DNA from: Escherichia coli
GTDB lineage: Bacteria; Pseudomonadota; Gammaproteobacteria; Enterobacterales; Enterobacteriaceae
Strand: one strand, 5' to 3'
DNA: 64,000 bases
Assembly (NCBI RefSeq): GCF_001677475.2
Contig: NZ_CP015229.1
Shown: in pieces, positions 1 to 64,000 of the stretch
How positions within the stretch are numbered: the stretch's first letter is position 1
Layout: each line of letters starts with the position of its first letter
Notes under the pieces: generated by a model
Seen by the model: the letters and a program-made list of their open reading frames with translations, nothing else
What the model was told of the DNA's origin: nothing
Database searches by the model: none
Position numbers and translations under genes: made by a program

Positions 1-829
1 TCAGCACGCCCGCAGTATCACGCAGGGTTTCACAGGTGATGATCATCAGCGCGGTGGTTTGTTTACGCGCGACAACCTGCTCCAGCATCTCCATCAGCAA
101 GGCTTTGTTCGGCAAATCCGACACCGGGAAGCGCATCGCGTTTTCGTTCTGTTCTTCATAATGGCGCTGCAGCAATTGCTGGTTGAGGTTGTAACTGCGC
201 ACCAGCATACCGATTTCATCGTCCTGATGCAGACGTGGTAATGCCAGTTGGTGACCAACAAGCTCCTGGGCAGGGATGGCGTTAAGTTCGCGAGCAATAT
301 TGCGTAACGGATGCAAAATCAGGCGGTTAATGCACCAGCTAATCGCCACCGTCAATATTAACGACAAAAGTAAGTAAATGGTCACTAACGTTGAGAGGGT
401 GCTCATCACGAACTTATACATGCGGAAGGAATCCGCCTGTAGCACCAGATAGGCAATTGGCTGCGGATTTGCCGGACGTTCCAGCGAGTAAACGCCCAGC
501 GAGATTTGAACCGGTAGCTCAAACAGGCGAGTAACCATTACCGGCACCGGACGCTCTGGAATAAAACTTTTACGCAGCGCCTGGAACTGGTTAGGCAGCA
601 CTACATCGGCACGGCTGACCACGCCTGCCGGTTTAATGCTGGCAAGAATAGCTTCCGCTTCGGGAATATCGCCTTTCAAAATAGCTGAAGATAAGGGTTC
701 GCGGACAGAGCGAGCAATGCTTTCCAGTTGCGTAGCCGTGTTATAGCGATTCTGCTGGACCAGATGGAACAGCAAAACGGTGCAAAAAATAAAAACGAAC
801 ACCAGGACAACGGCTGCCACCATTGCCAT
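1..829 (-). CDS. pdeK: c-di-GMP phosphodiesterase PdeK (YhjK), N-terminal part; gene continues beyond the window start
   Basis: Manual minus-strand translation from ATG at 829..827 gives [15 protein letters not shown]...[20 protein letters not shown], open to position 1. It has a membrane N-terminus and HAMP-like segment as in YhjK/HmsP. Missing from the ORF track because no stop lies inside the window. An upstream TTG at 862..860 (reading [14 protein letters not shown]) could be the true start. Confidence 0.75.
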
Positions 830-943
830 CTGCTTGATTGTTAACGAGCGACTTACGCGCAAATTGTCTCCCCCCGGAAATCCCAGATTGCCGCCCGAGT
901 ATACCCGATCGCAGCGGCATTAAGAGAGGCGCTATCTGAAAAC

Positions 944-3900
944 TTACCAGTCGGCGTAAGGTATCAGCGGCTGCGGCGGTAAATCCATGTCACCCTGCCA
1001 TCCGGCGGCGGAATAACGTACGTAGAGCAGGAAATGGCTGGGTGCGTAATCTTTCGCCTGCTGGATATCAATTGCCGTGCCGACAAACCAGTTGGAAGTA
1101 ACACGCCGTTCAAGTAATGCCCGCGCCGTGTAGCCGAAGCCCTGACTGCTGCCGCCATCGTTGGATTGCCGCGCAGCTTCTTCCTGCCAGTCGGTCGGGA
1201 TCAGATTCATCAGCGGATAACGCGGCATGGTTTTGGTGCGTGAATGCGACCACGAGCCAGACGCCCCCAGCTCCCACGACCAGTTTTCCGTGCGCTCCCG
1301 CCACATCACCGGTATGGCAAACGACAGGTATTCCTGCGGACTGTAGTAACCGCCCTGACCGAGTGAGTAGCCACTCAGATCTTTGTCGTAATGCCAGATC
1401 ATGTTGTTCAGGCCGATTGTGACGCGGCGATTGTTCTGGTTAATGACCTTATAGTAATAGCCCGTCATCCAGCGCACGCGCCAGTTATCTTCGACATTTT
1501 TACCGGTTAACTGGTCACCGCTAAGCGATGCCCAGACGCCGTTTGCTTCACCTTTATCGTAGCTCAGGCTTAGCCCCACGCCGTCGGCACGCACGCCACC
1601 CCATTTTTTCCCGGTATTGCTCGGGGAGTCTTTTTGCCCACCAAAGGCCAGCAAAGAACTGGAGATGGGCCGACGGTGGGCGTTAACGGTGTAACCCAGC
1701 GGCCCGATATCATCGCTGTAACTGATGCCGCCGACCACATCCACCACGTTGAAGCCCATCGGCGTGGTGCCGATATCCCAGCTCCAGACGTCATTTCGCC
1801 AGCCGACCGCCACGCTGGCACCGGAGTCCGACTGGCTGCGGTTGCCACTACAGTCCTGTAATGTACAGGTGCCCCAGTTGTCATCCCATTTGCCATCGGC
1901 ATTAGTGGAGAAACTGCCGACGTTCATATTGACGAAATCACTGCGAAAGAACATCCTCCCGTCAGAATACGGAGCATCCACCTGCAACATGGTAGTGTGC
2001 GCTTTCAGATCGGAGTAACCACCGGTGCCGCTCGAACCCCAGTAATCGTGCTCGAGGGTGACGTTAAGATCCTGCTGGCGATAGAGGTCCGCCGCATCGC
2101 TGCGCACGCCGCGTTTCAGCCAGTCATCTTTCTCGTCGTTACGGGTCAGTCGGGTAAAGGTGTCGTTATCCTGCGGACGCGTCGTAGTCACACCGGATGC
2201 GACCATGGCGTCTTTGTAGGTTTCCAGCGCCTGCTTTGGATCGCCCGCCTGCGCTTCAAACTTCGCACCGTCGCGCAGCACCATCGCGCTTTCCATCGAC
2301 GGTGGCTGAGATTTTGCCTGCGGGATCAACTTATTAAACGTCTGCTGCGCCGCTGCGGTATCGCCAAGCTGCGCCTGTGCCAGCGCCACGCGCCGCTGAG
2401 TGTTCAGCGACGCGTTATCGGTGGCAGGCAGTTTCGCCAGCTGGCTACGTGCTGCCGCTTTGTCACCGGCAGCAATATCCACTTCCGTCAGACCAAGAAT
2501 GGCATCGGCGTTAGTTGGCTCCCGCATCAGGACATTCTGATATGCAGCGCGAGCGGCGGTATAATCACGTCGTTGTTGCGCCCAGTCAGCCAGCGTGAGA
2601 TCAATACGCGTGGAAGGTGGTTGCTGGCGCAGCATCGCTTCCGCTTCAGCTTCTTTGCCGCTTTCTCGCAGGCGATTAGCGGTTTCCAGCACCTGATCGC
2701 TTTGCAGTCGATTAACCAGCTCCTGAATATTGCTGTTCCACTGCGCGCGCGGCAGGCTGTTGATATGCGCCAGAGCCGCTCTGTCCTGGTCATGACCAGA
2801 GAGGTACAGCCCGTAAGCGTAAACCTGCTCCGGGTCGTTCGGCTTCTGCTGCGCCAGATGGCGCATTAACGTATCGGCCTGGCTGCGTTGTCCGGCCTGC
2901 CAGAGATCCTGCGAAAGTCGGTAAGTAATCCATACACTGCCGGGGTCCAGCGCCAGTCGCTGGCGCTGAAGTGCTGCCGCCTGCGCCCATTTCCCCTGGT
3001 TTTCCAGTGCCTCTGCCTGCTGTGCCAGACGGTCGTTTTGCAGGCTGCGTTCGATATCATCAATGCTGCGCCGCTGGCTGGCAGAGAGCGAGGCGATAAA
3101 CGCTTCAGCTTTTTCTGGCGATTGCTGGCGGTATATATTCGCCAGCCCGCGCACGGCGTTAGTGTTGCCGCTGTCCATACGCAAGGTCTGCTGATAATAA
3201 CGTTCGGCGGCGGGATAATCTTTTCGTGCCATCGCCACATCGCCCAGCCCCAGCACTGCATAACTGTCGGTGTTATCGACATTACGTGCCTGCTGGAACA
3301 GGCGTTCTGCCCGGTCAGGATTATTGGCTTTCAGCGCAGCATCGCCCTGCTGGATCGCCAGCCAGTAGCGGTTTACTTTCAGGAGACTGTTCCATTTGTC
3401 GTTGTTGCTGCTGTGCGGGTCCAGTGCGAGGGCTTTTTCCAGATTCGCCACCGCATTAGCGCGATCGCCATTCTGGGAATACGCCTGCCCCAGCGCCCCC
3501 AGAGCCTCACTGTCTTTCGGGTTCGCCCGCACCGCCTGTTGTAGTTCGGGAATGGCTTTACCCACCATACCAGAGTCCACCGCCGCTAAACCTTGCGCAC
3601 GAGCGCGGAAAGCAGGGTCGGCCAGCTGTTTTTGCTGTTCTGCCAGTTGCGATTGTGCAGCCGCCACGCTATCGCCATCGCTAAAGATCGAAAGATATTT
3701 TTTCAGCGCCGACACACTGGCATCGCTGACGGGCATGTCTTTAATCTGCCCGTACCAGATTTTAGAGGCCCCCTCGCGCCCGGCGTTCGATTTCGCCATT
3801 TGTTCCAGGACGGCAAAGCCTTCGTCACGGCGATCGCTACTAAACAGCAATAGCGCCAGATTGTTTTGCAGGCCCGTGTTGCCCGGTGCATCCGCATTGA

Positions 3901-4417
3901 TGCGTTTTAACTGATTAATCGCTTCGCCACGGCGAGCCGGAATTTTCGCCACCGTACTCCAGTACTCGACAGCAATGTCACCTTCCGGCGGCGCACCGTT
4001 GAACAGTTTGTTGTAACTCGCCACTGCTTCTTCCGCATGACCGGTCGTCGCCTGCAATCTTGCCTGTTGCAGTGCCTGACGACCATCCGGCGTGGAAAGC
4101 AGCATCGTAGTCCGCGACGATTTATACGCATTTGAACTCGGCGCTAACTGCGACAGCCGATCGAGCTGTTTTTGCGCGCCATCAATATCGCCCTGACGTA
4201 ACAGAGAACGGAAACGGGCGGCAACGACGTCCGGGTTATTCGGATCAATAAGTTCCAGCCGATATAACGACTGTTGCACCAGATCTTCACGATGGGTCGC
4301 TTCGCCTAACCGAACTTGCTCCAGCAACTGTTGCTGAGCGGTTGGTGCTGCCTCGACCATCGGCATGACGGCCAGACCGAGGGAAAGCGTGAATATGTTT
4401 AGTGTGAATTTGCGCAT
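944..4417 (-). CDS. bcsC: cellulose synthase operon protein C (TPR-repeat periplasmic / outer-membrane export subunit)
   Basis: 1157-aa ORF with many TPR-like repeats and a C-terminal beta-barrel-like region; length and position downstream of bcsZ match BcsC. Confidence 0.95.
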
Positions 4418-5505
4418 TCCTGGCCCCAGTCAGGTAATAACTCACCTTTTGTCGAGAAGCGGAAACGGTGTTGATCCCAGCCTTGTCCAAACAGGGTCAG
4501 CACATAGTTGTAATAGGCATCGCTGCCGGGAAAGTTATCGGCCACGCGCTGGCGCTGAACGGCCTGCGCATCGCGGTTTTGTAAAAAGGGCAGCATGGCG
4601 GCAGAAAAACCGACCGGTCCTTTACCCTGCGCTTTCCCCGTAGCCACATCCACTTTTTCCGGCGGATAACCGTTTTTCTCGGTGAATGTCGCCATCGGTT
4701 TAAACCGGTTGAGCATCCGCGCTTTTTGCGGATCGCTGTCAGGCATCATGCCTACCCACATGTAAACGCGGATCGCGTCGTAGCTGCTGATCAATGTTTT
4801 TTCGGCTTTTAGCTGCCAGCCTTTGTCTTTCTCATAGCGCACCCAGTCTGGCGAAAAGCCTTTCGGGGCGGTTTCCAGCAATAAACGTTGATTGGTTTCG
4901 CGCAGCGTGGTCCACGGCGCGCCAAAGCGGGTGAAATACTGCGCCAGCGTCGGCGGCAGGTAGCTGGGGTTAAAACGCCAGCTGTTATCCTCTGCAAAAC
5001 CCACTTTGCCCGGTAACAACATGGAACCCAGCCCAGGCACCGTCACCACTTCCTCCCGCGCAATCCGTTTTAGCAACGCGCTGCCGATGTCGGTATAACG
5101 CTGCTCTTTCCACAAACGCCCCGCCTCCAGCAACGACCAGGCCATCCAGACATCACCATCGGAGGCCGAATTGCTGTCCAGCACTTCCCACTTACTGTTC
5201 TCTTTCTTGCCCCACAGCCAGGCGGGCAAACGTTCTTTTAAAGAACCCTGAGCGAGATTGTTCTGCGTCCAGTCGAGAATATTATCGAAAGCTGCACGGT
5301 CGTTAGCCGCCAGGGCAAAGAACATACCGTAACTTTGCCCTTCGGAGGTGGTGATTTTGCGCGCGTCGCTGGGGTCGATGACGCGCCCTTCCTGACTGAT
5401 GTAATCCTTTTTAAACTGCTCCCAGGCAGGCCAACTGCAGGCTGCCTGAACACTAAAGGCAGCCAACAGCAGCATCGTCACGAGTCCACTACGCAACACA
5501 TTCAT
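4399..5505 (-). CDS. bcsZ: endo-1,4-beta-glucanase (cellulase, GH8) BcsZ
   Basis: Starting at ATG 5505 gives 368 aa beginning MNVLRSG with a signal peptide; the track ORF begins two codons upstream at a TTG. Overlaps the bcsB stop and bcsC start as in the bcs operon. Confidence 0.93.
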
Positions 5506-5511
5506 CTTCAA

Positions 5512-7851
5512 TTACTCGTTATCCGGGTTAAGACGACGACGACTAATAATTCGCAGCAGACGCCACAGTACCCAGGCCAGCAGCACGACGCTGATTGCCG
5601 CCAGCACCGCCAGCAGAATCGGATGGTTTGCCAGCGCATACCACAAGCGCTCGAACCACGGCAGATGACCTACGTAATAAACGTCGCCAACACGTAGGCT
5701 GTTGATACCGGACTCGCGGATCACCGCGACCGAACCGAACATGGTGGCGCGTTTGCCGCTATCGTTCACCGCATCGTTAAGCATTTCATAACCGCGCGGG
5801 CTATCTGCCAGCAGCGCAATCACGCTGCGCTGGTCGTTATACGGCGACTGGAAGCCAATCACCGCTGCCATCGCACCTGAAGAGGTCAGCGTTGACTGAG
5901 TTTCTGCCGCGCGATCGCTCTCGTCCGGTACAATGCCGGGGAACGGGGTCTGGCGCATCGGCGTTTTCACCCAGCTTTCGGTCGCCTGCACCAACAGGTC
6001 GATCTGCTTGTCGTCTTTCAGTTTGTCCGGGATACCACCGACGATCATGATGTCGGCATCTTTCCCCTGAATAGTGCTGCCATCATCGGTCACCGTCAGG
6101 TTAATCGCCGGGAAGCCCGTCTGTGCGCCGATAAAACCAACAGTATTCAGCAACGTTTCCATCTGTGCTTCGTTAGGCGTTTTCGGCATCACGGTGATGG
6201 TTTGCGACAGATCCGCCATCCGGCTGAACGGGAAGCCCGCGTTAGCAAAGGCGCGTAGATCCGGCATCGGGATGAAGTGGTAATACTTCGAGAAGTCGAT
6301 GGTGGAATCGTCACCAATCACCACATGATTCTGCACCGGCTGGAAGGTAATACAGTTATCCACCGAACCGCCCGGCATCGGGTTCATATACTCAAAGTCG
6401 AAGCGCAGCTGGTTGGTCGCGCCCAGTTTCAGCGCCGGAATAGAGACATCCGTTTTGCCATCCAGCAAACCTTGTAATACCGGAATCCGCAGCAGCAGGC
6501 GGTTCGCCTCCTGTTTGCTGCTCAGGTTGAAAGATTGCAGGAACTGGTTATTCAGGCTGATATCCATCCGCGAACTGTCTTTCACCGGCGGCATGGTGTA
6601 GCGGTAATTAATATCCATATCAATGCCGGTACTGCGCATCAGGTAGAGATCCGGCGGCAGGTTTAGCGAAACGTTAATCGCTGCTGGCTCAAGACCGCTG
6701 GATTGTAACTGTTCTTCATAGGTTTTCAGTTCACCAAAGGTGACCGGACGATCGGTACGTACCCAGTTCGGCGCATCGTAAGGCTTACGCGGTAGCAGCG
6801 GTTTCACTTCATTCACTACCACGCTTTCACCACGGAACAGAATGTTACCCTGAGCGATACCTTTCGCTGCCTGCAACAGGTCTTTGTCGTCACGACCAAA
6901 CACCACCAGCAGTTTGACGTAAGGATTCTGCGGATGGTTGATCATCTCAATCACCGGGGCTTTTACCGCCGGATGATCGCGCAGGAAGTCCGGCCGTTTG
7001 TCGTTGGTTGCAAAGACAATGGCATTGCGATCCGGCAGTTGGTTATAGAGCACCGGGAAGTTCTGCCCACGCCAGCCAGAACGCGAACCAAACCACGAGG
7101 CGACAATGGCAGAGGCTTGTTGCAGCCCAACATCCGGCGCACCCGCAAAGACCATCGGCAAGGTGTTAGTACGGTTATCGCGCGGGTCAAAGAATGGCAC
7201 CGGGAAGTGTGACAGGTCATTCTTTACATTCAGGGTCTGATAGGTCAGATCCAGTCCACTGCTCCGCCCAACATCCAGCCAAAGCGTGGTGCTGGCCGGG
7301 TTTTCGCACACGTCCTGATAATGGCCGACAAACTCCAGCCGCACACGGTTGAAGTCGGTAATAAACAGTGGGTTAATGGGCATTTGCGCCAGTGTTTTTT
7401 TACCCAACTGTTCTTTGGTCACTGGCAGCACGCCCATCAGTTCATCATTGAGATAAACCTTTAACTGCGACTGGACAGGCAGTAACGATGGCGATGGCGT
7501 GTATTCGAGGTTGAGCATCGCCTTCGTCACCACTTCATCGCTGCGCATACCAAACTCAATGCTGCCGTTCGGGTTAATGCCACGTAGCACCATGCTGCCC
7601 GGCGGCGGCGCAATTTGCGCAAAGGTCAGCTTCACATCACGCGAAGGACCGTTCTGCGCCACGACTGGCGCATCAGCGCCCTGCACGCCCGGCATCACTT
7701 GCCCCACCTGCGGATTTTGTTCCGTCTGGGCGGCTACAGCTGGCTCAGCATTGATCAGTGGTTGCGTTGCTGGCGTCGCCTGCGTCATGAAAGAGGGGAA
7801 CGCACTCATCCCCATAGCCACTGCACAAATCCAGAATAGTTTTCTTTTCAT
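5512..7851 (-). CDS. bcsB: cellulose synthase regulatory / periplasmic subunit BcsB
   Basis: 779 aa from ATG at 7851 (MKRKLFWICAV, signal peptide) with a C-terminal TM anchor; sits between bcsA and bcsZ. Confidence 0.93.
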   Translation of the reverse strand: MKRKLFWICAVAMGMSAFPSFMTQATPATQPLINAEPAVAAQTEQNPQVGQVMPGVQGADAPVVAQNGPSRDVKLTFAQIAPPPGSMVLRGINPNGSIEFGMRSDEVVTKAMLNLEYTPSPSLLPVQSQLKVYLNDELMGVLPVTKEQLGKKTLAQMPINPLFITDFNRVRLEFVGHYQDVCENPASTTLWLDVGRSSGLDLTYQTLNVKNDLSHFPVPFFDPRDNRTNTLPMVFAGAPDVGLQQASAIVASWFGSRSGWRGQNFPVLYNQLPDRNAIVFATNDKRPDFLRDHPAVKAPVIEMINHPQNPYVKLLVVFGRDDKDLLQAAKGIAQGNILFRGESVVVNEVKPLLPRKPYDAPNWVRTDRPVTFGELKTYEEQLQSSGLEPAAINVSLNLPPDLYLMRSTGIDMDINYRYTMPPVKDSSRMDISLNNQFLQSFNLSSKQEANRLLLRIPVLQGLLDGKTDVSIPALKLGATNQLRFDFEYMNPMPGGSVDNCITFQPVQNHVVIGDDSTIDFSKYYHFIPMPDLRAFANAGFPFSRMADLSQTITVMPKTPNEAQMETLLNTVGFIGAQTGFPAINLTVTDDGSTIQGKDADIMIVGGIPDKLKDDKQIDLLVQATESWVKTPMRQTPFPGIVPDESDRAAETQSTLTSSGAMAAVIGFQSPYNDQRSVIALLADSPRGYEMLNDAVNDSGKRATMFGSVAVIRESGINSLRVGDVYYVGHLPWFERLWYALANHPILLAVLAAISVVLLAWVLWRLLRIISRRRLNPDNE

Positions 7852-7861
7852 CGCGTTATCA

Positions 7862-10480
7862 TCATTGTTGAGCCAGAGCCTGATCCGATGGTTGTGCCGT
7901 TTCGCTCCGCTCCGGGCGGCGCGGAATAAACGATACAACCCAGGAAACCAGAGAAGTCAGCACACGGAATATGCCCTTCACCGAAGAAGGCGCAAACTCC
8001 GCCAGATGGCGGTAGCCACGGAAGCCGAGCTTCAGAATATCCAGCAGACTTTCCAGCGGCTTATCTTCCGGGTAGCTGTCCTGCCAGAGCGCCCATGTAT
8101 CCGCACGGGCAAACGTACACTGCACAAAATCGATATGTTGCTGAGTGGTGAGCGGCATTAATTTCAGCCCAACTTCATTACCCATCACGCGCGCCACCTG
8201 GGTCGGGAAGACATATTCCTGCTGACCGCGTTTAAGCAACAGATTCACTTTCTGCCCTTCCAGAATCTGTGCCTGACCGTTGATCTTGATCCCCAAACCA
8301 CCGTCGGAGAAATCCTGAACGGTACACGAGAAGAGATGACCATCTTCGCGGGCAATTGCCGCGGGCATCGTCATCTCCACGCGGTGCGAACGACGTACCT
8401 GTTTGCTTTCTACCGATACCGCAACTGCGCCGCCAAGAACAATCAGGTTGTAGAATACCCACACCATACTGACGACCACGGTGAGCATCTCGGTTGGCGG
8501 ACCATAGAAGTAGCGCCAGATGCCTACCGCAACGCCCACCAGGTTGAGCAGAACAAGGAAGATGTAGGGCCGCGAGATCACCCAGTCGACGTACTCTTCT
8601 TCCACCAGTCCACCTTTGGCGGTGACGTTAAATTTGCCTTTGTGCGGGTTAATCAGCGCCACCAGCGTCGGTGGTGCGATATACCACGCCAGCACCGTTT
8701 CGTAGATTTCACTCCAGAAAGAGTGGCGATATTTGCCCTGGATCTTGGAGTTGGTCAGGCTAGCATGGATCATATGCGGCAGCACGAACAGGGCAATCAT
8801 CAACGCTGGCGCATAGATGATGTAGGCATGAAGCAGCAGGAACGCCAGCGGCGCAGTCAGGAAGATCAGTCGTGGAATGCCCGACAAGAAGTGGAACATG
8901 GCGTTGACGTAACATAGCCGCTGAGCAAACTTCAGCCCTTTACCGGTGAGCGGGTTATCGAGACGAAAGATTTGCACCATCCCGCGCGCCCAGCGAATAC
9001 GCTGACCAATATGCGCCGACAGACTTTCGGTCGCCAGCCCCGCCGCCTGCGGAATACGCATATATGCAGAGGTGTAGCCACGACGGTGCAGGCGCAAAGA
9101 GGTATGCGCATCTTCAGTCACAGTTTCGACAGCAATACCGCCAATTTCATCCAGCGGCTTACGGCGAATCACCGCACAGGAACCGCAGAAGAAAGTGGCG
9201 TCCCACATATCGTTGCCATCCTGCACCAGACCATAGAACAGCGTGCCTTCGTTCGGTGTTTTACGAAAACGCCCCAGGTTGCGTTCAAACGGGTCCGGTG
9301 AGAAGAAGTGGTGCGGCGTCTGCATCATCGCCAGCTGTTTTTCTTTCAGGAACCAGCCCATGGTCATTTGCAGGAACGATCGCGTTGGTACGTGGTCGCA
9401 GTCGAAAATCGACACGAACTCGCCTTTGGCATATTTCAGCGCATTGTTGATGTTGCCCGCTTTCGCATGTTCATGAGTGGTGCGGGCGATATATTTCACC
9501 CCCACGTTTTGCGCAAACTGGCGAAACTCTTCCCTGCCGCCGTCATCAAGGATCCAGATGTTCAGCTTGTCTTTCGGCCAGTCGATACCCAGCGAAGCGT
9601 AAATGGTATTTTTCACCACGTTGAGATCTTCGTTGTAAGTCGGGACAAAGATATCCACCGACGGCCACAGCGACATATCTTTCGGCAATGGCACCGGCTG
9701 ACGATTCAGCGGCCATACGACCTGGAAGTAGCCGAGCACCAGCACAATCCACGCGTACGTTTCAGCGAAGAGCAGAATAAGCCCGCACACCAGGCTGACC
9801 GGATCGTCCCAGTTCAACGTAGAGGTGTAGCGCCACCAGATATAACGGCAAGAAACGGTCAGCGACAGCACAATCAGCATCAACGCCGAGAAGCGCCCCG
9901 GCATCCGCCGTACGATCAGCGCTACACCCCACAGCAGCATCAGGAAGATAAACTGCGCCAGCGGGTTAAATGGCTGGGTGACGCAGATTAATGCCAGAAT
10001 CAGCGAGAAGGTGACGATGATACCGAGGATCAACCGCCGCGCCCCGGCACTCAAATGACCGAGTTCTTTTTTCTCATCAAGATGCTGTGTTTTATGGCTA
10101 ACGCGCTCAGGCAGCTCGTTCATCCATTGATGGTAACGTCCACGAATATTTTGCAGACCTGAAAATGCCCGCCTGCGCGGTTTCGGCGTTTCTTTGCGCG
10201 ATGCACCGATCAGTAACCAGCATGTTTGAATGAGATAACGGACCGGGTCCAGCGGACGCGGACGCGAGGCGTTGATATGCGGATACAGGTTTTTATGTTC
10301 TGCGCGAATACGCTGCCAGCGCGGGTGCTCCAGCGGAATAAAAATCCAGGCCAGGATCATCCAGAAACAGCCGAGCGTCGCGCTGAAAGCCGACGCACCG
10401 TGGCGACGATAATCGCGATAACGCCCGATAAGCCGCGCGTTGACCGGCGGGATAAGCAACCACCGGGTCAGGATACTCAT
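7862..10480 (-). CDS. bcsA: cellulose synthase catalytic subunit BcsA (GT2 with C-terminal PilZ domain)
   Basis: 872 aa from ATG 10480 (MSILTRWLLIPP); contains the glycosyltransferase family 2 region (DDG..., QRIRWARG) and a PilZ-like C-terminus. Start overlaps the bcsQ stop (ATGA). Confidence 0.95.
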   Translation of the reverse strand: MSILTRWLLIPPVNARLIGRYRDYRRHGASAFSATLGCFWMILAWIFIPLEHPRWQRIRAEHKNLYPHINASRPRPLDPVRYLIQTCWLLIGASRKETPKPRRRAFSGLQNIRGRYHQWMNELPERVSHKTQHLDEKKELGHLSAGARRLILGIIVTFSLILALICVTQPFNPLAQFIFLMLLWGVALIVRRMPGRFSALMLIVLSLTVSCRYIWWRYTSTLNWDDPVSLVCGLILLFAETYAWIVLVLGYFQVVWPLNRQPVPLPKDMSLWPSVDIFVPTYNEDLNVVKNTIYASLGIDWPKDKLNIWILDDGGREEFRQFAQNVGVKYIARTTHEHAKAGNINNALKYAKGEFVSIFDCDHVPTRSFLQMTMGWFLKEKQLAMMQTPHHFFSPDPFERNLGRFRKTPNEGTLFYGLVQDGNDMWDATFFCGSCAVIRRKPLDEIGGIAVETVTEDAHTSLRLHRRGYTSAYMRIPQAAGLATESLSAHIGQRIRWARGMVQIFRLDNPLTGKGLKFAQRLCYVNAMFHFLSGIPRLIFLTAPLAFLLLHAYIIYAPALMIALFVLPHMIHASLTNSKIQGKYRHSFWSEIYETVLAWYIAPPTLVALINPHKGKFNVTAKGGLVEEEYVDWVISRPYIFLVLLNLVGVAVGIWRYFYGPPTEMLTVVVSMVWVFYNLIVLGGAVAVSVESKQVRRSHRVEMTMPAAIAREDGHLFSCTVQDFSDGGLGIKINGQAQILEGQKVNLLLKRGQQEYVFPTQVARVMGNEVGLKLMPLTTQQHIDFVQCTFARADTWALWQDSYPEDKPLESLLDILKLGFRGYRHLAEFAPSSVKGIFRVLTSLVSWVVSFIPRRPERSETAQPSDQALAQQ

Positions 10481-11229
10481 GATGCACTCCCGACTGGCGT
10501 TTTCAGCCCGGAATAGTTCAACAGGCACCAGTTAGCCAGCGTCAGTATCTCTTCCGCCGCCAGCGCATCACTGCGATATTCACCGACTGGTTGCTTAGCC
10601 GCCAGGCATTCAGCCATCGCTTCATCACGATGAATGAGCATCGGCAGTAATCGGCGCTGGCTTTGCAACCAAAGCTGGTAAATATCGTCCTGAACCTGAC
10701 TGCCGATACGGAAGTCATTAATCAAAATATGCGCGCCATCCGGCAGCGCCTGCTGATGCAGCCGGATATGGCAGTTGGCATCCACATTGACGATTGCCAG
10801 CGAGTGATCGCACAAACTCAGCAGCTGGTGGGTTATCTGCGAGGCATCACGCGGTAAGTCGATTAAAATCCACTGGTAACGCCCGCTGGCTTTTAGTTGC
10901 TGTAAGCCGGAGCAAATATCGCTCAGCCGGGTTTGCCAGTGCTGTGGATTTTCTTGTTCTTCAATGGATAACTGACCAAAAGGCAGCAAATCGAGCTGCG
11001 AGGTATAGCGCAACCCAGCGTCACGCCAGTCCTGGCCATCCAGCATAGCTCTGGCCCAGCCCTGACGGTGGGTAAAATCAACGTTAAATGACAGGCGCAA
11101 CAAGTTGTCCGGGCAGGCATCGACCACCAGGACATTTTCTCCCAACATTTGTAATGACCAGGCTAATGCGGCGGTGATGGTTGTTGTCCCCACGCCTCCC
11201 CGCACCCCCTGCAATCCCAGTACGGCCAT
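10477..11229 (-). CDS. bcsQ: BcsQ (YhjQ), ParA/MinD-like ATPase of the cellulose secretion system; intact reading frame
   Basis: 250-aa ORF MAVLGLQGVRGGVGTTT with a deviant Walker A motif. No premature stop, unlike the K-12 allele as I recall it. Confidence 0.9.
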   Translation of the reverse strand: MAVLGLQGVRGGVGTTTITAALAWSLQMLGENVLVVDACPDNLLRLSFNVDFTHRQGWARAMLDGQDWRDAGLRYTSQLDLLPFGQLSIEEQENPQHWQTRLSDICSGLQQLKASGRYQWILIDLPRDASQITHQLLSLCDHSLAIVNVDANCHIRLHQQALPDGAHILINDFRIGSQVQDDIYQLWLQSQRRLLPMLIHRDEAMAECLAAKQPVGEYRSDALAAEEILTLANWCLLNYSGLKTPVGSAS

Positions 11230-11240
11230 TCACCAATCCC

Positions 11241-11429
11241 CTACTTTTGTTGCGCAAACTCTGCCAGCAACGGCCAGCGTTTTAATGCCGCGGCCAACTG
11301 TTCGCGTTGGGAAATATCGGCATAATCAATATCAGGCAGTGAAAATGCCTGCTTTAACGCCAAAATATCATTCTGGAAGATATAGCCTATCGCGGGATCA
11401 GGCAGAGTATCTGGTTCATTGTTATTCAT
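11241..11429 (-). CDS. bcsR: BcsR (YhjR), small cellulose-synthesis regulatory protein
   Basis: 62 aa from ATG 11429 (MNNNEPDTLPDPAIGY...AEFAQQK), immediately upstream of bcsQ. Confidence 0.8.
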   Translation of the reverse strand: MNNNEPDTLPDPAIGYIFQNDILALKQAFSLPDIDYADISQREQLAAALKRWPLLAEFAQQK

Positions 11430-11471
11430 TTGCTTGATCCCTATGAAATAACCGTACCGTTCATGAGACAA

Positions 11472-11700
11472 TTCTAACCGTGAGCATTTCGCCGGTTTAT
11501 TGTTTACGGCGAGACGGGAATTTGCTCACTTTTTGACTTTCCGTTACGCAACAAAAAAAGTTAAAAACGAAAAGACTAAAATCACACGTCTTGTGACCTG
11601 CTAAATTGATTCACATGCTAAATCTGATAAGTTTTAATTTCAATGGTAGGTTTATTTCTTAGCTTTCGCTAGTAAACTGATAATCAGACAAAATGATGAC
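11472..11700. promoter_or_regulatory. divergent bcsRQABZC / bcsEFG promoter region
   Basis: 229-bp AT-rich intergenic region between divergently oriented bcsR and bcsE. No individual promoter elements mapped. Confidence 0.5.
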
Positions 11701-13272
11701 ATGAGGGACATTGTGGACCCTGTATTCTCTATCGGTATCTCATCATTATGGGATGAGCTGCGACATATGCCAGCAGGCGGCGTCTGGTGGTTTAACGTCG
11801 ATCGCCATGAAGATGCTATCAGTCTGGCGAATCAAACAATTGCATCCCAGGCTGAAACCGCACACGTCGCGGTCATTAGCATGGACAGCGATCCGGCGAA
11901 AATCTTTCAATTAGATGATTCTCAAGGGCCGGAAAAAATAAAATTATTTTCAATGCTAAATCATGAAAAAGGTCTATACTATTTGGCCCGTGATTTGCAG
12001 TGTTCTATTGAACCCCATAATTACCTTTTTATTCTTGTTTGCGCAAATAACGCATGGCAAAACATTCCTGCCGAGCGGCTTCGCTCATGGTTGGATAAAA
12101 TGAATAAATGGAGCAGGTTAAACCATTGTTCGCTTTTGGTAATTAATCCCGGAAATAATAACGATAAACAATTTTCATTGTTGCTTGAGGAATACCGTTC
12201 ACTTTTTGGTCTTGCCAGTTTGCGTTTTCAGGGTGACCAACATTTGCTGGATATTGCCTTCTGGTGCAACGAAAAAGGGGTTAGCGCCCGTCAGCAGCTT
12301 AGCGTTCAGCAACAAAATGGTATCTGGACATTAGTTCAAAGCGAAGAGGCGGAGATCCAACCACGCAGCGACGAAAAACGCATTCTGAGTAATGTTGCTG
12401 TACTGGAAGGTGCGCCGCCGCTATCGGAACACTGGCAACTGTTCAACAATAACGAAGTTCTGTTCAATGAAGCCCGTACCGCTCAGGCGGCGACGGTGGT
12501 CTTTTCTTTACAGCAAAATGCGCAAATCGAGCCACTGGCCCGCAGCATTCATACTCTGCGTCGCCAGCGCGGTAGTGCGATGAAAATCCTCGTACGGGAA
12601 AATACCGCAAGCCTGCGCGCCACCGATGAACGTTTGTTATTGGCCTGCGGTGCAAATATGGTTATCCCGTGGAATGCGCCACTCTCCCGTTGTCTGACGA
12701 TGATCGAAAGCGTGCAAGGGCAGAAGTTTAGTCGCTATGTGCCGGAAGATATCACTACCTTGCTGTCAATGACCCAGCCGCTCAAACTGCGTGGTTTCCA
12801 GAAGTGGGATGTGTTCTGTAATGCCGTCAACAACATGATGAATAACCCTCTATTACCTGCCCACGGTAAAGGCGTTCTGGTTGCCCTACGTCCGGTACCG
12901 GGTATCCGCGTTGAACAAGCCCTGACGCTGTGTCGCCCTAACCGTACCGGCGATATCATGACCATTGGCGGTAATCGGCTGGTGCTGTTTCTCTCATTCT
13001 GTCGGATTAACGATCTGGATACCGCGTTGAATCATATTTTCCCATTGCCTACTGGCGACATTTTCTCAAACCGTATGGTCTGGTTTGAAGATGATCAAAT
13101 CAGTGCCGAGCTGGTGCAGATGCGCCTGCTTGCCCCAGAACAATGGGGCATGCCGCTGCCTTTAACGCAAAATTCTAAACCGGTCATTAATGCCGAGCAC
13201 GATGGTCGCCACTGGCGACGAATACCAGAACCCATGCGACTGTTAGATGATGCTGTGGAGCGCTCATCATGA
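11701..13272 (+). CDS. bcsE: BcsE (YhjS), c-di-GMP-binding cellulose secretion protein
   Basis: 523-aa ORF, first gene of the divergent bcsEFG unit; length matches BcsE. Confidence 0.9.
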
Positions 13273-13460
13273 TGACCATCAGCGATATCATTGAAATTAT
13301 TGTCGTTTGCGCACTGATATTTTTCCCGCTGGGCTATCTGGCGCGGCACTCTTTGCGACGCATTCGCGACACCTTACGTTTGTTCTTTGCTAAACCTCGT
13401 TATGTTAAACCGGCCGGGACGTTACGCCGCACGGAAAAAGCCAGGGCAACCAAAAAATGA
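13269..13460 (+). CDS. bcsF: BcsF (YhjT), small membrane protein
   Basis: 63-aa ORF with a single hydrophobic helix ([19 protein letters not shown]); start overlaps bcsE stop and stop overlaps bcsG start. Confidence 0.8.
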
Positions 13461-15136
13461 CTCAATTTACGCAAAATACCGCCATGCCTTCTTCCCTCTG
13501 GCAATACTGGCGCGGCCTTTCCGGCTGGAACTTCTATTTTCTGGTTAAGTTCGGCCTGTTGTGGGCAGGATATCTTAACTTCCATCCGCTCCTCAATCTG
13601 GTGTTTGCCGCGTTTCTGCTGATGCCCATTCCGCGCTACAGCCTGCATCGCTTACGCCACTGGATTGCCCTGCCGATCGGCTTTGCTTTGTTCTGGCATG
13701 ACACCTGGTTGCCTGGCCCGGAAAGCATAATGAGCCAGGGTTCGCAGGTGGCGGGGTTCAGTACCGATTATTTAATCGACCTTGTCACACGCTTTATTAA
13801 CTGGCAGATGATTGGGGCCATTTTTGTTTTATTAGTGGCCTGGTTATTCCTGTCACAATGGATTCGCATTACCGTTTTTGTGGTTGCCATTCTGCTATGG
13901 CTGAACGTACTTACCCTGGCGGGACCAAGTTTCTCCTTGTGGCCAGCCGGTCAACCGACGACCACTGTAACAACGACGGGTGGTAACGCAGCGGCAACCG
14001 TTGCGGCGACGGGTGGCGCACCGGTAGTGGGTGATATGCCCGCACAAACTGCACCGCCAACAACGGCGAACCTTAACGCCTGGCTGAATAATTTCTATAA
14101 CGCGGAGGCGAAACGTAAATCGACCTTCCCGTCTTCGCTGCCCGCTGATGCTCAGCCATTTGAACTACTGGTGATTAATATCTGTTCGCTTTCCTGGTCG
14201 GATATTGAAGCCGCCGGGTTGATGTCGCATCCGCTGTGGTCACATTTCGATATTGAGTTCAAGAACTTTAACTCCGCCACCTCCTACAGTGGCCCGGCGG
14301 CGATCCGTTTACTGCGCGCCAGCTGCGGGCAGACTTCGCATACTAATCTGTATCAACCGGCAAATAATGACTGCTATCTGTTTGATAACCTGTCGAAACT
14401 GGGCTTTACCCAGCACCTGATGATGGGACATAACGGCCAGTTCGGCGGTTTTTTGAAAGAAGTTCGCGAAAATGGCGGCATGCAGAGCGAATTGATGGAT
14501 CAAACAAATCTGCCGGTTATTTTGCTGGGCTTTGATGGTTCGCCGGTTTATGACGATACCGCCGTGCTTAACCGCTGGCTGGACGTTACCGAAAAAGATA
14601 AAAACAGCCGTAGTGCCACGTTCTATAACACGCTTCCACTGCATGACGGCAACCATTATCCGGGCGTCAGCAAAACAGCGGATTACAAAGCGCGGGCGCA
14701 GAAATTCTTTGATGAACTGGACGCCTTCTTTACTGAACTGGAGAAATCGGGTCGTAAAGTGATGGTGGTCGTGGTGCCGGAACACGGTGGCGCGCTGAAG
14801 GGCGACAGAATGCAGGTATCTGGCCTACGTGATATCCCTAGCCCGTCTATCACAGACGTCCCCGTTGGGGTGAAATTCTTCGGCATGAAGGCACCACATC
14901 AGGGGGCACCGATTGTCATCGACCAACCGAGCAGCTTCCTGGCTATCTCCGATCTAGTGGTTCGCGTTCTTGATGGCAAGATTTTCTCCGAAGACAATGT
15001 TGACTGGAAAAAACTCACCAGTGGGTTACCACAAACAGCACCGGTCTCCGAGAACTCAAATGCAGTAGTTATTCAATACCAGGATAAACCGTACGTTCGC
15101 CTGAACGGCGGCGACTGGGTGCCTTACCCGCAATAA
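13457..15136 (+). CDS. bcsG: BcsG (YhjU), phosphoethanolamine transferase for cellulose modification
   Basis: 559-aa ORF with multiple N-terminal TM helices and a C-terminal periplasmic domain; matches BcsG in length and position. Confidence 0.9.
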
Positions 15137-15140
15137 GAAC

Positions 15141-15172
15141 GAAAAAGGCCGCAGAGTTTCACCCCTGCGGCC
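15141..15172 (-). terminator. rho-independent terminator of ldr copy 1; the same hairpin follows the bcsG stop on the + strand
   Basis: Perfect 8-bp stem GGCCGCAG/CTGCGGCC (15147..15172) followed on the minus strand by a T-run (A-run 15142..15146 on plus). Confidence 0.6.
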
Positions 15173-15222
15173 TGGTCCGGGCGCAAATTGCCATTACGGC
15201 AGCCTGACGCCCGCATGACACG

Positions 15223-15330
15223 TTACTTCCGCTTGTTCAGCCAGTTCACGATCATACTGGCAAGAATGCCAGCAATGACCGGAGCCGCTAAATCATGCCA
15301 GAAGGCCATGCCCAGCTCTGCGAGCGTCAT
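15223..15330 (-). CDS. ldrD: Ldr-family type I toxin peptide (35 aa), copy 1
   Basis: ATG at 15330..15328, stop TAA at 15225..15223; by 483-bp periodicity with copy 2 it encodes an MTLAELGMAFWHDLAAPVIAGILASMIVNWLNKRK-type peptide, a close match to LdrD as I remember it. Below the 60-aa track cutoff. K-12 has one ldrD at this position. Confidence 0.8.
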   Translation of the reverse strand: MTLAELGMAFWHDLAAPVIAGILASMIVNWLNKRK

Positions 15331-15629
15331 ATAGCCGCCTGTGTTGTAATGACAACGTTTCGCGGCTATTCTTGAGTGGTCTAGGTTCAAGATTAGCCCC
15401 CGTTATGTTGTCAGGTGCATACCTGCAACGTGCGGGGGTTTTCTCTCTCCAGCAACCAATGCCACCAGGGATAAAGCCCCCGCAACATTGCGCCTCACCG
15501 GAACCCTTCCGGCTTGCCGCTGATTCTACGACTGTTTTTCTGTTCCGGAATCCGTCACGTCTTCACTCTGTGCTGCGCATTCCGCAGAATATTATCCGCG
15601 TGCAATCGTTGCATTTTTCTTACGAAAAA

Positions 15630-15655
15630 GGCCGCAGAGTTTCACCCCTGCGGCC
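15630..15655 (-). terminator. rho-independent terminator of ldr copy 2
   Basis: Second copy of the GGCCGCAG...CTGCGGCC hairpin, preceded on plus by AAAAA (15625..15629). Confidence 0.55.
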
Positions 15656-15705
15656 TGGTCCGGGCGCAAATTGCCATTACGGCAGCCTGACGCCCGCATG
15701 ACACG

Positions 15706-15813
15706 TTACTTCCGCTTGTTCAGCCAGTTCACGATCATACTGGCAAGAATGCCAGCAATGACCGGAGCCGCTAAATCATGCCAGAAGGCCATGCCCAGTT
15801 CTGCGAGCGTCAT
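15706..15813 (-). CDS. Ldr-family type I toxin peptide (35 aa), copy 2
   Basis: C-terminal 35 residues of track ORF 15706..15981; ATG verified at 15813..15811 and stop at 15708..15706. Confidence 0.8.
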   Translation of the reverse strand: MTLAELGMAFWHDLAAPVIAGILASMIVNWLNKRK

Positions 15814-16288
15814 ATAGCCGCCTGTGTTGTAATGACAACGTTTCGCGGCTATTCTTGAGTTGTTCAGGTTCAAGAATGGCCCCCGTGATGTTGTCAGGTG
15901 CATACCTGCAACGTGCGGGGGTTTTCTCTCTCCAGCAACCAATGCCACCAGGGATAAAGCCCCCGCAACATTGCGCCTCACCGGAACCCTTCCGGCTTGC
16001 CGCTGATTTTACGATTGCTTTTTACTGTCAGCACCCGGCAATCTTCCTCATTGCGTGATGCCTTCCAGCTTAATTTCTTAATTTGCAATAGTTGCAGTTC
16101 ATATCCGGGCTGACTCCAGACTGGTAGTGAAATGCGCAATTTTGTAGAATTGCGCCTCCTCGCGACCTCCCCAGTGAATCTGTTGCCTCATTTTTTACAT
16201 ACTGCGTATTCGACTTCTCCACCTGTTGCGCAAGAGAAACTGGGTTTATTCATTTTTGCGAGGCCGACTTCTTTCTGGACAGGACTTT

Positions 16289-17560
16289 ATGCAGCACAAC
16301 ACACTACCGAAACACGATCAGAAAATGCCGTTTACACGCTACGACTTCGGCTGGGTTTTATTATGTATAGGCATGGCGATTGGTGCCGGAACCGTGCTGA
16401 TGCCAGTACAAATTGGCTTGAAGGGAATTTGGGTATTTATTACCGCAGCGATCATTGCTTATCCTGCCACCTGGGTAGTGCAGGACATTTATTTAAAAAC
16501 CCTTTCTGAAAGCGATTCCTGTAATGACTACACCGATATTATCAGTCATTACCTGGGGAAGAACTGGGGAATTTTCCTCGGGGTTATCTACTTTTTGATG
16601 ATTATCCACGGGATTTTTATCTACTCTCTCTCCGTGGTTTTCGACAGCGCCTCGTACCTGAAAACCTTCGGTTTAACCGATGCCGATCTTTCACAATCTC
16701 TACTTTATAAAGTCGCTATTTTCGCCGTACTGGTGGCGATTGCGTCTGGTGGTGAACGATTACTGTTTAAGATTTCCGGGCCAATGGTGGTGGTCAAAGT
16801 AGGGATTATTGTCGTGTTCGGTTTTGCGATGATCCCGCACTGGAATTTCGCCAATATAACCGCCTTCCCGCAAGCCTCCGTCTTTTTCCGCGATGTCCTG
16901 CTTACCATTCCATTTTGCTTCTTTTCTGCAGTATTTATTCAGGTACTTAACCCAATGAATATTGCCTATCGTAAACGGGAAGCGGATAAAGTACTGGCAA
17001 CCCGGCTCGCGCTGCGTACCCACCGAATTAGTTATATCACGCTCATCGCGGTGATCCTGTTTTTTGCCTTTTCGTTTACCTTCTCAATTAGCCACGAAGA
17101 AGCCGTTTCTGCCTTTGAACAAAATATCTCGGCACTGGCACTGGCCGCGCAGGTGATCCCTGGGCATATCATTCATATCACCTCTACGGTGCTGAATATC
17201 TTTGCCGTACTGACCGCATTCTTTGGCATTTATCTCGGTTTCCACGAGGCTATTAAAGGCATTATTCTCAATCTGTTAAGCCGAATTATTGATACCAAGA
17301 AAATTAACTCACGCATGCTGACTCTGGCGATCTGCGCTTTTATCGTCATTACGTTGACGATTTGGGTTTCGTTTCGTGTATCGGTGCTGGTGTTCTTTCA
17401 GTTGGGAAGCCCGTTATATGGCATTGTGTCGTGCCTCATTCCATTTTTCCTGATCTATAAAGTCGCACAACTGGAAAAACTTCGCGGGTTTAAAGCCTGG
17501 CTGATTCTGCTGTACGGCATTTTGTTATGCTTGTCGCCACTGTTGAAGCTGATTGAGTAA
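16289..17560 (+). CDS. yhjV: inner-membrane transporter YhjV (HAAAP / amino-acid permease-like family)
   Basis: 423 aa from ATG 16289 ([12 protein letters not shown]), preceded by AGGAC; polytopic membrane protein matching YhjV in length and position. Confidence 0.9.
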
Positions 17561-17584
17561 ACCGGAGCGCATGGCCCCGGTTTT
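17561..17584 (+). terminator. candidate terminator between convergent yhjV and dppF
   Basis: Imperfect hairpin ACCGGAGC...GCCCCGGT followed by TTTT immediately after the yhjV stop. Confidence 0.4.
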
Positions 17585-17589
17585 GTGAG

Positions 17590-18594
17590 TTAACGCTGCG
17601 GATTTTCATCCTGATCAACAGCAAAACAAGCTACCAGTTGACCGCCGTAGTCTTTTAGCTGCGGCTGCAACTGGGTGCAGGGGCCGAAGCGCCGACGACA
17701 GCGGGCGTTAAACGCGCAGCCCGGCGGTGGATTGAGCGGGCTTGGCAGTTCACCGGTGAGCTTGATGCGCTCGCGGCGATCGTCCGGGTTCAGGCGCGGC
17801 GTCGCGGAGAGTAGCGCCTGAGTGTACGGATGACGCGGGTTATTGAAGATTTGGTCCTTCGTTCCCTTCTCCACGCAGCGGCCCAAGTACATCACCATCA
17901 CTTCATCGGCAATGTGCTCAACCACTGACAGGTCGTGCGAGATAAAGACATAAGACAGCCCCAACTCCTGCTGCAAATCCATCATCAGATTCAGCACCTG
18001 CGCACGCACTGAAACGTCCAGCGCGGAAACCGGTTCATCGGCAATCACCACATCCGGGTCGAGCATCAGACCTCGGGCAATGGCGATACGCTGACGCTGA
18101 CCGCCGGAGAACATATGCGGATAGCGGTCGTAATGCTCGGTTTTCAGGCCGACTTTCGCCATCATCGACAGGGCTTTTTCCCGACGCTGTTCTTTGCTTA
18201 AGCTGGTGTTGATCAGCAGCGGCTCTTCGAGAATTTGCCCAACTTTTTTACGCGGATTCAGCGAACCGTAAGGGTTCTGGAAGACAATCTGGATTTTCTG
18301 CCGACGCAGCTTCTGCGCCTGCGGATCGTGCTTAAGCAGATCCTGCCCCTGGTAATACAGCTCGCCGCCGGTGGGCGTTTCAATCATCGTCAGCAACCGA
18401 CCGAGGGTCGATTTACCGCAGCCAGATTCGCCCACTACTGCCAGCGTTTTGCCACGTTCAAGGTTAAACGAAACACCATCCAGCGCCTTCACCAGACGTT
18501 CCGGTGCGAACATACCTTTCTTCACCGGATAATGTTTTTTCAGGTCGATAGCCTGCAACAGCGGTTGTTGCGAGGTGGCCTCTTGCGTACTCAT
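17590..18594 (-). CDS. dppF: dipeptide ABC transporter ATP-binding protein DppF
   Basis: 334 aa with Walker [10 protein letters not shown] and ABC signature LSGGQRQR; last gene of the dpp operon. Confidence 0.95.
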
Positions 18595-19574
18595 AGTGTG
18601 GGCCTCCCGGCATCATCAAGTGGGTAATGGCATTTGGACTGACGCCCGTCAGCGAGCATATTCAGCGCCGGTTCTTCAGCACGGCATTTGTCAGTGGCGT
18701 AGGGGCAGCGCGGGTTAAGCAGGCAGCCGTTCGGGCGGTCATACTTGCCAGGAACAACACCTGGCAACGACGCCAGACGTTCTTTGTCCTGAGCAAATTC
18801 CGGCAGCGCACGCAGCAATGCCTGAGTATACGGGTGACGCGGCGCATGGAAGATGGCGTGCGCATCGCCCGTTTCCACCACCTGACCTGCATACATCACG
18901 ATGATTTTATGTGCCGCTTCCGCCACCAGCGCCAGGTCATGAGTGATCAACACCAGCGCCATGTTCTCTTTCTGCTGTAGCTCCAGCAGCAGTTCGATAA
19001 TTTGCGCCTGAATGGTCACGTCCAGCGCAGTGGTTGGTTCATCGGCAATCAGCAGCTTTGGCCGACAGGCAATCGCCATGGCGATCATCACGCGCTGGCT
19101 CATGCCGCCGGAAAGCTGATGCGGGTAAACATCCAAACGCGAAGCCGGATCGGGAATACCGACCAGATTCAGCAGGTCAATCGCTCGCTGACGGCGGGTA
19201 CTTTTGTTGCCGCCCTGATGCACCTTAATCGCTTCCATGATCTGGAAACCCACGGTGTAGCACGGGTTAAGGCTGGTCATCGGGTCCTGGAAGATCATCG
19301 CCACTTCGGCACCCACCAGGTTGCGGCGCTCTTTTTCTGAGATACGCTGTAAATCCTGACCGTTAAACTCCAGCTTTTCCGCCATTACGCGGCCCGGATA
19401 ATCAATCAGCCCCATAATCGCCAGCGAACTGACCGATTTACCAGAGCCGGACTCACCCACAATCCCGACCACTTCGCCCTGTTTTACGCTGTAGCTGATG
19501 CGGTCTACGGCGCGGAACGGTGCGCTTTCGTCACCGAAATGCACCGATAATTTATCTACATTTAATAACGCCAT
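18591..19574 (-). CDS. dppD: dipeptide ABC transporter ATP-binding protein DppD
   Basis: 327 aa with Walker A GESGSGKS and signature LSGGMSQR; stop overlaps dppF start. Confidence 0.95.
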
Positions 19575-19584
19575 CTCGAACCTC

Positions 19585-20487
19585 TTACTGCTTCAGTTTG
19601 GGATCGAGCGCGTCACGCAGACCGTCACCCATCAGGTTAAATGCCAGCACCGTCAGCAGGATCGCCAGACCCGGGAAGGTCACGACCCACCAGGCGCTTT
19701 GCGCGAACTGCAACACATCGGAGAGCATGGTGCCCCACTCCGGCGTTGGCGGCTGCGCTCCCATGCCGAGGAAGCCAAGGGCGGCCATATCGAGAATGGC
19801 GTTAGAGAAACCGAGCGACGCCTGAACAATCAGCGGCGCAAGGCAGTTCGGGAAGATGTTTATAAACATCTGGCGCATCGCCCCGGCACCCGCCACGCGA
19901 GACGCGGTAACGTAATCGCGATTCACCTCCACCAGCACGGCGGCGCGGGTTAAGCGCACATAGTGCGGCAAGGCAACGAAGGTTAGCGCCAGCGCGGCGT
20001 TACCAATCGACGGGCCGAAAATCGCCACCAGCACCAGTGCCAACAGCAGACTTGGCAGCGCCAGCATGATATCGACCACGCGCATGATGATGTTATCGAC
20101 CAGACCGCCAAAGTAACCGGCGATCAGGCCGAGAATAACGCCCATAATCAGCGATAACACAACTACCAGACAGCCAACCAGCAGCGACAAGCGCGCGCCG
20201 TACATCAGCCGCGACAGCACATCACGGCCTACGTCATCGGTGCCCAGCAAGTGCGCCATGCTGCCGCCTTCCTGCCAGGCTGGCGGGGCGAGCAGTGCAT
20301 CGCGGAACTGTTCCGCCGGGTTATAGGGTGCAATCCAGTTGGCAAAGATCGCGATAAACAGCACGATGACGACGTAAACCAGCCCGACAACCGCGCCTTT
20401 GTTGCGTTTAAAATAGTGCCAGAACTCCTGTAACGGGGTCATCGGCACCGGTGCGCTAATCACTTTATTTTCAGTAACCTGTGACAT
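19585..20487 (-). CDS. dppC: dipeptide ABC transporter permease DppC
   Basis: 300-aa polytopic permease between dppB and dppD. Confidence 0.95.
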
Positions 20488-20496
20488 GATGTCCCC

Positions 20497-21516
20497 TTAC
20501 TTCTTATGACGAATACGCGGGTTCACCACGCCGTACAGCAGATCGACCAGCAGATTGACGAGGATAATCATCGTCGCCACCAGCAATACGCCACCCTGCA
20601 CTACCGGATAATCGCGGCGTTGCAGTGCGTCAATCAACCAGCGCCCCAGACCAGGCCACGAGAAGATGGTTTCGGTCAGAATCGCCCCCGCCAGCAATGT
20701 TCCCACCTGAAGGCCGATAACGGTCACTACCGGCAGCATCGCGTTACGCAGCGCGTGGACGATAATCACCCTAAGGCGGGTCAACCCTTTGGCGCGCGCG
20801 GTGCGGATATAATCTTCACCCAGCACTTCAAGCATCGAGGAGCGCGTCATACGCACAATCACCGCCAGCGGTATCGTACCCAGCACAATGGCGGGCAGGA
20901 TCATATGCGCGACGGCATCGATAAAGTTACCGTCTTCACCCCAGATGGCGGTGTCGATTAGCATAAAACCGGTTAACGGATTGGAATCATCGAGGAACAC
21001 CATGTCGCTCACGCGACCGGAGACGGGCGTCAGGTTCCAGTGCACCGAAACCAGCATGATCAGCATCATGCCCCACCAGAAGATCGGCATCGAGTAGCCG
21101 GTCAGCGCCAGACCAACCGCCGTGTGATCGAAAATGGAACCGCGTTTAACCGCAGCCAGCACACCGACCGGAATACCGACCGCAGTCGCAAAAATCATCG
21201 CGCAGACACCAAGCTCCAGCGTGGCCTGAAAGCGCGGCACGAACTCTTCCCAAACCGGGATGCGGCTTTTCATCGAAATGCCTAAATCGCCGTGCATTAC
21301 GCTCCAAATGTAATTGAGATACTGCTGCCACATCGGTTTATCTAAGCCGAGTTCAGCCAGCAGCTGCGCGTGACGCTCTGGGGAGATCCCACGTTCGCCC
21401 GCCATGATCATCACCGGATCGCCGGGGATCATGTGGACAAAGGCAAAGGTGAGAAGGGTAATACCGATAAACGTGGGGATGACGAGTCCCAAACGTCGGA
21501 GAATAAACTGCAACAT
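20497..21516 (-). CDS. dppB: dipeptide ABC transporter permease DppB
   Basis: 339 aa from ATG verified at 21516..21514 (MLQFILRRLGL); the track ORF carries a 21-codon upstream extension. Confidence 0.95.
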   Translation of the reverse strand: MLQFILRRLGLVIPTFIGITLLTFAFVHMIPGDPVMIMAGERGISPERHAQLLAELGLDKPMWQQYLNYIWSVMHGDLGISMKSRIPVWEEFVPRFQATLELGVCAMIFATAVGIPVGVLAAVKRGSIFDHTAVGLALTGYSMPIFWWGMMLIMLVSVHWNLTPVSGRVSDMVFLDDSNPLTGFMLIDTAIWGEDGNFIDAVAHMILPAIVLGTIPLAVIVRMTRSSMLEVLGEDYIRTARAKGLTRLRVIIVHALRNAMLPVVTVIGLQVGTLLAGAILTETIFSWPGLGRWLIDALQRRDYPVVQGGVLLVATMIILVNLLVDLLYGVVNPRIRHKK

Positions 21517-21622
21517 AACCCGGATTCTCTGTAGTGACCCGCAGCCTGGAACTGCGTGTCTGTATTGCTCACAAATCAATTCCCGCCCGTGCCGGACAGG
21601 GAATGAAGTATTGCTGCCGGAT

Positions 21623-21648
21623 GGCGCTGCACGCAGAGATGCAGCGCC
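21623..21648 (-). promoter_or_regulatory. intercistronic stem-loop in the dppA-dppB spacer
   Basis: Perfect 9-bp palindrome GGCGCTGCA..TGCAGCGCC, plus a second hairpin TTCCC..GGGAA nearby, in the 150-bp dppA-dppB gap. Confidence 0.4.
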
Positions 21649-21666
21649 ACCGGGTATGGCTTTTAA

Positions 21667-32165: not shown

Positions 32166-33368
32166 TTATATGTGAGCCTCACGCAACATTTTCTGTTCTG
32201 GCTGACGAATCGTCGTAGAGAGCGCCAGTGACAGAATCAGCAGGGCGAAAATCACGTAGAAGGTCACATAGAAGCCGCCAAACAGTGAGGCGATAATCGA
32301 CCCACAAATGCTGCCGATACCGAAACCGAGATAAATCACACCGTAGTTTTTCGCCAGGTTATTGAGGCCGAAGAACTCACTGACCAGTGACGGAAAGACG
32401 GTAATAGTGCCGCCAAAGTTAAATGCCACGCAGGCAATCGCTGCAAAGAACGTCACTGCATTCAATGGTGCAAACAGCAGGGCCGCCATACCCACCAGCG
32501 AAATCACCTGACCAATGGTGATAACACGGATACGGGCGATTTTGTCAGACAGTATCCCCAGAACCAGACGACCTGAAAGGTTGGCGATGGAAATAACAGT
32601 AACTGCATTAGCTGCGGAAACCACATCAAGGTGTGCCAGACTTTGGGCGATATCTTTCGCTACCCCAATCACGTACAGGCCGCTCATGCAGGCAGTCAGG
32701 AACATTACCGCTAACATCCAGTACTGCGGTTTACGCATCGACTCTGCCAGCGTGTAATCTTTCTCCACCACACCATTGCTGGTTTTCACTTCCTGTTTTG
32801 GTGCGTCTTTCATTAACGTTGCGCCGAAAACAATCATCACCAGCGCAATCGCTCCCCAAATCACAAAGGTTTTTTCCAGACCGACCGTTTCCAGCAGCTG
32901 CGTGTCGATAAATTTGAAACCCAGGCTACCCAGACCATAAGAACCGATAGCGAACGCGGAGATCAGACCTTTACGCTCCGGGAACCACTTCACGCAGTTA
33001 GAGAGCGTCAGCAGGTAACCCGCGCCATCCGCCAGACCGACCAGCACACCGGCGCTTAACCACAGCATCATCAGGTTGTCAGAATGCGCTGTCAGGAAGA
33101 AGCCTAATCCTAGCAAAATGCCGGAAGCCATAGTGACGCGTTTAACGCCAAAACGTTCCTGTAATTTCCCCGCAACAGAAGATGAAATTGCCAGCCCCAG
33201 ACTTAACAAGCCGAAAGAGAAAGCGACCTGGCTTACCGGCGCATCCAGCTTGGCAGAAAGCGCGCCGTTAAACAGGCTCCAGGTATAAACCGACCCCAGC
33301 GCAAACTGGGTAATGATAGTACCGATGAGTGTCAGCCAGCGGGTACGCTGATAATTTGAAGGTGTCAT
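32166..33368 (-). CDS. yhjX: MFS transporter YhjX (oxalate/formate antiporter-like)
   Basis: 400 aa from ATG verified at 33368 (MTPSNYQRTRWLTLIG); 12-TM MFS protein. Confidence 0.9.
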   Translation of the reverse strand: MTPSNYQRTRWLTLIGTIITQFALGSVYTWSLFNGALSAKLDAPVSQVAFSFGLLSLGLAISSSVAGKLQERFGVKRVTMASGILLGLGFFLTAHSDNLMMLWLSAGVLVGLADGAGYLLTLSNCVKWFPERKGLISAFAIGSYGLGSLGFKFIDTQLLETVGLEKTFVIWGAIALVMIVFGATLMKDAPKQEVKTSNGVVEKDYTLAESMRKPQYWMLAVMFLTACMSGLYVIGVAKDIAQSLAHLDVVSAANAVTVISIANLSGRLVLGILSDKIARIRVITIGQVISLVGMAALLFAPLNAVTFFAAIACVAFNFGGTITVFPSLVSEFFGLNNLAKNYGVIYLGFGIGSICGSIIASLFGGFYVTFYVIFALLILSLALSTTIRQPEQKMLREAHI

Positions 33369-33596
33369 GGCAGTATTCCTGCAGTAATAAAAAGGAAAAA
33401 TCTCTGCCGACAACCATAACGAAGTGCACTTTATGCCTGGGGAAAAACGGCATGAAATGCCATCAGAACGGAATGAAATGCCTTAGTTCAGGAATGAATG
33501 ACGCGACAATTATTCACCAAATTTATTATTTGGTAAGTTAGCACCCACTATCGCCACAACTATTGTTATTCAATGGTTTCAATTGTGATTGTTACG

Positions 33597-34295
33597 TTAA
33601 AATCTGGCACTAACCCCCATCGTATACAGATAATCGCTATTGTTAGTGGTATTTTCTGCCTGAGATAGCGCGGCATAGGCGGCAATATTTTGATTGAGCA
33701 ACATATCAGCGCCTACGGTGACATCCAGCCAGTTGCCGTTCTGGTTTGTCGCCGTCATCCGGCTCAGGCCTGATTGCGCCTTCCAGATATTCTCGCCAAA
33801 TTGCTGGTTATAGCTGATTTGCGCCCAGGGTCGGAGATCGCCAAGCCGGGAGTCAACACGCCAGCCTAAGGTACTCACGCTGGCATGCCATAACGGATCG
33901 GTCAGCGTGGTAGTACTGTCGCCAAACTCGTTATACATCGAGGTGGTTGTGCCATCGTAATGTAATGCCGCGACCGGGCCAGTTGTAACCTGTTCATATA
34001 AAGGAAAATTCCAGCCCATACTCATACTGCTGGTCACATCCACAGGGGTTTCTTCCGCCAGATTAACTTCCAGTCCCAGCGCCCTTTGGCTACTTTGAAT
34101 ACGTTGCGACAAAATATCGTTGTAATCAGGTTGATGATCACTATCCCAGGTGTAACGCTCTGTGGAATGTCCGGGTTGCGTATCAACGATATATTCTTGT
34201 TGCCAGGCGTAAGCTGTGTTGAGAAAAAAGGCACTGATTACCACACTCGCCAGCAGGCTTAGCTGCCAGCGACCACCGCTTTTTTTTATGATCAT
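33597..34295 (-). CDS. yhjY: uncharacterised protein YhjY (secreted, beta-barrel-like C-terminus ...GVSARF)
   Basis: 232 aa from the third Met of the track ORF; signal-like N-terminus and terminal aromatic residue typical of outer-membrane beta-barrels. Confidence 0.8.
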   Translation of the reverse strand: MIIKKSGGRWQLSLLASVVISAFFLNTAYAWQQEYIVDTQPGHSTERYTWDSDHQPDYNDILSQRIQSSQRALGLEVNLAEETPVDVTSSMSMGWNFPLYEQVTTGPVAALHYDGTTTSMYNEFGDSTTTLTDPLWHASVSTLGWRVDSRLGDLRPWAQISYNQQFGENIWKAQSGLSRMTATNQNGNWLDVTVGADMLLNQNIAAYAALSQAENTTNNSDYLYTMGVSARF

Positions 34296-34452
34296 TAACA
34301 CGACTCCAGGGAAGAGCCGAATTCGGCAATATTATTGTCATTGTATGAAGGATATCGGGCATAGTAGCCCTGTATTAAATATTGACTTTTTCACCGATGC
34401 GTCAAGAAAAGCTGCTGAAATTTTTACGATCGGGTACATAGCGAGGGAAAGT

Positions 34453-35016
34453 ATGGAACGTTGCGGCTGGGTGAGTCAGGACCCGCTTTATATTGCCTAC
34501 CATGATAATGAATGGGGCGTGCCTGAAACTGACAGTAAAAAACTGTTCGAAATGATCTGCCTTGAAGGGCAGCAGGCTGGGTTATCGTGGATCACCGTCC
34601 TCAAAAAACGCGAAAACTATCGCGCATGCTTTCATCAGTTCGATCCGGTGAAGGTTGCCGCAATGCAGGTAGAGGATGTCGAAAGACTGGTACAGGACGC
34701 CGGGATTATCCGCCATCGCGGGAAAATTCAGGCAATCATTGGTAATGCGCGGGCGTACCTGCAAATGGAACAGAACGGCGAACCGTTTGCCGACTTTGTC
34801 TGGTCGTTTGTAAATCATCAGCCACAGGTGACACAAGCCACAACGTTGAGCGAAATCCCCACATCTACGCCCGCCTCCGACGCCCTATCTAAGGCACTGA
34901 AAAAACGTGGTTTTAAGTTTGTCGGTACCACAATCTGTTACTCCTTTATGCAGGCATGTGGGCTGGTGAATGATCATGTGGTTGGCTGCTGTTGCTATCC
35001 GGGAAATAAACCATGA
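34453..35016 (+). CDS. tag: DNA-3-methyladenine glycosylase I
   Basis: 187 aa from ATG verified at 34453 (MERCGWVSQDPLYIAYHDNEWGVP), preceded by GAGGGAAAG; the track ORF has a 79-codon spurious upstream extension. Confidence 0.93.
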   Translation: MERCGWVSQDPLYIAYHDNEWGVPETDSKKLFEMICLEGQQAGLSWITVLKKRENYRACFHQFDPVKVAAMQVEDVERLVQDAGIIRHRGKIQAIIGNARAYLQMEQNGEPFADFVWSFVNHQPQVTQATTLSEIPTSTPASDALSKALKKRGFKFVGTTICYSFMQACGLVNDHVVGCCCYPGNKP

Positions 35017-35453
35017 TTCGGGAAGCGCAACGTTCAGAACTCCCCGCGATCCTCGAACTGTGGCTGGAAAGTACAACCTGGGGGCATCCCTTTATAAAAG
35101 CGAATTACTGGCGTGATTGCATTCCGCTGGTGCGGGATGCGTATCTTGCCAATGCGCAAAACTGGGTCTGGGAAGAAGACGGTAAGCTTCTCGGTTTTGT
35201 CAGCATTATGGAAGGCCGATTTCTGGCAGCAATGTTTGTCGCACCGAAGGCCGTCAGACGCGGTATTGGTAAGGCGCTGATGCAATATGTGCAGCAGCGC
35301 CATCCCCATCTGATGCTGGAGGTTTATCAAAAAAATCAACCGGCGATAGATTTTTACCATGCGCAGGGTTTTCACATTGTCGATTGCGCATGGCAGGATG
35401 AAACCCAACTACCCACCTGGATTATGAGCTGGCCGGTGGATCAAACGCTGTAA
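35013..35453 (+). CDS. yiaC: GNAT-family N-acetyltransferase YiaC
   Basis: 146 aa; start overlaps the tag stop. Confidence 0.88.
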
Positions 35454-37755
35454 GTGTCAGTTCCGGACCGTTGTATTTTTCCAGCCATGCCAGCGCCGTA
35501 TTACCCGCACAGCCATTCCCCAGCCGCGAGCTGGGGAGATCTTTGGTCAGCACGTTCACTGCGCCGTTTTTACAAATACCGTCAGCGGTTAAATCCAGAT
35601 CCGGCCATGCCCCTTCGTGAATGCAAATCACGCCAGGTTTAATTCCCTCGCTAATGACTGCCCCGGCAAGAATTTGCCCGCGTGCGTTCCACAGCCGAAC
35701 AGTATCGCCATCTTGTATGCCGCGCGCCTGAGCATCGTCAGGATGAATGGTGACAGGCTCACGGTTTGCCACCGCGTACAATTCGCGCAGAGAACTGTAA
35801 TTCAGCTGGCTGTGCAGACGATGTGCCGGATGAGCAGAAAGTACCTGCAACTGTTCCGGTTCGGCATTGCCCTGCCATTCGTCCGGCTCCAGCCACATTG
35901 GATGCCCCGGGCAATCCGGATAAGCGTAATCAGCAATACGCTGCGAGAAGATTTCAATCTTACCACTGGCAGTTTTTAATGGATGCGCCTGCGGATCGCG
36001 GCGAAAATCGGCGAAGCGAATAAACCGCTCGCTGTCTGGGTTTTCCGGCATCTCAATTAACTGGTTGGCTTGCCAGAACTCAGCAAATGGCGGCAATTCA
36101 ACCTGCTGGCTTGCCCCGCGCTGCCGGGCAACGTTATAAAACGTTTCCAGCCATTGCAGCTCACTTTTTCCTTCCGTAAACCGCGCATAGCCGCCCTTCT
36201 CCCAACGTTCACTCAACTCGGCAAAGACATCAAAATCATTACGCGCTTCATAACGTGGCGGCACCACTTGTTTCATCAGCACCAGATGCTGATTGCTGTA
36301 ATCGCCGGTCATGGTGAGATCATTACGCTCAAACGAGGTGGTCGCAGGCAGAACGATATCCGCGTGTTTCGCCGCCGCCGTCCAGAAGCATTCAGAGATC
36401 ACCACCAGCTCCGGTTTTTGCCAGGCACGGATCAGGCGATTGGTATCCTGATGATGAGTAAAGTTGGCACCGCCCGCCCACCAGATAAAACGAATATCCG
36501 GGAAATGTCGGTCCATACCGTTATGTTGATATGCGCCACCGGGGTTTTCCAGTGCTTCAACAATGCGGGCAACAGGGATTTTATCCACCGCATCGGTGCC
36601 GCCAGGCAAGCTGCCCTGCATGGAAGAGAGCACCGCAGCGCGGCGAGTGGGGTTACCACCATTGGCAAAATGGTAAGAAAGTCCAAAACCGCCGCCGGGT
36701 GTGCCGATTTGCCCCAACATTGCCGCCAGCGTGACGATCATCCAGTGTTTTTGCTCACCAAACTGTTGGCGCTGCATTCCCCAGCCAGCCATCAGCATGG
36801 TAGTATTTTGATGGAAAAGAGCCGCCAGTTCGCGGATTTTCGCTGCGCCAACACCACAAATCCCTGCCGCCCATTCGGCGGTTTTCGCTATTCCGTCGCT
36901 CTCGCCCAGCAAATAAGAGGCGAAAACGTCATAACCTGTGGTGCAACGCGTCAGAAACGCTTCGTCGTGCCAGCCATTTTCCACCAGCGTATGGGCGATC
37001 CCTAGCATCAGCGCAACATCGGTGCCCATGTGCGGTGCCACCCACTCCATTTTATCGCCAAAGAAATCGACGGTTTCCGATCGCATTGGATCAATGCAGA
37101 TCAGCTTTTTCCCGCTGTCACGCAGTGCGGAAAAGTAAGAAAGCCCCTGCTCATCAGATGCATTCCACGCAATTTTCAGCGTATTGAGTGGGTTAGCACT
37201 CCACAACACCACGACATCGCTATGTTCCAGCACCAGCGGCCAACTGGTTTGCTGCTGATAGACTTCGCTGCCCCCCACGACATATGGCATGATCGCCTGT
37301 GCCGCGCCGGTCGAATAATCCCCCAGATGCCCGGTATAACCGCCTGCCAGCGCCATATAGCGTTGTAATAATGTCGAGGCCTTATGCAGCACGCCGTTTG
37401 AACGCCAGCCGTAGGAACCAGCAAAAATCGATGCCGGACCATAAGCCTCACGAATACGTTTATGTTGTTGGTGAATAAGCTCCAGCGCCTCATCCCAACT
37501 CACACGAACAAATTCATCCTGCCCACGAATGCCTTGCGGGTTTTCCGGTGACGCGAGAAAGCCTTTGCGCACCATTGGAAATCGTACCCGCGTATTGCTG
37601 TGAACCTGGTCGCGAACCGCGCTCTGCAAGGAATTTTCCATTCCTGTGGCTAACGCGCCACGTGAGCTAAACACGGTTTCGCCGTCAGTTTCAACCAGCA
37701 TGGGCCCCCAGTGGGCGGCAGTCAGAACGGAATATCGTGAGGATGAGTTGGCCAA
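35422..37755 (-). CDS. bisC: biotin sulfoxide reductase (molybdopterin oxidoreductase)
   Basis: 777-aa DMSO-reductase-family ORF; length and position match BisC. Confidence 0.93.
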
Positions 37756-37907
37756 ACCGAAGGCTCCTGAAAGGTTAGATGTATTGAGCAGTTAAATATT
37801 ACTTACAAATTTCCGAGTATTCCCAGGAATAATCTTCATGTTCACGCGGCATAATCTCCCGCCACGGAACCCGTGGCAAAGAATAAAAAGGTTATTAAGG
37901 ATTAACA

Positions 37908-38567
37908 ATGAAGAAACGTGTTTATCTTATTGCCGCCGTAGTGAGTGGCGCTCTGGCGGTATCTGGCTGCACAACTAACCCTTACACCGGCGAACGCGAA
38001 GCAGGTAAATCTGCTATCGGCGCAGGTCTGGGCTCTCTCGTTGGCGCGGGTATTGGTGCGCTCTCTTCTTCGAAGAAAGATCGCGGTAAAGGCGCGCTCA
38101 TTGGCGCAGCAGCAGGCGCGGCTCTGGGCGGCGGCGTGGGTTATTACATGGATGTGCAGGAAGCGAAGCTGCGTGACAAAATGCGCGGCACCGGTGTTAG
38201 CGTAACCCGCAGCGGGGATAACATTATCCTCAATATGCCGAACAATGTGACCTTCGACAGCAGCAGCGCGACCCTGAAACCGGCGGGCGCTAACACCCTG
38301 ACCGGCGTGGCAATGGTACTGAAAGAGTATCCGAAAACGGCGGTTAACGTGATTGGTTATACCGACAGCACGGGTGGTCACGACCTGAACATGCGTCTCT
38401 CCCAGCAGCGTGCGGATTCCGTTGCCAGCGCGTTGATCACCCAGGGCGTGGACGCCAGCCGCATCCGTACTCAGGGCCTTGGCCCGGCTAACCCAATCGC
38501 CAGCAACAGCACCGCAGAAGGTAAGGCGCAAAACCGCCGTGTAGAAATTACCTTAAGCCCGCTGTAA
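37908..38567 (+). CDS. yiaD: OmpA-family lipoprotein YiaD
   Basis: 219 aa with lipoprotein signal (...AVSGC), Gly-rich linker and C-terminal OmpA-like peptidoglycan-binding domain. Confidence 0.92.
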   Translation: MKKRVYLIAAVVSGALAVSGCTTNPYTGEREAGKSAIGAGLGSLVGAGIGALSSSKKDRGKGALIGAAAGAALGGGVGYYMDVQEAKLRDKMRGTGVSVTRSGDNIILNMPNNVTFDSSSATLKPAGANTLTGVAMVLKEYPKTAVNVIGYTDSTGGHDLNMRLSQQRADSVASALITQGVDASRIRTQGLGPANPIASNSTAEGKAQNRRVEITLSPL

Positions 38568-38575
38568 TCCCTTTC

Positions 38576-38615
38576 ATGCCAGGTGATGCAGAAATCACCT
38601 GGCATTCTTCAGTTT
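38576..38615 (+). terminator. yiaD terminator hairpin
   Basis: Palindrome ATGCCAGGTGAT..ATCACCTGGCAT followed by a T-rich stretch. Confidence 0.5.
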
Positions 38616-38670
38616 TCCTTCATCATATTTCAGGCTAAGGTGATCGCCTTATCAGTGAATGGAGAGAAGC

Positions 38671-39645
38671 ATGAAGCCGTCCGTTATCCTCTACAAAGCC
38701 TTACCTGATGATTTACTGCAACGCCTGCAAGAGCATTTCACCGTTCACCAGGTGGCAAACCTCAGCCCACAAACCGTCGATCAAAATGCAGCAATTTTTG
38801 CAGAAGCTGAAGGTTTACTGGGTTCAAACGAGAATGTAGATGCCGCATTGCTGGAAAAAATGCCGAAACTGCGTGCCACATCAACGATCTCCGTCGGCTA
38901 TGACAATTTTGATGTCGATGCGCTTACCGCCCGAAAAATTCTGCTGATGCACACGCCAACCGTATTAACAGAAACCGTCGCCGATACGCTGATGGCGCTG
39001 GTGTTGTCTACCGCTCGTCGGGTTGTGGAGGTAGCTGAACGGGTAAAAGCAGGCGAATGGACCGCGAGCATAGGCCCGGACTGGTACGGCACTGACGTTC
39101 ACCATAAAACACTGGGCATTGTCGGGATGGGACGGATCGGCATGGCGCTGGCACAACGTGCGCACTTTGGCTTCAACATGCCCATCCTCTATAACGCGCG
39201 CCGCCACCATAAAGAAGCAGAAGAACGCTTCAACGCCCGCTACTGCGATTTGGATACTCTGTTACAAGAGTCAGATTTCGTTTGCCTGATCCTGCCGTTA
39301 ACTGATGAGACGCATCATCTGTTTGGCGCAGAACAATTCGCCAAAATGAAATCCTCCGCCATTTTCATTAATGCCGGACGTGGCCCGGTGGTTGATGAAA
39401 ATGCACTGATTGCTGCATTGCAGAAAGGGGAAATTCACGCCGCCGGGCTGGATGTTTTCGAACAAGAGCCACTGTCCGAAGATTCGCCGTTGCTCTCAAT
39501 GACCAACGTCGTCGCAGTACCGCATATTGGATCTGCCACTCATGAGACGCGTTATGGCATGGCCGCCTGTGCCGTGGATAATTTGATTGATGCGTTACAA
39601 GGAAAGGTTGAGAAGAACTGTGTGAATCCGCACGTCGCGGACTAA
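38671..39645 (+). CDS. ghrB: glyoxylate/hydroxypyruvate reductase B (2-ketoacid reductase, D-isomer-specific 2-hydroxyacid dehydrogenase family)
   Basis: 324 aa from ATG verified at 38671 ([14 protein letters not shown]), preceded by GGAGAG; NAD-binding GxGxxG (GIVGMGRIG). Confidence 0.93.
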
Positions 39646-39663
39646 GCCGCGACTGCGTGGAGT

Positions 39664-39690
39664 AAAGCCCGATAATCGCTCGGGCTTTTA
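39664..39690. terminator. bidirectional terminator between convergent ghrB and yiaF
   Basis: Stem AAAGCCCG..CGGGCTTT flanked by A/T runs. Confidence 0.6.
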
Positions 39691-39694
39691 CTCT

Positions 39695-40405
39695 TTATTG
39701 GGTTGCAGTAACTGCTGTAGTCCAGGCCTGATTAAACGCCTGATGCTGTGCCGGTAATGGCGCAATCAGTTTGTTATATTCACTTGCCTGTTGTGACGTC
39801 GGGAACTGGATGCCATTTGCTACAAAGCTCACCTGAGTACCTTGCTGAGCAATGTAGTCTCCAACCATCACCAGTTGTTGCGTGAAAGTTTGTGCCGCCG
39901 GAATCAACGGTTGCAATGCATCAGCTGGTGTCGTTACCACTTTGGTGAATGCCTGATCAAAGACCGGTTTCAAATCATCGGTCTGTTTTAGCGCAGAGTG
40001 CGCAGCATCGGCCTGCAACTTCGCATTTTGCAGTTGTTGCGCCAGCACACCTAGCGAACCGTTCATTTCACGCAGCGGACCGCTTTGCGTAACGTAATCC
40101 TGCGGTACGCGAATTGCGTTAACGCTGTCTACGACCGGGCGCAGACCGGAATCCATCGCCTGATTCACCTGCTGAGAATAACCATACAGAATCGCGTAAT
40201 CAGAGACAAAAGGACCAAACTGTTTTTTCTGATCGGCAGTCAGGGTTGGTAGACGTTCGCCGCTACGCATCACTGTATTCTGCAGGAAGTCGATAAACGC
40301 TTTACGCTGATCGCCTTCTTTATCAAAACACCCACTCAGGCTAACTACCATTAATAACGCCGCAAGAGGCGCAAACCAGCGAGAGCAGGACTTTCCTGTC
40401 GCCAT
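39695..40405 (-). CDS. yiaF: lipoprotein YiaF
   Basis: 236 aa from ATG verified at 40405 (MATGKSCSRWFAPLAALLMVVSLSGC); lipobox present. Confidence 0.88.
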   Translation of the reverse strand: MATGKSCSRWFAPLAALLMVVSLSGCFDKEGDQRKAFIDFLQNTVMRSGERLPTLTADQKKQFGPFVSDYAILYGYSQQVNQAMDSGLRPVVDSVNAIRVPQDYVTQSGPLREMNGSLGVLAQQLQNAKLQADAAHSALKQTDDLKPVFDQAFTKVVTTPADALQPLIPAAQTFTQQLVMVGDYIAQQGTQVSFVANGIQFPTSQQASEYNKLIAPLPAQHQAFNQAWTTAVTATQ

Positions 40406-40838
40406 TTTCTTACTCCTTTCACCCAAAAAAAGCGCACAACGACACACGCGTGTCTGACGTGACAAGGATAGTCCAGGACAGGCTTGCAGGATACCCTTTC
40501 TACGTAATCTTCCTGGTAAAATCATGGAGAAAATGAAACAAGGTTAATTTGTTGTTTCATTGTTAAAAAATGATAGTGCCGTTGCTTTTTTTGTTGCCAG
40601 AGATTTACGCCTTCTCAGAACGTTAGATTTTCGAAATCTTTACAAACCGGGAGTGGTAAGAGATATATCGGCATTTATCAGATCGTTAGGTGGCTATAAG
40701 TCACGCTAAATGACTGGCTGAATCGAATCATAGCCAGAGCATGCCCTGACTTCACCCCGCTGTGTCTGCTTTTCCCGACTATTCTTAATGAGCTTCGATG
40801 CAATTCACGATCCCGCAGTGTGATTTGAGGAGTTTTCA

Positions 40839-41129
40839 ATGGAATATAAAGATCCAATGCATGAGCTGTTGAGCAGCCTGGAACAGATTGTTTTTAAAGA
40901 TGAAACGCAGAAAATTACCCTGACGCACAGAACAACGTCCTGTACCGAAATTGAGCAGTTACGAAAAGGGACAGGGTTAAAAATCGATGATTTCGCCCGG
41001 GTTTTGGGCGTATCAGTCGCCATGGTAAAGGAATGGGAATCCAGACGCGTGAAGCCTTCAAGTGCCGAACTAAAATTGATGCGTTTGATTCAAGCCAACC
41101 CGGCATTAAGTAAGCAGTTGATGGAATAG
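40839..41129 (+). CDS. yiaG: XRE-family HTH transcriptional regulator YiaG
   Basis: 96 aa with an HTH (DDFARVLGVSVAMVKEWE); HigA-antitoxin-like architecture with no adjacent toxin ORF. Confidence 0.88.
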   Translation: MEYKDPMHELLSSLEQIVFKDETQKITLTHRTTSCTEIEQLRKGTGLKIDDFARVLGVSVAMVKEWESRRVKPSSAELKLMRLIQANPALSKQLME

Positions 41130-41409
41130 ACTTTTATCCACTTTATTGCTGTTTACGGTCCTGATGACAGGACCGTTTTCCAACCGATTAATCATAAATA
41201 TGAAAAATAATTGTTGCATCACCCGCCAATGCGTGGCTTAATGCACATCAACGGTTTGACGTACAGACCATTAAAGCAGTGTAGTAAGGCAAGTCCCTTC
41301 AAGAGTTATCGTTGATACCCCTCGTAGTGCACATTCCTTTAACGCTTCAAAATCTGTAAAGCACGCCATATCGCCGAAAGGCACACTTAATTATTAAAGG
41401 TAATACACT
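41130..41409 (+). promoter_or_regulatory. cspA promoter and long 5' UTR
   Basis: 280-bp AT-rich non-coding region immediately upstream of cspA. From established knowledge this holds the cspA promoter and the long leader that acts as an RNA thermosensor; element positions not mapped here. Confidence 0.6.
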
Positions 41410-41622
41410 ATGTCCGGTAAAATGACTGGTATCGTAAAATGGTTCAACGCTGACAAAGGCTTCGGCTTCATCACTCCTGACGATGGCTCTAAAGACGTGT
41501 TCGTACACTTCTCTGCTATCCAGAACGATGGTTACAAATCTCTGGACGAAGGTCAGAAAGTGTCCTTCACCATCGAAAGCGGCGCTAAAGGCCCGGCAGC
41601 TGGTAACGTAACCAGCCTGTAA
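41410..41622 (+). CDS. cspA: major cold-shock protein CspA
   Basis: 70 aa [70 protein letters not shown], the CspA sequence. Confidence 0.98.
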
Positions 41623-41650
41623 TCTCTGCTTAAAAGCACAGAATCTAAGA

Positions 41651-41680
41651 TCCCTGCCATTTGGCGGGGATTTTTTTATT
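41651..41680 (+). terminator. cspA rho-independent terminator
   Basis: Hairpin TCCCTGCC..GGCGGGGA followed by TTTTTTT. Confidence 0.75.
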
Positions 41681-41809
41681 TGTTTTTCAGGAAATAAATA
41701 ATCGATCGCGTAGTAAAATCTATTATTATTTTTGTGAAAAATAAATTTGGGTGCAATGAGAATGCGCAACGCCGTAAGAAAGGCGGGAATAACTTCCCGC
41801 CGAAGACTC

Positions 41810-41962
41810 TTACTCTTTTAAATTGCAGGCTAAAAATGCCGCCAGCTCATAACTCCCCTGTTTAATATGCAATTCACACAGTGAATCTCTTATCATCCAG
41901 GTGAAAAATAAAAGCGTGAAACAAATCACTATTAAAGAAAGCAATCTATATTTCTGCGGCAT
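41810..41962 (-). CDS. hokA: Hok-family type I toxin (50 aa)
   Basis: ATG verified at 41962 (MPQKYRLLSLIVICFTLLFFTWMIRDSLCELHIKQGSYELAAFLACNLKE); a hairpin GGCGGGAAGTTATTCCCGCC follows the stop. Confidence 0.85.
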   Translation of the reverse strand: MPQKYRLLSLIVICFTLLFFTWMIRDSLCELHIKQGSYELAAFLACNLKE

Positions 41963-42240
41963 TCCCAGCCCCCTGTGTTGATTTCCAACGAGTAAGAGGC
42001 TAACCTTATGGTGTCTATGCATAGAGGGGCCTCACTTTGATTTATAGTCAGGTGGGGCTTTTCTCTGTCTGCCTTTCGGTGAATACCTGAGACAAACAGT
42101 CTCAAGCACCCGTGGCTATTCTAGCTTAATAAGTTTGTTTCTTCTCCTTGATATAATCCTAAAAAAATCTCATAAAATTAATATATGAGATAATCTTTAT
42201 TCAGCAGAAGATTATTAAAGGTTGCTGTATTATTTAGCGA
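41963..42240. promoter_or_regulatory. hokA upstream leader region, expected site of mok/sok elements
   Basis: 278 bp between hokA start and the glyS terminator, with a promoter-like CTTGATATAAT near 42148. By analogy with hok/sok loci an antisense Sok RNA and mok frame are expected here, but neither was positively identified. No IS sequence present. Confidence 0.45.
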
Positions 42241-42241
42241 T

Positions 42242-42272
42242 AAAAAAAGCCTGCCAGATGGCAGGCTTTTTA
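42242..42272. terminator. glyQS rho-independent terminator (bidirectional hairpin)
   Basis: AAAAAAAGCCTGCCAGATGGCAGGCTTTTT directly downstream of the glyS stop. Confidence 0.75.
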
Positions 42273-42284
42273 ATAACGGCGTTA

Positions 42285-44354
42285 TTACTGCAACAGCGAA
42301 ATATCCGCAACGCGCAGGAACAGTTCGCGCAGTTTCTCCAGCATGGTCAGACGGTTGATACGCAATTCTTTGTCATCAACCATGACCATCACTTTATCGA
42401 AGAAGGCATCGACCGGTTCACGCAGCTCTGCCAGTTCGACCAGCGCATCCTGGTAACGACCTTCCGCAAAGTACGGCTCCAGCTTGTCACGTAGCACCAC
42501 AACCTGCATCGCCAGTTTAATTTCTTCCGGCTCTTTCAGAGTAGAGGCATTCACGCGATCGCTCAGCACTTCGTCAGATTTCGCCAGGATGTTAGATACA
42601 CGTTTGTTCGCCGCCGCCAGTGCTGCAGCTGCTTCCAGGGTACGGAAGTGCGATACCGCTTTCATGCGGGCATCGAAATCAGCCGGACGAGTCGGACGAC
42701 GCGCCAGTACCGCCTGGATGGTGTCAACGGTATAACCTTCGTCCTGATACCAGGCGCGGAAGCGACCGAGCATAAAGTCGATAACATCATCAACTACGTT
42801 GGCATTAGTCAGCTTATCGCCATACAGACGCACCGCTTCTTCGGTCAGCGTTTGCAGATCAAGGTTGAGGTTCTTCTCAACGATAATTCGCAGCACGCCA
42901 AGTGCGGCACGACGCAGCGCAAACGGGTCTTTGTCGCCTTTCGGATGCTGACCGATACCGAAGATACCCGCCAGAGTATCCATCTTATCAGCAATCGCCA
43001 GCGCACAAGCTACCGGGTTGGACGGCAGGTCATCACCGGCAAAGCGCGGCTGATACTGCTCATTCAGCGCGACGGCTACGTCTTCCGCTTCGCCATCGTG
43101 ACGCGCGTAGTGCATCCCCATAACGCCTTGGGTGTCGGTGAACTCGAAGACCATGTTGGTCATCAGGTCACACTTAGACAGCAGGCCCGCACGGGTTGCG
43201 TGGTTAACGTCAGCGCCAATCTGTTCGGCGATCCAGCCAGCCAGCGCCTGGATGCGGTCAGTCTTGTCACGCAGCGTACCCAGCTGTTGCTGGAACAGCA
43301 CGGTTTGCAGGCGCGGCAGGTTATCTTCCAGACGTTTTTTACGGTCGGTGTTGAAGAAGAACTCGGCATCAGCCAGACGTGGACGAACGACTTTCTCGTT
43401 ACCAGAGATAATTTGCTGCGGATCTTTCGATTCGATGTTGGCAACGAAGATAAAGTTCGGCAGCAGTTTGCCGTCGTTCGCATACACCGGGAAGTATTTC
43501 TGGTCACCTTTCATGGTGTAAACCAGCGCTTCAGACGGCACCGCGAGGAATTTCTCTTCGAATTTCGCGGTCAGAACGACCGGCCACTCCACCAGCGAAG
43601 CGACTTCTTCCAGCAGGCTTTCGCTTAAGTCAGCGTTACCGCCAATCTTACGCGCTGCTTCTTCGGCATCGGCTTTAATCTTCGCCTTACGTTCTTCGTA
43701 ATCGGCGATGACTTTCCCGCGCTCACGCAGAATTTCTGGATATTGATCGGCGTTGTCGATAGTGAATTCCGGCTCGCCCATAAAGCGGTGGCCGCGAATC
43801 ACGCGATCGGACTGAATGCCCAGAATGGTTGCCGGAATGACTTTGTCGCCCAGCAGCAGGGTCACGGTGTGCACCGGACGCACGAAGTGCACGTCGCTTG
43901 CACCCCAGCGCATCAGTTTCGGGATCGGCAGTTTCGCCAGCGAAGTCGCAACCATATTCGGCAGCAGTGCTTCAGTGCTTTCGCCCTTCACATGGGCGCG
44001 ATACAGCAGCCATTCGCCTTTATCGGTAGTCAGACGCTCAGCCTGGTCAACGGTAATACCGCAACCACGCGCCCAACCTTCTGCCGCTTTGCTCGGTTTG
44101 CCTTCAGCGTCGAACGCCTGGGCAATCGCCGGGCCGCGTTTTTCGATTTCACGATCCGGTTGCGCTTCCGCCAGGTTAGCTACTTTCAGCGCCAGACGAC
44201 GCGGAGCAGCAAACCATTGAACGGTGCCGTGTGCGAGGCCAGCGTTATCCAGCTCCGCAGTAAAGTTCGCAGCAAAGGACTCAGCCAGGCTGCGCAGTGC
44301 TTTTGGTGGCAGCTCTTCAGTGCCGATTTCCACCAGAAAAGTTTTCTCAGACAT
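42285..44354 (-). CDS. glyS: glycine--tRNA ligase beta subunit
   Basis: 689-aa ORF immediately downstream of glyQ; length and sequence match GlyS. Confidence 0.96.
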
Positions 44355-44363
44355 AGCCGCCTC

Positions 44364-45275
44364 TTACTTATCTTTGTTGCACATCGGGAAGCCGAGGGCT
44401 TCACGGGAAGCGTAGTATGCTTCTGCCACTGCTTTGGTCAGGGTGCGAATGCGCAGAATGTAGCGCTGACGCTCGGTGACGGAGATGGCTTTACGCGCAT
44501 CCAGCAGGTTGAAGCTGTGGGCGGCTTTCAGAATACGCTCGTAGGCTGGCAGCGGCAGCGGATTTTCCAGCGCCAGCAACTGCTGCGCTTCTTTCTCGTA
44601 TTGCTCGAAGCAGGTGAACAGGAAATCCACATCCGCGTATTCGAAGTTGTAAGTGGACTGCTCCACTTCGTTCTGATGGAACACGTCGCCGTAGGTGGTT
44701 TTACCCAGCGGGCCGTCGCTCCAGACCAGGTCGTAAACGCTGTCTACGCCCTGAATGTACATGGCCAGACGTTCCAGACCGTAAGTGATCTCGCCGGTAA
44801 CCGGTTTACACTCCAGACCACCAACCTGCTGGAAGTAAGTGAACTGCGTCACTTCCATGCCGTTTAGCCACACTTCCCAGCCCAGCCCCCAGGCACCCAG
44901 CGTCGGGTTTTCCCAGTTATCTTCCACGAAACGGATGTCGTGAATAGTCGGGTCCATGCCCAGCTCTTTCAGAGAACCGAGGTACAGCTCCTGAATATTG
45001 TCCGGCGATGGCTTAATGACCACCTGGAACTGATAGTAGTGCTGTAAACGGTTGGGGTTTTCGCCGTAGCGACCATCGGTCGGGCGACGAGAAGGCTGAA
45101 CATAAGCAGCCGCCATCGGTTCTGGCCCCAGCGCGCGCAGACAGGTCATTGGGTGAGAGGTTCCCGCGCCGACTTCCATGTCCAATGGTTGAACAATGGT
45201 GCAGCCCTGGCGAGCCCAGTAATCCTGTAAGGTCAGGATCAAGCCCTGGAAGGTCCTGGTATCAAACTTTTGCAT
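44364..45275 (-). CDS. glyQ: glycine--tRNA ligase alpha subunit
   Basis: 303-aa [28 protein letters not shown], the GlyQ sequence. Confidence 0.96.
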
Positions 45276-45369
45276 ATTATTTCGTGCTGGATACGTGTGG
45301 ATTTAAAGGAAGGGATCAGTATACCCGCTGGATGGAAGATATACAGTACGAAACGGGAAAAAGCAGGGC

Positions 45370-45678
45370 TTAACGCATGGAAAGATGCAAAAAATGGCCA
45401 TCTGCGTCAAAAGAACAGACAAACTGCTCTTTACGGAAGGTATAACCGCGCATTTCGTAGCTTCCCTGGAACTGTTCAAATGCGGTGACGTCGATTTTTT
45501 GCTCGCCGGTGTTATAACGTTTCGCCGCCTGATCCTTGCATAACGCTTCCATATTCAACGAACGCAGAGGATCAACCTTTACCCGTTGTGCTTTCTGCAC
45601 GGGTGACGGTGTAGAACAACCCACTAGCACCATAAGCGCCATAAGCGCCATTGCCGGAAAGAAAGAGTTCATCATCAT
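45370..45678 (-). CDS. ysaB: small lipoprotein YsaB
   Basis: About 100 aa with lipoprotein signal (...LVGCSTP); exact start among three adjacent Met codons uncertain. Confidence 0.8.
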   Translation of the reverse strand: MMMNSFFPAMALMALMVLVGCSTPSPVQKAQRVKVDPLRSLNMEALCKDQAAKRYNTGEQKIDVTAFEQFQGSYEMRGYTFRKEQFVCSFDADGHFLHLSMR

Positions 45679-45852
45679 TAAATTACCGTCTGGTTTGCAG
45701 GTGAGTCTTATTATTTATATCGGTATAGTGGCTGATATCTTACGAACTTCCTTAAGCCTCTATAAGCTGTAGTGATAAAACTCAGATTATTCCAGTGCGC
45801 CAACTGAATGATTTATCGGTCAGACTTTTTTTAACCAGATACAGAGACACAG

Positions 45853-46848
45853 ATGCAGCCCAAAATTTACTGGATTGATAACCTGCGAGGGATAGCGTGT
45901 TTAATGGTGGTGATGATTCACACCACTACCTGGTATGTGACCAATGCTCATAGTGTTAGCCCCGTCTCCTGGGATATCGCCAATGTTCTGAACTCTGCCT
46001 CTCGTGTCAGCGTGCCGCTATTTTTCATGATTTCCGGCTATCTCTTTTTTGGCGAACGCAGCGCCCAGCCGCGCCATTTCTTGCGTATCGGCTTATGTCT
46101 GTTTTTTTATAGCGCAATCGCGCTGCTCTACATTGCACTGTTTACCTCCATTAATGTGGAGTTAGCGCTGAAAAACCTGCTGCAAAAGCCAGTGTTTTAC
46201 CACTTATGGTTTTTCTTCGCGATTGCGGTGATTTATCTGGTTTCACCGTTGATTCAGGTGAAGAACGTCGGCGGAAAAATGTTGCTGGTGCTAATGGTGG
46301 TGATTGGTATCATCGCTAACCCAAACACCGTGCCGCAGAAAATCGACGGTTTTGAATGGCTGCCAATTAACTTATATATCAATGGCGATACTTTTTACTA
46401 CATCCTGTATGGCATGTTGGGCCGAGCTATAGGAATGATGGACACACAGCATAAAGCACTGTCGTGGGTGAGCGCCGCACTGTTTGCAACGGGGGTTTTT
46501 ATTATCTCTCGCGGGACATTATATGAATTGCAGTGGCGCGGAAATTTTGCCGATACCTGGTATCTTTACTGTGGGCCGATGGTTTTTATCTGCGCAATCG
46601 CGCTATTGACTCTGGTTAAAAACACGCTGGATACGCGTACCATTCGCGGACTTGGCTTAATCTCCCGCCATTCGTTGGGTATATACGGATTCCACGCCTT
46701 GATTATCCATGCGCTGCGCACCCGGGGAATTGAGCTTAAAAATTGGCCAATACTGGATATTATTTGGATCTTTTGCGCGACGTTGGCAGCGAGTTTGTTA
46801 CTTTCTATGCTGGTACAACGAATCGACAGAAACAGATTAGTGAGTTAA
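45853..46848 (+). CDS. wecH: membrane O-acetyltransferase WecH (YiaH), acyltransferase-3 family
   Basis: 331-aa polytopic membrane protein; position between ysaB and yiaA. Confidence 0.9.
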
Positions 46849-46849
46849 G

Positions 46850-46882
46850 TAAAAGCCCGGTCACATTGGACTGACCGGGCTT
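46850..46882. terminator. bidirectional terminator between convergent wecH and yiaA
   Basis: Stem AAGCCCGGTCA..TGACCGGGCTT. Confidence 0.65.
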
Positions 46883-46889
46883 ACGTGAG

Positions 46890-47330
46890 TTATTCGCTGT
46901 ATTCTTCCGGGGTAACCTGTGTTTCTTTTGGTGGGTTTATTCCGGCATCACGAATATTTTTCTGCACCGCTACTGCACCAAACAAGCTTAAGAAGAAAGC
47001 CAGTCCATAAAAACCTTTTTCGCTGAGTAATAATGTCGCATTCCACAGACCTACCATCAGTAATGCAACAGAGATAATAAAGACAGTCAGGCAGGTCATA
47101 TAATAAATGGAAGTGGTCGGTATGCCTTCATACTTGTCCCGAACGGTCTTTTGATAAGACGCCGCAGAAAACAGTCCTAATACCAGTACGGCAAAATAAT
47201 ATCCTTTTTCATTTAACTGCATCTCTGCATTCCATAGCCCTAACAGATAGGTAACGATACCACCAACGAGAGCTATCCATGACACAATACTAAAGGCCGG
47301 TGAATAGGTTGATATTTTGTTGTCCATCAC
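46890..47330 (-). CDS. yiaA: inner-membrane protein YiaA
   Basis: 146 aa with four hydrophobic helices; paralogous to the adjacent yiaB. Confidence 0.85.
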
Positions 47331-47372
47331 AGTATTCCTTTCATTCCTGAATGTGTAAGAGCTTTATGTTGC

Positions 47373-47714
47373 TCATGCCGAGCGAAACAAACGCATTTGA
47401 CCAAACAAGCAGACAAAAAAGGCGATGGGATAGATCACCATTTCATAAGCATTGATAGGTGCATTTAAAACACCGATAAACAAGAGACCGATAGTGATTA
47501 ACGCAACTAACTGGCAAATATGGATAAAAAAATCATCCAGTTGCCCGAGTTTTTCTGCGCGAAGATATGCATAGTTGCCAAAAGTTGCCGTCATTAACAC
47601 GCCAAGAAAATAGCCTTTTCCACTTAACAATGGGCATGAGATCCATAGCCCAACCAGATAAACCAGCGCCCCGACAACAAATAATAGTTTTGCCACAGTC
47701 TTTGAGGTTTTCAT
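47373..47714 (-). CDS. yiaB: inner-membrane protein YiaB
   Basis: 113 aa from ATG verified at 47714 (MKTSKTVAKLLFVVGALVYL); YiaA/YiaB family. Confidence 0.85.
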   Translation of the reverse strand: MKTSKTVAKLLFVVGALVYLVGLWISCPLLSGKGYFLGVLMTATFGNYAYLRAEKLGQLDDFFIHICQLVALITIGLLFIGVLNAPINAYEMVIYPIAFFVCLFGQMRLFRSA

Positions 47715-47882
47715 AACGATCTCCATATCTACCAGCGATACATTACGAGTAACCAACGAAAGACAAAACTGAAAAATGCCATTAACAAATGATTTTCAGA
47801 ATAAATTCATACTAAATATTAATTAATTACTGAGATGTATAGATGTGAATTATCCCCCACCCGGTCAGGCAGGGGATAACGT

Positions 47883-49337
47883 TTACGCCATTAATGGCAG
47901 AAGTTGCTGATAGAGGCGACGGAACGTTTCTCGTCGTGGCTGATAAGCGGCATAACGCTGCGCATCAGGTAGATGCGACTGTTCTAACGGTAGCTGCGGC
48001 AACAACTCAATGAGCGATTTCTCTGGATTCGCCGCAATCTGCGCCAGCCTTGCTGCGCCCAGTGCTGGCCCCACATCCCCCCCCGTACGGTAATCGAGCT
48101 GCTGACCGCTGATATCCGCCAGCATCTGACGCCAGTACTCACTACGCGCCCCGCCACCAATCAACGTAACACTTTGCGGTTTAATGCCGCAGGCATGCAC
48201 GACATCCATGCCATCTGCCAGCGCATAACCCACGCCTTCCAGCACTGCTCGCGCCAGTTCATTGGGGCCATGTTGATGAGTCAAACCAAAGAAAACCCCC
48301 TTCGCCTGGGGATTATTGTGTGGTGTACGCTCGCCGGAAAGATAAGGCAGAAACCAAACTGGCTCGGCACTTTCATCAGCCTGTTGAGCAGCCGCGATTA
48401 AAGCTGGGACATTGTTCAGGCCCGTTAATTTCGCGGCCCAATCCAGACACGACGCTGCACTCAGCATTACAGACATTAAATGCCAACGCTGCGGTAGCGC
48501 ATGGCAAAAGCTGTGTACGGCGCTTTCTGGCTTGCTTAAAAACCCTTCGCTAACAGCAAAATAGACCCCCGACGTCCCCAGCGATAACATTGCCTGATTA
48601 GCATCAACCATTCCCACACCAACCGCACCAGCTGCATTGTCGCCACCGCCTGCGACAACTGGCACCGTCGCCATCCCCCACGCTTTCGCAACTTCAGGTA
48701 ACAAAGCACCAGTAATTTCGCTGCCTTCGTATAATGCGGGCATCTGGTCACGAGATAAGTGGCAAGCCTGCAGCATGACGTCACTCCAGTCACGCTTTGC
48801 GACATCCAGCCACATGGTGCCAGCTGCGTCAGACATATCGCTGGCAAACTCCCCCGTCATACGCAGACGCAAGTAATCTTTCGGTAATAATACTTTGTCG
48901 ATTTGACGGAATATCTCCGGCTCATGCCGCTGAACCCATAGCAATTTAGGCGCAGTAAATCCGGGCATCATCAGGTTGCCGGTAATCACCCGCGATTGCG
49001 GAACTCGCGCTTCCAGCAAAGTGCACTCTTGCGCACAGCGCCCGTCGTTCCACAAAATGGCAGGGCGCAATACCCGTTGTTGAGCATCCAGTAAGGTTGC
49101 ACCGTGCATCTGGCCGGCAATACCCAATGCTTTAACGTCCTGCAGAGAATGCTGATCGCCCAGGGCTTTCATTGCGCGATCAGTTGCCTGCCACCACTGT
49201 TCCGGGTCTTGTTCCGACCAGAGTGGATGCGGGCGCGAAACGGTCAGCTTTTCCGTTTGCGAAGCAACCACCTCACCCTGCTCGTTGAGCAAAATAACTT
49301 TTACGCCCGAGGTGCCAAGATCTATCCCGATATACAT
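47883..49337 (-). CDS. xylB: xylulokinase
   Basis: 484-aa FGGY-family sugar kinase (MYIGIDLGTSGVKV) downstream of xylA. Confidence 0.96.
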   Translation of the reverse strand: MYIGIDLGTSGVKVILLNEQGEVVASQTEKLTVSRPHPLWSEQDPEQWWQATDRAMKALGDQHSLQDVKALGIAGQMHGATLLDAQQRVLRPAILWNDGRCAQECTLLEARVPQSRVITGNLMMPGFTAPKLLWVQRHEPEIFRQIDKVLLPKDYLRLRMTGEFASDMSDAAGTMWLDVAKRDWSDVMLQACHLSRDQMPALYEGSEITGALLPEVAKAWGMATVPVVAGGGDNAAGAVGVGMVDANQAMLSLGTSGVYFAVSEGFLSKPESAVHSFCHALPQRWHLMSVMLSAASCLDWAAKLTGLNNVPALIAAAQQADESAEPVWFLPYLSGERTPHNNPQAKGVFFGLTHQHGPNELARAVLEGVGYALADGMDVVHACGIKPQSVTLIGGGARSEYWRQMLADISGQQLDYRTGGDVGPALGAARLAQIAANPEKSLIELLPQLPLEQSHLPDAQRYAAYQPRRETFRRLYQQLLPLMA

Positions 49338-49351
49338 ATCGATCGTTCCTT

Positions 49352-49386
49352 AAAAAAATGCCCGGTATCGCTACCGATAACCGGGC
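49352..49386 (-). promoter_or_regulatory. intercistronic stem-loop between xylA and xylB
   Basis: Hairpin GCCCGGTATCG..CGATAACCGGGC in the 71-bp xylA-xylB spacer. Confidence 0.4.
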
Positions 49387-49408
49387 CAACGGACTGCACA
49401 GTTAGCCG

Positions 49409-50731
49409 TTATTTGTCGAACAGATAATGGTTTACCAGATTTTCCAGTTGTTCCTGGCGACCACTCTGATGCACCGGAGACAAATTGTGTTCCTGAGCAT
49501 ATTTGGCTAAATCTGCCAGTGACATTTGGCCTTTCAGGATTTGCTGGCCTAATTCGCTATTCCAGCCGGAATAACGCTGCGCGATGCGTTTATCCAGCTC
49601 GCCATCTTCAATCATGCGTGCTGCAATTTTCAGCGCCAACGCCATCGTATCCATCGCGCCGATATGACCGTAAAACAGATCATATTTATCAGTACTTTGA
49701 CGACGTACTTTGGCATCGAAGTTCAGACCACCGGTGGTGAAACCGCCTGCTTTGAGAATTTCATACATCACCAGCGCATTCTCTTCCACACTGTTCGGGA
49801 ACTGGTCGGTGTCCCAGCCCAGTTGCGCATCGCCACGGTTGGCGTCGACAGAACCGAACAGGCCAAGCGCAATGGCGGTGGCTATTTCATGATGGAAAGA
49901 GTGACCTGCCAGCGTCGCGTGGTTAGCTTCAATGTTCAGTTTAATCTCTTTTTCCAGACCAAACTGTTTCAGGAAGCCATAGACCGTCGCGGCATCGTAA
50001 TCATATTGATGTTTGGTCGGTTCTTGCGGTTTCGGTTCGATAAGCAACGTGCCCTGGAAACCGATTTTATGTTTATGCTCAACCACCATCTGCATAAAGC
50101 GGCCCAGCTGTTCACGCTCCTGACGCAAGTCGGTATTTAACAGCGTTTCGTAACCTTCACGACCGCCCCACAGGACATAGTTTTCACCGCCCAATTTATG
50201 GGTTGCTTCCATCGCTGTAACAACTTGCGTTGCCGCCCAACTGAAGACTTCAGGATCTGGGTTCGTCGCCGCACCCGCGCCATAGCGAGGGTTTGTAAAG
50301 CAGTTAGCGGTTCCCCACAGCAGCTTCACGCCGCTCTCTTCTTGCTTGCCTGCCAGGACATCAACCATTTGCGCAAAATTATTGATGTACTCTTTTAACG
50401 ACGCGCCCTCAGGGGAAACATCCACATCGTGGAAGCAATAAAATGGCACATGTAACTTGTGGAAAAACTCAAATGCGACATCTGCTTTACGCTTCGCCAA
50501 CGCCAGTGCCTCACCAGGCTGCTGCCACGGACGATTAAACGCCCCCACACCAAACATGTCCGCTCCGTTCCAGCAGAAGGTGTGCCAGTAGCAGGCGGCA
50601 AAACGCAAGTGCTCTTCCATACGCTTACCCAACACCAGTTCGTCGGGATTGTAGTGACGGAATGCTAACGGGTTTGAGGATTTTGAGCCTTCATAACGAA
50701 CGCGATCGAGCTGGTCAAAATAGGCTTGCAT
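49409..50731 (-). CDS. xylA: xylose isomerase
   Basis: 440 aa from ATG verified at 50731 ([16 protein letters not shown]). Confidence 0.97.
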
Positions 50732-51096
50732 ATTGAACTCCATAATAAGGTAATGCCGCGGGTAATGGATGATGTCCTAATATTGGGCACTCCCTTTCAG
50801 TTGCTCAATTATGTTATTTCACACTGCTATTGAGATAATTCACAAGTGTGCGCTCGCTCGCAAAATAAAATGGGATGATGAAACTGGGTAATTCCTCGAA
50901 GAGAAAAATGCAATAAGTACAATTGCGCAACAAAAGTAAGATCTCTGTCATAAATCAAGAAATAAACCAAAAATCGTAATCGAAAGATAAAAATCTGTAA
51001 TTGTTTTCCCCTGTTTAGTTGCTAAAAATTGGTTACGTTTATCGCGGTGATTGTTACTTATTAAAGCTGTCCTCTAACTACAGAAGGCCCTACACC
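50732..51096. promoter_or_regulatory. divergent xylAB / xylFGH promoter region
   Basis: 365-bp AT-rich region between divergent xylA and xylF. From established knowledge it carries XylR and CRP sites; individual sites not mapped. Confidence 0.6.
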
Positions 51097-52089
51097 ATGA
51101 AAATAAAGAACATTCTACTCACCCTTTGCACCTCACTTCTGCTTACCAACGTTGCGGCACACGCCAAAGAAGTCAAAATAGGTATGGCGATTGATGATCT
51201 CCGTCTTGAACGCTGGCAAAAAGATCGAGATATTTTTGTGAAAAAGGCAGAATCTCTCGGCGCGAAAGTATTTGTACAGTCTGCAAATGGCAATGAAGAA
51301 ACACAAATGTCGCAGATTGAAAACATGATTAACCGGGGTGTCGATGTTCTTGTCATTATTCCGTATAACGGTCAGGTATTAAGTAACGTTGTAAAAGAAG
51401 CCAAACAAGAAGGTATTAAAGTATTAGCTTACGACCGTATGATTAACGATGCGGATATCGATTTTTATATTTCTTTCGATAACGAAAAAGTCGGTGAACT
51501 GCAGGCAAAAGCCCTGGTCGATATTGTTCCGCAAGGTAATTACTTCCTGATGGGCGGCTCGCCGGTAGATAACAACGCCAAGCTGTTCCGCGCCGGACAA
51601 ATGAAAGTGTTAAAACCTTATGTTGATTCCGGAAAAATTAAAGTCGTTGGTGACCAATGGGTTGATGGCTGGTTACCGGAAAACGCATTGAAAATTATGG
51701 AAAACGCGCTAACCGCCAATAATAACAAAATTGATGCTGTAGTTGCCTCAAACGATGCCACCGCAGGTGGGGCAATTCAGGCATTAAGCGCGCAAGGTTT
51801 ATCAGGGAAAGTAGCAATTTCCGGCCAGGATGCGGATCTCGCAGGTATTAAACGTATTGCTGCCGGTACGCAAACTATGACGGTGTATAAACCTATTACA
51901 TTGTTGGCAAATACTGCCGCAGAAATTGCCGTTGAGTTGGGCAATGGTCAGGAACCAAAAGCAGATACCACACTGAATAATGGTCTGAAAGATGTTCCCT
52001 CCCGCCTGCTGACACCGATCGATGTGAATAAAAACAACATCAAAGATACGGTAGTTAAAGACGGATTCCACAAAGAGAGCGAGCTGTAA
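51097..52089 (+). CDS. xylF: D-xylose ABC transporter periplasmic binding protein
   Basis: 330 aa from ATG verified at 51097 (MKIKNILLTLCTSLLLTNVAAHA). Confidence 0.96.
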   Translation: MKIKNILLTLCTSLLLTNVAAHAKEVKIGMAIDDLRLERWQKDRDIFVKKAESLGAKVFVQSANGNEETQMSQIENMINRGVDVLVIIPYNGQVLSNVVKEAKQEGIKVLAYDRMINDADIDFYISFDNEKVGELQAKALVDIVPQGNYFLMGGSPVDNNAKLFRAGQMKVLKPYVDSGKIKVVGDQWVDGWLPENALKIMENALTANNNKIDAVVASNDATAGGAIQALSAQGLSGKVAISGQDADLAGIKRIAAGTQTMTVYKPITLLANTAAEIAVELGNGQEPKADTTLNNGLKDVPSRLLTPIDVNKNNIKDTVVKDGFHKESEL

Positions 52090-52166
52090 GCGTTACGCCC
52101 CGGCGAGGAGCGGGGGCGTGATTTCTCTCCATGCCGCGTGAATTAATTGGCTTAGGTGGAGTCGTT

Positions 52167-53708
52167 ATGCCTTATCTACTTGAAATGAAGAACATTACCA
52201 AAACCTTCGGCAGTGTGAAGGCGATTGATAACGTCAGCTTGCGGTTGAATGCTGGCGAAATCGTCTCACTCTGTGGGGAAAATGGGTCTGGTAAATCAAC
52301 GCTGATGAAAGTGCTGTGTGGTATTTATCCCCATGGCTCCTACGAAGGCGAAATTATTTTTGCGGGAGAAGAGATTCAGGCGAGTCACATCCGCGATACC
52401 GAACGCAAAGGTATCGCCATCATTCACCAGGAATTGGCGCTGGTGAAAGAATTGACCGTGCTGGAAAATATCTTCCTGGGTAACGAAATAACCCATAATG
52501 GTATTATGGATTATGATCTGATGACGCTACGCTGTCAGAAGCTGCTCGCACAGGTCAGTTTATCTATTTCACCAGATACCCGCGTTGGCGATTTAGGGCT
52601 TGGGCAACAACAACTGGTTGAAATTGCCAAGGCACTTAATAAACAGGTGCGTTTGTTAATTCTCGATGAGCCGACAGCCTCATTAACTGAGCAGGAAACG
52701 TCGGTTTTACTGGATATTATTCGCGATCTACAACAGCACGGTATCGCCTGTATTTATATTTCGCATAAACTTAACGAAGTCAAAGCGATTTCCGATACGA
52801 TTTGCGTTATTCGCGACGGTCAGCACATTGGTACGCGTGATGCTGCCGGAATGAGTGAAGACGATATTATCACCATGATGGTCGGGCGAGAGTTAACCGC
52901 GCTTTACCCAAATGAACCACATACCACCGGAGATGAAATATTACGTATTGAACATCTGACGGCATGGCATCCGGTTAATCGTCATATTAAACGAGTTAAT
53001 GATGTCTCGTTTTCCCTGAAACGTGGCGAAATACTGGGTATTGCCGGACTCGTTGGTGCCGGACGTACCGAGACTATTCAGTGCCTGTTTGGCGTGTGGC
53101 CCGGAAAATGGGAAGGAAAAATTTATATTGATGGCAAACAGGTAGATATTCGTAACTGTCAGCAAGCCATCGCCCAGGGGATTGCGATGGTACCCGAAGA
53201 CAGAAAGCGCGACGGCATCGTTCCGGTAATGGCGGTTGGTAAAAATATTACCCTCGCCGCACTCAATAAATTTACCGGTGGCATTAGCCAGCTTGATGAC
53301 GCGGCAGAGCAAAAATGTATTCTGGAATCAATCCAGCAACTCAAAGTTAAAACGTCGTCCCCCGACCTTGCTATTGGACGTTTGAGCGGCGGCAATCAGC
53401 AAAAAGCGATCCTCGCTCGCTGTCTGTTACTTAACCCGCGTATTCTCATTCTTGATGAACCCACCAGGGGTATCGATATTGGCGCGAAATACGAGATCTA
53501 CAAATTAATTAACCAACTCGTCCAGCAGGGCATTGCCGTTATTGTCATCTCTTCTGAATTACCTGAAGTGCTCGGCCTTAGCGATCGTGTACTGGTGATG
53601 CATGAAGGGAAACTAAAAGCCAACCTGATAAATCATAACCTGACTCAGGAGCAGGTGATGGAAGCCGCATTGAGGAGCGAGCATCATGTCGAAAAGCAAT
53701 CCGTCTGA
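52167..53708 (+). CDS. xylG: D-xylose ABC transporter ATP-binding protein (duplicated ABC domains)
   Basis: 513 aa from ATG verified at 52167 ([12 protein letters not shown]); two Walker A / signature pairs. Confidence 0.96.
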
Positions 53709-54867
53709 AGTGAAATTGGCCGTACCGACATCCGGTGGCTTTTCCGGGCTGAAGTCACTGAATTTGCAGGTCTTCGTGATGATTGCAGCTATCATCGCAA
53801 TCATGCTGTTCTTCACCTGGACCACCGATGGTGCCTACTTAAGCGCCCGTAACGTCTCCAACCTGTTACGCCAGACCGCGATTACCGGCATCCTCGCAGT
53901 AGGAATGGTGTTCGTCATAATTTCTGCTGAAATCGACCTTTCCGTCGGCTCAATGATGGGGCTATTAGGTGGCGTCGCGGCGATTTGTGACGTCTGGCTA
54001 GGCTGGCCTTTGCCACTTACCATCATTGTGACTTTGATTCTGGGACTGCTTCTCGGTGCCTGGAACGGATGGTGGGTAGCGTACCGCAAAGTCCCGTCAT
54101 TTATTGTCACCCTCGCGGGCATGTTGGCATTTCGCGGCATACTCATTGGCATCACCAACGGCACGACTGTATCCCCCACCAGCGCCGCGATGTCACAAAT
54201 TGGGCAAAGCTATCTACCTGCCAGCACCGGCTTCATCATTGGCGCGCTTGGCTTAATGGCTTTTGTTGGCTGGCAATGGCGCGGAAGAATGCGCCGTCAG
54301 GCTTTGGGTTTGCAGTCTCCGGCCTCTACCGCAGTTGTCGGTCGCCAGGCATTAACGGCGATTATCGTCTTAGGCGCAATCTGGCTTTTGAATGATTACC
54401 GTGGCGTTCCCACTCCTGTTCTGCTGCTGACGTTGCTGTTACTCGGCGGAATGTTTATGGCAACGCGGACAGCATTTGGACGACGCATTTATGCCATCGG
54501 CGGCAATCTGGAAGCAGCACGTCTCTCCGGGATTAACGTTGAACGCACCAAACTTGCCGTATTCGCTATTAACGGATTAATGGTCGCTATCGCCGGATTA
54601 ATCCTCAGTTCTCGACTTGGCGCTGGTTCACCTTCTGCGGGGAATATCGCCGAGCTGGACGCAATTGCAGCATGCGTGATTGGCGGCACCAGTCTGGCAG
54701 GCGGCGTCGGGAGCGTGGCTGGAGCGGTAATGGGGGCATTCATCATGGCTTCACTGGATAACGGTATGAGTATGATGGATGTACCGACCTTCTGGCAGTA
54801 TATCGTTAAAGGTGCGATTCTGTTGCTGGCAGTATGGATGGACTCCGCAACCAAACGCCGTTCTTGA
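53686..54867 (+). CDS. xylH: D-xylose ABC transporter permease
   Basis: 393-aa polytopic permease; start overlaps the xylG stop. Confidence 0.95.
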
Positions 54868-54944
54868 TTTTGATAAAAATTTTCTCAAAGCCGGTAACGT
54901 ATTACCGGTGTTGAGTTTTTGCATGATTCAGCAGGAAAAGAACC

Positions 54945-64000: not shown

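Follow-up and report, generated by a model that had tools for sequence, protein, structure and literature searches.

Which gene occupies the first bases of the minus strand in the window (the whole stretch of 64,000 nucleotides of Escherichia coli DNA that was analysed), and where does its translation begin? The first-pass annotation had described an edge-truncated coding frame at 1-829 lacking a stop codon within the window, and reading of the minus strand from base 1000 to base 1 bore this out. In-frame stops were found at 946, 934 and 922 and none from there down to base 1, with the frame that holds ATG 829 being open from base 1 to 919 and extending over 306 codons up to the TAA at 922-920; no in-frame minus-strand stop was present within 1..829. 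The probability of 306 open codons occurring by chance was approximately 4e-7 under uniform codon usage and, along with the strong family matches described below, this excluded a chance ORF. The absence of the gene from the ORF track had also been explained correctly, being due to the ORF listing skipping frames that run off an end of the window for want of an in-window stop.

The frame is almost certainly the 5' 43% of pdeK (yhjK; hmsP in PGAP annotation), the gene of a cellulose-synthase-associated c-di-GMP phosphodiesterase, initiated at TTG 862. Its position and those of its neighbouring elements are as follows.

1..862, minus strand: 5' part of pdeK, codons 1-287 and the first base of codon 288, of 662 (open frame, RefSeq CDS start, HmsP profile)
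863..943, minus strand: spacer between bcsC and pdeK, 81 nt, identical to that of K-12 (K-12 comparison)
944..4417, minus strand: bcsC, intact with 1157 amino acids, closing the bcs operon and adjoining pdeK on its upstream side (ORF listing; same offsets in the K-12 and 118UI annotation)

Comparison of the 287-residue fragment to the NCBIfam equivalog NF008807 ('biofilm formation regulator HmsP') gave a match with E=1e-108 over profile positions 1-290 of 670. The score of 364.2 bits was below the curated whole-protein cutoff of 733 bits because the gene is truncated by the window edge, with 57% of the protein lying beyond it; the full-length HmsP of E. coli strain 118UI and PdeK of K-12 were each found to score 781 bits. 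The fragment was identical to HmsP of 118UI at all 287 residues and to K-12 PdeK at 286 of 287, the single change being Q199 here and K199 in K-12. At the nucleotide level, 18 differences from K-12 were identified over the 862 nt, 17 of them silent, indicating purifying selection. The annotated CDS in both 118UI and K-12 MG1655 is 1989 nt in length and encodes 662 amino acids (designated hmsP by PGAP, and pdeK, b3529, in K-12), with 1127 nt of the gene lying past base 1. K-12 PdeK (YhjK, b3529, NP_417986.4) stands as the orthologue, sharing the same 81-nt distance to bcsC, an identical spacer and the same TTG start, with the difference that only 43% of the gene is inside the window. When window positions 1-1200 were used as a query, 5421 out of the 5426 complete E. 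coli genomes contained at least 80% of its length, with a best identity of 99.6% and with the features always being hmsP and bcsC.

Judged by these alignments, the fragment belongs to the HmsP equivalog family and is orthologous to pdeK of K-12, a gene that is already known. The earlier proposal of the N-terminus of a YhjK/PdeK-like c-di-GMP turnover protein on the minus strand is in agreement with the GAPES3, HAMP and HmsP matches and with the 286/287 identity to K-12. Regarding the assignment to YhjK/HmsP, the gene, strand and truncation stood, while the c-di-GMP-degrading EAL domain (residues 415-648 in K-12) was located outside the window.

The same query also returned 127 plasmid places, none of which concerned pdeK; they consisted of plasmid-borne bcsC genes that matched only 954-1200, along with several chromosome-sized entries classed as plasmids. 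On approximately 126 E. coli plasmids the match was confined to window positions 954-1200 (the 3'-terminal ~247 bp of bcsC), with an identity of 97-99%. On the IncHI1B plasmid pB27_2 the matched piece was the end of a full-length plasmid-borne bcsC. This suggests a plasmid-carried bcs cluster with a 3' end nearly identical to that of the chromosomal bcsC.

The features bearing on the start of translation are the following.

860..862, minus strand: TTG start codon (annotated start in K-12, b3529, and in 118UI; TTG kept in five other genera)
868..871, minus strand: GGAG, core of the Shine-Dalgarno sequence, located in GGGGGGAGA and 5 nt ahead of the TTG (read from the sequence)
830..859, minus strand: codons 2-11, basic cytoplasmic N-terminal tail with three K/R and no D/E (conservation, codon-position pattern, HmsP score)
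823..829, minus strand: internal methionine codons ATG 829 (M12) and ATG 823 (M14), rejected as starts (no SD-like sequence upstream, AATCAAGCAG)

Translation of pdeK very probably starts at TTG 862 rather than at ATG 829. The RefSeq start corresponds to the TTG at window position 862 in both K-12 and 118UI. Comparison of the start region of the window to the orthologous loci of Klebsiella, Buttiauxella, Erwinia, Pectobacterium and Sodalis showed a TTG at the same codon in all six genera, with GGAG(A) located 5-6 nt upstream and the remaining upstream DNA being unrelated; in each of the five other genera, an in-frame stop preceded the TTG at a distance of 5-13 codons. Over codons 2-12, the five loci differed from the window at three first, no second and 36 third codon positions, a pattern which indicates that this stretch is translated and under strong constraint at the protein level. 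Among 22 orthologues of 49-79% identity, R2 and R5-M12 (RSLTIKQM) were found to be invariant, with the latter being the longest invariant run of the N-terminal module in that alignment. The score against the HmsP model was 364.2 bits for a start at 862, 346.5 for 829 and 342.3 for 823, with the residues ahead of M12 adding 17.7 bits. Furthermore, the tail ahead of the first transmembrane (TM) helix, with three K/R and no D/E, fits an N-in topology, and with initiation at M12 or M14 the first residue would already lie within that helix. Literature on the start codon of yhjK was searched for and nothing relevant was found.

The same gene read from ATG 829 (M12) would give a protein of 651 amino acids whose first residue already lies within TM helix 1. 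As an initiator, ATG is stronger than TTG, the invariance of M12 in 22 of 22 orthologues means that an internal start is always at hand, and the 276-residue version still matches the HmsP model with E=2.5e-103. However, the 20 nt upstream of this codon, TTAACAATCAAGCAG, contain no SD-like sequence, the RefSeq annotation puts the start at 862, and a protein initiated at M12 would lack positive charge before TM helix 1. Moreover, the 11 upstream codons that such a start would leave untranslated are under protein-level selection (3/0/36) and hold the longest invariant run of the N-terminal module, making initiation at ATG 829 improbable. The start had initially been regarded as ambiguous between ATG 829 and TTG 862, with the feature ended at 829. 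The TTG was a sound candidate; the end at 829 and the ambiguity did not withstand the RefSeq annotation, the GGAG, the conservation of the tail, its 3/0/36 pattern and the 17.7 bits.

With TTG 862 taken as the start, pdeK begins 81 nt downstream of the bcsC stop codon (946-944). Window positions 1..15543 were collinear with K-12 in the order pdeK-bcsCZBAQ-yhjR/bcsEFG, and the location of the gene directly downstream of the bcs operon, as first described, was therefore upheld, the bcsC stop being 81 nt away and the order as in K-12. The claim that this position is functionally coherent, in terms of c-di-GMP control of cellulose, is likewise in agreement with Richter et al. 2020 (PMC7397504). 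In all five other genera examined pdeK was found to adjoin bcs genes, with the upstream neighbour of the orthologue being bcsC in Klebsiella, bcsZ in Buttiauxella, bcsE in Erwinia, bcsG in Pectobacterium and bcsQ/A in Sodalis.

A simple scan of the minus strand over 1..1500 revealed no terminator-like hairpin and no consensus sigma-70 promoter. The fold of the bcsC-pdeK spacer was unremarkable (z=+0.62), and a search of Rfam over 1..943, including this spacer, gave no match at gathering score; an RNA element or unusual structure in the spacer or in 1..943 was ruled out by the latter two results. The short spacer of 81 nt, the absence of a terminator or consensus promoter in the simple scan and the plain fold suggest that pdeK in E. 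coli may be expressed, at least partly, by read-through from bcsC. The PdeK/HmsP family generally would be expected to possess its own promoter, as the gene upstream of it differs from genus to genus, being divergent in Erwinia and in Sodalis.

That pdeK of this strain is disrupted or a pseudogene beyond the window edge, with the fragment not belonging to a working phosphodiesterase, is more improbable still than initiation at ATG 829. The visible part does end at residue 287, and genes of the bcs region are sometimes inactivated in E. coli, as with the bcsQ pseudogene in K-12 and the internal stop of bcsC in 118UI. Against this, the 18 nucleotide differences from K-12 found in the 287 visible codons change only one amino acid, indicative of purifying selection, bcsC and bcsQ are both intact in the window, and at least 80% of the 1200-nt query was present in all but five of the complete genomes noted above. 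Examination of the operon itself showed bcsQ (10477-11229, minus strand) to encode 250 amino acids with no early stop, in contrast to the pseudogene of K-12, and bcsC (944-4417, minus strand) to be intact, in contrast to the copy with an internal stop in 118UI, the closest complete genome. From the integrity of these two genes, the cellulose operon of this strain looks functional.

The full-length K-12 protein comprises GAPES3 (residues 36-155), HAMP (178-231), GGDEF (247-394) and EAL (415-648) domains. The window holds the cytoplasmic tail, TM helix 1, periplasmic GAPES3, TM helix 2, HAMP and approximately 41 residues of a degenerate GGDEF, stopping after residue 287 with base 1 as the first base of codon 288. 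The 375 C-terminal codons, with the whole of the EAL domain among them, are located beyond it. The parts were assigned as listed.

761..829, minus strand: TM helix 1, approximately residues 12-34 (Kyte-Doolittle peak of 3.1 over residues 5-38; model helix 7-62)
398..757, minus strand: periplasmic GAPES3 sensor domain, residues 36-155 (Pfam PF17154, E=6.5e-47, full model covered)
338..412, minus strand: TM helix 2, approximately residues 151-175 (Kyte-Doolittle peak of 2.4 over residues 150-184; model helix 145-194)
170..331, minus strand: HAMP linker, residues 178-231 (Pfam PF00672, 24.1 bits, 0.9 under the 25-bit gathering score)
1..124, minus strand: start of the degenerate GGDEF domain, residues 247-287 (~41), cut by the window edge (K-12 domain bounds)

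The N-terminal module of PdeK/HmsP, TM1-GAPES3-TM2-HAMP, was thus found to be present by Pfam, hydropathy and structure model, with HAMP being 0.9 bits sub-threshold; its residues D214, D215, E216 and G218 were invariant in the orthologues. In the 662-residue K-12 numbering, the catalytic half carries its EVL motif at E444 and the catalytic E624, with residues 288-662 lying past the window.

An AlphaFold2 model, built from an alignment of 22 sequences, had a mean pLDDT of 81 and a pTM of 0.56. The model consisted of a long helix (7-62) formed by TM helix 1 and a periplasmic extension, a periplasmic alpha/beta unit (helix 66-74, strands 82-88 and 94-99, helix 108-114, strands 119-123 and 138-143), a second long helix (145-194) running from TM helix 2 into HAMP, and the second HAMP helix (216-243). 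In a comparison to the PDB using Foldseek, the match that ranked first among those of domain size was the periplasmic domain of a Legionella LapD orthologue (4u64), with E=2.6e-3, a probability of 1.00 and a TM score of 0.52 on the target and 0.28 on the query; the 123 aligned columns had 20% identity and an rmsd of 5.3 Å. It was followed by WalK extracellular domains (E=6e-3 to 2e-2) and other Cache/PDC sensors. An integrative model of full-length WalK was the top match overall, because the layout of TM, sensor, TM and HAMP is common to both proteins. A sequence search of the PDB returned nothing at E<=0.01. The model moderately supports a LapD-like (Cache/PAS-like) fold for the periplasmic GAPES3 domain, in agreement with the prediction of a LapD/Cache-like 'HmsP domain' (PMC5976881) and with the NCBIfam similarity of the module as a whole to DgcN/YfiN and, weakly, to LapD.

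Salmonella STM3615 has been linked to DsbA/DsbB (PMC4143323). Cysteines of the fragment occur at positions 27, 177 and 277 only and the periplasmic segment has none, ruling out disulfide sensing by this domain, with any Dsb link being indirect.

In K-12, the cytoplasmic part of PdeK has been described as an active c-di-GMP phosphodiesterase that depends on its EAL motif, while its TM regions bind the cellulose-synthase subunit BcsB and its periplasmic loop is required for binding the MASE2 domain of DgcC (PMC7397504). PdeK, DgcC and BcsB were described to form a local c-di-GMP source, sink and target arrangement at BcsA (PMC7397504). The phenotype of a pdeK deletion was weak, and for this reason the authors proposed that the enzyme is restrained by its membrane and periplasmic part until a signal arrives (PMC7397504). 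The part of pdeK in the window is exactly the docking and regulatory portion described for K-12.

The numbering of that study (Richter et al. 2020, PMC7397504), with E431/V432, E611 and 'amino acids 148-649', is that of a 649-residue protein, which corresponds to a start at 823 because its offset from the 662-residue RefSeq protein is exactly 13 residues. Initiation of the same gene at ATG 823 (M14), although evidently used by an earlier annotation, is the least probable of all the readings considered, given that M14 is variable, with T, A, I or L taking its place among the orthologues, and so is not the start of the family, that no SD lies upstream, that its family-model score of 342.3 bits is the lowest and that the arguments for 862 count against it too.

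For PdeK initiated at TTG 862, a mechanism may be proposed. As in the K-12 work, the two TM helices would dock PdeK onto BcsB, with the periplasmic loop contacting MASE2 of the diguanylate cyclase DgcC, and the EAL domain would serve as a sink that removes, locally, the c-di-GMP produced by DgcC for BcsA. The periplasmic/HAMP module may keep the phosphodiesterase in a state of low activity until a periplasmic cue releases it, the signal possibly travelling through TM helix 2 and HAMP by analogy with proteins of the LapD and YfiN types. Initiation from a weak but conserved TTG could serve to keep the copy number of PdeK low.

Comparison of the fragment to related systems revealed both shared modules and differences in output. 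HmsP of Yersinia pestis is the namesake of NF008807 and, likened here by description, has the same equivalog family and architecture. PMC4381331, PMC4891359 and PMC4264472 describe it as a c-di-GMP phosphodiesterase inhibiting biofilm formation, which controls the Hms exopolysaccharide of hmsHFRS and is the sole phosphodiesterase. PdeK, in contrast, is one of 13 phosphodiesterases in E. coli and acts locally on the pEtN-cellulose synthase (PMC7397504). LapD and CdgS9 (4u64) have the module order of TM, periplasmic domain, TM, HAMP, GGDEF and EAL in common with PdeK, and the fragment gave a weak NCBIfam match to LapD (E=4.9e-4). However, LapD lacks catalytic activity and is a c-di-GMP receptor, capturing the protease LapG through inside-out signalling (PMC7397504), while the EAL domain of PdeK is active, and the periplasmic Pfam family is LapD_MoxY_N in LapD as opposed to GAPES3 in PdeK.

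DgcN/YfiN (NF007423) was found to share a homologous module of TM, periplasmic domain, TM and HAMP (E=8.7e-14, residues 12-276 against profile positions 13-277 of 390), with a score of 51 bits against the 325-bit equivalog cutoff; unlike PdeK, YfiN has a C-terminal active GGDEF cyclase and no EAL. A weak Pfam CHASE8 match was also found in the fragment. The 'HmsP domain' of Pseudomonas aeruginosa SagS and BifA, by its description homologous to the HmsP N-terminus, consists of two TM helices around a periplasmic sensor followed by HAMP (PMC5976881), with SagS differing from PdeK in being a hybrid histidine kinase. A search for homologous proteins with the 287-residue query returned matches of up to 503 amino acids, with no full-length 662-residue PdeK among them, and these were used for their N-termini only. 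The missing full-length PdeK is probably an effect of how candidates were collected for a query of this length. Several of the matches had unrelated C-terminal sequence or extra Pfam domains.

Elsewhere in the window, further elements were identified as follows.

15379-15444 and 15862-15927, plus strand: two rdlD antitoxin RNA matches, ~480 nt apart, with one in K-12 (Rfam)
23844-24262: proK tRNA region with an RtT RNA match, an naRNA4 (CssrE) match and a 108-nt repeat (RNA matches)
26243-32173: long polar fimbriae operon lpfABCDE, complete, 5.9 kb between eptB and yhjX, absent from K-12 (NCBIfam)
~41960-42111: hokA/sok locus without the IS150 that interrupts the K-12 copy (Rfam sok match)

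The two rdlD matches indicate that, downstream of bcsG, the ldrD/rdlD type I toxin-antitoxin unit has been duplicated in tandem. The copies of the 108-nt repeat at proK span 23929-24036 and 24097-24204, an arrangement that differs from K-12. LpfA, LpfB, LpfC and LpfE scored above their NCBIfam cutoffs, while LpfD scored 310 bits against a cutoff of 412 bits, pointing to a divergent adhesin. At hokA/sok, the alignment was found to jump from coordinate 35876 to 37321 of the compared K-12 locus.

Returning to the tail of PdeK, R5-M12 was invariant although the orthologues are only ~50% identical overall, and the weak TTG initiates the tail in each of the six genera for which DNA was examined. The third codon positions of this stretch vary freely and its conservation is at the protein level, which argues that it is not an RNA element. 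It is conceivable, though less likely than not, that this cytoplasmic N-terminal stretch of PdeK/HmsP acts as a protein motif in its own right, contributing, for example, to gating, to membrane targeting or to the attachment of the protein to the synthase complex. Such a motif would probably have been overlooked, as the 649-residue numbering of the main functional study begins 13 residues later.

Bases 1-862 are taken up by the coding sequence of a known gene, not by unannotated space, filling the gap in the ORF track, with the end of the feature to be shifted from 829 to 862. The locus holds nothing new in kind on the c-di-GMP control of cellulose. What is added is firm comparative support for the 662-residue, TTG-initiated PdeK as the real protein, whose first 12 residues, missing from the 649-residue numbering, are more strongly conserved than any other stretch of the N-terminal module, and this is of relevance to PdeK constructs designed from the older 649-residue coordinates.

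Follow-up and report, generated by a model that had tools for sequence, protein, structure and literature searches.

The question raised by this locus is whether the Escherichia coli strain from which it comes carries a complete set of cellulose biosynthesis (bcs) genes or, like K-12, an inactivated one. The window analysed here is a stretch of DNA of 64,000 nucleotides, and its ORF map places two divergent operons at positions 944-15136, bcsRQABZC on the minus strand and bcsEFG on the plus strand. This interval very probably represents the standard E. coli-type cellulose secretion locus, with all nine genes in their intact, wild-type form. Because the bcs genes are intact and codon 6 of bcsQ is TTG, the locus would also confer the genetic capacity to produce phosphoethanolamine-cellulose. 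The features of the locus, the scores of their products against family profiles and their amino acid differences from K-12 are compiled in the table.

Table. Features of the bcs locus and its surroundings in the window, with NCBIfam profile scores and differences from K-12
Feature	Position	Strand	Description	Profile: score in bits (cut-off)	Amino acid differences from K-12
pdeK (yhjK/hmsP), 5' part	1..862	-	c-di-GMP phosphodiesterase gene adjoining bcsC, cut by window edge		
bcsC	944..4417	-	outer-membrane TPR/beta-barrel export subunit, 1157 aa	NF008520: 2199.8 (858), full length	8
bcsZ	4399..5505	-	periplasmic GH8 endoglucanase, 368 aa	NF008305: 595.9 (299)	3
bcsB	5512..7851	-	periplasmic co-catalytic subunit, 779 aa	NF008325: 1386 (922)	8
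bcsA	7862..10480	-	GT2 cellulose synthase with C-terminal PilZ domain, 872 aa	NF008558: 1794 (992)	none
bcsQ	10477..11229	-	SIMIBI/MinD-like ATPase, 250 aa	NF007460: 542.9 (399)	codon 6 only
bcsR (yhjR)	11241..11429	-	62 aa, first in bcsRQABZC operon	NF040717: 75.8 (46)	1 (V23L)
bcsR-bcsE intergenic region	11430..11700	.	divergent control region, 271 bp		
bcsE	11701..13272	+	c-di-GMP-binding GIL-domain protein, 523 aa	NF011619: 1188.8 (929), full length	3
bcsF	13269..13460	+	membrane protein, 63 aa	TIGR03493: 116.4 (56)	none
bcsG	13457..15136	+	phosphoethanolamine transferase, 559 aa	TIGR03368: 818.6 (410)	3 (L58I, E489D, T511S)

Each of the nine genes begins with ATG, closes with a terminal stop codon, is free of internal stops and has exactly the length of its K-12 counterpart. 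Their coding sequences align to K-12 MG1655 without gaps, and the sole indel relative to K-12 over the 14.2 kb is a single base pair in the bcsR-bcsE intergenic region. All nine products exceed the NCBIfam equivalog cut-offs with essentially the whole profile covered, and a re-reading of each gene against K-12 for a frameshift or stop found none. The first-pass annotation had described the nine genes as uninterrupted, with bcsE, bcsF and bcsG intact, a description that these stop-free, ungapped alignments and full-length profile matches bear out. Neighboring genes are tightly packed: the 3' end of bcsZ overlaps the start of bcsC by 19 nt, the bcsQ stop and the bcsA start share an ATGA, and bcsF overlaps both bcsE and bcsG by 4 nt. 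The order R-Q-A-B-Z-C / E-F-G is colinear with the loci of K-12, EC974, USMARC-49610 and E2348/69. For bcsZ, bcsB, bcsA and bcsR, the ORF list gives longer N-termini initiated at TTG or GTG codons; the starts adopted here are the ATGs homologous to those of the annotated K-12 and RefSeq genes. The long antisense ORFs in bcsC and bcsB (e.g. 1997-2869 on the plus strand, 290 aa) were rejected as fortuitous reading frames within GC-rich genes, and none of the reference records carries an annotation there.

The most informative position in the cluster is codon 6 of bcsQ (11212-11214). Alignment of codons 1-12 shows TTG (Leu) here and TAG in K-12 MG1655, whose record annotates bcsQ as a pseudogene; the early stop ascribed to the K-12 allele is thereby confirmed, in agreement with published work (PMC5944007, PMC7397504). 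Codon 6 is the only amino acid-level difference from the K-12 reading frame, and the N-terminus of the window protein contains both the P-loop and the sense codon: MAVLGLQGVRGGVGTTT. BcsQ had also been called a full 250-aa ParA/MinD-like protein; it is indeed full length, and its similarity to the ParA/MinD type is weak. In K-12, the TAG codon may act through loss of BcsQ function or through a polar effect on downstream genes, and changing it to TTG rendered the K-12 derivative AR3110 cellulose-proficient again (PMC7397504, PMC5944007). The K-12 defect is absent from the window, as codon 6 is TTG here and in nearly all non-K-12 E. coli. When a 55-mer centered on the bcsQ SNP was compared with 5426 complete E. 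coli genomes, at least 4898 carried the TTG allele and 349 had TAG. With at least 90% of complete genomes possessing it, an intact bcsQ is normal for the species and does not set this strain apart. The question of whether the TAG allele also occurs in the ST10 complex was prompted by an earlier report (PMC10881479). Two partly overlapping listings of the TAG matches, one best-ranked and one evenly spread, gave 120 rows out of 349 genomes; all of these looked like K-12-type laboratory strains, with genomes of 4.5-4.7 Mb, and no wild ST10-complex isolate was among them.

The residues expected of an active secretion system are also in place. BcsA contains QRIRW at 493, RRSHR at 696 and DFSDGG at 723, which correspond to the catalytic QxxRW motif and to the RxxxR and DxSxxG motifs through which PilZ domains bind c-di-GMP. 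BcsE contains RTGD at residues 415-418, fitting the RxGD motif for c-di-GMP binding. In BcsG, C243, Y277, S278, H396, E442 and H443 are all found; Ser278 is the established catalytic residue and Cys243, Glu442 and His443 form the metal site, with Tyr277 and His396 in addition. Based on established work on the Bcs system, BcsA and BcsB would polymerize UDP-glucose to beta-1,4-glucan and move the glucan across the inner membrane, a synthesis that would be triggered by c-di-GMP on the BcsA PilZ domain. BcsR, BcsQ and BcsE would form a cytosolic vestibule required for assembly and activity. The glucan would be trimmed in the periplasm by BcsZ and exported through the outer membrane via BcsC, while BcsG, under the control of BcsE and BcsF, would add phosphoethanolamine to the nascent chain.

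Across the cluster, nucleotide identity to K-12 is 98.4%, and the codon differences comprise 197 synonymous and 27 non-synonymous changes, codon 6 included. The asymmetry is complete in bcsA, which carries 49 nucleotide differences (48 synonymous and 0 non-synonymous codons) and encodes a protein identical to that of K-12. BcsF is likewise unchanged, with bcsF 100% identical at the nucleotide level. These ratios, 197 to 27 overall and 48 to 0 in bcsA, indicate that the bcs genes have been under purifying selection in this lineage. BcsC A285V, K316N, N520H and T631M and BcsB I604V and I756V are absent from the three comparison strains, and of the four strains in this comparison the window alone has BcsE D104E and S491N and BcsG T511S. 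The BcsR substitution is common to strain EC974. The exact BcsC protein corresponds to GenBank ANO91480.1, and the exact BcsB protein occurs on 143 public contigs. A six-strain alignment of the 14.2 kb shows 97 sites private to the window, and the best match to the cluster among 5426 complete RefSeq genomes reaches 98.5% identity. It is possible, and proposed here tentatively, that the strain belongs to a rarely sampled E. coli lineage in which the whole bcs cluster is under strong purifying selection; this would fit an important role of cellulose in an environmental or commensal lifestyle, as opposed to invasive clones, in which loss has occurred convergently. The lpf fimbrial operon nearby, for its part, is similar to versions that carry the labels E. 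marmotae and E. whittamii.

The region between the two operons differs from K-12 by three substitutions in addition to the 1-bp deletion. A consensus-type promoter-like site lies within it at 11643-11615 on the minus strand; however, the scan for promoter and terminator consensus sequences returned counts no higher than those in shuffled sequence and was therefore discarded as evidence. On the other flank, the pdeK fragment is open over 287 codons to the window edge and occupies a position homologous to that of K-12 pdeK, whose product interacts with cellulose synthase (PMC7397504). A mobile bcs cluster was also considered and rejected: the full-length matches among plasmid records are either multi-megabase entries filed as plasmids, that is, mislabelled chromosomes, or assembly fragments, and thus provide no evidence of mobility.

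The first-pass annotation predicted that the strain makes phosphoethanolamine-cellulose; what the genotype predicts is a capacity for it, and its expression depends on CsgD, DgcC (AdrA) and RpoS, encoded by genes outside the 64-kb window. Production requires intact reading frames but is not guaranteed by them, since BL21 and H10407, although free of nonsense mutations in bcs, do not bind calcofluor (PMC5944007). The cluster might accordingly be intact but silent, yielding little or no cellulose under standard conditions, owing either to regulatory differences elsewhere (csgD, rpoS, dgcC or an excess of phosphodiesterase activity) or to the BcsB and BcsC substitutions specific to this lineage. 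The calcofluor-negativity of BL21 and H10407 has been ascribed to amino acid changes in BcsB, BcsC and BcsQ (PMC5944007), and such a reading would be compatible with the four BcsC and two BcsB substitutions missing from the three comparison strains, as well as with the location of the regulatory genes. Nevertheless, it is considered rather unlikely, as the 197:27 ratio argues for proteins that have been kept functional, BcsA, BcsQ and BcsF are the same proteins as in the cellulose-proficient AR3110 background, all tested motifs are intact and the substitutions are mostly conservative.

Far less probable is that only unmodified cellulose is made owing to a BcsEFG module that is non-functional despite its open frames. 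The private changes in BcsE and BcsG lend this little support; they are conservative and distant from the key residues. The reading is further opposed by a BcsF identical to that of K-12 and by the presence of the BcsE RTGD and of the residues for catalysis and zinc binding in BcsG. That the apparent intactness is itself an artefact, reflecting an overlooked frameshift or stop or a decaying pseudogene cluster, can practically be dismissed: although decay is common in the species, as illustrated by close relatives such as USMARC-49610 (bcsG Q328*) and an O157:H7 strain (bcsA frameshift), the ungapped, stop-free alignment of the nine coding sequences and their full-length profile matches reject it.

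The locus is therefore best read as an intact, wild-type one. It is the ordinary complete cellulose cluster of most wild E. coli, which is already known, and has little importance beyond the annotation of this strain, where it denotes genetic competence to make the cellulose of the biofilm matrix. Loss-of-function bcs mutations have been linked to enhanced virulence in invasive clones (PMC10881479), which, given the intact bcs genes, places the strain on the ancestral, non-attenuated side. With regard to K-12, the comparison identifies the laboratory strain, rather than the source strain, as the exception.

Among known systems, the bcs locus of K-12 MG1655 / W3110 (b3530-b3538) has the same nine genes in the same order, on the same strands and with the same lengths and overlaps; it differs from the window in the bcsQ TAG codon, which is accompanied by a cellulose-negative phenotype. 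Another related system is AR3110, a W3110 derivative in which bcsQ codon 6 was repaired from TAG to TTG and which makes phosphoethanolamine-cellulose (PMC7397504). AR3110 and the window share the codon 6 allele and identical BcsQ, BcsA and BcsF proteins, whereas they belong to different lineages, with a nucleotide divergence of ~1.6% and a few substitutions in BcsC, BcsB, BcsZ, BcsE, BcsG and BcsR. The wild strains EC974, USMARC-49610, E2348/69 and 1094 show the architecture of the window with bcsQ intact, and most of the amino acid differences between the window and K-12 are common to the wild strains compared. Unlike the window, USMARC-49610 carries its own bcsG lesion, and the O157:H7 strain with the bcsA frameshift, PV15-279, was compared separately. 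At the structural level, the window BcsQ matches the BcsQ chains of the BcsRQ structures 6yar, 6yb3 and 6ybu over residues 1-250 (E=3e-168) and is near-identical to them, and BcsG is near-identical over residues 1-559 to the BcsG of structures 6pcz, 9b8v (aligned over its residues 1-559) and 9fmv, with differences only at positions 58, 489 and 511, all three of them the conservative substitutions that also separate it from K-12.

Codon 6 is the sole protein-level difference between the bcsQ frames of the window and K-12 MG1655. Aligned over codons 1-12, the window gene begins ATG GCC GTA CTG GGA TTG CAG GGG and the K-12 gene, which the MG1655 record annotates as a pseudogene, ATG GCC GTA CTG GGA TAG CAG GGG. 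The early K-12 stop mentioned in the first-pass annotation is thus genuine, as this alignment and two published accounts agree (PMC5944007, PMC7397504). One of these gives the K-12 SNP as TTG/TAG (17T>A) and credits Serra et al. with restoring cellulose production by repairing it (PMC5944007). AR3110, a W3110 derivative in which bcsQ codon 6 was changed from TAG to TTG, is made cellulose-proficient by that change (PMC7397504), and the window carries the same proficient allele. It has been suggested that the nonsense codon could either compromise BcsQ itself or exert polar effects on adjacent genes (PMC5944007), with which the ATGA overlap at the bcsQ/bcsA junction would agree. The window product is the full-length, 250-aa ParA/MinD-like protein that had been claimed: its score of 542.9 bits against NF007460 (NCBIfam) exceeds the cut-off of 399, ParA/MinD-type profiles match it more weakly, and its match to BcsQ chains in the PDB spans residues 1-250.

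Allele frequencies were obtained by megablast of 55-mers with the SNP at the centre against 5426 complete E. coli genomes. Because megablast requires an exact 28-base word and a mismatch at the centre splits the 55-mer into two stretches of 27 bases, the other allele gives no match. The TTG 55-mer matched in 4898/5426 genomes and the TAG 55-mer in 349; among the TAG matches listed (the 60 best-ranked and 60 evenly spread of the 349, partly overlapping) were MG1655, DH5alpha, DH1, J53, C600, HB101, MC4100, BW25113, XL1-Blue, TG1 and similar 4.5-4.7 Mb genomes. The intact allele is therefore the norm for the species and the stop codon a trait of the K-12 lineage, which removes most of the interest of the finding.

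The remainder of the cluster is equally undisturbed. Six collinear ORFs on the minus strand and three on the plus strand lie between 944 and 15136 (ORF list of window 1-17000), and window 900-15200 has megablast matches in 5424 of the 5426 complete genomes, beneath which bcsC, bcsZ, bcsB, bcsA, bcsQ, bcsR, bcsE, bcsF and bcsG are annotated. Gene coordinates were projected from K-12 MG1655, and the annotated loci of K-12 MG1655, EC974 and USMARC-49610 were used. Compared with K-12, all nine genes have an ATG start, a terminal stop codon, the K-12 length and zero internal stops; the 271-bp bcsR-bcsE intergenic region has a single-base deletion, and the bcsE, bcsF and bcsG frames are perfect. With starts, stops, lengths and frames all in order, the extent of the cluster and the nine uninterrupted genes stand as first annotated. 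ATGA overlaps also occur at the bcsE/bcsF and bcsF/bcsG junctions and a 19-nt overlap at bcsZ/bcsC, arrangements typical of translational coupling.

Features of the window
Feature	Position	Strand	Remark
pdeK	1-862		first 287 codons, open to window edge
bcsC	944-4417	-	mapped from K-12
bcsZ	4399-5505	-	mapped from K-12
bcsB	5512-7851	-	mapped from K-12
bcsA	7862-10480	-	mapped from K-12
bcsQ	10477-11229	-	mapped from K-12
bcsR	11241-11429	-	mapped from K-12
bcsE	11701-13272	+	mapped from K-12
bcsF	13269-13460	+	mapped from K-12
bcsG	13457-15136	+	mapped from K-12
Ldr/Rdl	15223-15927		two tandem units
rdlD matches	15379-15444, 15862-15927		
dppB-dppA gap	21654-21657		K-12 ~150 bp longer
eptB	24354-26078		
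lpfABCDE-like operon	26334-31830	-	five genes
yhjX	32166-33413		
hok/sok-type locus	41960-42111		Rfam sok, 120 bits
relative of K-12 dppB-dppA element	60923-61043		overlaps Rfam ES036 sRNA match
AraC-family regulator gene	61793-62608	-	
MFS_2 sugar-transporter gene	62681 onwards	+	runs off window end

In the established model for this family, DgcC makes c-di-GMP locally, which activates BcsA via its PilZ domain. The glucan is polymerised and translocated by BcsA together with BcsB, and the regulatory module in the cytosol consists of BcsR, BcsQ and BcsE. BcsZ works in the periplasm and BcsC in the outer membrane, and BcsE and BcsF control the addition of phosphoethanolamine by BcsG. All nine products exceed curated NCBIfam equivalog cut-offs over nearly the entire profile length, which, with the K-12 lengths and lack of internal stops, upholds the earlier description of bcsE, bcsF and bcsG as intact. 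BcsA and BcsF are identical to K-12 in amino acid sequence. Residues with established functional roles are present in BcsA (QRIRW at 493, PilZ RRSHR at 696, DFSDGG at 723), BcsE (RTGD at 415) and BcsG (C243, Y277, S278, H396, E442, H443), and the only positions at which BcsG departs from the chain in PDB 9b8v are 58, 489 and 511. Relative to K-12, the cluster has 197 codons with synonymous and 27 with non-synonymous changes, as would be expected under purifying selection; the bcsA counts (48 and 0) are in line with the remark that SNPs in bcsA never alter the protein (PMC5944007). The Bcs mechanism is summarised in PMC7397504, which also describes an interaction of the phosphodiesterase PdeK with cellulose synthase; pdeK adjoins the cluster.

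On this gene content the strain very likely has the genetic capacity for phosphoethanolamine-cellulose. Capacity is not production, and silence under standard assay conditions, albeit improbable, deserves some weight: csgD, dgcC and rpoS lie outside the window; BL21 and H10407 carry bcs without a nonsense mutation and still do not bind calcofluor (PMC5944007); and BcsC (A285V, K316N, N520H, T631M) and BcsB (I604V, I756V) have substitutions absent from K-12, EC974 and USMARC-49610.

Among 5426 complete RefSeq E. coli genomes, identity over the cluster peaks at 98.5%, with differences evenly distributed. In a six-way alignment over the cluster, identity to the window was 98.5% for EC974 and USMARC-49610, 98.4% for K-12, 98.35% for O157:H7 and 97.5% for E2348/69 (phylogroup B2), and 97 sites in the 14.2 kb were private to the window. 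The window lies inside E. coli diversity on a separate branch, from a lineage that seems poorly represented. Its BcsC, BcsB and LpfD-like proteins exactly equal GenBank ANO91480.1, ANO91482.1 and ANO91501.1 (Escherichia coli).

Several neighbouring features were also recorded. The lpfABCDE-like chaperone-usher fimbrial operon, flanked by eptB and yhjX, has no K-12 counterpart, and the top match of window 24000-34000 among complete E. coli genomes reaches only ~87%. LpfA, LpfB, LpfC and LpfE exceed NCBIfam cut-offs; at 310 bits, the LpfD-like adhesin falls short of its 412-bit cut-off, and its 90%-identity cluster takes in proteins labelled E. marmotae, E. whittamii and unclassified Escherichia. 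In O157:H7 strain PV15-279, lpfC has an internal stop. Directly downstream of bcsG, the two units of Ldr toxin/Rdl antisense RNA (type I toxin-antitoxin) encode identical Ldr peptides, with extended minus-strand ORFs ending at 15223 and 15706; K-12 has one copy at this site and other strains 3-4. The hok/sok-type locus is uninterrupted, and IS150 is inserted at the homologous K-12 site (hokA/mokA/sokA). The extra K-12 dppB-dppA element is probably a REP/BIME-type repeat, whose relative in the window has 88% identity and opposite orientation. Synteny with K-12 stops shortly after ysaA (window 61791-64000), the AraC-family and MFS_2 genes occupying the plaR-yiaK... position. Several PLSDB 'plasmid' records with the whole bcs cluster are mislabelled chromosomes, being 4.8-4.9 Mb long; one 61-kb and one 25-kb record with most of it look like assembly fragments.

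Natural strains commonly lose bcs function. Loss-of-function bcs mutations occur in 55.3% of ST95 genomes (PMC10881479); bcsG has an internal stop (Q328*) in USMARC-49610, the top-ranked cluster match (14059-15738 of that locus), and bcsA is frameshifted in PV15-279 (20761-23380 of that locus). Because such loss is common, an intact cluster is somewhat informative, yet it represents the ancestral state. The first-pass reading is correct with two caveats, that intact bcsQ is the species default and that capacity differs from production. Every defining sequence feature of E. coli-type bcs that was tested is present, with no departure from published loci in architecture, gene content or proteins, and the cluster, judged by sequence, belongs to this well-described and already known system.

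Follow-up and report, generated by a model that had tools for sequence, protein, structure and literature searches.

The dppA-dppB spacer and its fold

The dpp operon of Escherichia coli raises a question about the structured gap between its first gene, dppA, and the distal genes dppBCDF: does the gap hold binding protein and permease at a fixed ratio, or is it a point of control in its own right? The window, meaning the whole 64,000-nucleotide stretch of DNA that was analysed, carries this gap at 21517-21666 (150 nt), with the transcript sense on the minus strand. Upstream lies the dppA coding sequence (21667-23274, minus, from the ORF list), whose TAA stop codon at 21667-21669 (minus) is given both by the ORF list and by the annotation of matching E. 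coli genomes. Downstream lies dppB (20497-21516, minus, from the ORF list), whose ATG start codon at 21514-21516 (minus) is placed by the ORF list and by alignment with dppB of K-12. Stop and start codons flank the interval exactly as an earlier reading, made from the letters alone and called here the sequence-only reading, had drawn it. A 401-nt query across the spacer matches 5422 of 5426 complete E. coli genomes, where the genes are annotated as dppA and dppB.

A search of 21517-21666 against Rfam returned no family at E <= 1. Rfam matches occur only upstream of dppA, and comprise a naRNA4/REP325-type element (72.5 bits, window 23844-23924), an RtT repeat (100.3 bits, window 24018-24151) and a tRNA (window 24189-24262), which is proK in K-12. 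An antisense ORF of 96 aa (21404-21694, plus strand) spans the spacer and appears as a 'hypothetical protein' in some RefSeq genomes. It is probably spurious, because the insertion present in K-12 interrupts it.

The sequence-only reading had described a perfect palindrome with a 9-bp stem together with a second hairpin, and had suggested folding the minus-strand transcript. That fold proves stable: RNA of 21505-21680 has a minimum free energy (MFE) of -64 kcal/mol, against -51.5 +/- 3.8 kcal/mol in dinucleotide shuffles (z = -3.26), and 0 of 200 shuffles were equally stable. The spacer folds as three hairpins, H1, H2 and H3. The perfect palindrome is found as described, with GGCGCTGCA (21623-21631) and TGCAGCGCC (21640-21648) separated by a loop of 8 nt, and forms the core of H1. 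The second hairpin is H2 (stem 21600-21582), which is terminator-like in a terminator scan. H3 is absent from the structures that the sequence-only reading named.

H1, a probable remnant of an inverted REP pair

H1 is a long hairpin with a perfect 9-bp core (21617-21654, minus), recovered by both folding and inverted-repeat search. The 9-bp palindrome occurs once in the window, against 0.06 occurrences expected by chance, and extends to 15-nt arms that are 87% complementary (21617-21631 with 21640-21654). With a median of 1 copy per E. coli genome and no second copy in the window, H1 was rejected as a dispersed REP element. Its ancestry is visible in related genera, where an intact inverted REP-type pair occupies the orthologous place in Leclercia (L004), Superficieibacter (L007) and strain RIT691 (L015). 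The outer flanks common to these REP pairs and to H1 are CCCGG(C/T)GGCGCTG ... CAGCGCCA(C/T)CCGGCAG. The outer arms of H1, CCCGGTGGCGCTG and CAGCGCCATCCGG, align to the outer halves of the three pairs, and the inner halves are missing. Because the intact pairs have the same outer sequences, the alignments point to H1 being the fused outer halves of an old inverted REP pair. As folded, H1 would likely serve as a barrier to 3' exonucleases for the dppA mRNA.

The REP-pair slot differs among loci. Six of them, from several genera (L005, L008, L010, L012, L016 and L028), carry another GC-rich repeat there (CCCTCTCCC...GGGAGAGGG..GGGTGAGGG), which we take to be boxC-like. From these comparisons, the repeat in this slot appears to have been replaced repeatedly, with the downstream leader fixed meanwhile.

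Within E. coli, variation at the upstream end of the spacer takes two forms. The spacer of K-12 measures 307 nt, compared with 150 nt in the window, owing to an inserted 157-bp BIME that separates the dppA stop codon from H1 (L001:1930-2090); it is absent from the window (junction 21654/21653). The element has the arrangement REP - IHF-type spacer - REP, and matches Rfam ES036/CssrF (56.7 bits) and, partially, naRNA4. This extra BIME is present in about 60% of E. coli genomes, K-12 among them. The uninterrupted short junction of the window is found in 2167 of 5426 E. coli genomes, O157:H7 among them, and most of the others are of the K-12 type. The second form of variation affects the loop-proximal bases of H1. 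At window 21639-21641 one arm has CAU where K-12 and the common E. coli version have UGC, and the window's version occurs in only 80 of the E. coli genomes. All three changes keep pairing (U.G to C-G, G.U to A-U and C-G to U.G), so that two wobbles become Watson-Crick pairs. This three-base difference could reflect selection for the stem or a template-switch 'palindrome correction'.

H2, a terminator-like hairpin

H2 is a GC-rich stem-loop (21572-21606, minus; core stem 21600-21582) with an outer UUC/GAA extension and a U-rich tail, AAUUGAUUUGUG. It was identified by the terminator scan and is present in both the MFE and the centroid fold of the spacer RNA. The scan reports 8 pairs, 6 of them G-C, a 3-nt loop and the tail AAUUGAUUUG, in which the U tract is interrupted. 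Most Enterobacterales have a hairpin at this position, with a sequence that differs between genera. Pectobacterium and Brenneria have a canonical terminator there, with a U6 tail; in Erwinia the tails are poor. On its modelled structure, H2 looks like a leaky intrinsic terminator or a 3' stabiliser. The spacer of Brenneria reaches 458 nt (L031:2040-2500): ahead of the conserved leader stand about four tandem copies of a unit some 75 nt long that closes with a canonical terminator (AAAAUCGCUCCUGGCGAUUUUUU).

The sequence-only reading held that intercistronic structure stabilises the dppA message or attenuates read-through, and so sets the ratio of binding protein to permease. Part of that stands: the structures are stable, a GC-rich hairpin recurs at the H2 position in most Enterobacterales, and as judged from the sequences its recurrence fits a role for dppA as 3' stabiliser or attenuator. 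The reading misses the RyhB match and H3. Because a complement to RyhB and a covarying hairpin both fall in its most constrained part, the spacer looks, at the sequence level, like an element regulated by iron through RyhB, and like more than a passive means of fixing how much binding protein is made per permease. That most constrained part is the 70-nt dppB leader downstream of H2; the least conserved is the H1 palindrome.

A conserved dppB leader with a covarying hairpin

For comparison, 80 dppB loci were fetched, and 31 Enterobacterales loci were compared. Spacer length is 109-458 nt in Enterobacterales and about 60-80 nt in Pseudomonas and in alpha- and beta-proteobacteria. Placed side by side, the spacers show no sequence conservation in H1 and H2. 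Downstream of H2 they share a leader of the form UUUGUGAGCAAUACAGAC - hairpin - GUCAYUASAGAGAAUCCGGGUUAUG. A covariance model of the whole leader (R1; 70 nt, 21511-21580, minus), built from eight length-matched sequences, scores 97.5 bits in the window by cmsearch. Its hits at E <= 1 fall on the orthologous position of 29 Enterobacterales loci, and for 24 of these E is below 0.01. ACAGAGAAUCCGGGUU (21517-21532, minus), the ribosome-binding region of dppB, is made up of invariant or nearly invariant columns of alignment A2. Insertions and deletions whose length is not divisible by three, together with paired substitutions, rule out a coding explanation for the leader.

The hairpin inside the leader is H3 (21536-21560, minus), GAC-ACGCAGUU-CCA-GGCUGCG-G-GUC, located by folding and by covariation; its loop CCAGG is kept in Enterobacteriaceae. 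In an alignment of 22 distinct sequences (A5), 90.7% of cells are paired, compared with 30-46% when partners are slid. Double-sided changes occur at 10 of 11 pairs, and 0 of 500 shuffles reached the observed scores. The alignment was fitted by a covariance model and hence leans towards structure; single-sequence folds, which place a hairpin of -10 to -24 kcal/mol here in all 23 species tested, and the slid controls agree with it. On the support of these two, H3 is a real conserved RNA structure whose pairs are kept by compensatory changes. RNAalifold found no structure in a MAFFT alignment, because the variable stems were misaligned. At a guess, H3 shields the 5' end of processed dppBCDF mRNA, or acts as a spacer that sets a duplex beside the ribosome-binding region.

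Complementarity of the leader to RyhB

The linker between H2 and H3 contains UGUGAGCAAU (21564-21573, minus), a proposed RyhB pairing site that lies at -57..-48 from the dppB AUG, in the invariant core of the leader. It is a perfect 10-nt Watson-Crick complement of RyhB nt 41-50 (AUUGCUCACA), the RyhB seed. The RyhB sequence was taken from K-12 ryhB, and all loci were compared with K-12 RyhB. A match in one sequence proves little; its weight comes from sliding boundaries, specificity, constraint within E. coli and predicted accessibility. Among 5000 shuffles of the spacer, 53 (about 1%) contain a complement of 10 nt or more to RyhB, wherever in RyhB it falls. The whole 64-kb window holds about nine 10-nt complements of RyhB, as chance predicts, and TGAGCAATGT (window 39846-39855, plus), which complements RyhB nt 39-48 and is antisense to ORF 39695-40525, was set aside as fitting that chance expectation.

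The energy of a windowed hybrid with the RyhB seed region is not significant, since 58 of 300 dinucleotide shuffles do as well or better. The windowed search was used because unconstrained RNAduplex of full RyhB against the spacer returns a meaningless 'duplex' of 95 nt. With the hybrid energy not significant, the case rests on exact complementarity, conservation and the literature. UGUGAGCAAU is unpaired in the centroid fold, with a mean probability of being unpaired of about 0.5. Opening it costs 3.6 kcal/mol (rank 45 of 174 windows), and the predicted net energy is -8.6 kcal/mol. Its 3' half is the most accessible stretch of the spacer; the 5' UGU is partly sequestered by the base of H2.

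The 30 nt around UGUGAGCAAU are identical in 5388 of 5426 E. coli genomes, while H1 varies. Across the 31 Enterobacterales loci, 22 have at least 9 nt complementary to RyhB, all within RyhB nt 39-52, and in most of the 31 the longest RyhB complement maps to that same segment, with boundaries that slide by lineage. The RyhB nucleotides matched are 41-50 in Enterobacteriaceae, 40-50 in Pectobacterium and Hafnia, 40-51 in Erwinia endophytica, 41-51 in Erwinia psidii, 39-48 in Pantoea and 44-52 in Rahnella bruchi. RyhB is generally known to be conserved in the species of these loci, and the presumed co-conservation of its seed rests on this. Counting against pairing, Yersinia, Edwardsiella and Arsenophonus have no such site near dppB, although Yersinia, at least, has RyhB. 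Two further observations temper the pairing reading. The duplex would be only 10 bp long and, at 48-57 nt upstream of the AUG, would lie beyond the region where pairing usually hinders 30S binding, which counts against it. The invariant block UUUGUGAGCAAUACAGAC of Enterobacteriaceae is longer than the RyhB match, and another constraint besides RyhB may act on it.

Ten K-12 small RNAs were compared over the 31 loci for complements of at least 9 nt. GcvB, OmrA/B, FnrS, Spot42, MicF, ArcZ and OxyS reach that length in 0-1 of the 31 loci and have no conserved complement there. CyaR has one in 13 of 31 loci, most of them over the dppB start codon. In the window it is GGGUUAUGUU (21512-21521, minus; -5..+5 of the dppB start), a perfect 10-nt complement of CyaR nt 8-17. 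These CyaR nucleotides are predicted to be unpaired in CyaR (P 0.91) and differ from the known CyaR seed. The CyaR match is kept only in the group of E. coli, Citrobacter and Enterobacter; elsewhere one mismatch at -2 breaks it.

Published evidence on RyhB, dpp and iron-sulfur clusters

RNA-seq of anaerobic fur and fur ryhB strains placed dppBCDF, without dppA, among new candidate RyhB-repressed operons (Beauchene et al. 2015, PMC4676285). RyhB effects in that study are generally about 2-fold, its main text gives no pairing site for dppBCDF, and the effect on this operon could be indirect. In ribosome profiling, occupancy of dppA is lower in a ryhB mutant, as for the activated targets shiA and cirA (Wang et al. 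2015, PMC4666370). A dppA fusion covering -300..+24 failed validation as a RyhB target in that work, which fits a RyhB site outside that fusion, and dppB-F do not appear in its table of RyhB targets and predictions. The same table includes eptB, the neighbour of dppA (window 24354-26078), as a validated RyhB-affected gene.

Assembly of DppBCDF requires the [4Fe-4S] clusters of DppD and DppF, one in each protein (PMC12136057; bioRxiv 10.1101/2021.04.01.438105), and the Fe-S ligand cysteines are present in the window's DppD and DppF. The literature searched held no report of a RyhB-dppB pairing site or of RyhB-dppB chimeras. Among the CLASH entries listed, which come from cells that were not iron-limited, there is no RyhB-dppB hybrid.

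A proposed two-part module and its rivals

The reading that we favour, with confidence only a little above even, is that dppABCDF contains a two-part post-transcriptional module, in which H1 and H2 serve dppA and a leader with a RyhB site serves dppBCDF. H2 would act as a leaky terminator or a processing boundary and, together with the REP-derived H1, would block 3'-to-5' exonucleases. The dppA mRNA would then outlast and outnumber the distal genes, because H1 and H2 end or protect the dppA message, and the 70-nt dppB leader would be present on read-through transcripts only. During iron starvation, the seed of Fur-controlled RyhB, with Hfq, would pair with single-stranded UGUGAGCAAU. Pairing would mask an upstream C/A-rich element, either an enhancer or a standby region, bring in RNase E, or do both. 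The dppBCDF mRNA would fall and the dppA part would stay shielded by H1 and H2. The logic would be one of iron sparing, as the DppBCDF translocator needs two [4Fe-4S] clusters and DppA none; the sequence evidence suggests that low iron turns down the Fe-S transporter core separately from dppA. Pairing of RyhB with UGUGAGCAAU in vivo, the route of repression, termination at H2 and the role of H3 are the steps of this scheme that we infer.

A more ambitious version, which we regard as improbable taken whole, makes the leader an undescribed control element found throughout Enterobacterales. It would combine RyhB at -57..-48, possibly CyaR at the start codon, and the CCAGG loop of H3 as a determinant of binding or processing, and would uncouple DppBCDF from DppA. 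RyhB-triggered cleavage that raises monocistronic dppA also belongs to it and, if true, would explain why dppA appears 'RyhB-activated' in ribosome profiling.

The proposed module has to be weighed against a passive structured spacer, in which H1 and H2 set a fixed high DppA:DppBCDF ratio, the leader is constitutive, and the RyhB complement is coincidental or inconsequential. The leader could then supply an RNase E site between hairpins, a 5' protective hairpin of processed dppBCDF mRNA, and a C/A-rich translation enhancer. We judge such a spacer rather unlikely. In its favour, the hairpins are stable and H2 is terminator-like, other genera have a hairpin at the corresponding position, and the REP element of malE-malF is a precedent of the same design. 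The invariant block exceeds the RyhB match, the RyhB hybrid energy is not significant against shuffles, and dppB-F are absent from the ribosome-profiling table (PMC4666370). A passive spacer leaves unexplained that the complement keeps following the sequence of RyhB even though its ends shift from lineage to lineage, that RyhB stands out among ten small RNAs, and that dppBCDF without dppA is RyhB-dependent in RNA-seq (PMC4676285).

Two further accounts shift attention away from regulation by RNA. According to one, which we think quite unlikely, H1 and the BIME are selfish or neutral repeat debris, nothing but the protein genes counts, and the fold simply reflects descent from REP sequences. 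H1 is indeed a likely REP-pair remnant, and E. coli strains differ both in its sequence and in the BIME beside it. Deletion of the K-12 repeat by Abouhamad and Manson in 1994 is said to have had little effect on dpp expression, which favours this account. It covers H1 at most, leaving the covariation of H3 and the near-invariant leader unexplained, and all three H1 differences between K-12 and the window preserve pairing. The other account, to which we give hardly any credence, puts an internal dppBCDF promoter in the spacer and takes the conserved block as DNA bound by RNA polymerase or by a transcription factor. The block does begin with TGTGA, resembling a CRP half-site, and dppBCDF is written as if it were a separate unit in the RNA-seq study (PMC4676285). 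Against a promoter, a scan of both strands of 21300-21900 finds no sigma-70-like site, and a partner CRP half-site at the right distance is lacking; the block stands directly after a terminator in Pectobacterium, and the covariation of H3 without sequence conservation points to RNA structure instead of a protein-DNA site.

Relation to known systems

The proposed module is of a known kind, combining discoordinate operon expression under small RNA control with classical hairpin stabilisation, and introduces no new principle. In isc, RyhB pairs at the translation-initiation region of iscS, whereas in dpp a conserved hairpin stands between the dppB AUG and the match, which begins 48 nt and ends 57 nt ahead of that codon; experimental support in dpp consists of RNA-seq candidacy. 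Differential degradation of iscRSUA by RyhB was reportedly described by Desnoyers et al. 2009 (EMBO J 28:1551). RyhB splits the polycistronic iscRSUA mRNA, and a strong structure in the spacer preserves iscR (PMC12533949). The likeness to the proposed dpp module lies in RyhB acting at the first intercistronic junction, in Fe-S-linked distal genes going down and in protection of the first gene.

Repeats of the BIME or RIP type (REP - IHF site - REP) occupy the same locus, where K-12 and about 60% of E. coli carry the 157-bp element. The strain of the window differs in having no BIME, and H1 is a different, older REP-pair remnant. The malE-malF spacer is reportedly a case of an intercistronic REP element conferring differential mRNA stability (Newbury et al. 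1987, Cell 48:297 and 51:1131). As in dpp, a binding-protein gene is followed by REP-type hairpins and then by permease genes, and hairpins that block 3' exonucleases leave more of the upstream message. The dpp spacer differs in that H1 is a single-copy, internally deleted REP pair, and in adding a terminator-like hairpin and a leader with a small RNA match.

The position of UGUGAGCAAU also recalls GcvB, which is said to act on gltI at -57..-45, in an upstream C/A-rich enhancer (Sharma et al. 2007). GcvB-gltI and yifK share with the proposed site an Hfq-dependent small RNA far upstream of the Shine-Dalgarno sequence, an ABC-transporter mRNA and a C/A-rich stretch, which in dpp is GAGCAAUACAGACAC. 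In dpp the small RNA would be RyhB, the site is within the operon instead of in a 5' UTR, and GAGCAAUACAGACAC is a putative enhancer. The ACA motifs of yifK are the second such case of an enhancer silenced by a small RNA (PMC3879156).

If RyhB pairs at UGUGAGCAAU, the pairing would tie together the RyhB dependence of dppBCDF in RNA-seq, the [4Fe-4S] requirement of DppD and DppF, and a conserved non-coding block within a textbook operon. It would be a second clear case, after iscRSUA, of a small RNA splitting a polycistronic mRNA at a structured spacer, and iron sparing would extend to peptide and heme uptake. The exact 10 nt of pairing would be K-12 3705838-3705847. The eye-catching palindrome of H1 is the least constrained part of the spacer.

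The oppA-oppB spacer

The oppA-oppB spacer of K-12 (L091:2015-2135) has the same design, a strong hairpin and then UGAUUUUUAU. Its complements to RyhB are 7-8 nt long: GCAAUGU at the oppB start (RyhB nt 39-45) and CUGGAAGC at +28 (RyhB nt 53-60). On these sequences they are probably due to chance, since they extend over only 7-8 nt and their order is non-colinear. The cysteine-rich C-terminal extension of DppD and DppF is reported for OppD and OppF too, and a chemoproteomics screen also flagged OppD (bioRxiv 10.1101/2021.04.01.438105).

What the first reader, a model, noticed from the sequence alone, without database searches (positions are those of the whole stretch)
40839..41129. Orphan HigA-like XRE regulator yiaG next to cspA
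YiaG has the size and HTH architecture of HigA-type antitoxins, but no toxin-sized ORF is adjacent on either side. It may be a solo regulator or the remnant of a toxin-antitoxin pair. A well-known gene, so low novelty.
Basis: inference. Interest (0 to 1): 0.2.

Follow-up and report, generated by a model that had tools for sequence, protein, structure and literature searches.

The report
Solo HigA-2-type regulator gene yiaG
This is the well-known E. coli gene yiaG, a small DNA-binding protein that descends from a toxin-antitoxin "antidote" family but has lived without any toxin partner since before the enteric bacteria diverged, so the finding is correct but ordinary.

Summary
The ORF at 40839-41129 (+) is E. 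coli yiaG (96 aa). It matches the NCBIfam equivalog at 190 bits and is present in 5419 of 5426 complete E. coli genomes.

The "HigA-like" reading holds, with one refinement: YiaG is a full-length homologue of the Vibrio cholerae HigA-2 / NadS (COG2944) antitoxins, not of canonical HigA. Profile-profile probability is 99.4% over residues 7-95, and the eight best structural matches are all HigA-2. The similarity includes the N-terminal toxin-neutralising helix as well as the HTH.

All eight non-orthologous relatives I inspected have a PF06296 RelE/HigB-2-type toxin gene directly upstream. yiaG has none. Pfam scans of the window's flanks and two toxin HMMs run on the flanks of the window and 54 orthologous loci found no remnant. 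The downstream flank is filled by the yiaG terminator and the cspA promoter and 5'UTR.

Orthologues down to 42% identity are always solo and always lie near yiaF. The N-terminal helix is the most conserved segment.

So this is an anciently domesticated, sigma-S-driven solo member of the family, not a decaying toxin-antitoxin locus. The yiaG/RelE/HigA2 link is already published (mBio 2025). Low novelty, low interest.

The parts
39695..40405 (-). yiaF (DUF3053 lipoprotein), divergent neighbour. It is the only gene whose linkage to yiaG is conserved across orthologues.
   Evidence: Pfam DUF3053 at 334 bits. RefSeq annotation. yiaF lies next to yiaG in most of the 54 loci and in the 42-51% identity orthologues.
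40406..40838 (.). yiaF-yiaG intergenic region (433 bp). It contains no toxin remnant.
   Evidence: Six-frame Pfam scan gave no toxin family. PF06296-type toxin HMMs gave best E values of 2.2 and 2.6 across 660 flank translations, against 132-205 bits for the positive controls.
40777..40789 (+). Conserved sigma-S-type extended -10, GACTATTCTTAAT (hexamer TATTCT at 40780-40785, C at 40779). The transcription start is inferred near 40792.
   Evidence: Most positions are 90% or more conserved across 55 loci. Assignment as a sigma-S -10 is my inference from the known sigma-S consensus. yiaG is a standard sigma-S reporter (PMC5116933, PMC2229837).
40804..40823 (+). Conserved 5'UTR element TTCACGATCCCGCAGTGTGA, with outer arms TTCAC/GTGTGA and a variable centre. 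It is a candidate protein-binding site of unknown function.
   Evidence: Conservation. No extra copies in the window beyond chance. RNA fold no more stable than shuffles.
40827..40832 (+). Shine-Dalgarno sequence GAGGAG.
   Evidence: Read from the sequence. Nearly invariant across the loci.
40839..41129 (+). yiaG CDS, 96 aa.
40839..40901 (+). Codons 1-21: an N-terminal amphipathic helix homologous to the toxin-neutralising helix of HigA-2/NadS. It is the most conserved segment of the protein.
   Evidence: pN 0.068 and mean column identity 0.93. AF2 helix at residues 6-20, low pLDDT. L10, S13 and E15 are conserved family-wide. It aligns to the HigA-2 N-terminus.
40902..40946 (+). Codons 22-36: a variable, probably disordered linker.
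   Evidence: pN 0.348 and column identity 0.57. pLDDT below 50 for residues 19-35.
40947..41126 (+). Codons 37-96: the XRE helix-turn-helix and dimerisation domain of HigA-2 type.
   Evidence: Foldseek match to 5J9I, rmsd 1.4 A over 59 residues. Pfam HTH_3. A53, W66, R70 and P73 are invariant across the family.
41155..41176 (+). Perfect 9-bp hairpin ACGGTCCTG-ATGA-CAGGACCGT followed by TTT. Probable yiaG terminator.
   Evidence: Inverted repeat I4. The terminator function is inferred.
41250..41677 (+). cspA mRNA (thermoregulator 5'UTR plus CDS). It occupies most of the downstream flank.
   Evidence: Rfam RF01766 at 501 bits, E 1e-142.

Best explanation
yiaG encodes a vertically inherited, monocistronic, solo member of the HigA-2/NadS (COG2944) antitoxin family.

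Shown here:
- It keeps both modules of that family: an N-terminal amphipathic helix on a flexible linker and a C-terminal XRE helix-turn-helix domain.
- Its non-orthologous relatives are paired with an upstream PF06296 (HigB-2/RelE-type) toxin.
- yiaG and all its orthologues lack the toxin and any trace of one.
- The gene sits next to yiaF across the Enterobacteriaceae and behind a conserved sigma-S-type promoter.

Inferred:
- An ancestral toxin-antitoxin pair lost its toxin before the family diversified, and the antitoxin was kept as a host stationary-phase and stress factor.
- YiaG most likely acts as an HTH dimer that binds a palindromic DNA site and represses transcription, as HigA-2 does.
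- The strongly constrained N-terminal helix either assists DNA binding, as the HigA-2 disordered region does, or binds a still unknown protein partner.
For: - Identity and conservation.
- Full-length homology to NadS/HigA-2: hhalign probability 99.4%, E 8e-22, columns 7-95. PDB profile hit to 5J9I over residues 2-92, E 1.9e-6. The top 8 Foldseek hits are all HigA-2, with the C-terminal domain at rmsd 1.4 A.
- Relatives are toxin-linked: E. coli NRG857c loci, five plasmids and a metagenome locus, 8 of 8 in total.
- Orthologues are solo and yiaF-linked: 54 loci and the 42-51% identity orthologues.
- No toxin remnant.
- The downstream flank is accounted for by the terminator hairpin and the cspA mRNA.
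- Selection by region: pN 0.068 (N-terminal helix), 0.348 (linker), 0.134 (HTH).
- Conserved sigma-S-type -10, and literature showing sigma-S dependence (PMC5116933, PMC2229837).
- HigA-2 mechanism for comparison: PMC5416850 and PMC11006873.
- Published relE-yiaG modules: PMC11980606.
Against: - DNA binding by YiaG has never been shown. ChIP-exo of tagged YiaG gave no peaks under the conditions used (PMC6237786). I note that a sigma-S-dependent gene may simply have been poorly expressed under those conditions.
- Three of the four HigA-2 base-contacting residues differ in YiaG: R68, E71 and N72 correspond to A61, K64 and E65, and only R77/R70 is kept. The target site therefore cannot be predicted.
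- YiaG scores below the curated NadS cutoff (37 against 60 bits).
- The AF2 model is only moderately confident (pLDDT 65).
- The ancestral toxin is inferred from relatives, not observed.
Confidence: 0.7

Rival explanations
1. Trans-acting orphan antitoxin (anti-addiction or immunity). YiaG uses its conserved N-terminal helix to neutralise PF06296 RelE/HigB-2-type toxins encoded elsewhere: on accessory chromosomal islets, plasmids or phages.
For: The N-terminal helix is the most constrained part of the protein although no cis toxin exists. It keeps the family-wide L10/S13/E15 motif and the hydrophobic periodicity of the toxin-binding helix. PF06296 toxin/NadS loci are common accessory elements in E. 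coli: 2637 and 672 of 5426 genomes. They also occur on enterobacterial plasmids. There is a phage family match, phrog_2104 at E 5e-15.
Against: Those toxins each carry their own cognate NadS, which is only 25-39% identical to YiaG. From general knowledge, cross-neutralisation at that distance is unusual. YiaG is core (99.9% of genomes) while the toxins are accessory. No experiment addresses this.
Confidence: 0.12
2. Protein-binding adaptor that no longer acts as a site-specific transcription factor. The HTH domain serves mainly for dimerisation, and the N-terminal helix binds a host protein in stationary phase.
For: ChIP-exo found no binding peaks (PMC6237786). Three of the four HigA-2 base-contact positions are changed, and position 64 varies among orthologues. 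The N-terminal helix is more conserved than the HTH.
Against: The HTH domain is itself well conserved (pN 0.134). A53, W66, R70 and P73 are invariant across the whole family, including the DNA-binding HigA-2. The ChIP conditions may not have expressed the protein.
Confidence: 0.13
3. Recently decayed toxin-antitoxin locus. A HigB-like toxin next to yiaG was lost or degraded recently, and fragments remain in 40406-40838 or 41130-41409.
For: The upstream spacer of 433 bp would be long enough to hold a toxin of about 105 aa, and toxins of this family do lie upstream.
Against: No hit in any frame with Pfam or with two toxin HMMs, in the window or in 54 orthologous loci. The solo arrangement is conserved down to 42% identity. 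A genuine remnant of this family is easily detected in E. coli: the truncated nadS between nadR and ettA, at 90-95% DNA identity. The downstream flank is the cspA promoter and 5'UTR.
Confidence: 0.02

Closest known systems
E. coli YiaG (b3555; NCBIfam NF007481/PRK10072; COG2944)
   Same: It is this gene: 190 bits over the full length, with the same synteny yiaF-yiaG-cspA.
   Different: Nothing. The window comes from a strain without the K-12 IS150 insertion near hokA; that IS150 comparison rests on my own knowledge of K-12.
Vibrio cholerae HigA-2 antitoxin (PDB 5J9I, 5JAA, 8A0X)
   Same: Same size and two-module architecture: an N-terminal neutralising helix, a linker, and a C-terminal XRE HTH with dimer helices. 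Best sequence and fold match in the PDB.
   Different: About 25% identity. No HigB-2 partner. Three of the four base-contact residues differ. Driven by a sigma-S promoter rather than a demonstrated autoregulated operator.
NadS family antitoxins / 'relE-yiaG' modules (NCBIfam NF041265; Gerdes, mBio 2025, PMC11980606)
   Same: Full-length homologues (hhalign 99.4%) with a shared N-terminal motif and HTH.
   Different: YiaG scores 37 bits against a cutoff of 60. NadS genes follow a PF06296 toxin gene and are accessory or mobile. yiaG is core, solo and yiaF-linked.
MqsA antitoxin (PF15731, TIGR03830; PDB 3GN5/3FMY)
   Same: The C-terminal HTH domain is similar, with sub-threshold hits of 26 and 43 bits and a Foldseek match to 3FMY at rmsd 1.9 A.
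   Different: YiaG lacks the N-terminal zinc-ribbon CxxC pairs (it has one Cys, C35). It has no mqsR partner and is below both cutoffs.
Canonical HigA (Rts1 / E. coli HigA; TIGR02607)
   Same: An XRE-type HTH antitoxin in a toxin-first operon family.
   Different: No hit to the HigA family model at E<=1. The toxin family and the neutralisation mode are both different.

Membership tests
YiaG equivalog (NCBIfam NF007481) | Full-length match above the curated cutoff (110 bits) | tested here: met
   190.3 bits, residues 1-96 of 96.
HigA-2 / NadS antitoxin family | C-terminal XRE HTH domain of HigA-2 fold | tested here: met
   Foldseek ranks 1-8 are all HigA-2. 5J9I_E aligns at rmsd 1.4 A over 59 residues, TM 0.79. 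PDB profile E 1.9e-6.
HigA-2 / NadS antitoxin family | N-terminal toxin-neutralising helix followed by a flexible linker | tested here: met
   hhalign covers residues 7-95. L10, S13 and E15 are conserved across YiaG, NadS and HigA-2. AF2 gives a helix at 6-20 and a low-confidence linker at 19-35. This is sequence and architecture only; binding is not testable here.
HigA-2 / NadS antitoxin family | Score above the curated NadS model cutoff (60 bits) | tested here: not met
   37.1 bits, E 2.9e-9. YiaG is a separate subfamily.
HigA-2 / NadS antitoxin family (as a functional type II TA module) | Adjacent upstream PF06296 (HigB-2/RelE-type) toxin gene in the same operon | tested here: not met
   No ORF and no remnant in the window or in 54 orthologous loci. 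It is present in 8 of 8 non-orthologous relatives.
HigA-2 / NadS antitoxin family | Autoregulation through a palindromic operator overlapping its own promoter | tested here: inconclusive
   A conserved TTCAC-N-GTGTGA element at 40804-40823 lies between the -10 and the SD. It is imperfect, absent at that spacing in Klebsiella/Raoultella, and has no binding data. ChIP-exo was negative (PMC6237786).
HigA-2 / NadS antitoxin family | Neutralises a toxin in vivo or in vitro | not testable with these tools
   Needs co-expression or binding experiments.
Canonical HigA (TIGR02607) | Match to the HigA family model | tested here: not met
   No hit at E<=1 in the NCBIfam scan.
MqsA (TIGR03830 / PF15731) | N-terminal zinc-ribbon (two CxxC pairs) plus C-terminal HTH, above cutoff | tested here: not met
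   43.3 bits against 61.8 and 26 bits against 30, matching the HTH part only. The sequence has a single Cys.
XRE/Cro-C1 HTH (Pfam HTH_3 PF01381) | HTH_3 domain above the gathering threshold | tested here: met
   26.7 bits against a cutoff of 23, residues 38-80.

The most novel reading that the evidence does not exclude
The toxin-neutralising helix of this domesticated antitoxin is the most strongly constrained part of the protein. The reason would be that YiaG still captures RelE/HigB-2-type toxins (from plasmids, phages or accessory islets) or a host protein in trans. That would make a core, sigma-S-induced gene a stationary-phase anti-addiction or immunity factor across the Enterobacteriaceae.
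Probability: 0.12. Interest if true: 0.5.

Novelty: already known. Interest (0 to 1): 0.15.

Why it matters
The finding matters little beyond tidy annotation. yiaG is widely used as a sigma-S reporter, yet its own function is unknown. Knowing that it is a long-domesticated HigA-2/NadS-type antitoxin suggests concrete experiments for an uncharacterised core regulator. Its N-terminal toxin-binding-type helix is under stronger constraint than its HTH, which points to a search for partners of that helix and to stationary-phase ChIP. The locus is also a clean example of an antitoxin surviving for a long time without its toxin. It contrasts with the truncated nadS remnant found elsewhere in most E. 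coli genomes.

Tried and rejected
- **Toxin remnants.** I scanned the X-joined translations of 40406-40838 (all six frames) and 41130-41409 (both strands) against Pfam. I also ran two custom PF06296-type toxin HMMs (116 close toxins; 7 diverse toxins) with filters off against 660 flank translations from the window and 54 loci, and ran tblastn of two E. coli toxins against the flanks and the whole window. Nothing scored above noise, while the positive controls scored 132-205 bits.
- **Antisense ORFs.** The mechanical ORFs antisense to yiaG and to cspA (72, 63 and 140 aa) gave no family hits.
- **PADLOC.** Only generic HTH hits.
- **5'UTR element as an RNA structure.** The fold is no more stable than shuffled sequence, z = +0.76.
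- **5'UTR element as a repeated operator.** No extra copies in the window beyond chance.
- **Consensus sigma-70 promoter scan.** It found only one antisense site, fewer than the shuffles gave.
- **Related-loci scan.** The search for related loci with the divergent alignment A2 failed for lack of a conserved stretch, so A1 was used instead.
- **Representative-library search.** The hit list was dominated by multi-HTH repeat proteins and gave few new full-length relatives.
- **Deeper AF2 alignment.** A 60-sequence alignment did not raise model confidence (pLDDT 64.6 against 63.9).

Full report
**Observation**

The window around the finding is the E. coli yiaD - ghrB - yiaF(-) - yiaG - cspA - hokA/sokA(-) - glyS(-) region.
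- The ORF at 40839-41129 (+) encodes 96 aa and follows a GAGGAG Shine-Dalgarno at 40827-40832.
- It scores 190.3 bits against the YiaG equivalog NF007481 (cutoff 110) and passes Pfam HTH_3.
- The 1.8-kb segment is found in 5419 of 5426 complete E. coli genomes with the same annotation.

The gene is real, and the coordinates are exact. One correction: RefSeq starts yiaF at 40405, so the upstream spacer is 40406-40838 (433 bp), not 40526-40838.

**Is it HigA-like beyond the generic HTH?**

Yes, but the family needs to be named precisely.
- A single-sequence search hits V. cholerae HigA-2 (5J9I/5JAA) only over the HTH part (E 5e-3).
- There are sub-threshold matches to MqsA (PF15731 26 bits; TIGR03830 43 bits) and NadS (NF041265 37 bits, cutoff 60).
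- There is no hit to the canonical HigA model.

With profiles the relationship becomes full-length.
- A YiaG-family profile aligns residues 2-92 with HigA-2 residues 2-99 (E 1.9e-6).
- hhalign of 18 YiaG orthologues against 29 NadS/HigA-2 sequences gives probability 99.4%, E 8e-22, over columns 7-95.
- An AF2 model of moderate confidence (pLDDT 65) shows a helix at 6-20, an unconfident linker at 19-35, and a five-helix HTH domain at 37-95.
- Its eight best Foldseek matches in the PDB are all HigA-2 chains. The C-terminal domain superposes at 1.4 A over 59 residues.

This is the HigA-2 architecture described by Hadzi et al. In HigA-2 a disordered N-terminal segment folds into a helix (residues 3-22) plus a strand on HigB-2, followed by the HTH and dimerisation domain (PMC5416850). 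Across 60 family members L10, A53, W66, R70 and P73 are invariant, and S13, E15, R42, G57, S59, E67 and P88 are nearly so. The N-terminal helix motif is therefore shared, not only the HTH.

**Are relatives toxin-linked?**

All eight non-orthologous relatives I inspected have a RelE/ParE-superfamily toxin of 103-110 aa directly upstream on the same strand. Four of these toxins have Pfam data, and all four hit PF06296.
- The two chromosomal loci of E. coli NRG857c.
- Five plasmid loci from E. coli, Klebsiella, Yersinia, Citrobacter and Pantoea.
- A metagenomic locus whose antitoxin is 34-37% identical to YiaG.

This agrees with the published description of bicistronic relE-yiaG modules and of the HigA2-like HTH of YiaG homologues (PMC11980606), and with the AIEC TA survey (PMC7232551).

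**Is there a toxin or a remnant at yiaG?**

No.
- The flanks hold only short mechanical ORFs.
- Pfam scans of the translated flanks with stops masked (upstream in six frames, downstream on both strands) gave no toxin family.
- Two custom HMMs built from PF06296-type toxins, run with all filters off on 660 flank translations from the window and 54 orthologous loci, gave best E values of 2.2 and 2.6. The same models scored 132-205 bits on true loci.
- The downstream flank is fully accounted for. A perfect 9-bp hairpin at 41155-41176 is the probable yiaG terminator. The cspA transcript starts at 41250 (Rfam RF01766, 501 bits).

**How old is the solo state?**

A scan of one genome per species returned 54 loci from about 20 genera of Enterobacteriaceae.
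- In nearly all of them yiaF is the divergent upstream neighbour.
- In Klebsiella, Raoultella, Buttiauxella and others an MFS transporter gene is inserted between yiaF and yiaG.
- cspA is downstream only in some genera. In others glyS follows directly.
- None has a toxin-sized ORF upstream.

The most divergent orthologues in the representative library (P0131, P0133, P0143, P0152; 42-49% identity) are likewise yiaF-linked and toxin-free. The split is sharp: a yiaF-linked solo clade against toxin-linked NadS/HigA-2 relatives.

For contrast, a genuine remnant of this family is easy to see in E. coli. About 4300 genomes keep only a roughly 140-bp truncated nadS between nadR and ettA, at about 80-95% DNA identity. 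The full toxin-nadS pair sits there in 672 genomes.

**Selection and regulation**

Over 55 orthologues the N-terminal 21 codons are the most constrained, and the linker is nearly free.

| Segment | Codons | pN | pN/pS | Mean column identity |
|---|---|---|---|---|
| N-terminal helix | 1-21 | 0.068 | 0.12 | 0.93 |
| Linker | 22-36 | 0.348 | 0.48 | 0.57 |
| HTH domain | 37-96 | 0.134 | 0.18 | 0.85 |

Synonymous sites are saturated, so these ratios are rough. A conserved amphipathic helix with no hydrophobic core of its own implies a binding function: DNA-assisting, as for the HigA-2 disordered region (PMC11006873), or a protein partner. This is inference.

Upstream footprinting shows three conserved features.
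- GACTATTCTTAAT at 40777-40789. I read this as a sigma-S-type extended -10.
- A conserved element TTCACGATCCCGCAGTGTGA at 40804-40823.
- The Shine-Dalgarno sequence.

The promoter reading fits the literature. yiaG-yfp is a standard sigma-S reporter, induced in stationary phase and by acid (PMC5116933, PMC2229837), and yiaG co-clusters in expression with gadE, bolA and cspD (PMC6055005).

The 5'UTR element remains unexplained. It is not a stable RNA structure, it is not repeated in the window, and it is not kept at the same spacing in Klebsiella.

**Mechanism and its limits**

The best reading is a domesticated HigA-2/NadS-type protein acting as a sigma-S-induced HTH dimer. Several points count against certainty.
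- ChIP-exo found no YiaG peaks (PMC6237786).
- Three of the four HigA-2 base-contact residues are replaced in YiaG.
- No partner is known.

Two alternatives cannot be excluded: a trans-acting antitoxin role, and an adaptor role with no site-specific DNA binding. The recently decayed TA locus reading is effectively excluded.

**Verdict**

The gene and its antitoxin kinship are already in the literature, so novelty is nil and interest is low.

Noticed in passing
window 40804-40823: A conserved 20-nt element TTCACGATCCCGCAGTGTGA lies in the yiaG 5'UTR. Its outer arms are conserved and its centre is variable across Enterobacteriaceae. It is not a stable RNA hairpin and is not repeated in the window. 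It could be an operator for YiaG or for another factor.
   Followed up: partly
L063:1531-1698 and L003:1912-2530 (E. coli nadR-ettA intergenic region, outside the window): Most E. coli genomes (about 4300 of 5426) keep only a truncated ~55-aa nadS at this site. 672 genomes carry the full PF06296 toxin plus nadS pair there. This is a clear toxin-loss remnant of the same antitoxin family. The K-12 nadS ORF was recently reported as expressed (PMC12350097).
   Followed up: partly
L020, L024, L027, L052, L056, L072 (about 1350-2780 in locus coordinates): In Klebsiella, Raoultella, Buttiauxella, Pseudocitrobacter and others an MFS transporter gene of about 455 aa is inserted between yiaF and yiaG on the yiaG strand. 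The yiaG -10 region and further upstream motifs (TTTACAA, TCA..GTTAG) remain conserved.
   Followed up: partly
window 41810-42111 (-): The hokA type I toxin gene (41810-41962) and the sok antisense RNA (Rfam RF01794, 120 bits, 41960-42111) lie just downstream of cspA and look intact. A longer 70-aa ORF extends the hokA frame upstream. Several related genera carry one to three hok copies at this position.
   Followed up: no
window 40839-40901: Synonymous divergence is lower in the first 21 codons of yiaG (pS 0.55) than in the rest of the gene (0.72-0.76). This hints at a nucleotide-level constraint at the 5' end in addition to the protein constraint.
   Followed up: no
proteins P0122, P0135, P0139-P0142 (representative library): Many top hits to the YiaG profile are long proteins (up to 4162 aa) with 5-15 tandem YiaG-like HTH stretches. 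Their origin and nature were not examined.
   Followed up: no
L008, L012-L014, L016, L034, L043, L046, L054: The position of cspA relative to yiaG is lineage-specific. In Enterobacter, Pseudescherichia, Cedecea, Phytobacter, Leclercia and Lelliottia it lies between ghrB and yiaF on the other side.
   Followed up: yes

What the first reader, a model, noticed from the sequence alone, without database searches (positions are those of the whole stretch)
41623..42284. hokA locus without IS150 between hokA and glyS
The hokA toxin ORF is intact and only about 320 bp of non-coding sequence separate it from the glyS terminator. In K-12 I recall IS150 (insJ/insK) inserted between hokA and glyS, which is thought to inactivate the locus. 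Here the upstream leader is uninterrupted, so this hok/sok-type module may be functional. The Sok antisense RNA and mok frame are inferred by analogy, not identified.
Basis: partly seen in the sequence, partly recalled or inferred. Interest (0 to 1): 0.4.

Follow-up and report, generated by a model that had tools for sequence, protein, structure and literature searches.

The report
Intact hokA toxin–antitoxin locus, no IS150
This is an ordinary, complete copy of the E. coli hokA/sokA toxin–antisense RNA module in its insertion-free form, a form carried by about half of sequenced E. coli and first described in 1999.

Summary
Window 41623-42284 is the whole cspA–glyS intergenic region. It holds an intact 50-codon hokA on the minus strand (41962..41810). 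No IS150 end occurs anywhere in the 64 kb.

- the hokA promoter -10 and the mRNA start
- the tac, ucb and fbi folding elements
- the mokA ribosome-binding site and start codon, 20 codons upstream and in frame with hokA
- the plus-strand SokA promoter, hairpin and U-tract

The leader matches Rfam sok (RF01794) end to end at 120 bits. Folding predictions reproduce the published hok switch from a closed full-length mRNA to an open truncated one.

In K-12, IS150 does not lie simply "between hokA and glyS". It sits inside the leader and replaces 39 bp (41995-42033), which carry the mokA initiation site and the SokA -10 and 5' end.

The insertion-free state is common: 2830 of 5425 complete E. coli genomes. 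It also occurs in E. coli C, whose HokA protein is identical. Published work found that the E. coli C locus gives neither plasmid stabilisation nor rifampicin-induced killing.

Verdict: real, correctly read, already known, low interest. As a side observation, IS150 repeatedly occupies the homologous nucleotides of paralogous hok loci.

The parts
42118..42123 (-). Putative hokA promoter -10 box, TAGAAT, 6 nt upstream of the inferred mRNA start.
   Evidence: Read from the sequence. It aligns with TATGAT in front of the R1-type hok mRNA start. No good -35 box is present, and the generic promoter scan did not call it. Promoter activity is inferred.
41960..42111 (-). hokA mRNA 5' leader, from the inferred +1 (GGGUGCUUGAG) to the hokA AUG.
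   Evidence: Full-length match (model positions 1-157) to Rfam RF01794 'sok' at 120.2 bits against a gathering score of 59, E = 3e-28.
42100..42111 (-). tac element, the first 12 nt of the mRNA (GGGUGCUUGAGA).
   Evidence: In the full-length fold it pairs with fbi at probability 1.00. In the 3'-truncated fold it pairs with ucb at probability about 0.43.
42053..42058 (-). ucb / anti-SD (GCCCCA, mRNA nt 54-59).
   Evidence: It pairs with the mokA SD region (nt 78-83) in the full-length fold and with tac in the truncated fold. This matches the mechanism described in PMC9841398.
42020..42033 (-). mokA translation initiation region: SD GAGG (42033-42030), a 7-nt spacer, then ATG (42022-42020).
   Evidence: Read from the sequence. 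The SD-to-AUG spacing is the same as GAGGCAUCCCUAUG in the R1-type locus.
41810..42022 (-). mokA frame of 70 codons. Here it is in frame with hokA, giving the 20-residue extension MHRHHKVSLLLVGNQHRGLG followed by HokA.
   Evidence: In B2-type alleles (L020, L023) a 1-nt deletion puts mokA out of frame, yielding a 29-codon ORF.
41810..41962 (-). hokA coding sequence, 50 aa, with Cys14, Cys29 and Cys46. The SD is GGGGG at 41973-41969.
   Evidence: The protein is 100% identical to WP_001135738.1, as found in E. coli C, AR_0019 and strain 100181. It differs from K-12 HokA at 2 residues.
41978..42006 (+). SokA promoter: -35 TTGATT (41978-41983), a 17-nt spacer, then -10 TAACCT (42001-42006).
   Evidence: It aligns position for position with the R1-type promoter (TTGCGC, 17 nt, TATCCT) and the IncHI2-type promoter (TTGCAT, 17 nt, TACGCT). 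It is invariant in all 9 hokA alleles that retain this segment (K-12 lacks 41995-42033 and the E. albertii contig ends at 41977). The generic consensus scan does not call it. Activity is inferred.
42012..42069 (+). SokA antisense RNA, about 55 nt with approximate ends. It has a 5' single-stranded tail over the mokA AUG, a hairpin at 42030-42057, and the U-rich tract CUUUUCUCU.
   Evidence: The fold gives -25 kcal/mol with z = -3.7. It is the complement of the conserved leader hairpin in the Rfam model. A reported 52-nt target length for hokA is consistent with this (PMC3562002).
41782..41801 (-). GC-rich hairpin just after the hokA stop codon (GGCGGGAAGUUAUUCCCGCC). It probably protects the 3' end of the processed mRNA.
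   Evidence: A homologous hairpin follows hok in the R1-type and IncHI2-type loci. Its role is inferred from PMC9841398.
41749..41761 (-). fbi element (UCUCAUUGCACCC).
   Evidence: It pairs with nt 1-6 and 8-12 of the mRNA in the minimum-free-energy and ensemble folds. Changes across paralogs are compensatory: hokA GGGUGC/GCACCC, R1 GGCGC/GCGCC, IncHI2 GGUGC/GCACC.
41649..41677 (.). cspA terminator hairpin, shared by the convergent transcripts and the likely end point of full-length hokA mRNA.
   Evidence: No other GC-rich terminator follows fbi. Its use by hokA is inferred.
41995..42037 (.). Unoccupied IS150 target region. The 39 bp at 41995-42033 are replaced by IS150 in K-12. CTT at 42035-42037 is the target duplication of the second, oppositely oriented IS150 allele.
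   Evidence: Junction alignments and genome counts. The window has a single CTT and no footprint.
42244..42271 (-). glyS terminator, which bounds the locus. It is not part of the module.
   Evidence: Read from the sequence. The sub-threshold Rfam hits here (STnc370 and leader families) reflect only this hairpin.

Best explanation
The region is a complete chromosomal hokA/mokA/sokA type I toxin–antitoxin locus in its ancestral, insertion-free form.

It most likely works as the hok/sok paradigm does:
1. A weak constitutive promoter makes a long, stable hokA mRNA.
2. The mRNA's first 12 nt (tac) pair with fbi near the 3' end. In this closed form ucb masks the mokA ribosome-binding site.
3. Slow 3' trimming removes fbi. 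tac then pairs with ucb, which exposes the mokA initiation site.
4. hokA translation is coupled to mokA translation, because the hokA SD and AUG stay base-paired in both forms.
5. The short SokA RNA, made from the opposite strand, pairs across the mokA initiation region of the opened mRNA. This blocks translation and marks the duplex for RNase III.
6. If HokA is made, it damages the inner membrane.

What is shown here: the sequence elements, their homology and conservation, and the predicted alternative folds. What is inferred: transcription, processing, Sok action, and any physiological role.
For: - **Protein family.** HokA matches Pfam HOK_GEF and the NCBIfam HokA equivalog.
- **Leader.** It gives a full-length Rfam RF01794 match at 120 bits.
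- **Full-length fold.** It closes through tac/fbi with pair probability 1.00 and pairs ucb with the mokA SD. Stability is z = -6.9 for 372 nt and -8.6 for 472 nt.
- **Truncated fold.** tac switches to ucb, as described for R1 hok in PMC9841398.
- **tac/fbi complementarity.** It is kept by compensatory changes across three paralogous loci.
- **SokA.** Its promoter aligns with those of the R1 and IncHI2 loci. Its hairpin and U-tract fold at -25 kcal/mol.
- **Position.** The synteny cspA–hokA–glyS is the same as in E. coli.
- **Ancestral state.** The region is uninterrupted in 2830 of 5425 E. coli genomes, in E. coli C and in Escherichia sp. E1V33. The window carries a single CTT and no duplication footprint.
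Against: - No expression data exist for this sequence.
- A generic sigma-70 scan calls neither the hokA nor the SokA promoter.
- The hokA SD here is GGGGG, where K-12 and B2 alleles have GGAGG.
- No dedicated terminator follows fbi, so the 3' end of the mRNA is uncertain.
- Published tests of the closely related E. coli C locus found no post-segregational killing and no rifampicin activation.
- The locus is often disrupted in nature. IS150 interrupts it in about 48% of E. coli. Escherichia sp. E1V33 has a frameshift. Klebsiella spallanzanii keeps only a 5'-truncated remnant.
Confidence: 0.9

Rival explanations
1. The locus looks intact but is a functionally silent relic. It may be transcribed, but it never produces enough HokA to matter, and it drifts neutrally until an IS element or a frameshift destroys it.
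For: - The IS-free E. coli C hokA gave no post-segregational killing and no rifampicin-induced killing.
- About half of E. coli genomes carry IS150 in the leader.
- Escherichia sp. E1V33 has a frameshifted hokA.
- E. whittamii has a 4.3-kb metabolic cassette in place of hokA.
- The hokA SD is weaker here, GGGGG rather than GGAGG.
Against: - Every regulatory element is preserved, and the alternative folds are strongly supported, with z near -7.
- The SokA promoter and leader core are invariant in all 9 alleles that retain them, including a different species.
- HokA is toxic when over-expressed (bioRxiv 10.1101/2025.08.07.668861).
- Repeated IS150 disruption in evolution experiments has been read as loss of a costly function (PMC5419217).
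Confidence: 0.35
2. The IS-free state is derived. An IS150 once sat here and was precisely excised, so the leader was restored secondarily.
For: A sokE::IS150 allele has been seen to revert to sokE+ in the laboratory (PMC11551753). IS150 insertions with the window's own haplotype exist in other strains (H80).
Against: - The window has a single CTT and no footprint.
- The K-12-type allele has lost 39 bp and cannot revert.
- Escherichia sp. E1V33 is uninterrupted.
- No IS150 is present in the 64-kb window.
Confidence: 0.05
3. The roughly 320 bp upstream of hokA hold some other element, such as an independent sRNA or leader like STnc370, and not only the hok/sok leader.
For: Permissive Rfam hits to STnc370 (41 bits), Phe and Trp leaders and istR cluster at 42182-42384. 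An AT-rich hairpin followed by T7 lies at 42161-42191 on the minus strand.
Against: All these hits fall below their gathering scores and overlap the glyS terminator hairpin at 42244-42271, which explains them. Nothing in this stretch passes the gathering thresholds.
Confidence: 0.05

Closest known systems
hokA/sokA of Escherichia coli C (IS-free allele studied by Pedersen & Gerdes 1999; genome NZ_CP020543.1, 346016-346676)
   Same: - Same position, between cspA and glyS.
- No IS element.
- Identical HokA protein, WP_001135738.1.
- Same hokA -10 box, tac, ucb, fbi, SokA promoter and hairpin.
- 644 of 662 positions identical.
   Different: There are 18 differences. Six are clustered at 42015-42028, in mokA codons 2-3, the SD–AUG spacer and the SokA 5' tail. 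One indel plus one substitution lie just 5' of fbi. The remainder are one synonymous change in the hokA coding sequence (41942) and changes in AT-rich flanks.
hokA of E. coli K-12 (b4455) with IS150 (insJK)
   Same: Same locus and flanks, with 97-99% identity outside the insertion.
   Different: In K-12, IS150 replaces window-equivalent 41995-42033. This removes the mokA SD and AUG and the SokA -10 and 5' end, and it separates the hokA coding sequence from its promoter and tac/ucb. K-12 HokA differs at residues 36 (E for G) and 47 (K for N). This allele occurs in 1663 complete genomes.
hok/mok/sok of plasmid R1 and F-like plasmids
   Same: - Same order of elements: -10 box, tac, ucb, Sok hairpin, mok SD/AUG, Sok promoter, hok, 3' hairpin, fbi.
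- Same spacings for the mok SD–AUG and for the Sok -35/-10 boxes.
- Same predicted closed-to-open switch.
   Different: - Hok is only about 40% identical.
- R1 mok is out of frame with hok, whereas here mokA is in frame.
- R1 has its own GC-rich terminator after fbi, whereas hokA appears to rely on the cspA terminator.
- R1 mediates plasmid stabilisation, which chromosomal hokA did not.

Membership tests
Hok/Gef toxin family, HokA orthologue group | A toxin of about 50 aa that matches the family profile. | tested here: met
   Pfam PF01848 at 83.2 bits (cut-off 22). NCBIfam NF007290 HokA equivalog at 131.9 bits (cut-off 89).
Hok/Gef toxin family, HokA orthologue group | Cys29 and Cys46, the disulfide pair needed for toxicity, are encoded directly. 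| tested here: met
   The translated sequence has C14, C29 and C46. The requirement itself is taken from bioRxiv 10.1101/2025.08.07.668861.
[quoted passage not shown] | Conserved hok mRNA leader in sequence and structure. | tested here: met
   Rfam RF01794 at 120.2 bits against a gathering score of 59, covering model positions 1-157 of 157.
[quoted passage not shown] | An overlapping mok frame with its own SD upstream of hok. | tested here: met
   GAGG, 7 nt, then ATG at 42033-42020. The ORF runs through hokA.
[quoted passage not shown] | Long-range tac/fbi closure of the full-length mRNA, with a switch to tac/ucb after 3' trimming. | tested here: met
   Predicted folds and pair probabilities, plus compensatory tac/fbi changes across paralogs. 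This is prediction only; no probing data exist.
[quoted passage not shown] | A cis-encoded Sok antisense RNA with its own promoter and terminator, opposite the mok initiation region. | tested here: inconclusive
   The hairpin and U-tract are predicted. The promoter boxes align with those of the R1 and IncHI2 loci and are invariant among the 9 alleles that retain them. The generic promoter scan does not call them, and no transcript data are available.
[quoted passage not shown] | Differential RNA stability, 3' processing, and killing when Sok decays. | not testable with these tools
   This needs Northern blots, a rifampicin chase and plasmid-loss assays. The related E. coli C allele is reported negative for post-segregational killing.
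IS150-disrupted hokA alleles (K-12 type or AR_0019/ST131 type) | IS150 terminal repeats within the hokA leader. | tested here: not met
   No IS150 end in the window with up to 3 mismatches. The leader is contiguous.

The most novel reading that the evidence does not exclude
The stretch at 42030-42040 holds the complement of the mokA SD and the 5' arm of the SokA terminator hairpin. It may be a sequence- or structure-specific landing site for IS150, and not merely a place where insertions are tolerated or selected. On this reading the window shows the unoccupied site of an IS that preferentially disarms hok-family toxins on both chromosomes and plasmids.

Support:
- IS150 sits right after GCCTC(A/G) in chromosomal hokA, in R1-type plasmid hok and in IncHI2 plasmid hok, with different 3-bp target duplications.
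- A further insertion lies 1 nt away in K-12, in the opposite orientation.
- A 100-bp R1-type hok|IS150 junction query is covered at 80% or more in 1617 plasmid records, counting similar junctions down to about 87% identity in other hok paralogs.

Recurrent IS150 hits in hok/sok loci are already reported (PMC5419217, PMC11551753). Only the claim of true target specificity would be new.
Probability: 0.4. Interest if true: 0.4.

Novelty: already known. Interest (0 to 1): 0.12.

Why it matters
It matters little as a discovery. The insertion-free hokA/sokA locus has been known since 1999, is annotated routinely, and is present in roughly half of complete E. coli genomes.

Its practical value is as a clean reference. 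The window gives base-level coordinates for every regulatory element of an undisrupted chromosomal hok locus. It also shows what K-12 lacks: the mokA start site and the SokA promoter -10 and 5' end. This is useful for anyone using K-12 as the model for chromosomal hok genes.

The recurrent, position-specific IS150 insertions may deserve a dedicated look.

Tried and rejected
- **Generic promoter scan.** It found only one unrelated promoter-like site and missed both the hokA and SokA promoters. I assigned them by homology instead.
- **Permissive Rfam hits at 42182-42384.** STnc370, Phe and Trp leaders, istR and rnk are all below threshold and reflect the glyS terminator. Rejected.
- **Primary literature.** Pedersen & Gerdes 1999 and Woods et al. 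2006 are not held. I relied on later papers that summarise them. My recollection that IS150 hit hokB/sokB in the long-term evolution experiment is therefore memory only.
- **Paper searches.** The search for hokA/sokA/mokA returned mostly irrelevant papers. The search for IS150 plus hokB returned nothing.
- **Non-E. coli source.** A 24-kb query gave at most 96.9% identity to any complete E. coli genome. However, direct comparison gives 98.2% to E. coli C over 18 kb and 99.2% to strain 100181 over 3.7 kb. The source is therefore E. coli-like. The discrepancy was not resolved.
- **Origin of the clustered substitutions at 42015-42028.** I considered a hairpin-templated mutation, because they create a perfect palindrome. 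Both arms changed, so a simple templated correction does not fit. Gene conversion from a paralog was not tested.
- **IS150 end resembling its target.** The resemblance between GGGGTCAGTACA and GGGGCCTCACTT needs a gap and is weak, so I make no claim.

Full report

Yes. Window 41623-42284 is exactly the intergenic region between cspA and glyS. cspA occupies 41410-41622 on the plus strand, and its whole mRNA matches the Rfam cspA thermoregulator at 41250-41677. glyS lies on the minus strand with its stop codon at 42285-42287.

The minus strand carries an uninterrupted 50-codon ORF from ATG 41962-41960 to TAA 41812-41810. It encodes MPQKYRLLSLIVICFTLLFFTWMIRDSLCELHIKQGSYELAAFLACNLKE. The protein matches Pfam HOK_GEF at 83 bits against a cut-off of 22. 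It matches the NCBIfam HokA equivalog at 131.9 bits against a cut-off of 89.

The hokA ATG is 322 bp from the glyS stop codon. No IS150 terminal repeat occurs anywhere in the 64 kb, even with three mismatches allowed. K-12 does carry IS150 between hokA and glyS.

**2. Anatomy of the locus**

*Leader.* The leader from 42111 to 41960 (minus strand) matches Rfam RF01794 over the whole model, positions 1-157. The score is 120 bits against a gathering score of 59. Despite its name 'sok', this model is written on the hok strand. It runs from the mRNA start (GGGUGCUUGAG) to the hok AUG.

*hokA promoter.* A -10 box, TAGAAT (42123-42118), lies 6 nt upstream of that start. It aligns with TATGAT in the R1-type locus.

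*mokA.* A GAGG ribosome-binding site (42033-42030) is followed after 7 nt by ATG at 42022-42020. The spacing is the same as in R1 (GAGGCAUCCCUAUG). The frame continues through hokA, so here mokA is an in-frame 20-residue extension of HokA.

*SokA.* On the plus strand, TTGATT (41978-41983), a 17-nt spacer and TAACCT (42001-42006) align position for position with the Sok promoters of two plasmid loci. The R1-type has TTGCGC, 17 nt, TATCCT. The IncHI2-type has TTGCAT, 17 nt, TACGCT. Downstream come a single-stranded stretch over the mokA AUG, a hairpin (42030-57) and CUUUUCUCU. This RNA folds at -25 kcal/mol with z = -3.7. SokA is therefore about 55 nt, roughly 42012-42066. That agrees with a reported 52-nt target (PMC3562002).

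*3' region.* After the hokA stop codon come a GC-rich hairpin (41801-41782) and the fbi element UCUCAUUGCACCC (41761-41749). No dedicated terminator follows fbi. The next one is the cspA terminator (41649-41677), which hokA probably shares. That last point is inferred.

**3. How it most likely works**

PMC9841398 summarises the established model for R1 hok:
- A full-length mRNA is closed by a tac/fbi stem, and ucb masks the mok SD.
- Slow 3' trimming removes fbi.
- tac then pairs with ucb, which frees the mok SD for ribosomes and for Sok.
- The Sok duplex is cut by RNase III.

Folding predictions for the window's sequence reproduce both states.
- *Full-length RNA (372 nt; -139.4 kcal/mol, z = -6.9).* Nucleotides 1-6 and 8-12 pair with fbi at probability 1.00. 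ucb (nt 54-59) pairs with the mokA SD region (nt 78-83).
- *Truncated RNA (ending at 41776).* Nucleotides 1-8 pair with ucb (nt 52-58) at probability about 0.43, and the SD is partly released.
- *Longer RNA (472 nt, ending at the cspA terminator).* tac/fbi is kept, with z = -8.6.
- *Both forms.* The hokA SD and AUG stay paired with codons further downstream, which fits translation coupled to mokA.

tac/fbi complementarity is kept by compensatory changes across paralogs. hokA has GGGUGC/GCACCC, R1 has GGCGC/GCGCC, and IncHI2 has GGUGC/GCACC.

These results are predictions plus homology. Transcription, processing and killing were not and cannot be shown here.

**4. Where IS150 sits in K-12, and how common the empty site is**

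Alignment with K-12 shows that IS150 (1443 bp) replaces window-equivalent 41995-42033. The missing 39 bp hold the mokA SD and AUG, the first mokA codons, and the SokA -10 box and 5' end. The insertion also separates the hokA coding sequence from its promoter, tac and ucb. IS150 is therefore inside the regulatory leader, not merely between two genes. PMC11551753 likewise states that sokA of MG1655 is disrupted by IS150.

A second allele, found in AR_0019 and ST131, has IS150 in the opposite orientation. It is a simple insertion with target duplication CTT, equivalent to 42035-42037.

Among 5425 complete E. coli genomes that have the locus:

| State | Genomes | Source |
|---|---|---|
| At least 80% of the 662 bp in one piece | 2830 | |
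| The 80-bp core 41985-42064 in one piece | 2800 | |
| K-12-type junction | 1663 | |
| Remainder, about 930, which fits the second allele | ~930 | |

A few genomes carry other insertions, for example IS200C in H16.

The empty state is also seen in Escherichia sp. E1V33, at 95.9% identity over the whole region. The window has one CTT and no footprint. The IS-free form is therefore the ancestral and majority state.

**5. Comparison with the allele that was tested experimentally**

E. coli C (NZ_CP020543.1) has the same IS-free arrangement and an identical HokA protein. Its 661-bp intergenic region differs from the window at 18 positions. Six are clustered at 42015-42028. Two lie just 5' of fbi. 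One (41942) is a synonymous change in the hokA coding sequence, and the rest lie in AT-rich flanks.

According to bioRxiv 10.1101/2025.08.07.668861, Pedersen & Gerdes (1999) found that hokA of E. coli C could not mediate post-segregational killing and was not activated by rifampicin. They suggested that chromosomal hok loci are inactive. HokA itself is toxic when over-expressed. I could not read the 1999 paper directly.

So 'may be functional' is supported only in the sense that nothing in the sequence is broken.

**6. Variation worth noting**

The window's haplotype at 42015-42028 changes mokA codons 2-3 from Pro-Glu to His-Arg. It also creates a perfect 12-nt palindrome, TCTATGCATAGA (42014-42025). 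Because Sok is encoded in cis, target and antisense change together.

By my estimate from the identity bands:
- About 545 genomes carry the window's exact 80-bp core uninterrupted.
- About 330 more differ from it by one base.
- About 1900 carry the other haplotype.

The hokA SD is polymorphic, GGGGG here against GGAGG in K-12 and B2 strains. B2-type alleles also have a 1-nt deletion that puts mokA out of frame, a weaker -10 box (TGGAAT) and a mismatch in fbi. None of this is unusual enough to change the verdict.

**7. Side observation: IS150 and hok loci**

IS150 lies at the homologous nucleotides of paralogous loci:
- after GCCTCA[CTT] in hokA
- after GCCTCG[TGG] in an R1-type plasmid hok
- after GCCTCG[GGT] in an IncHI2 plasmid hok
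- 11 bp further on in another R1-type copy

In all four the same IS end faces hok. K-12 has the opposite orientation, 1 nt away.

A 100-bp R1-hok|IS150 junction is covered at 80% or more in 1617 plasmid records. The hokA insertion occurs on both leader haplotypes.

The literature already reports recurrent IS150 insertions. They were seen next to hokC, hokE and mokB in evolution experiments (PMC5419217). sokE::IS150 was found in more than 400 isolates (PMC11551753). Whether this reflects target preference or selection remains open.

**8. Verdict**

This is a correctly spotted, fully canonical and already known locus. Interest is low.

Noticed in passing
window 42030-42040; loci L002, L023, L004, L028, L029, L030, L001: IS150 occupies the homologous position, just after GCCTC(A/G) in the 5' arm of the Sok terminator hairpin. 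This holds in chromosomal hokA and in two different plasmid hok families, with different 3-bp target duplications. K-12 has an insertion 1 nt away in the opposite orientation. A 100-bp R1-type hok|IS150 junction query is covered at 80% or more in 1617 plasmid records. The pattern looks like a hot spot.
   Followed up: partly
window 42014-42028: Six clustered substitutions relative to E. coli C, B2 strains and Escherichia sp. E1V33 change mokA codons 2-3 and the SokA 5' tail. They create a perfect 12-nt palindrome, TCTATGCATAGA. Both haplotypes are common in E. coli. The origin, whether gene conversion or templated mutation, was not determined.
   Followed up: partly
window 41963-41973; L020, L023: The hokA Shine-Dalgarno is polymorphic: GGGGG here, GGAGG in K-12, B2 strains and E1V33. 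B2-type alleles also have a 1-nt deletion before the hokA ATG. That puts mokA out of frame, giving a 29-codon ORF, whereas here mokA is an in-frame extension of HokA.
   Followed up: partly
window 41756-41821 (+): A small plus-strand ORF overlaps the hokA 3' end and corresponds to K-12 ysaE. Here it stops 4 codons earlier, because the hokA Leu48 codon TTA creates TAA on the opposite strand.
   Followed up: no
window 15379-15444 and 15862-15927 (+): There are two rdlD antitoxin RNA matches 483 bp apart. E. coli C has a single ldrD/rdlD copy here, and its segment aligns twice to the window. This indicates a tandem duplication of this other type I toxin–antitoxin module.
   Followed up: partly
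window 42161-42191 (-): An AT-rich hairpin (AUCUCAUA...UAUGAGAU) followed by seven U lies between the glyS terminator and the hokA promoter. It may be a second terminator or insulator against glyS read-through. It is conserved in all alleles aligned.
   Followed up: no
L015 2460-6783; L018 5560-5800; L014; L005: The cspA–glyS gap varies across relatives. E. whittamii has a 4.3-kb cassette instead of hokA, encoding a LysR regulator, an aldo-keto reductase, a short-chain dehydrogenase and other proteins (these labels are my reading of the ORF translations; no family search was run on them). Klebsiella spallanzanii keeps a 5'-truncated hokA-like remnant with an fbi-like end. Escherichia sp. E1V33 has a frameshifted hokA. 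The E. albertii contig breaks inside the leader.
   Followed up: partly
window 30000-54000: A 24-kb megablast query reported at most 96.9% identity to any complete E. coli genome. Direct comparison gives 98.2% to E. coli C over 33607-51617. Part of the flanks may be unusually divergent, or the tool's averaging may differ.
   Followed up: no
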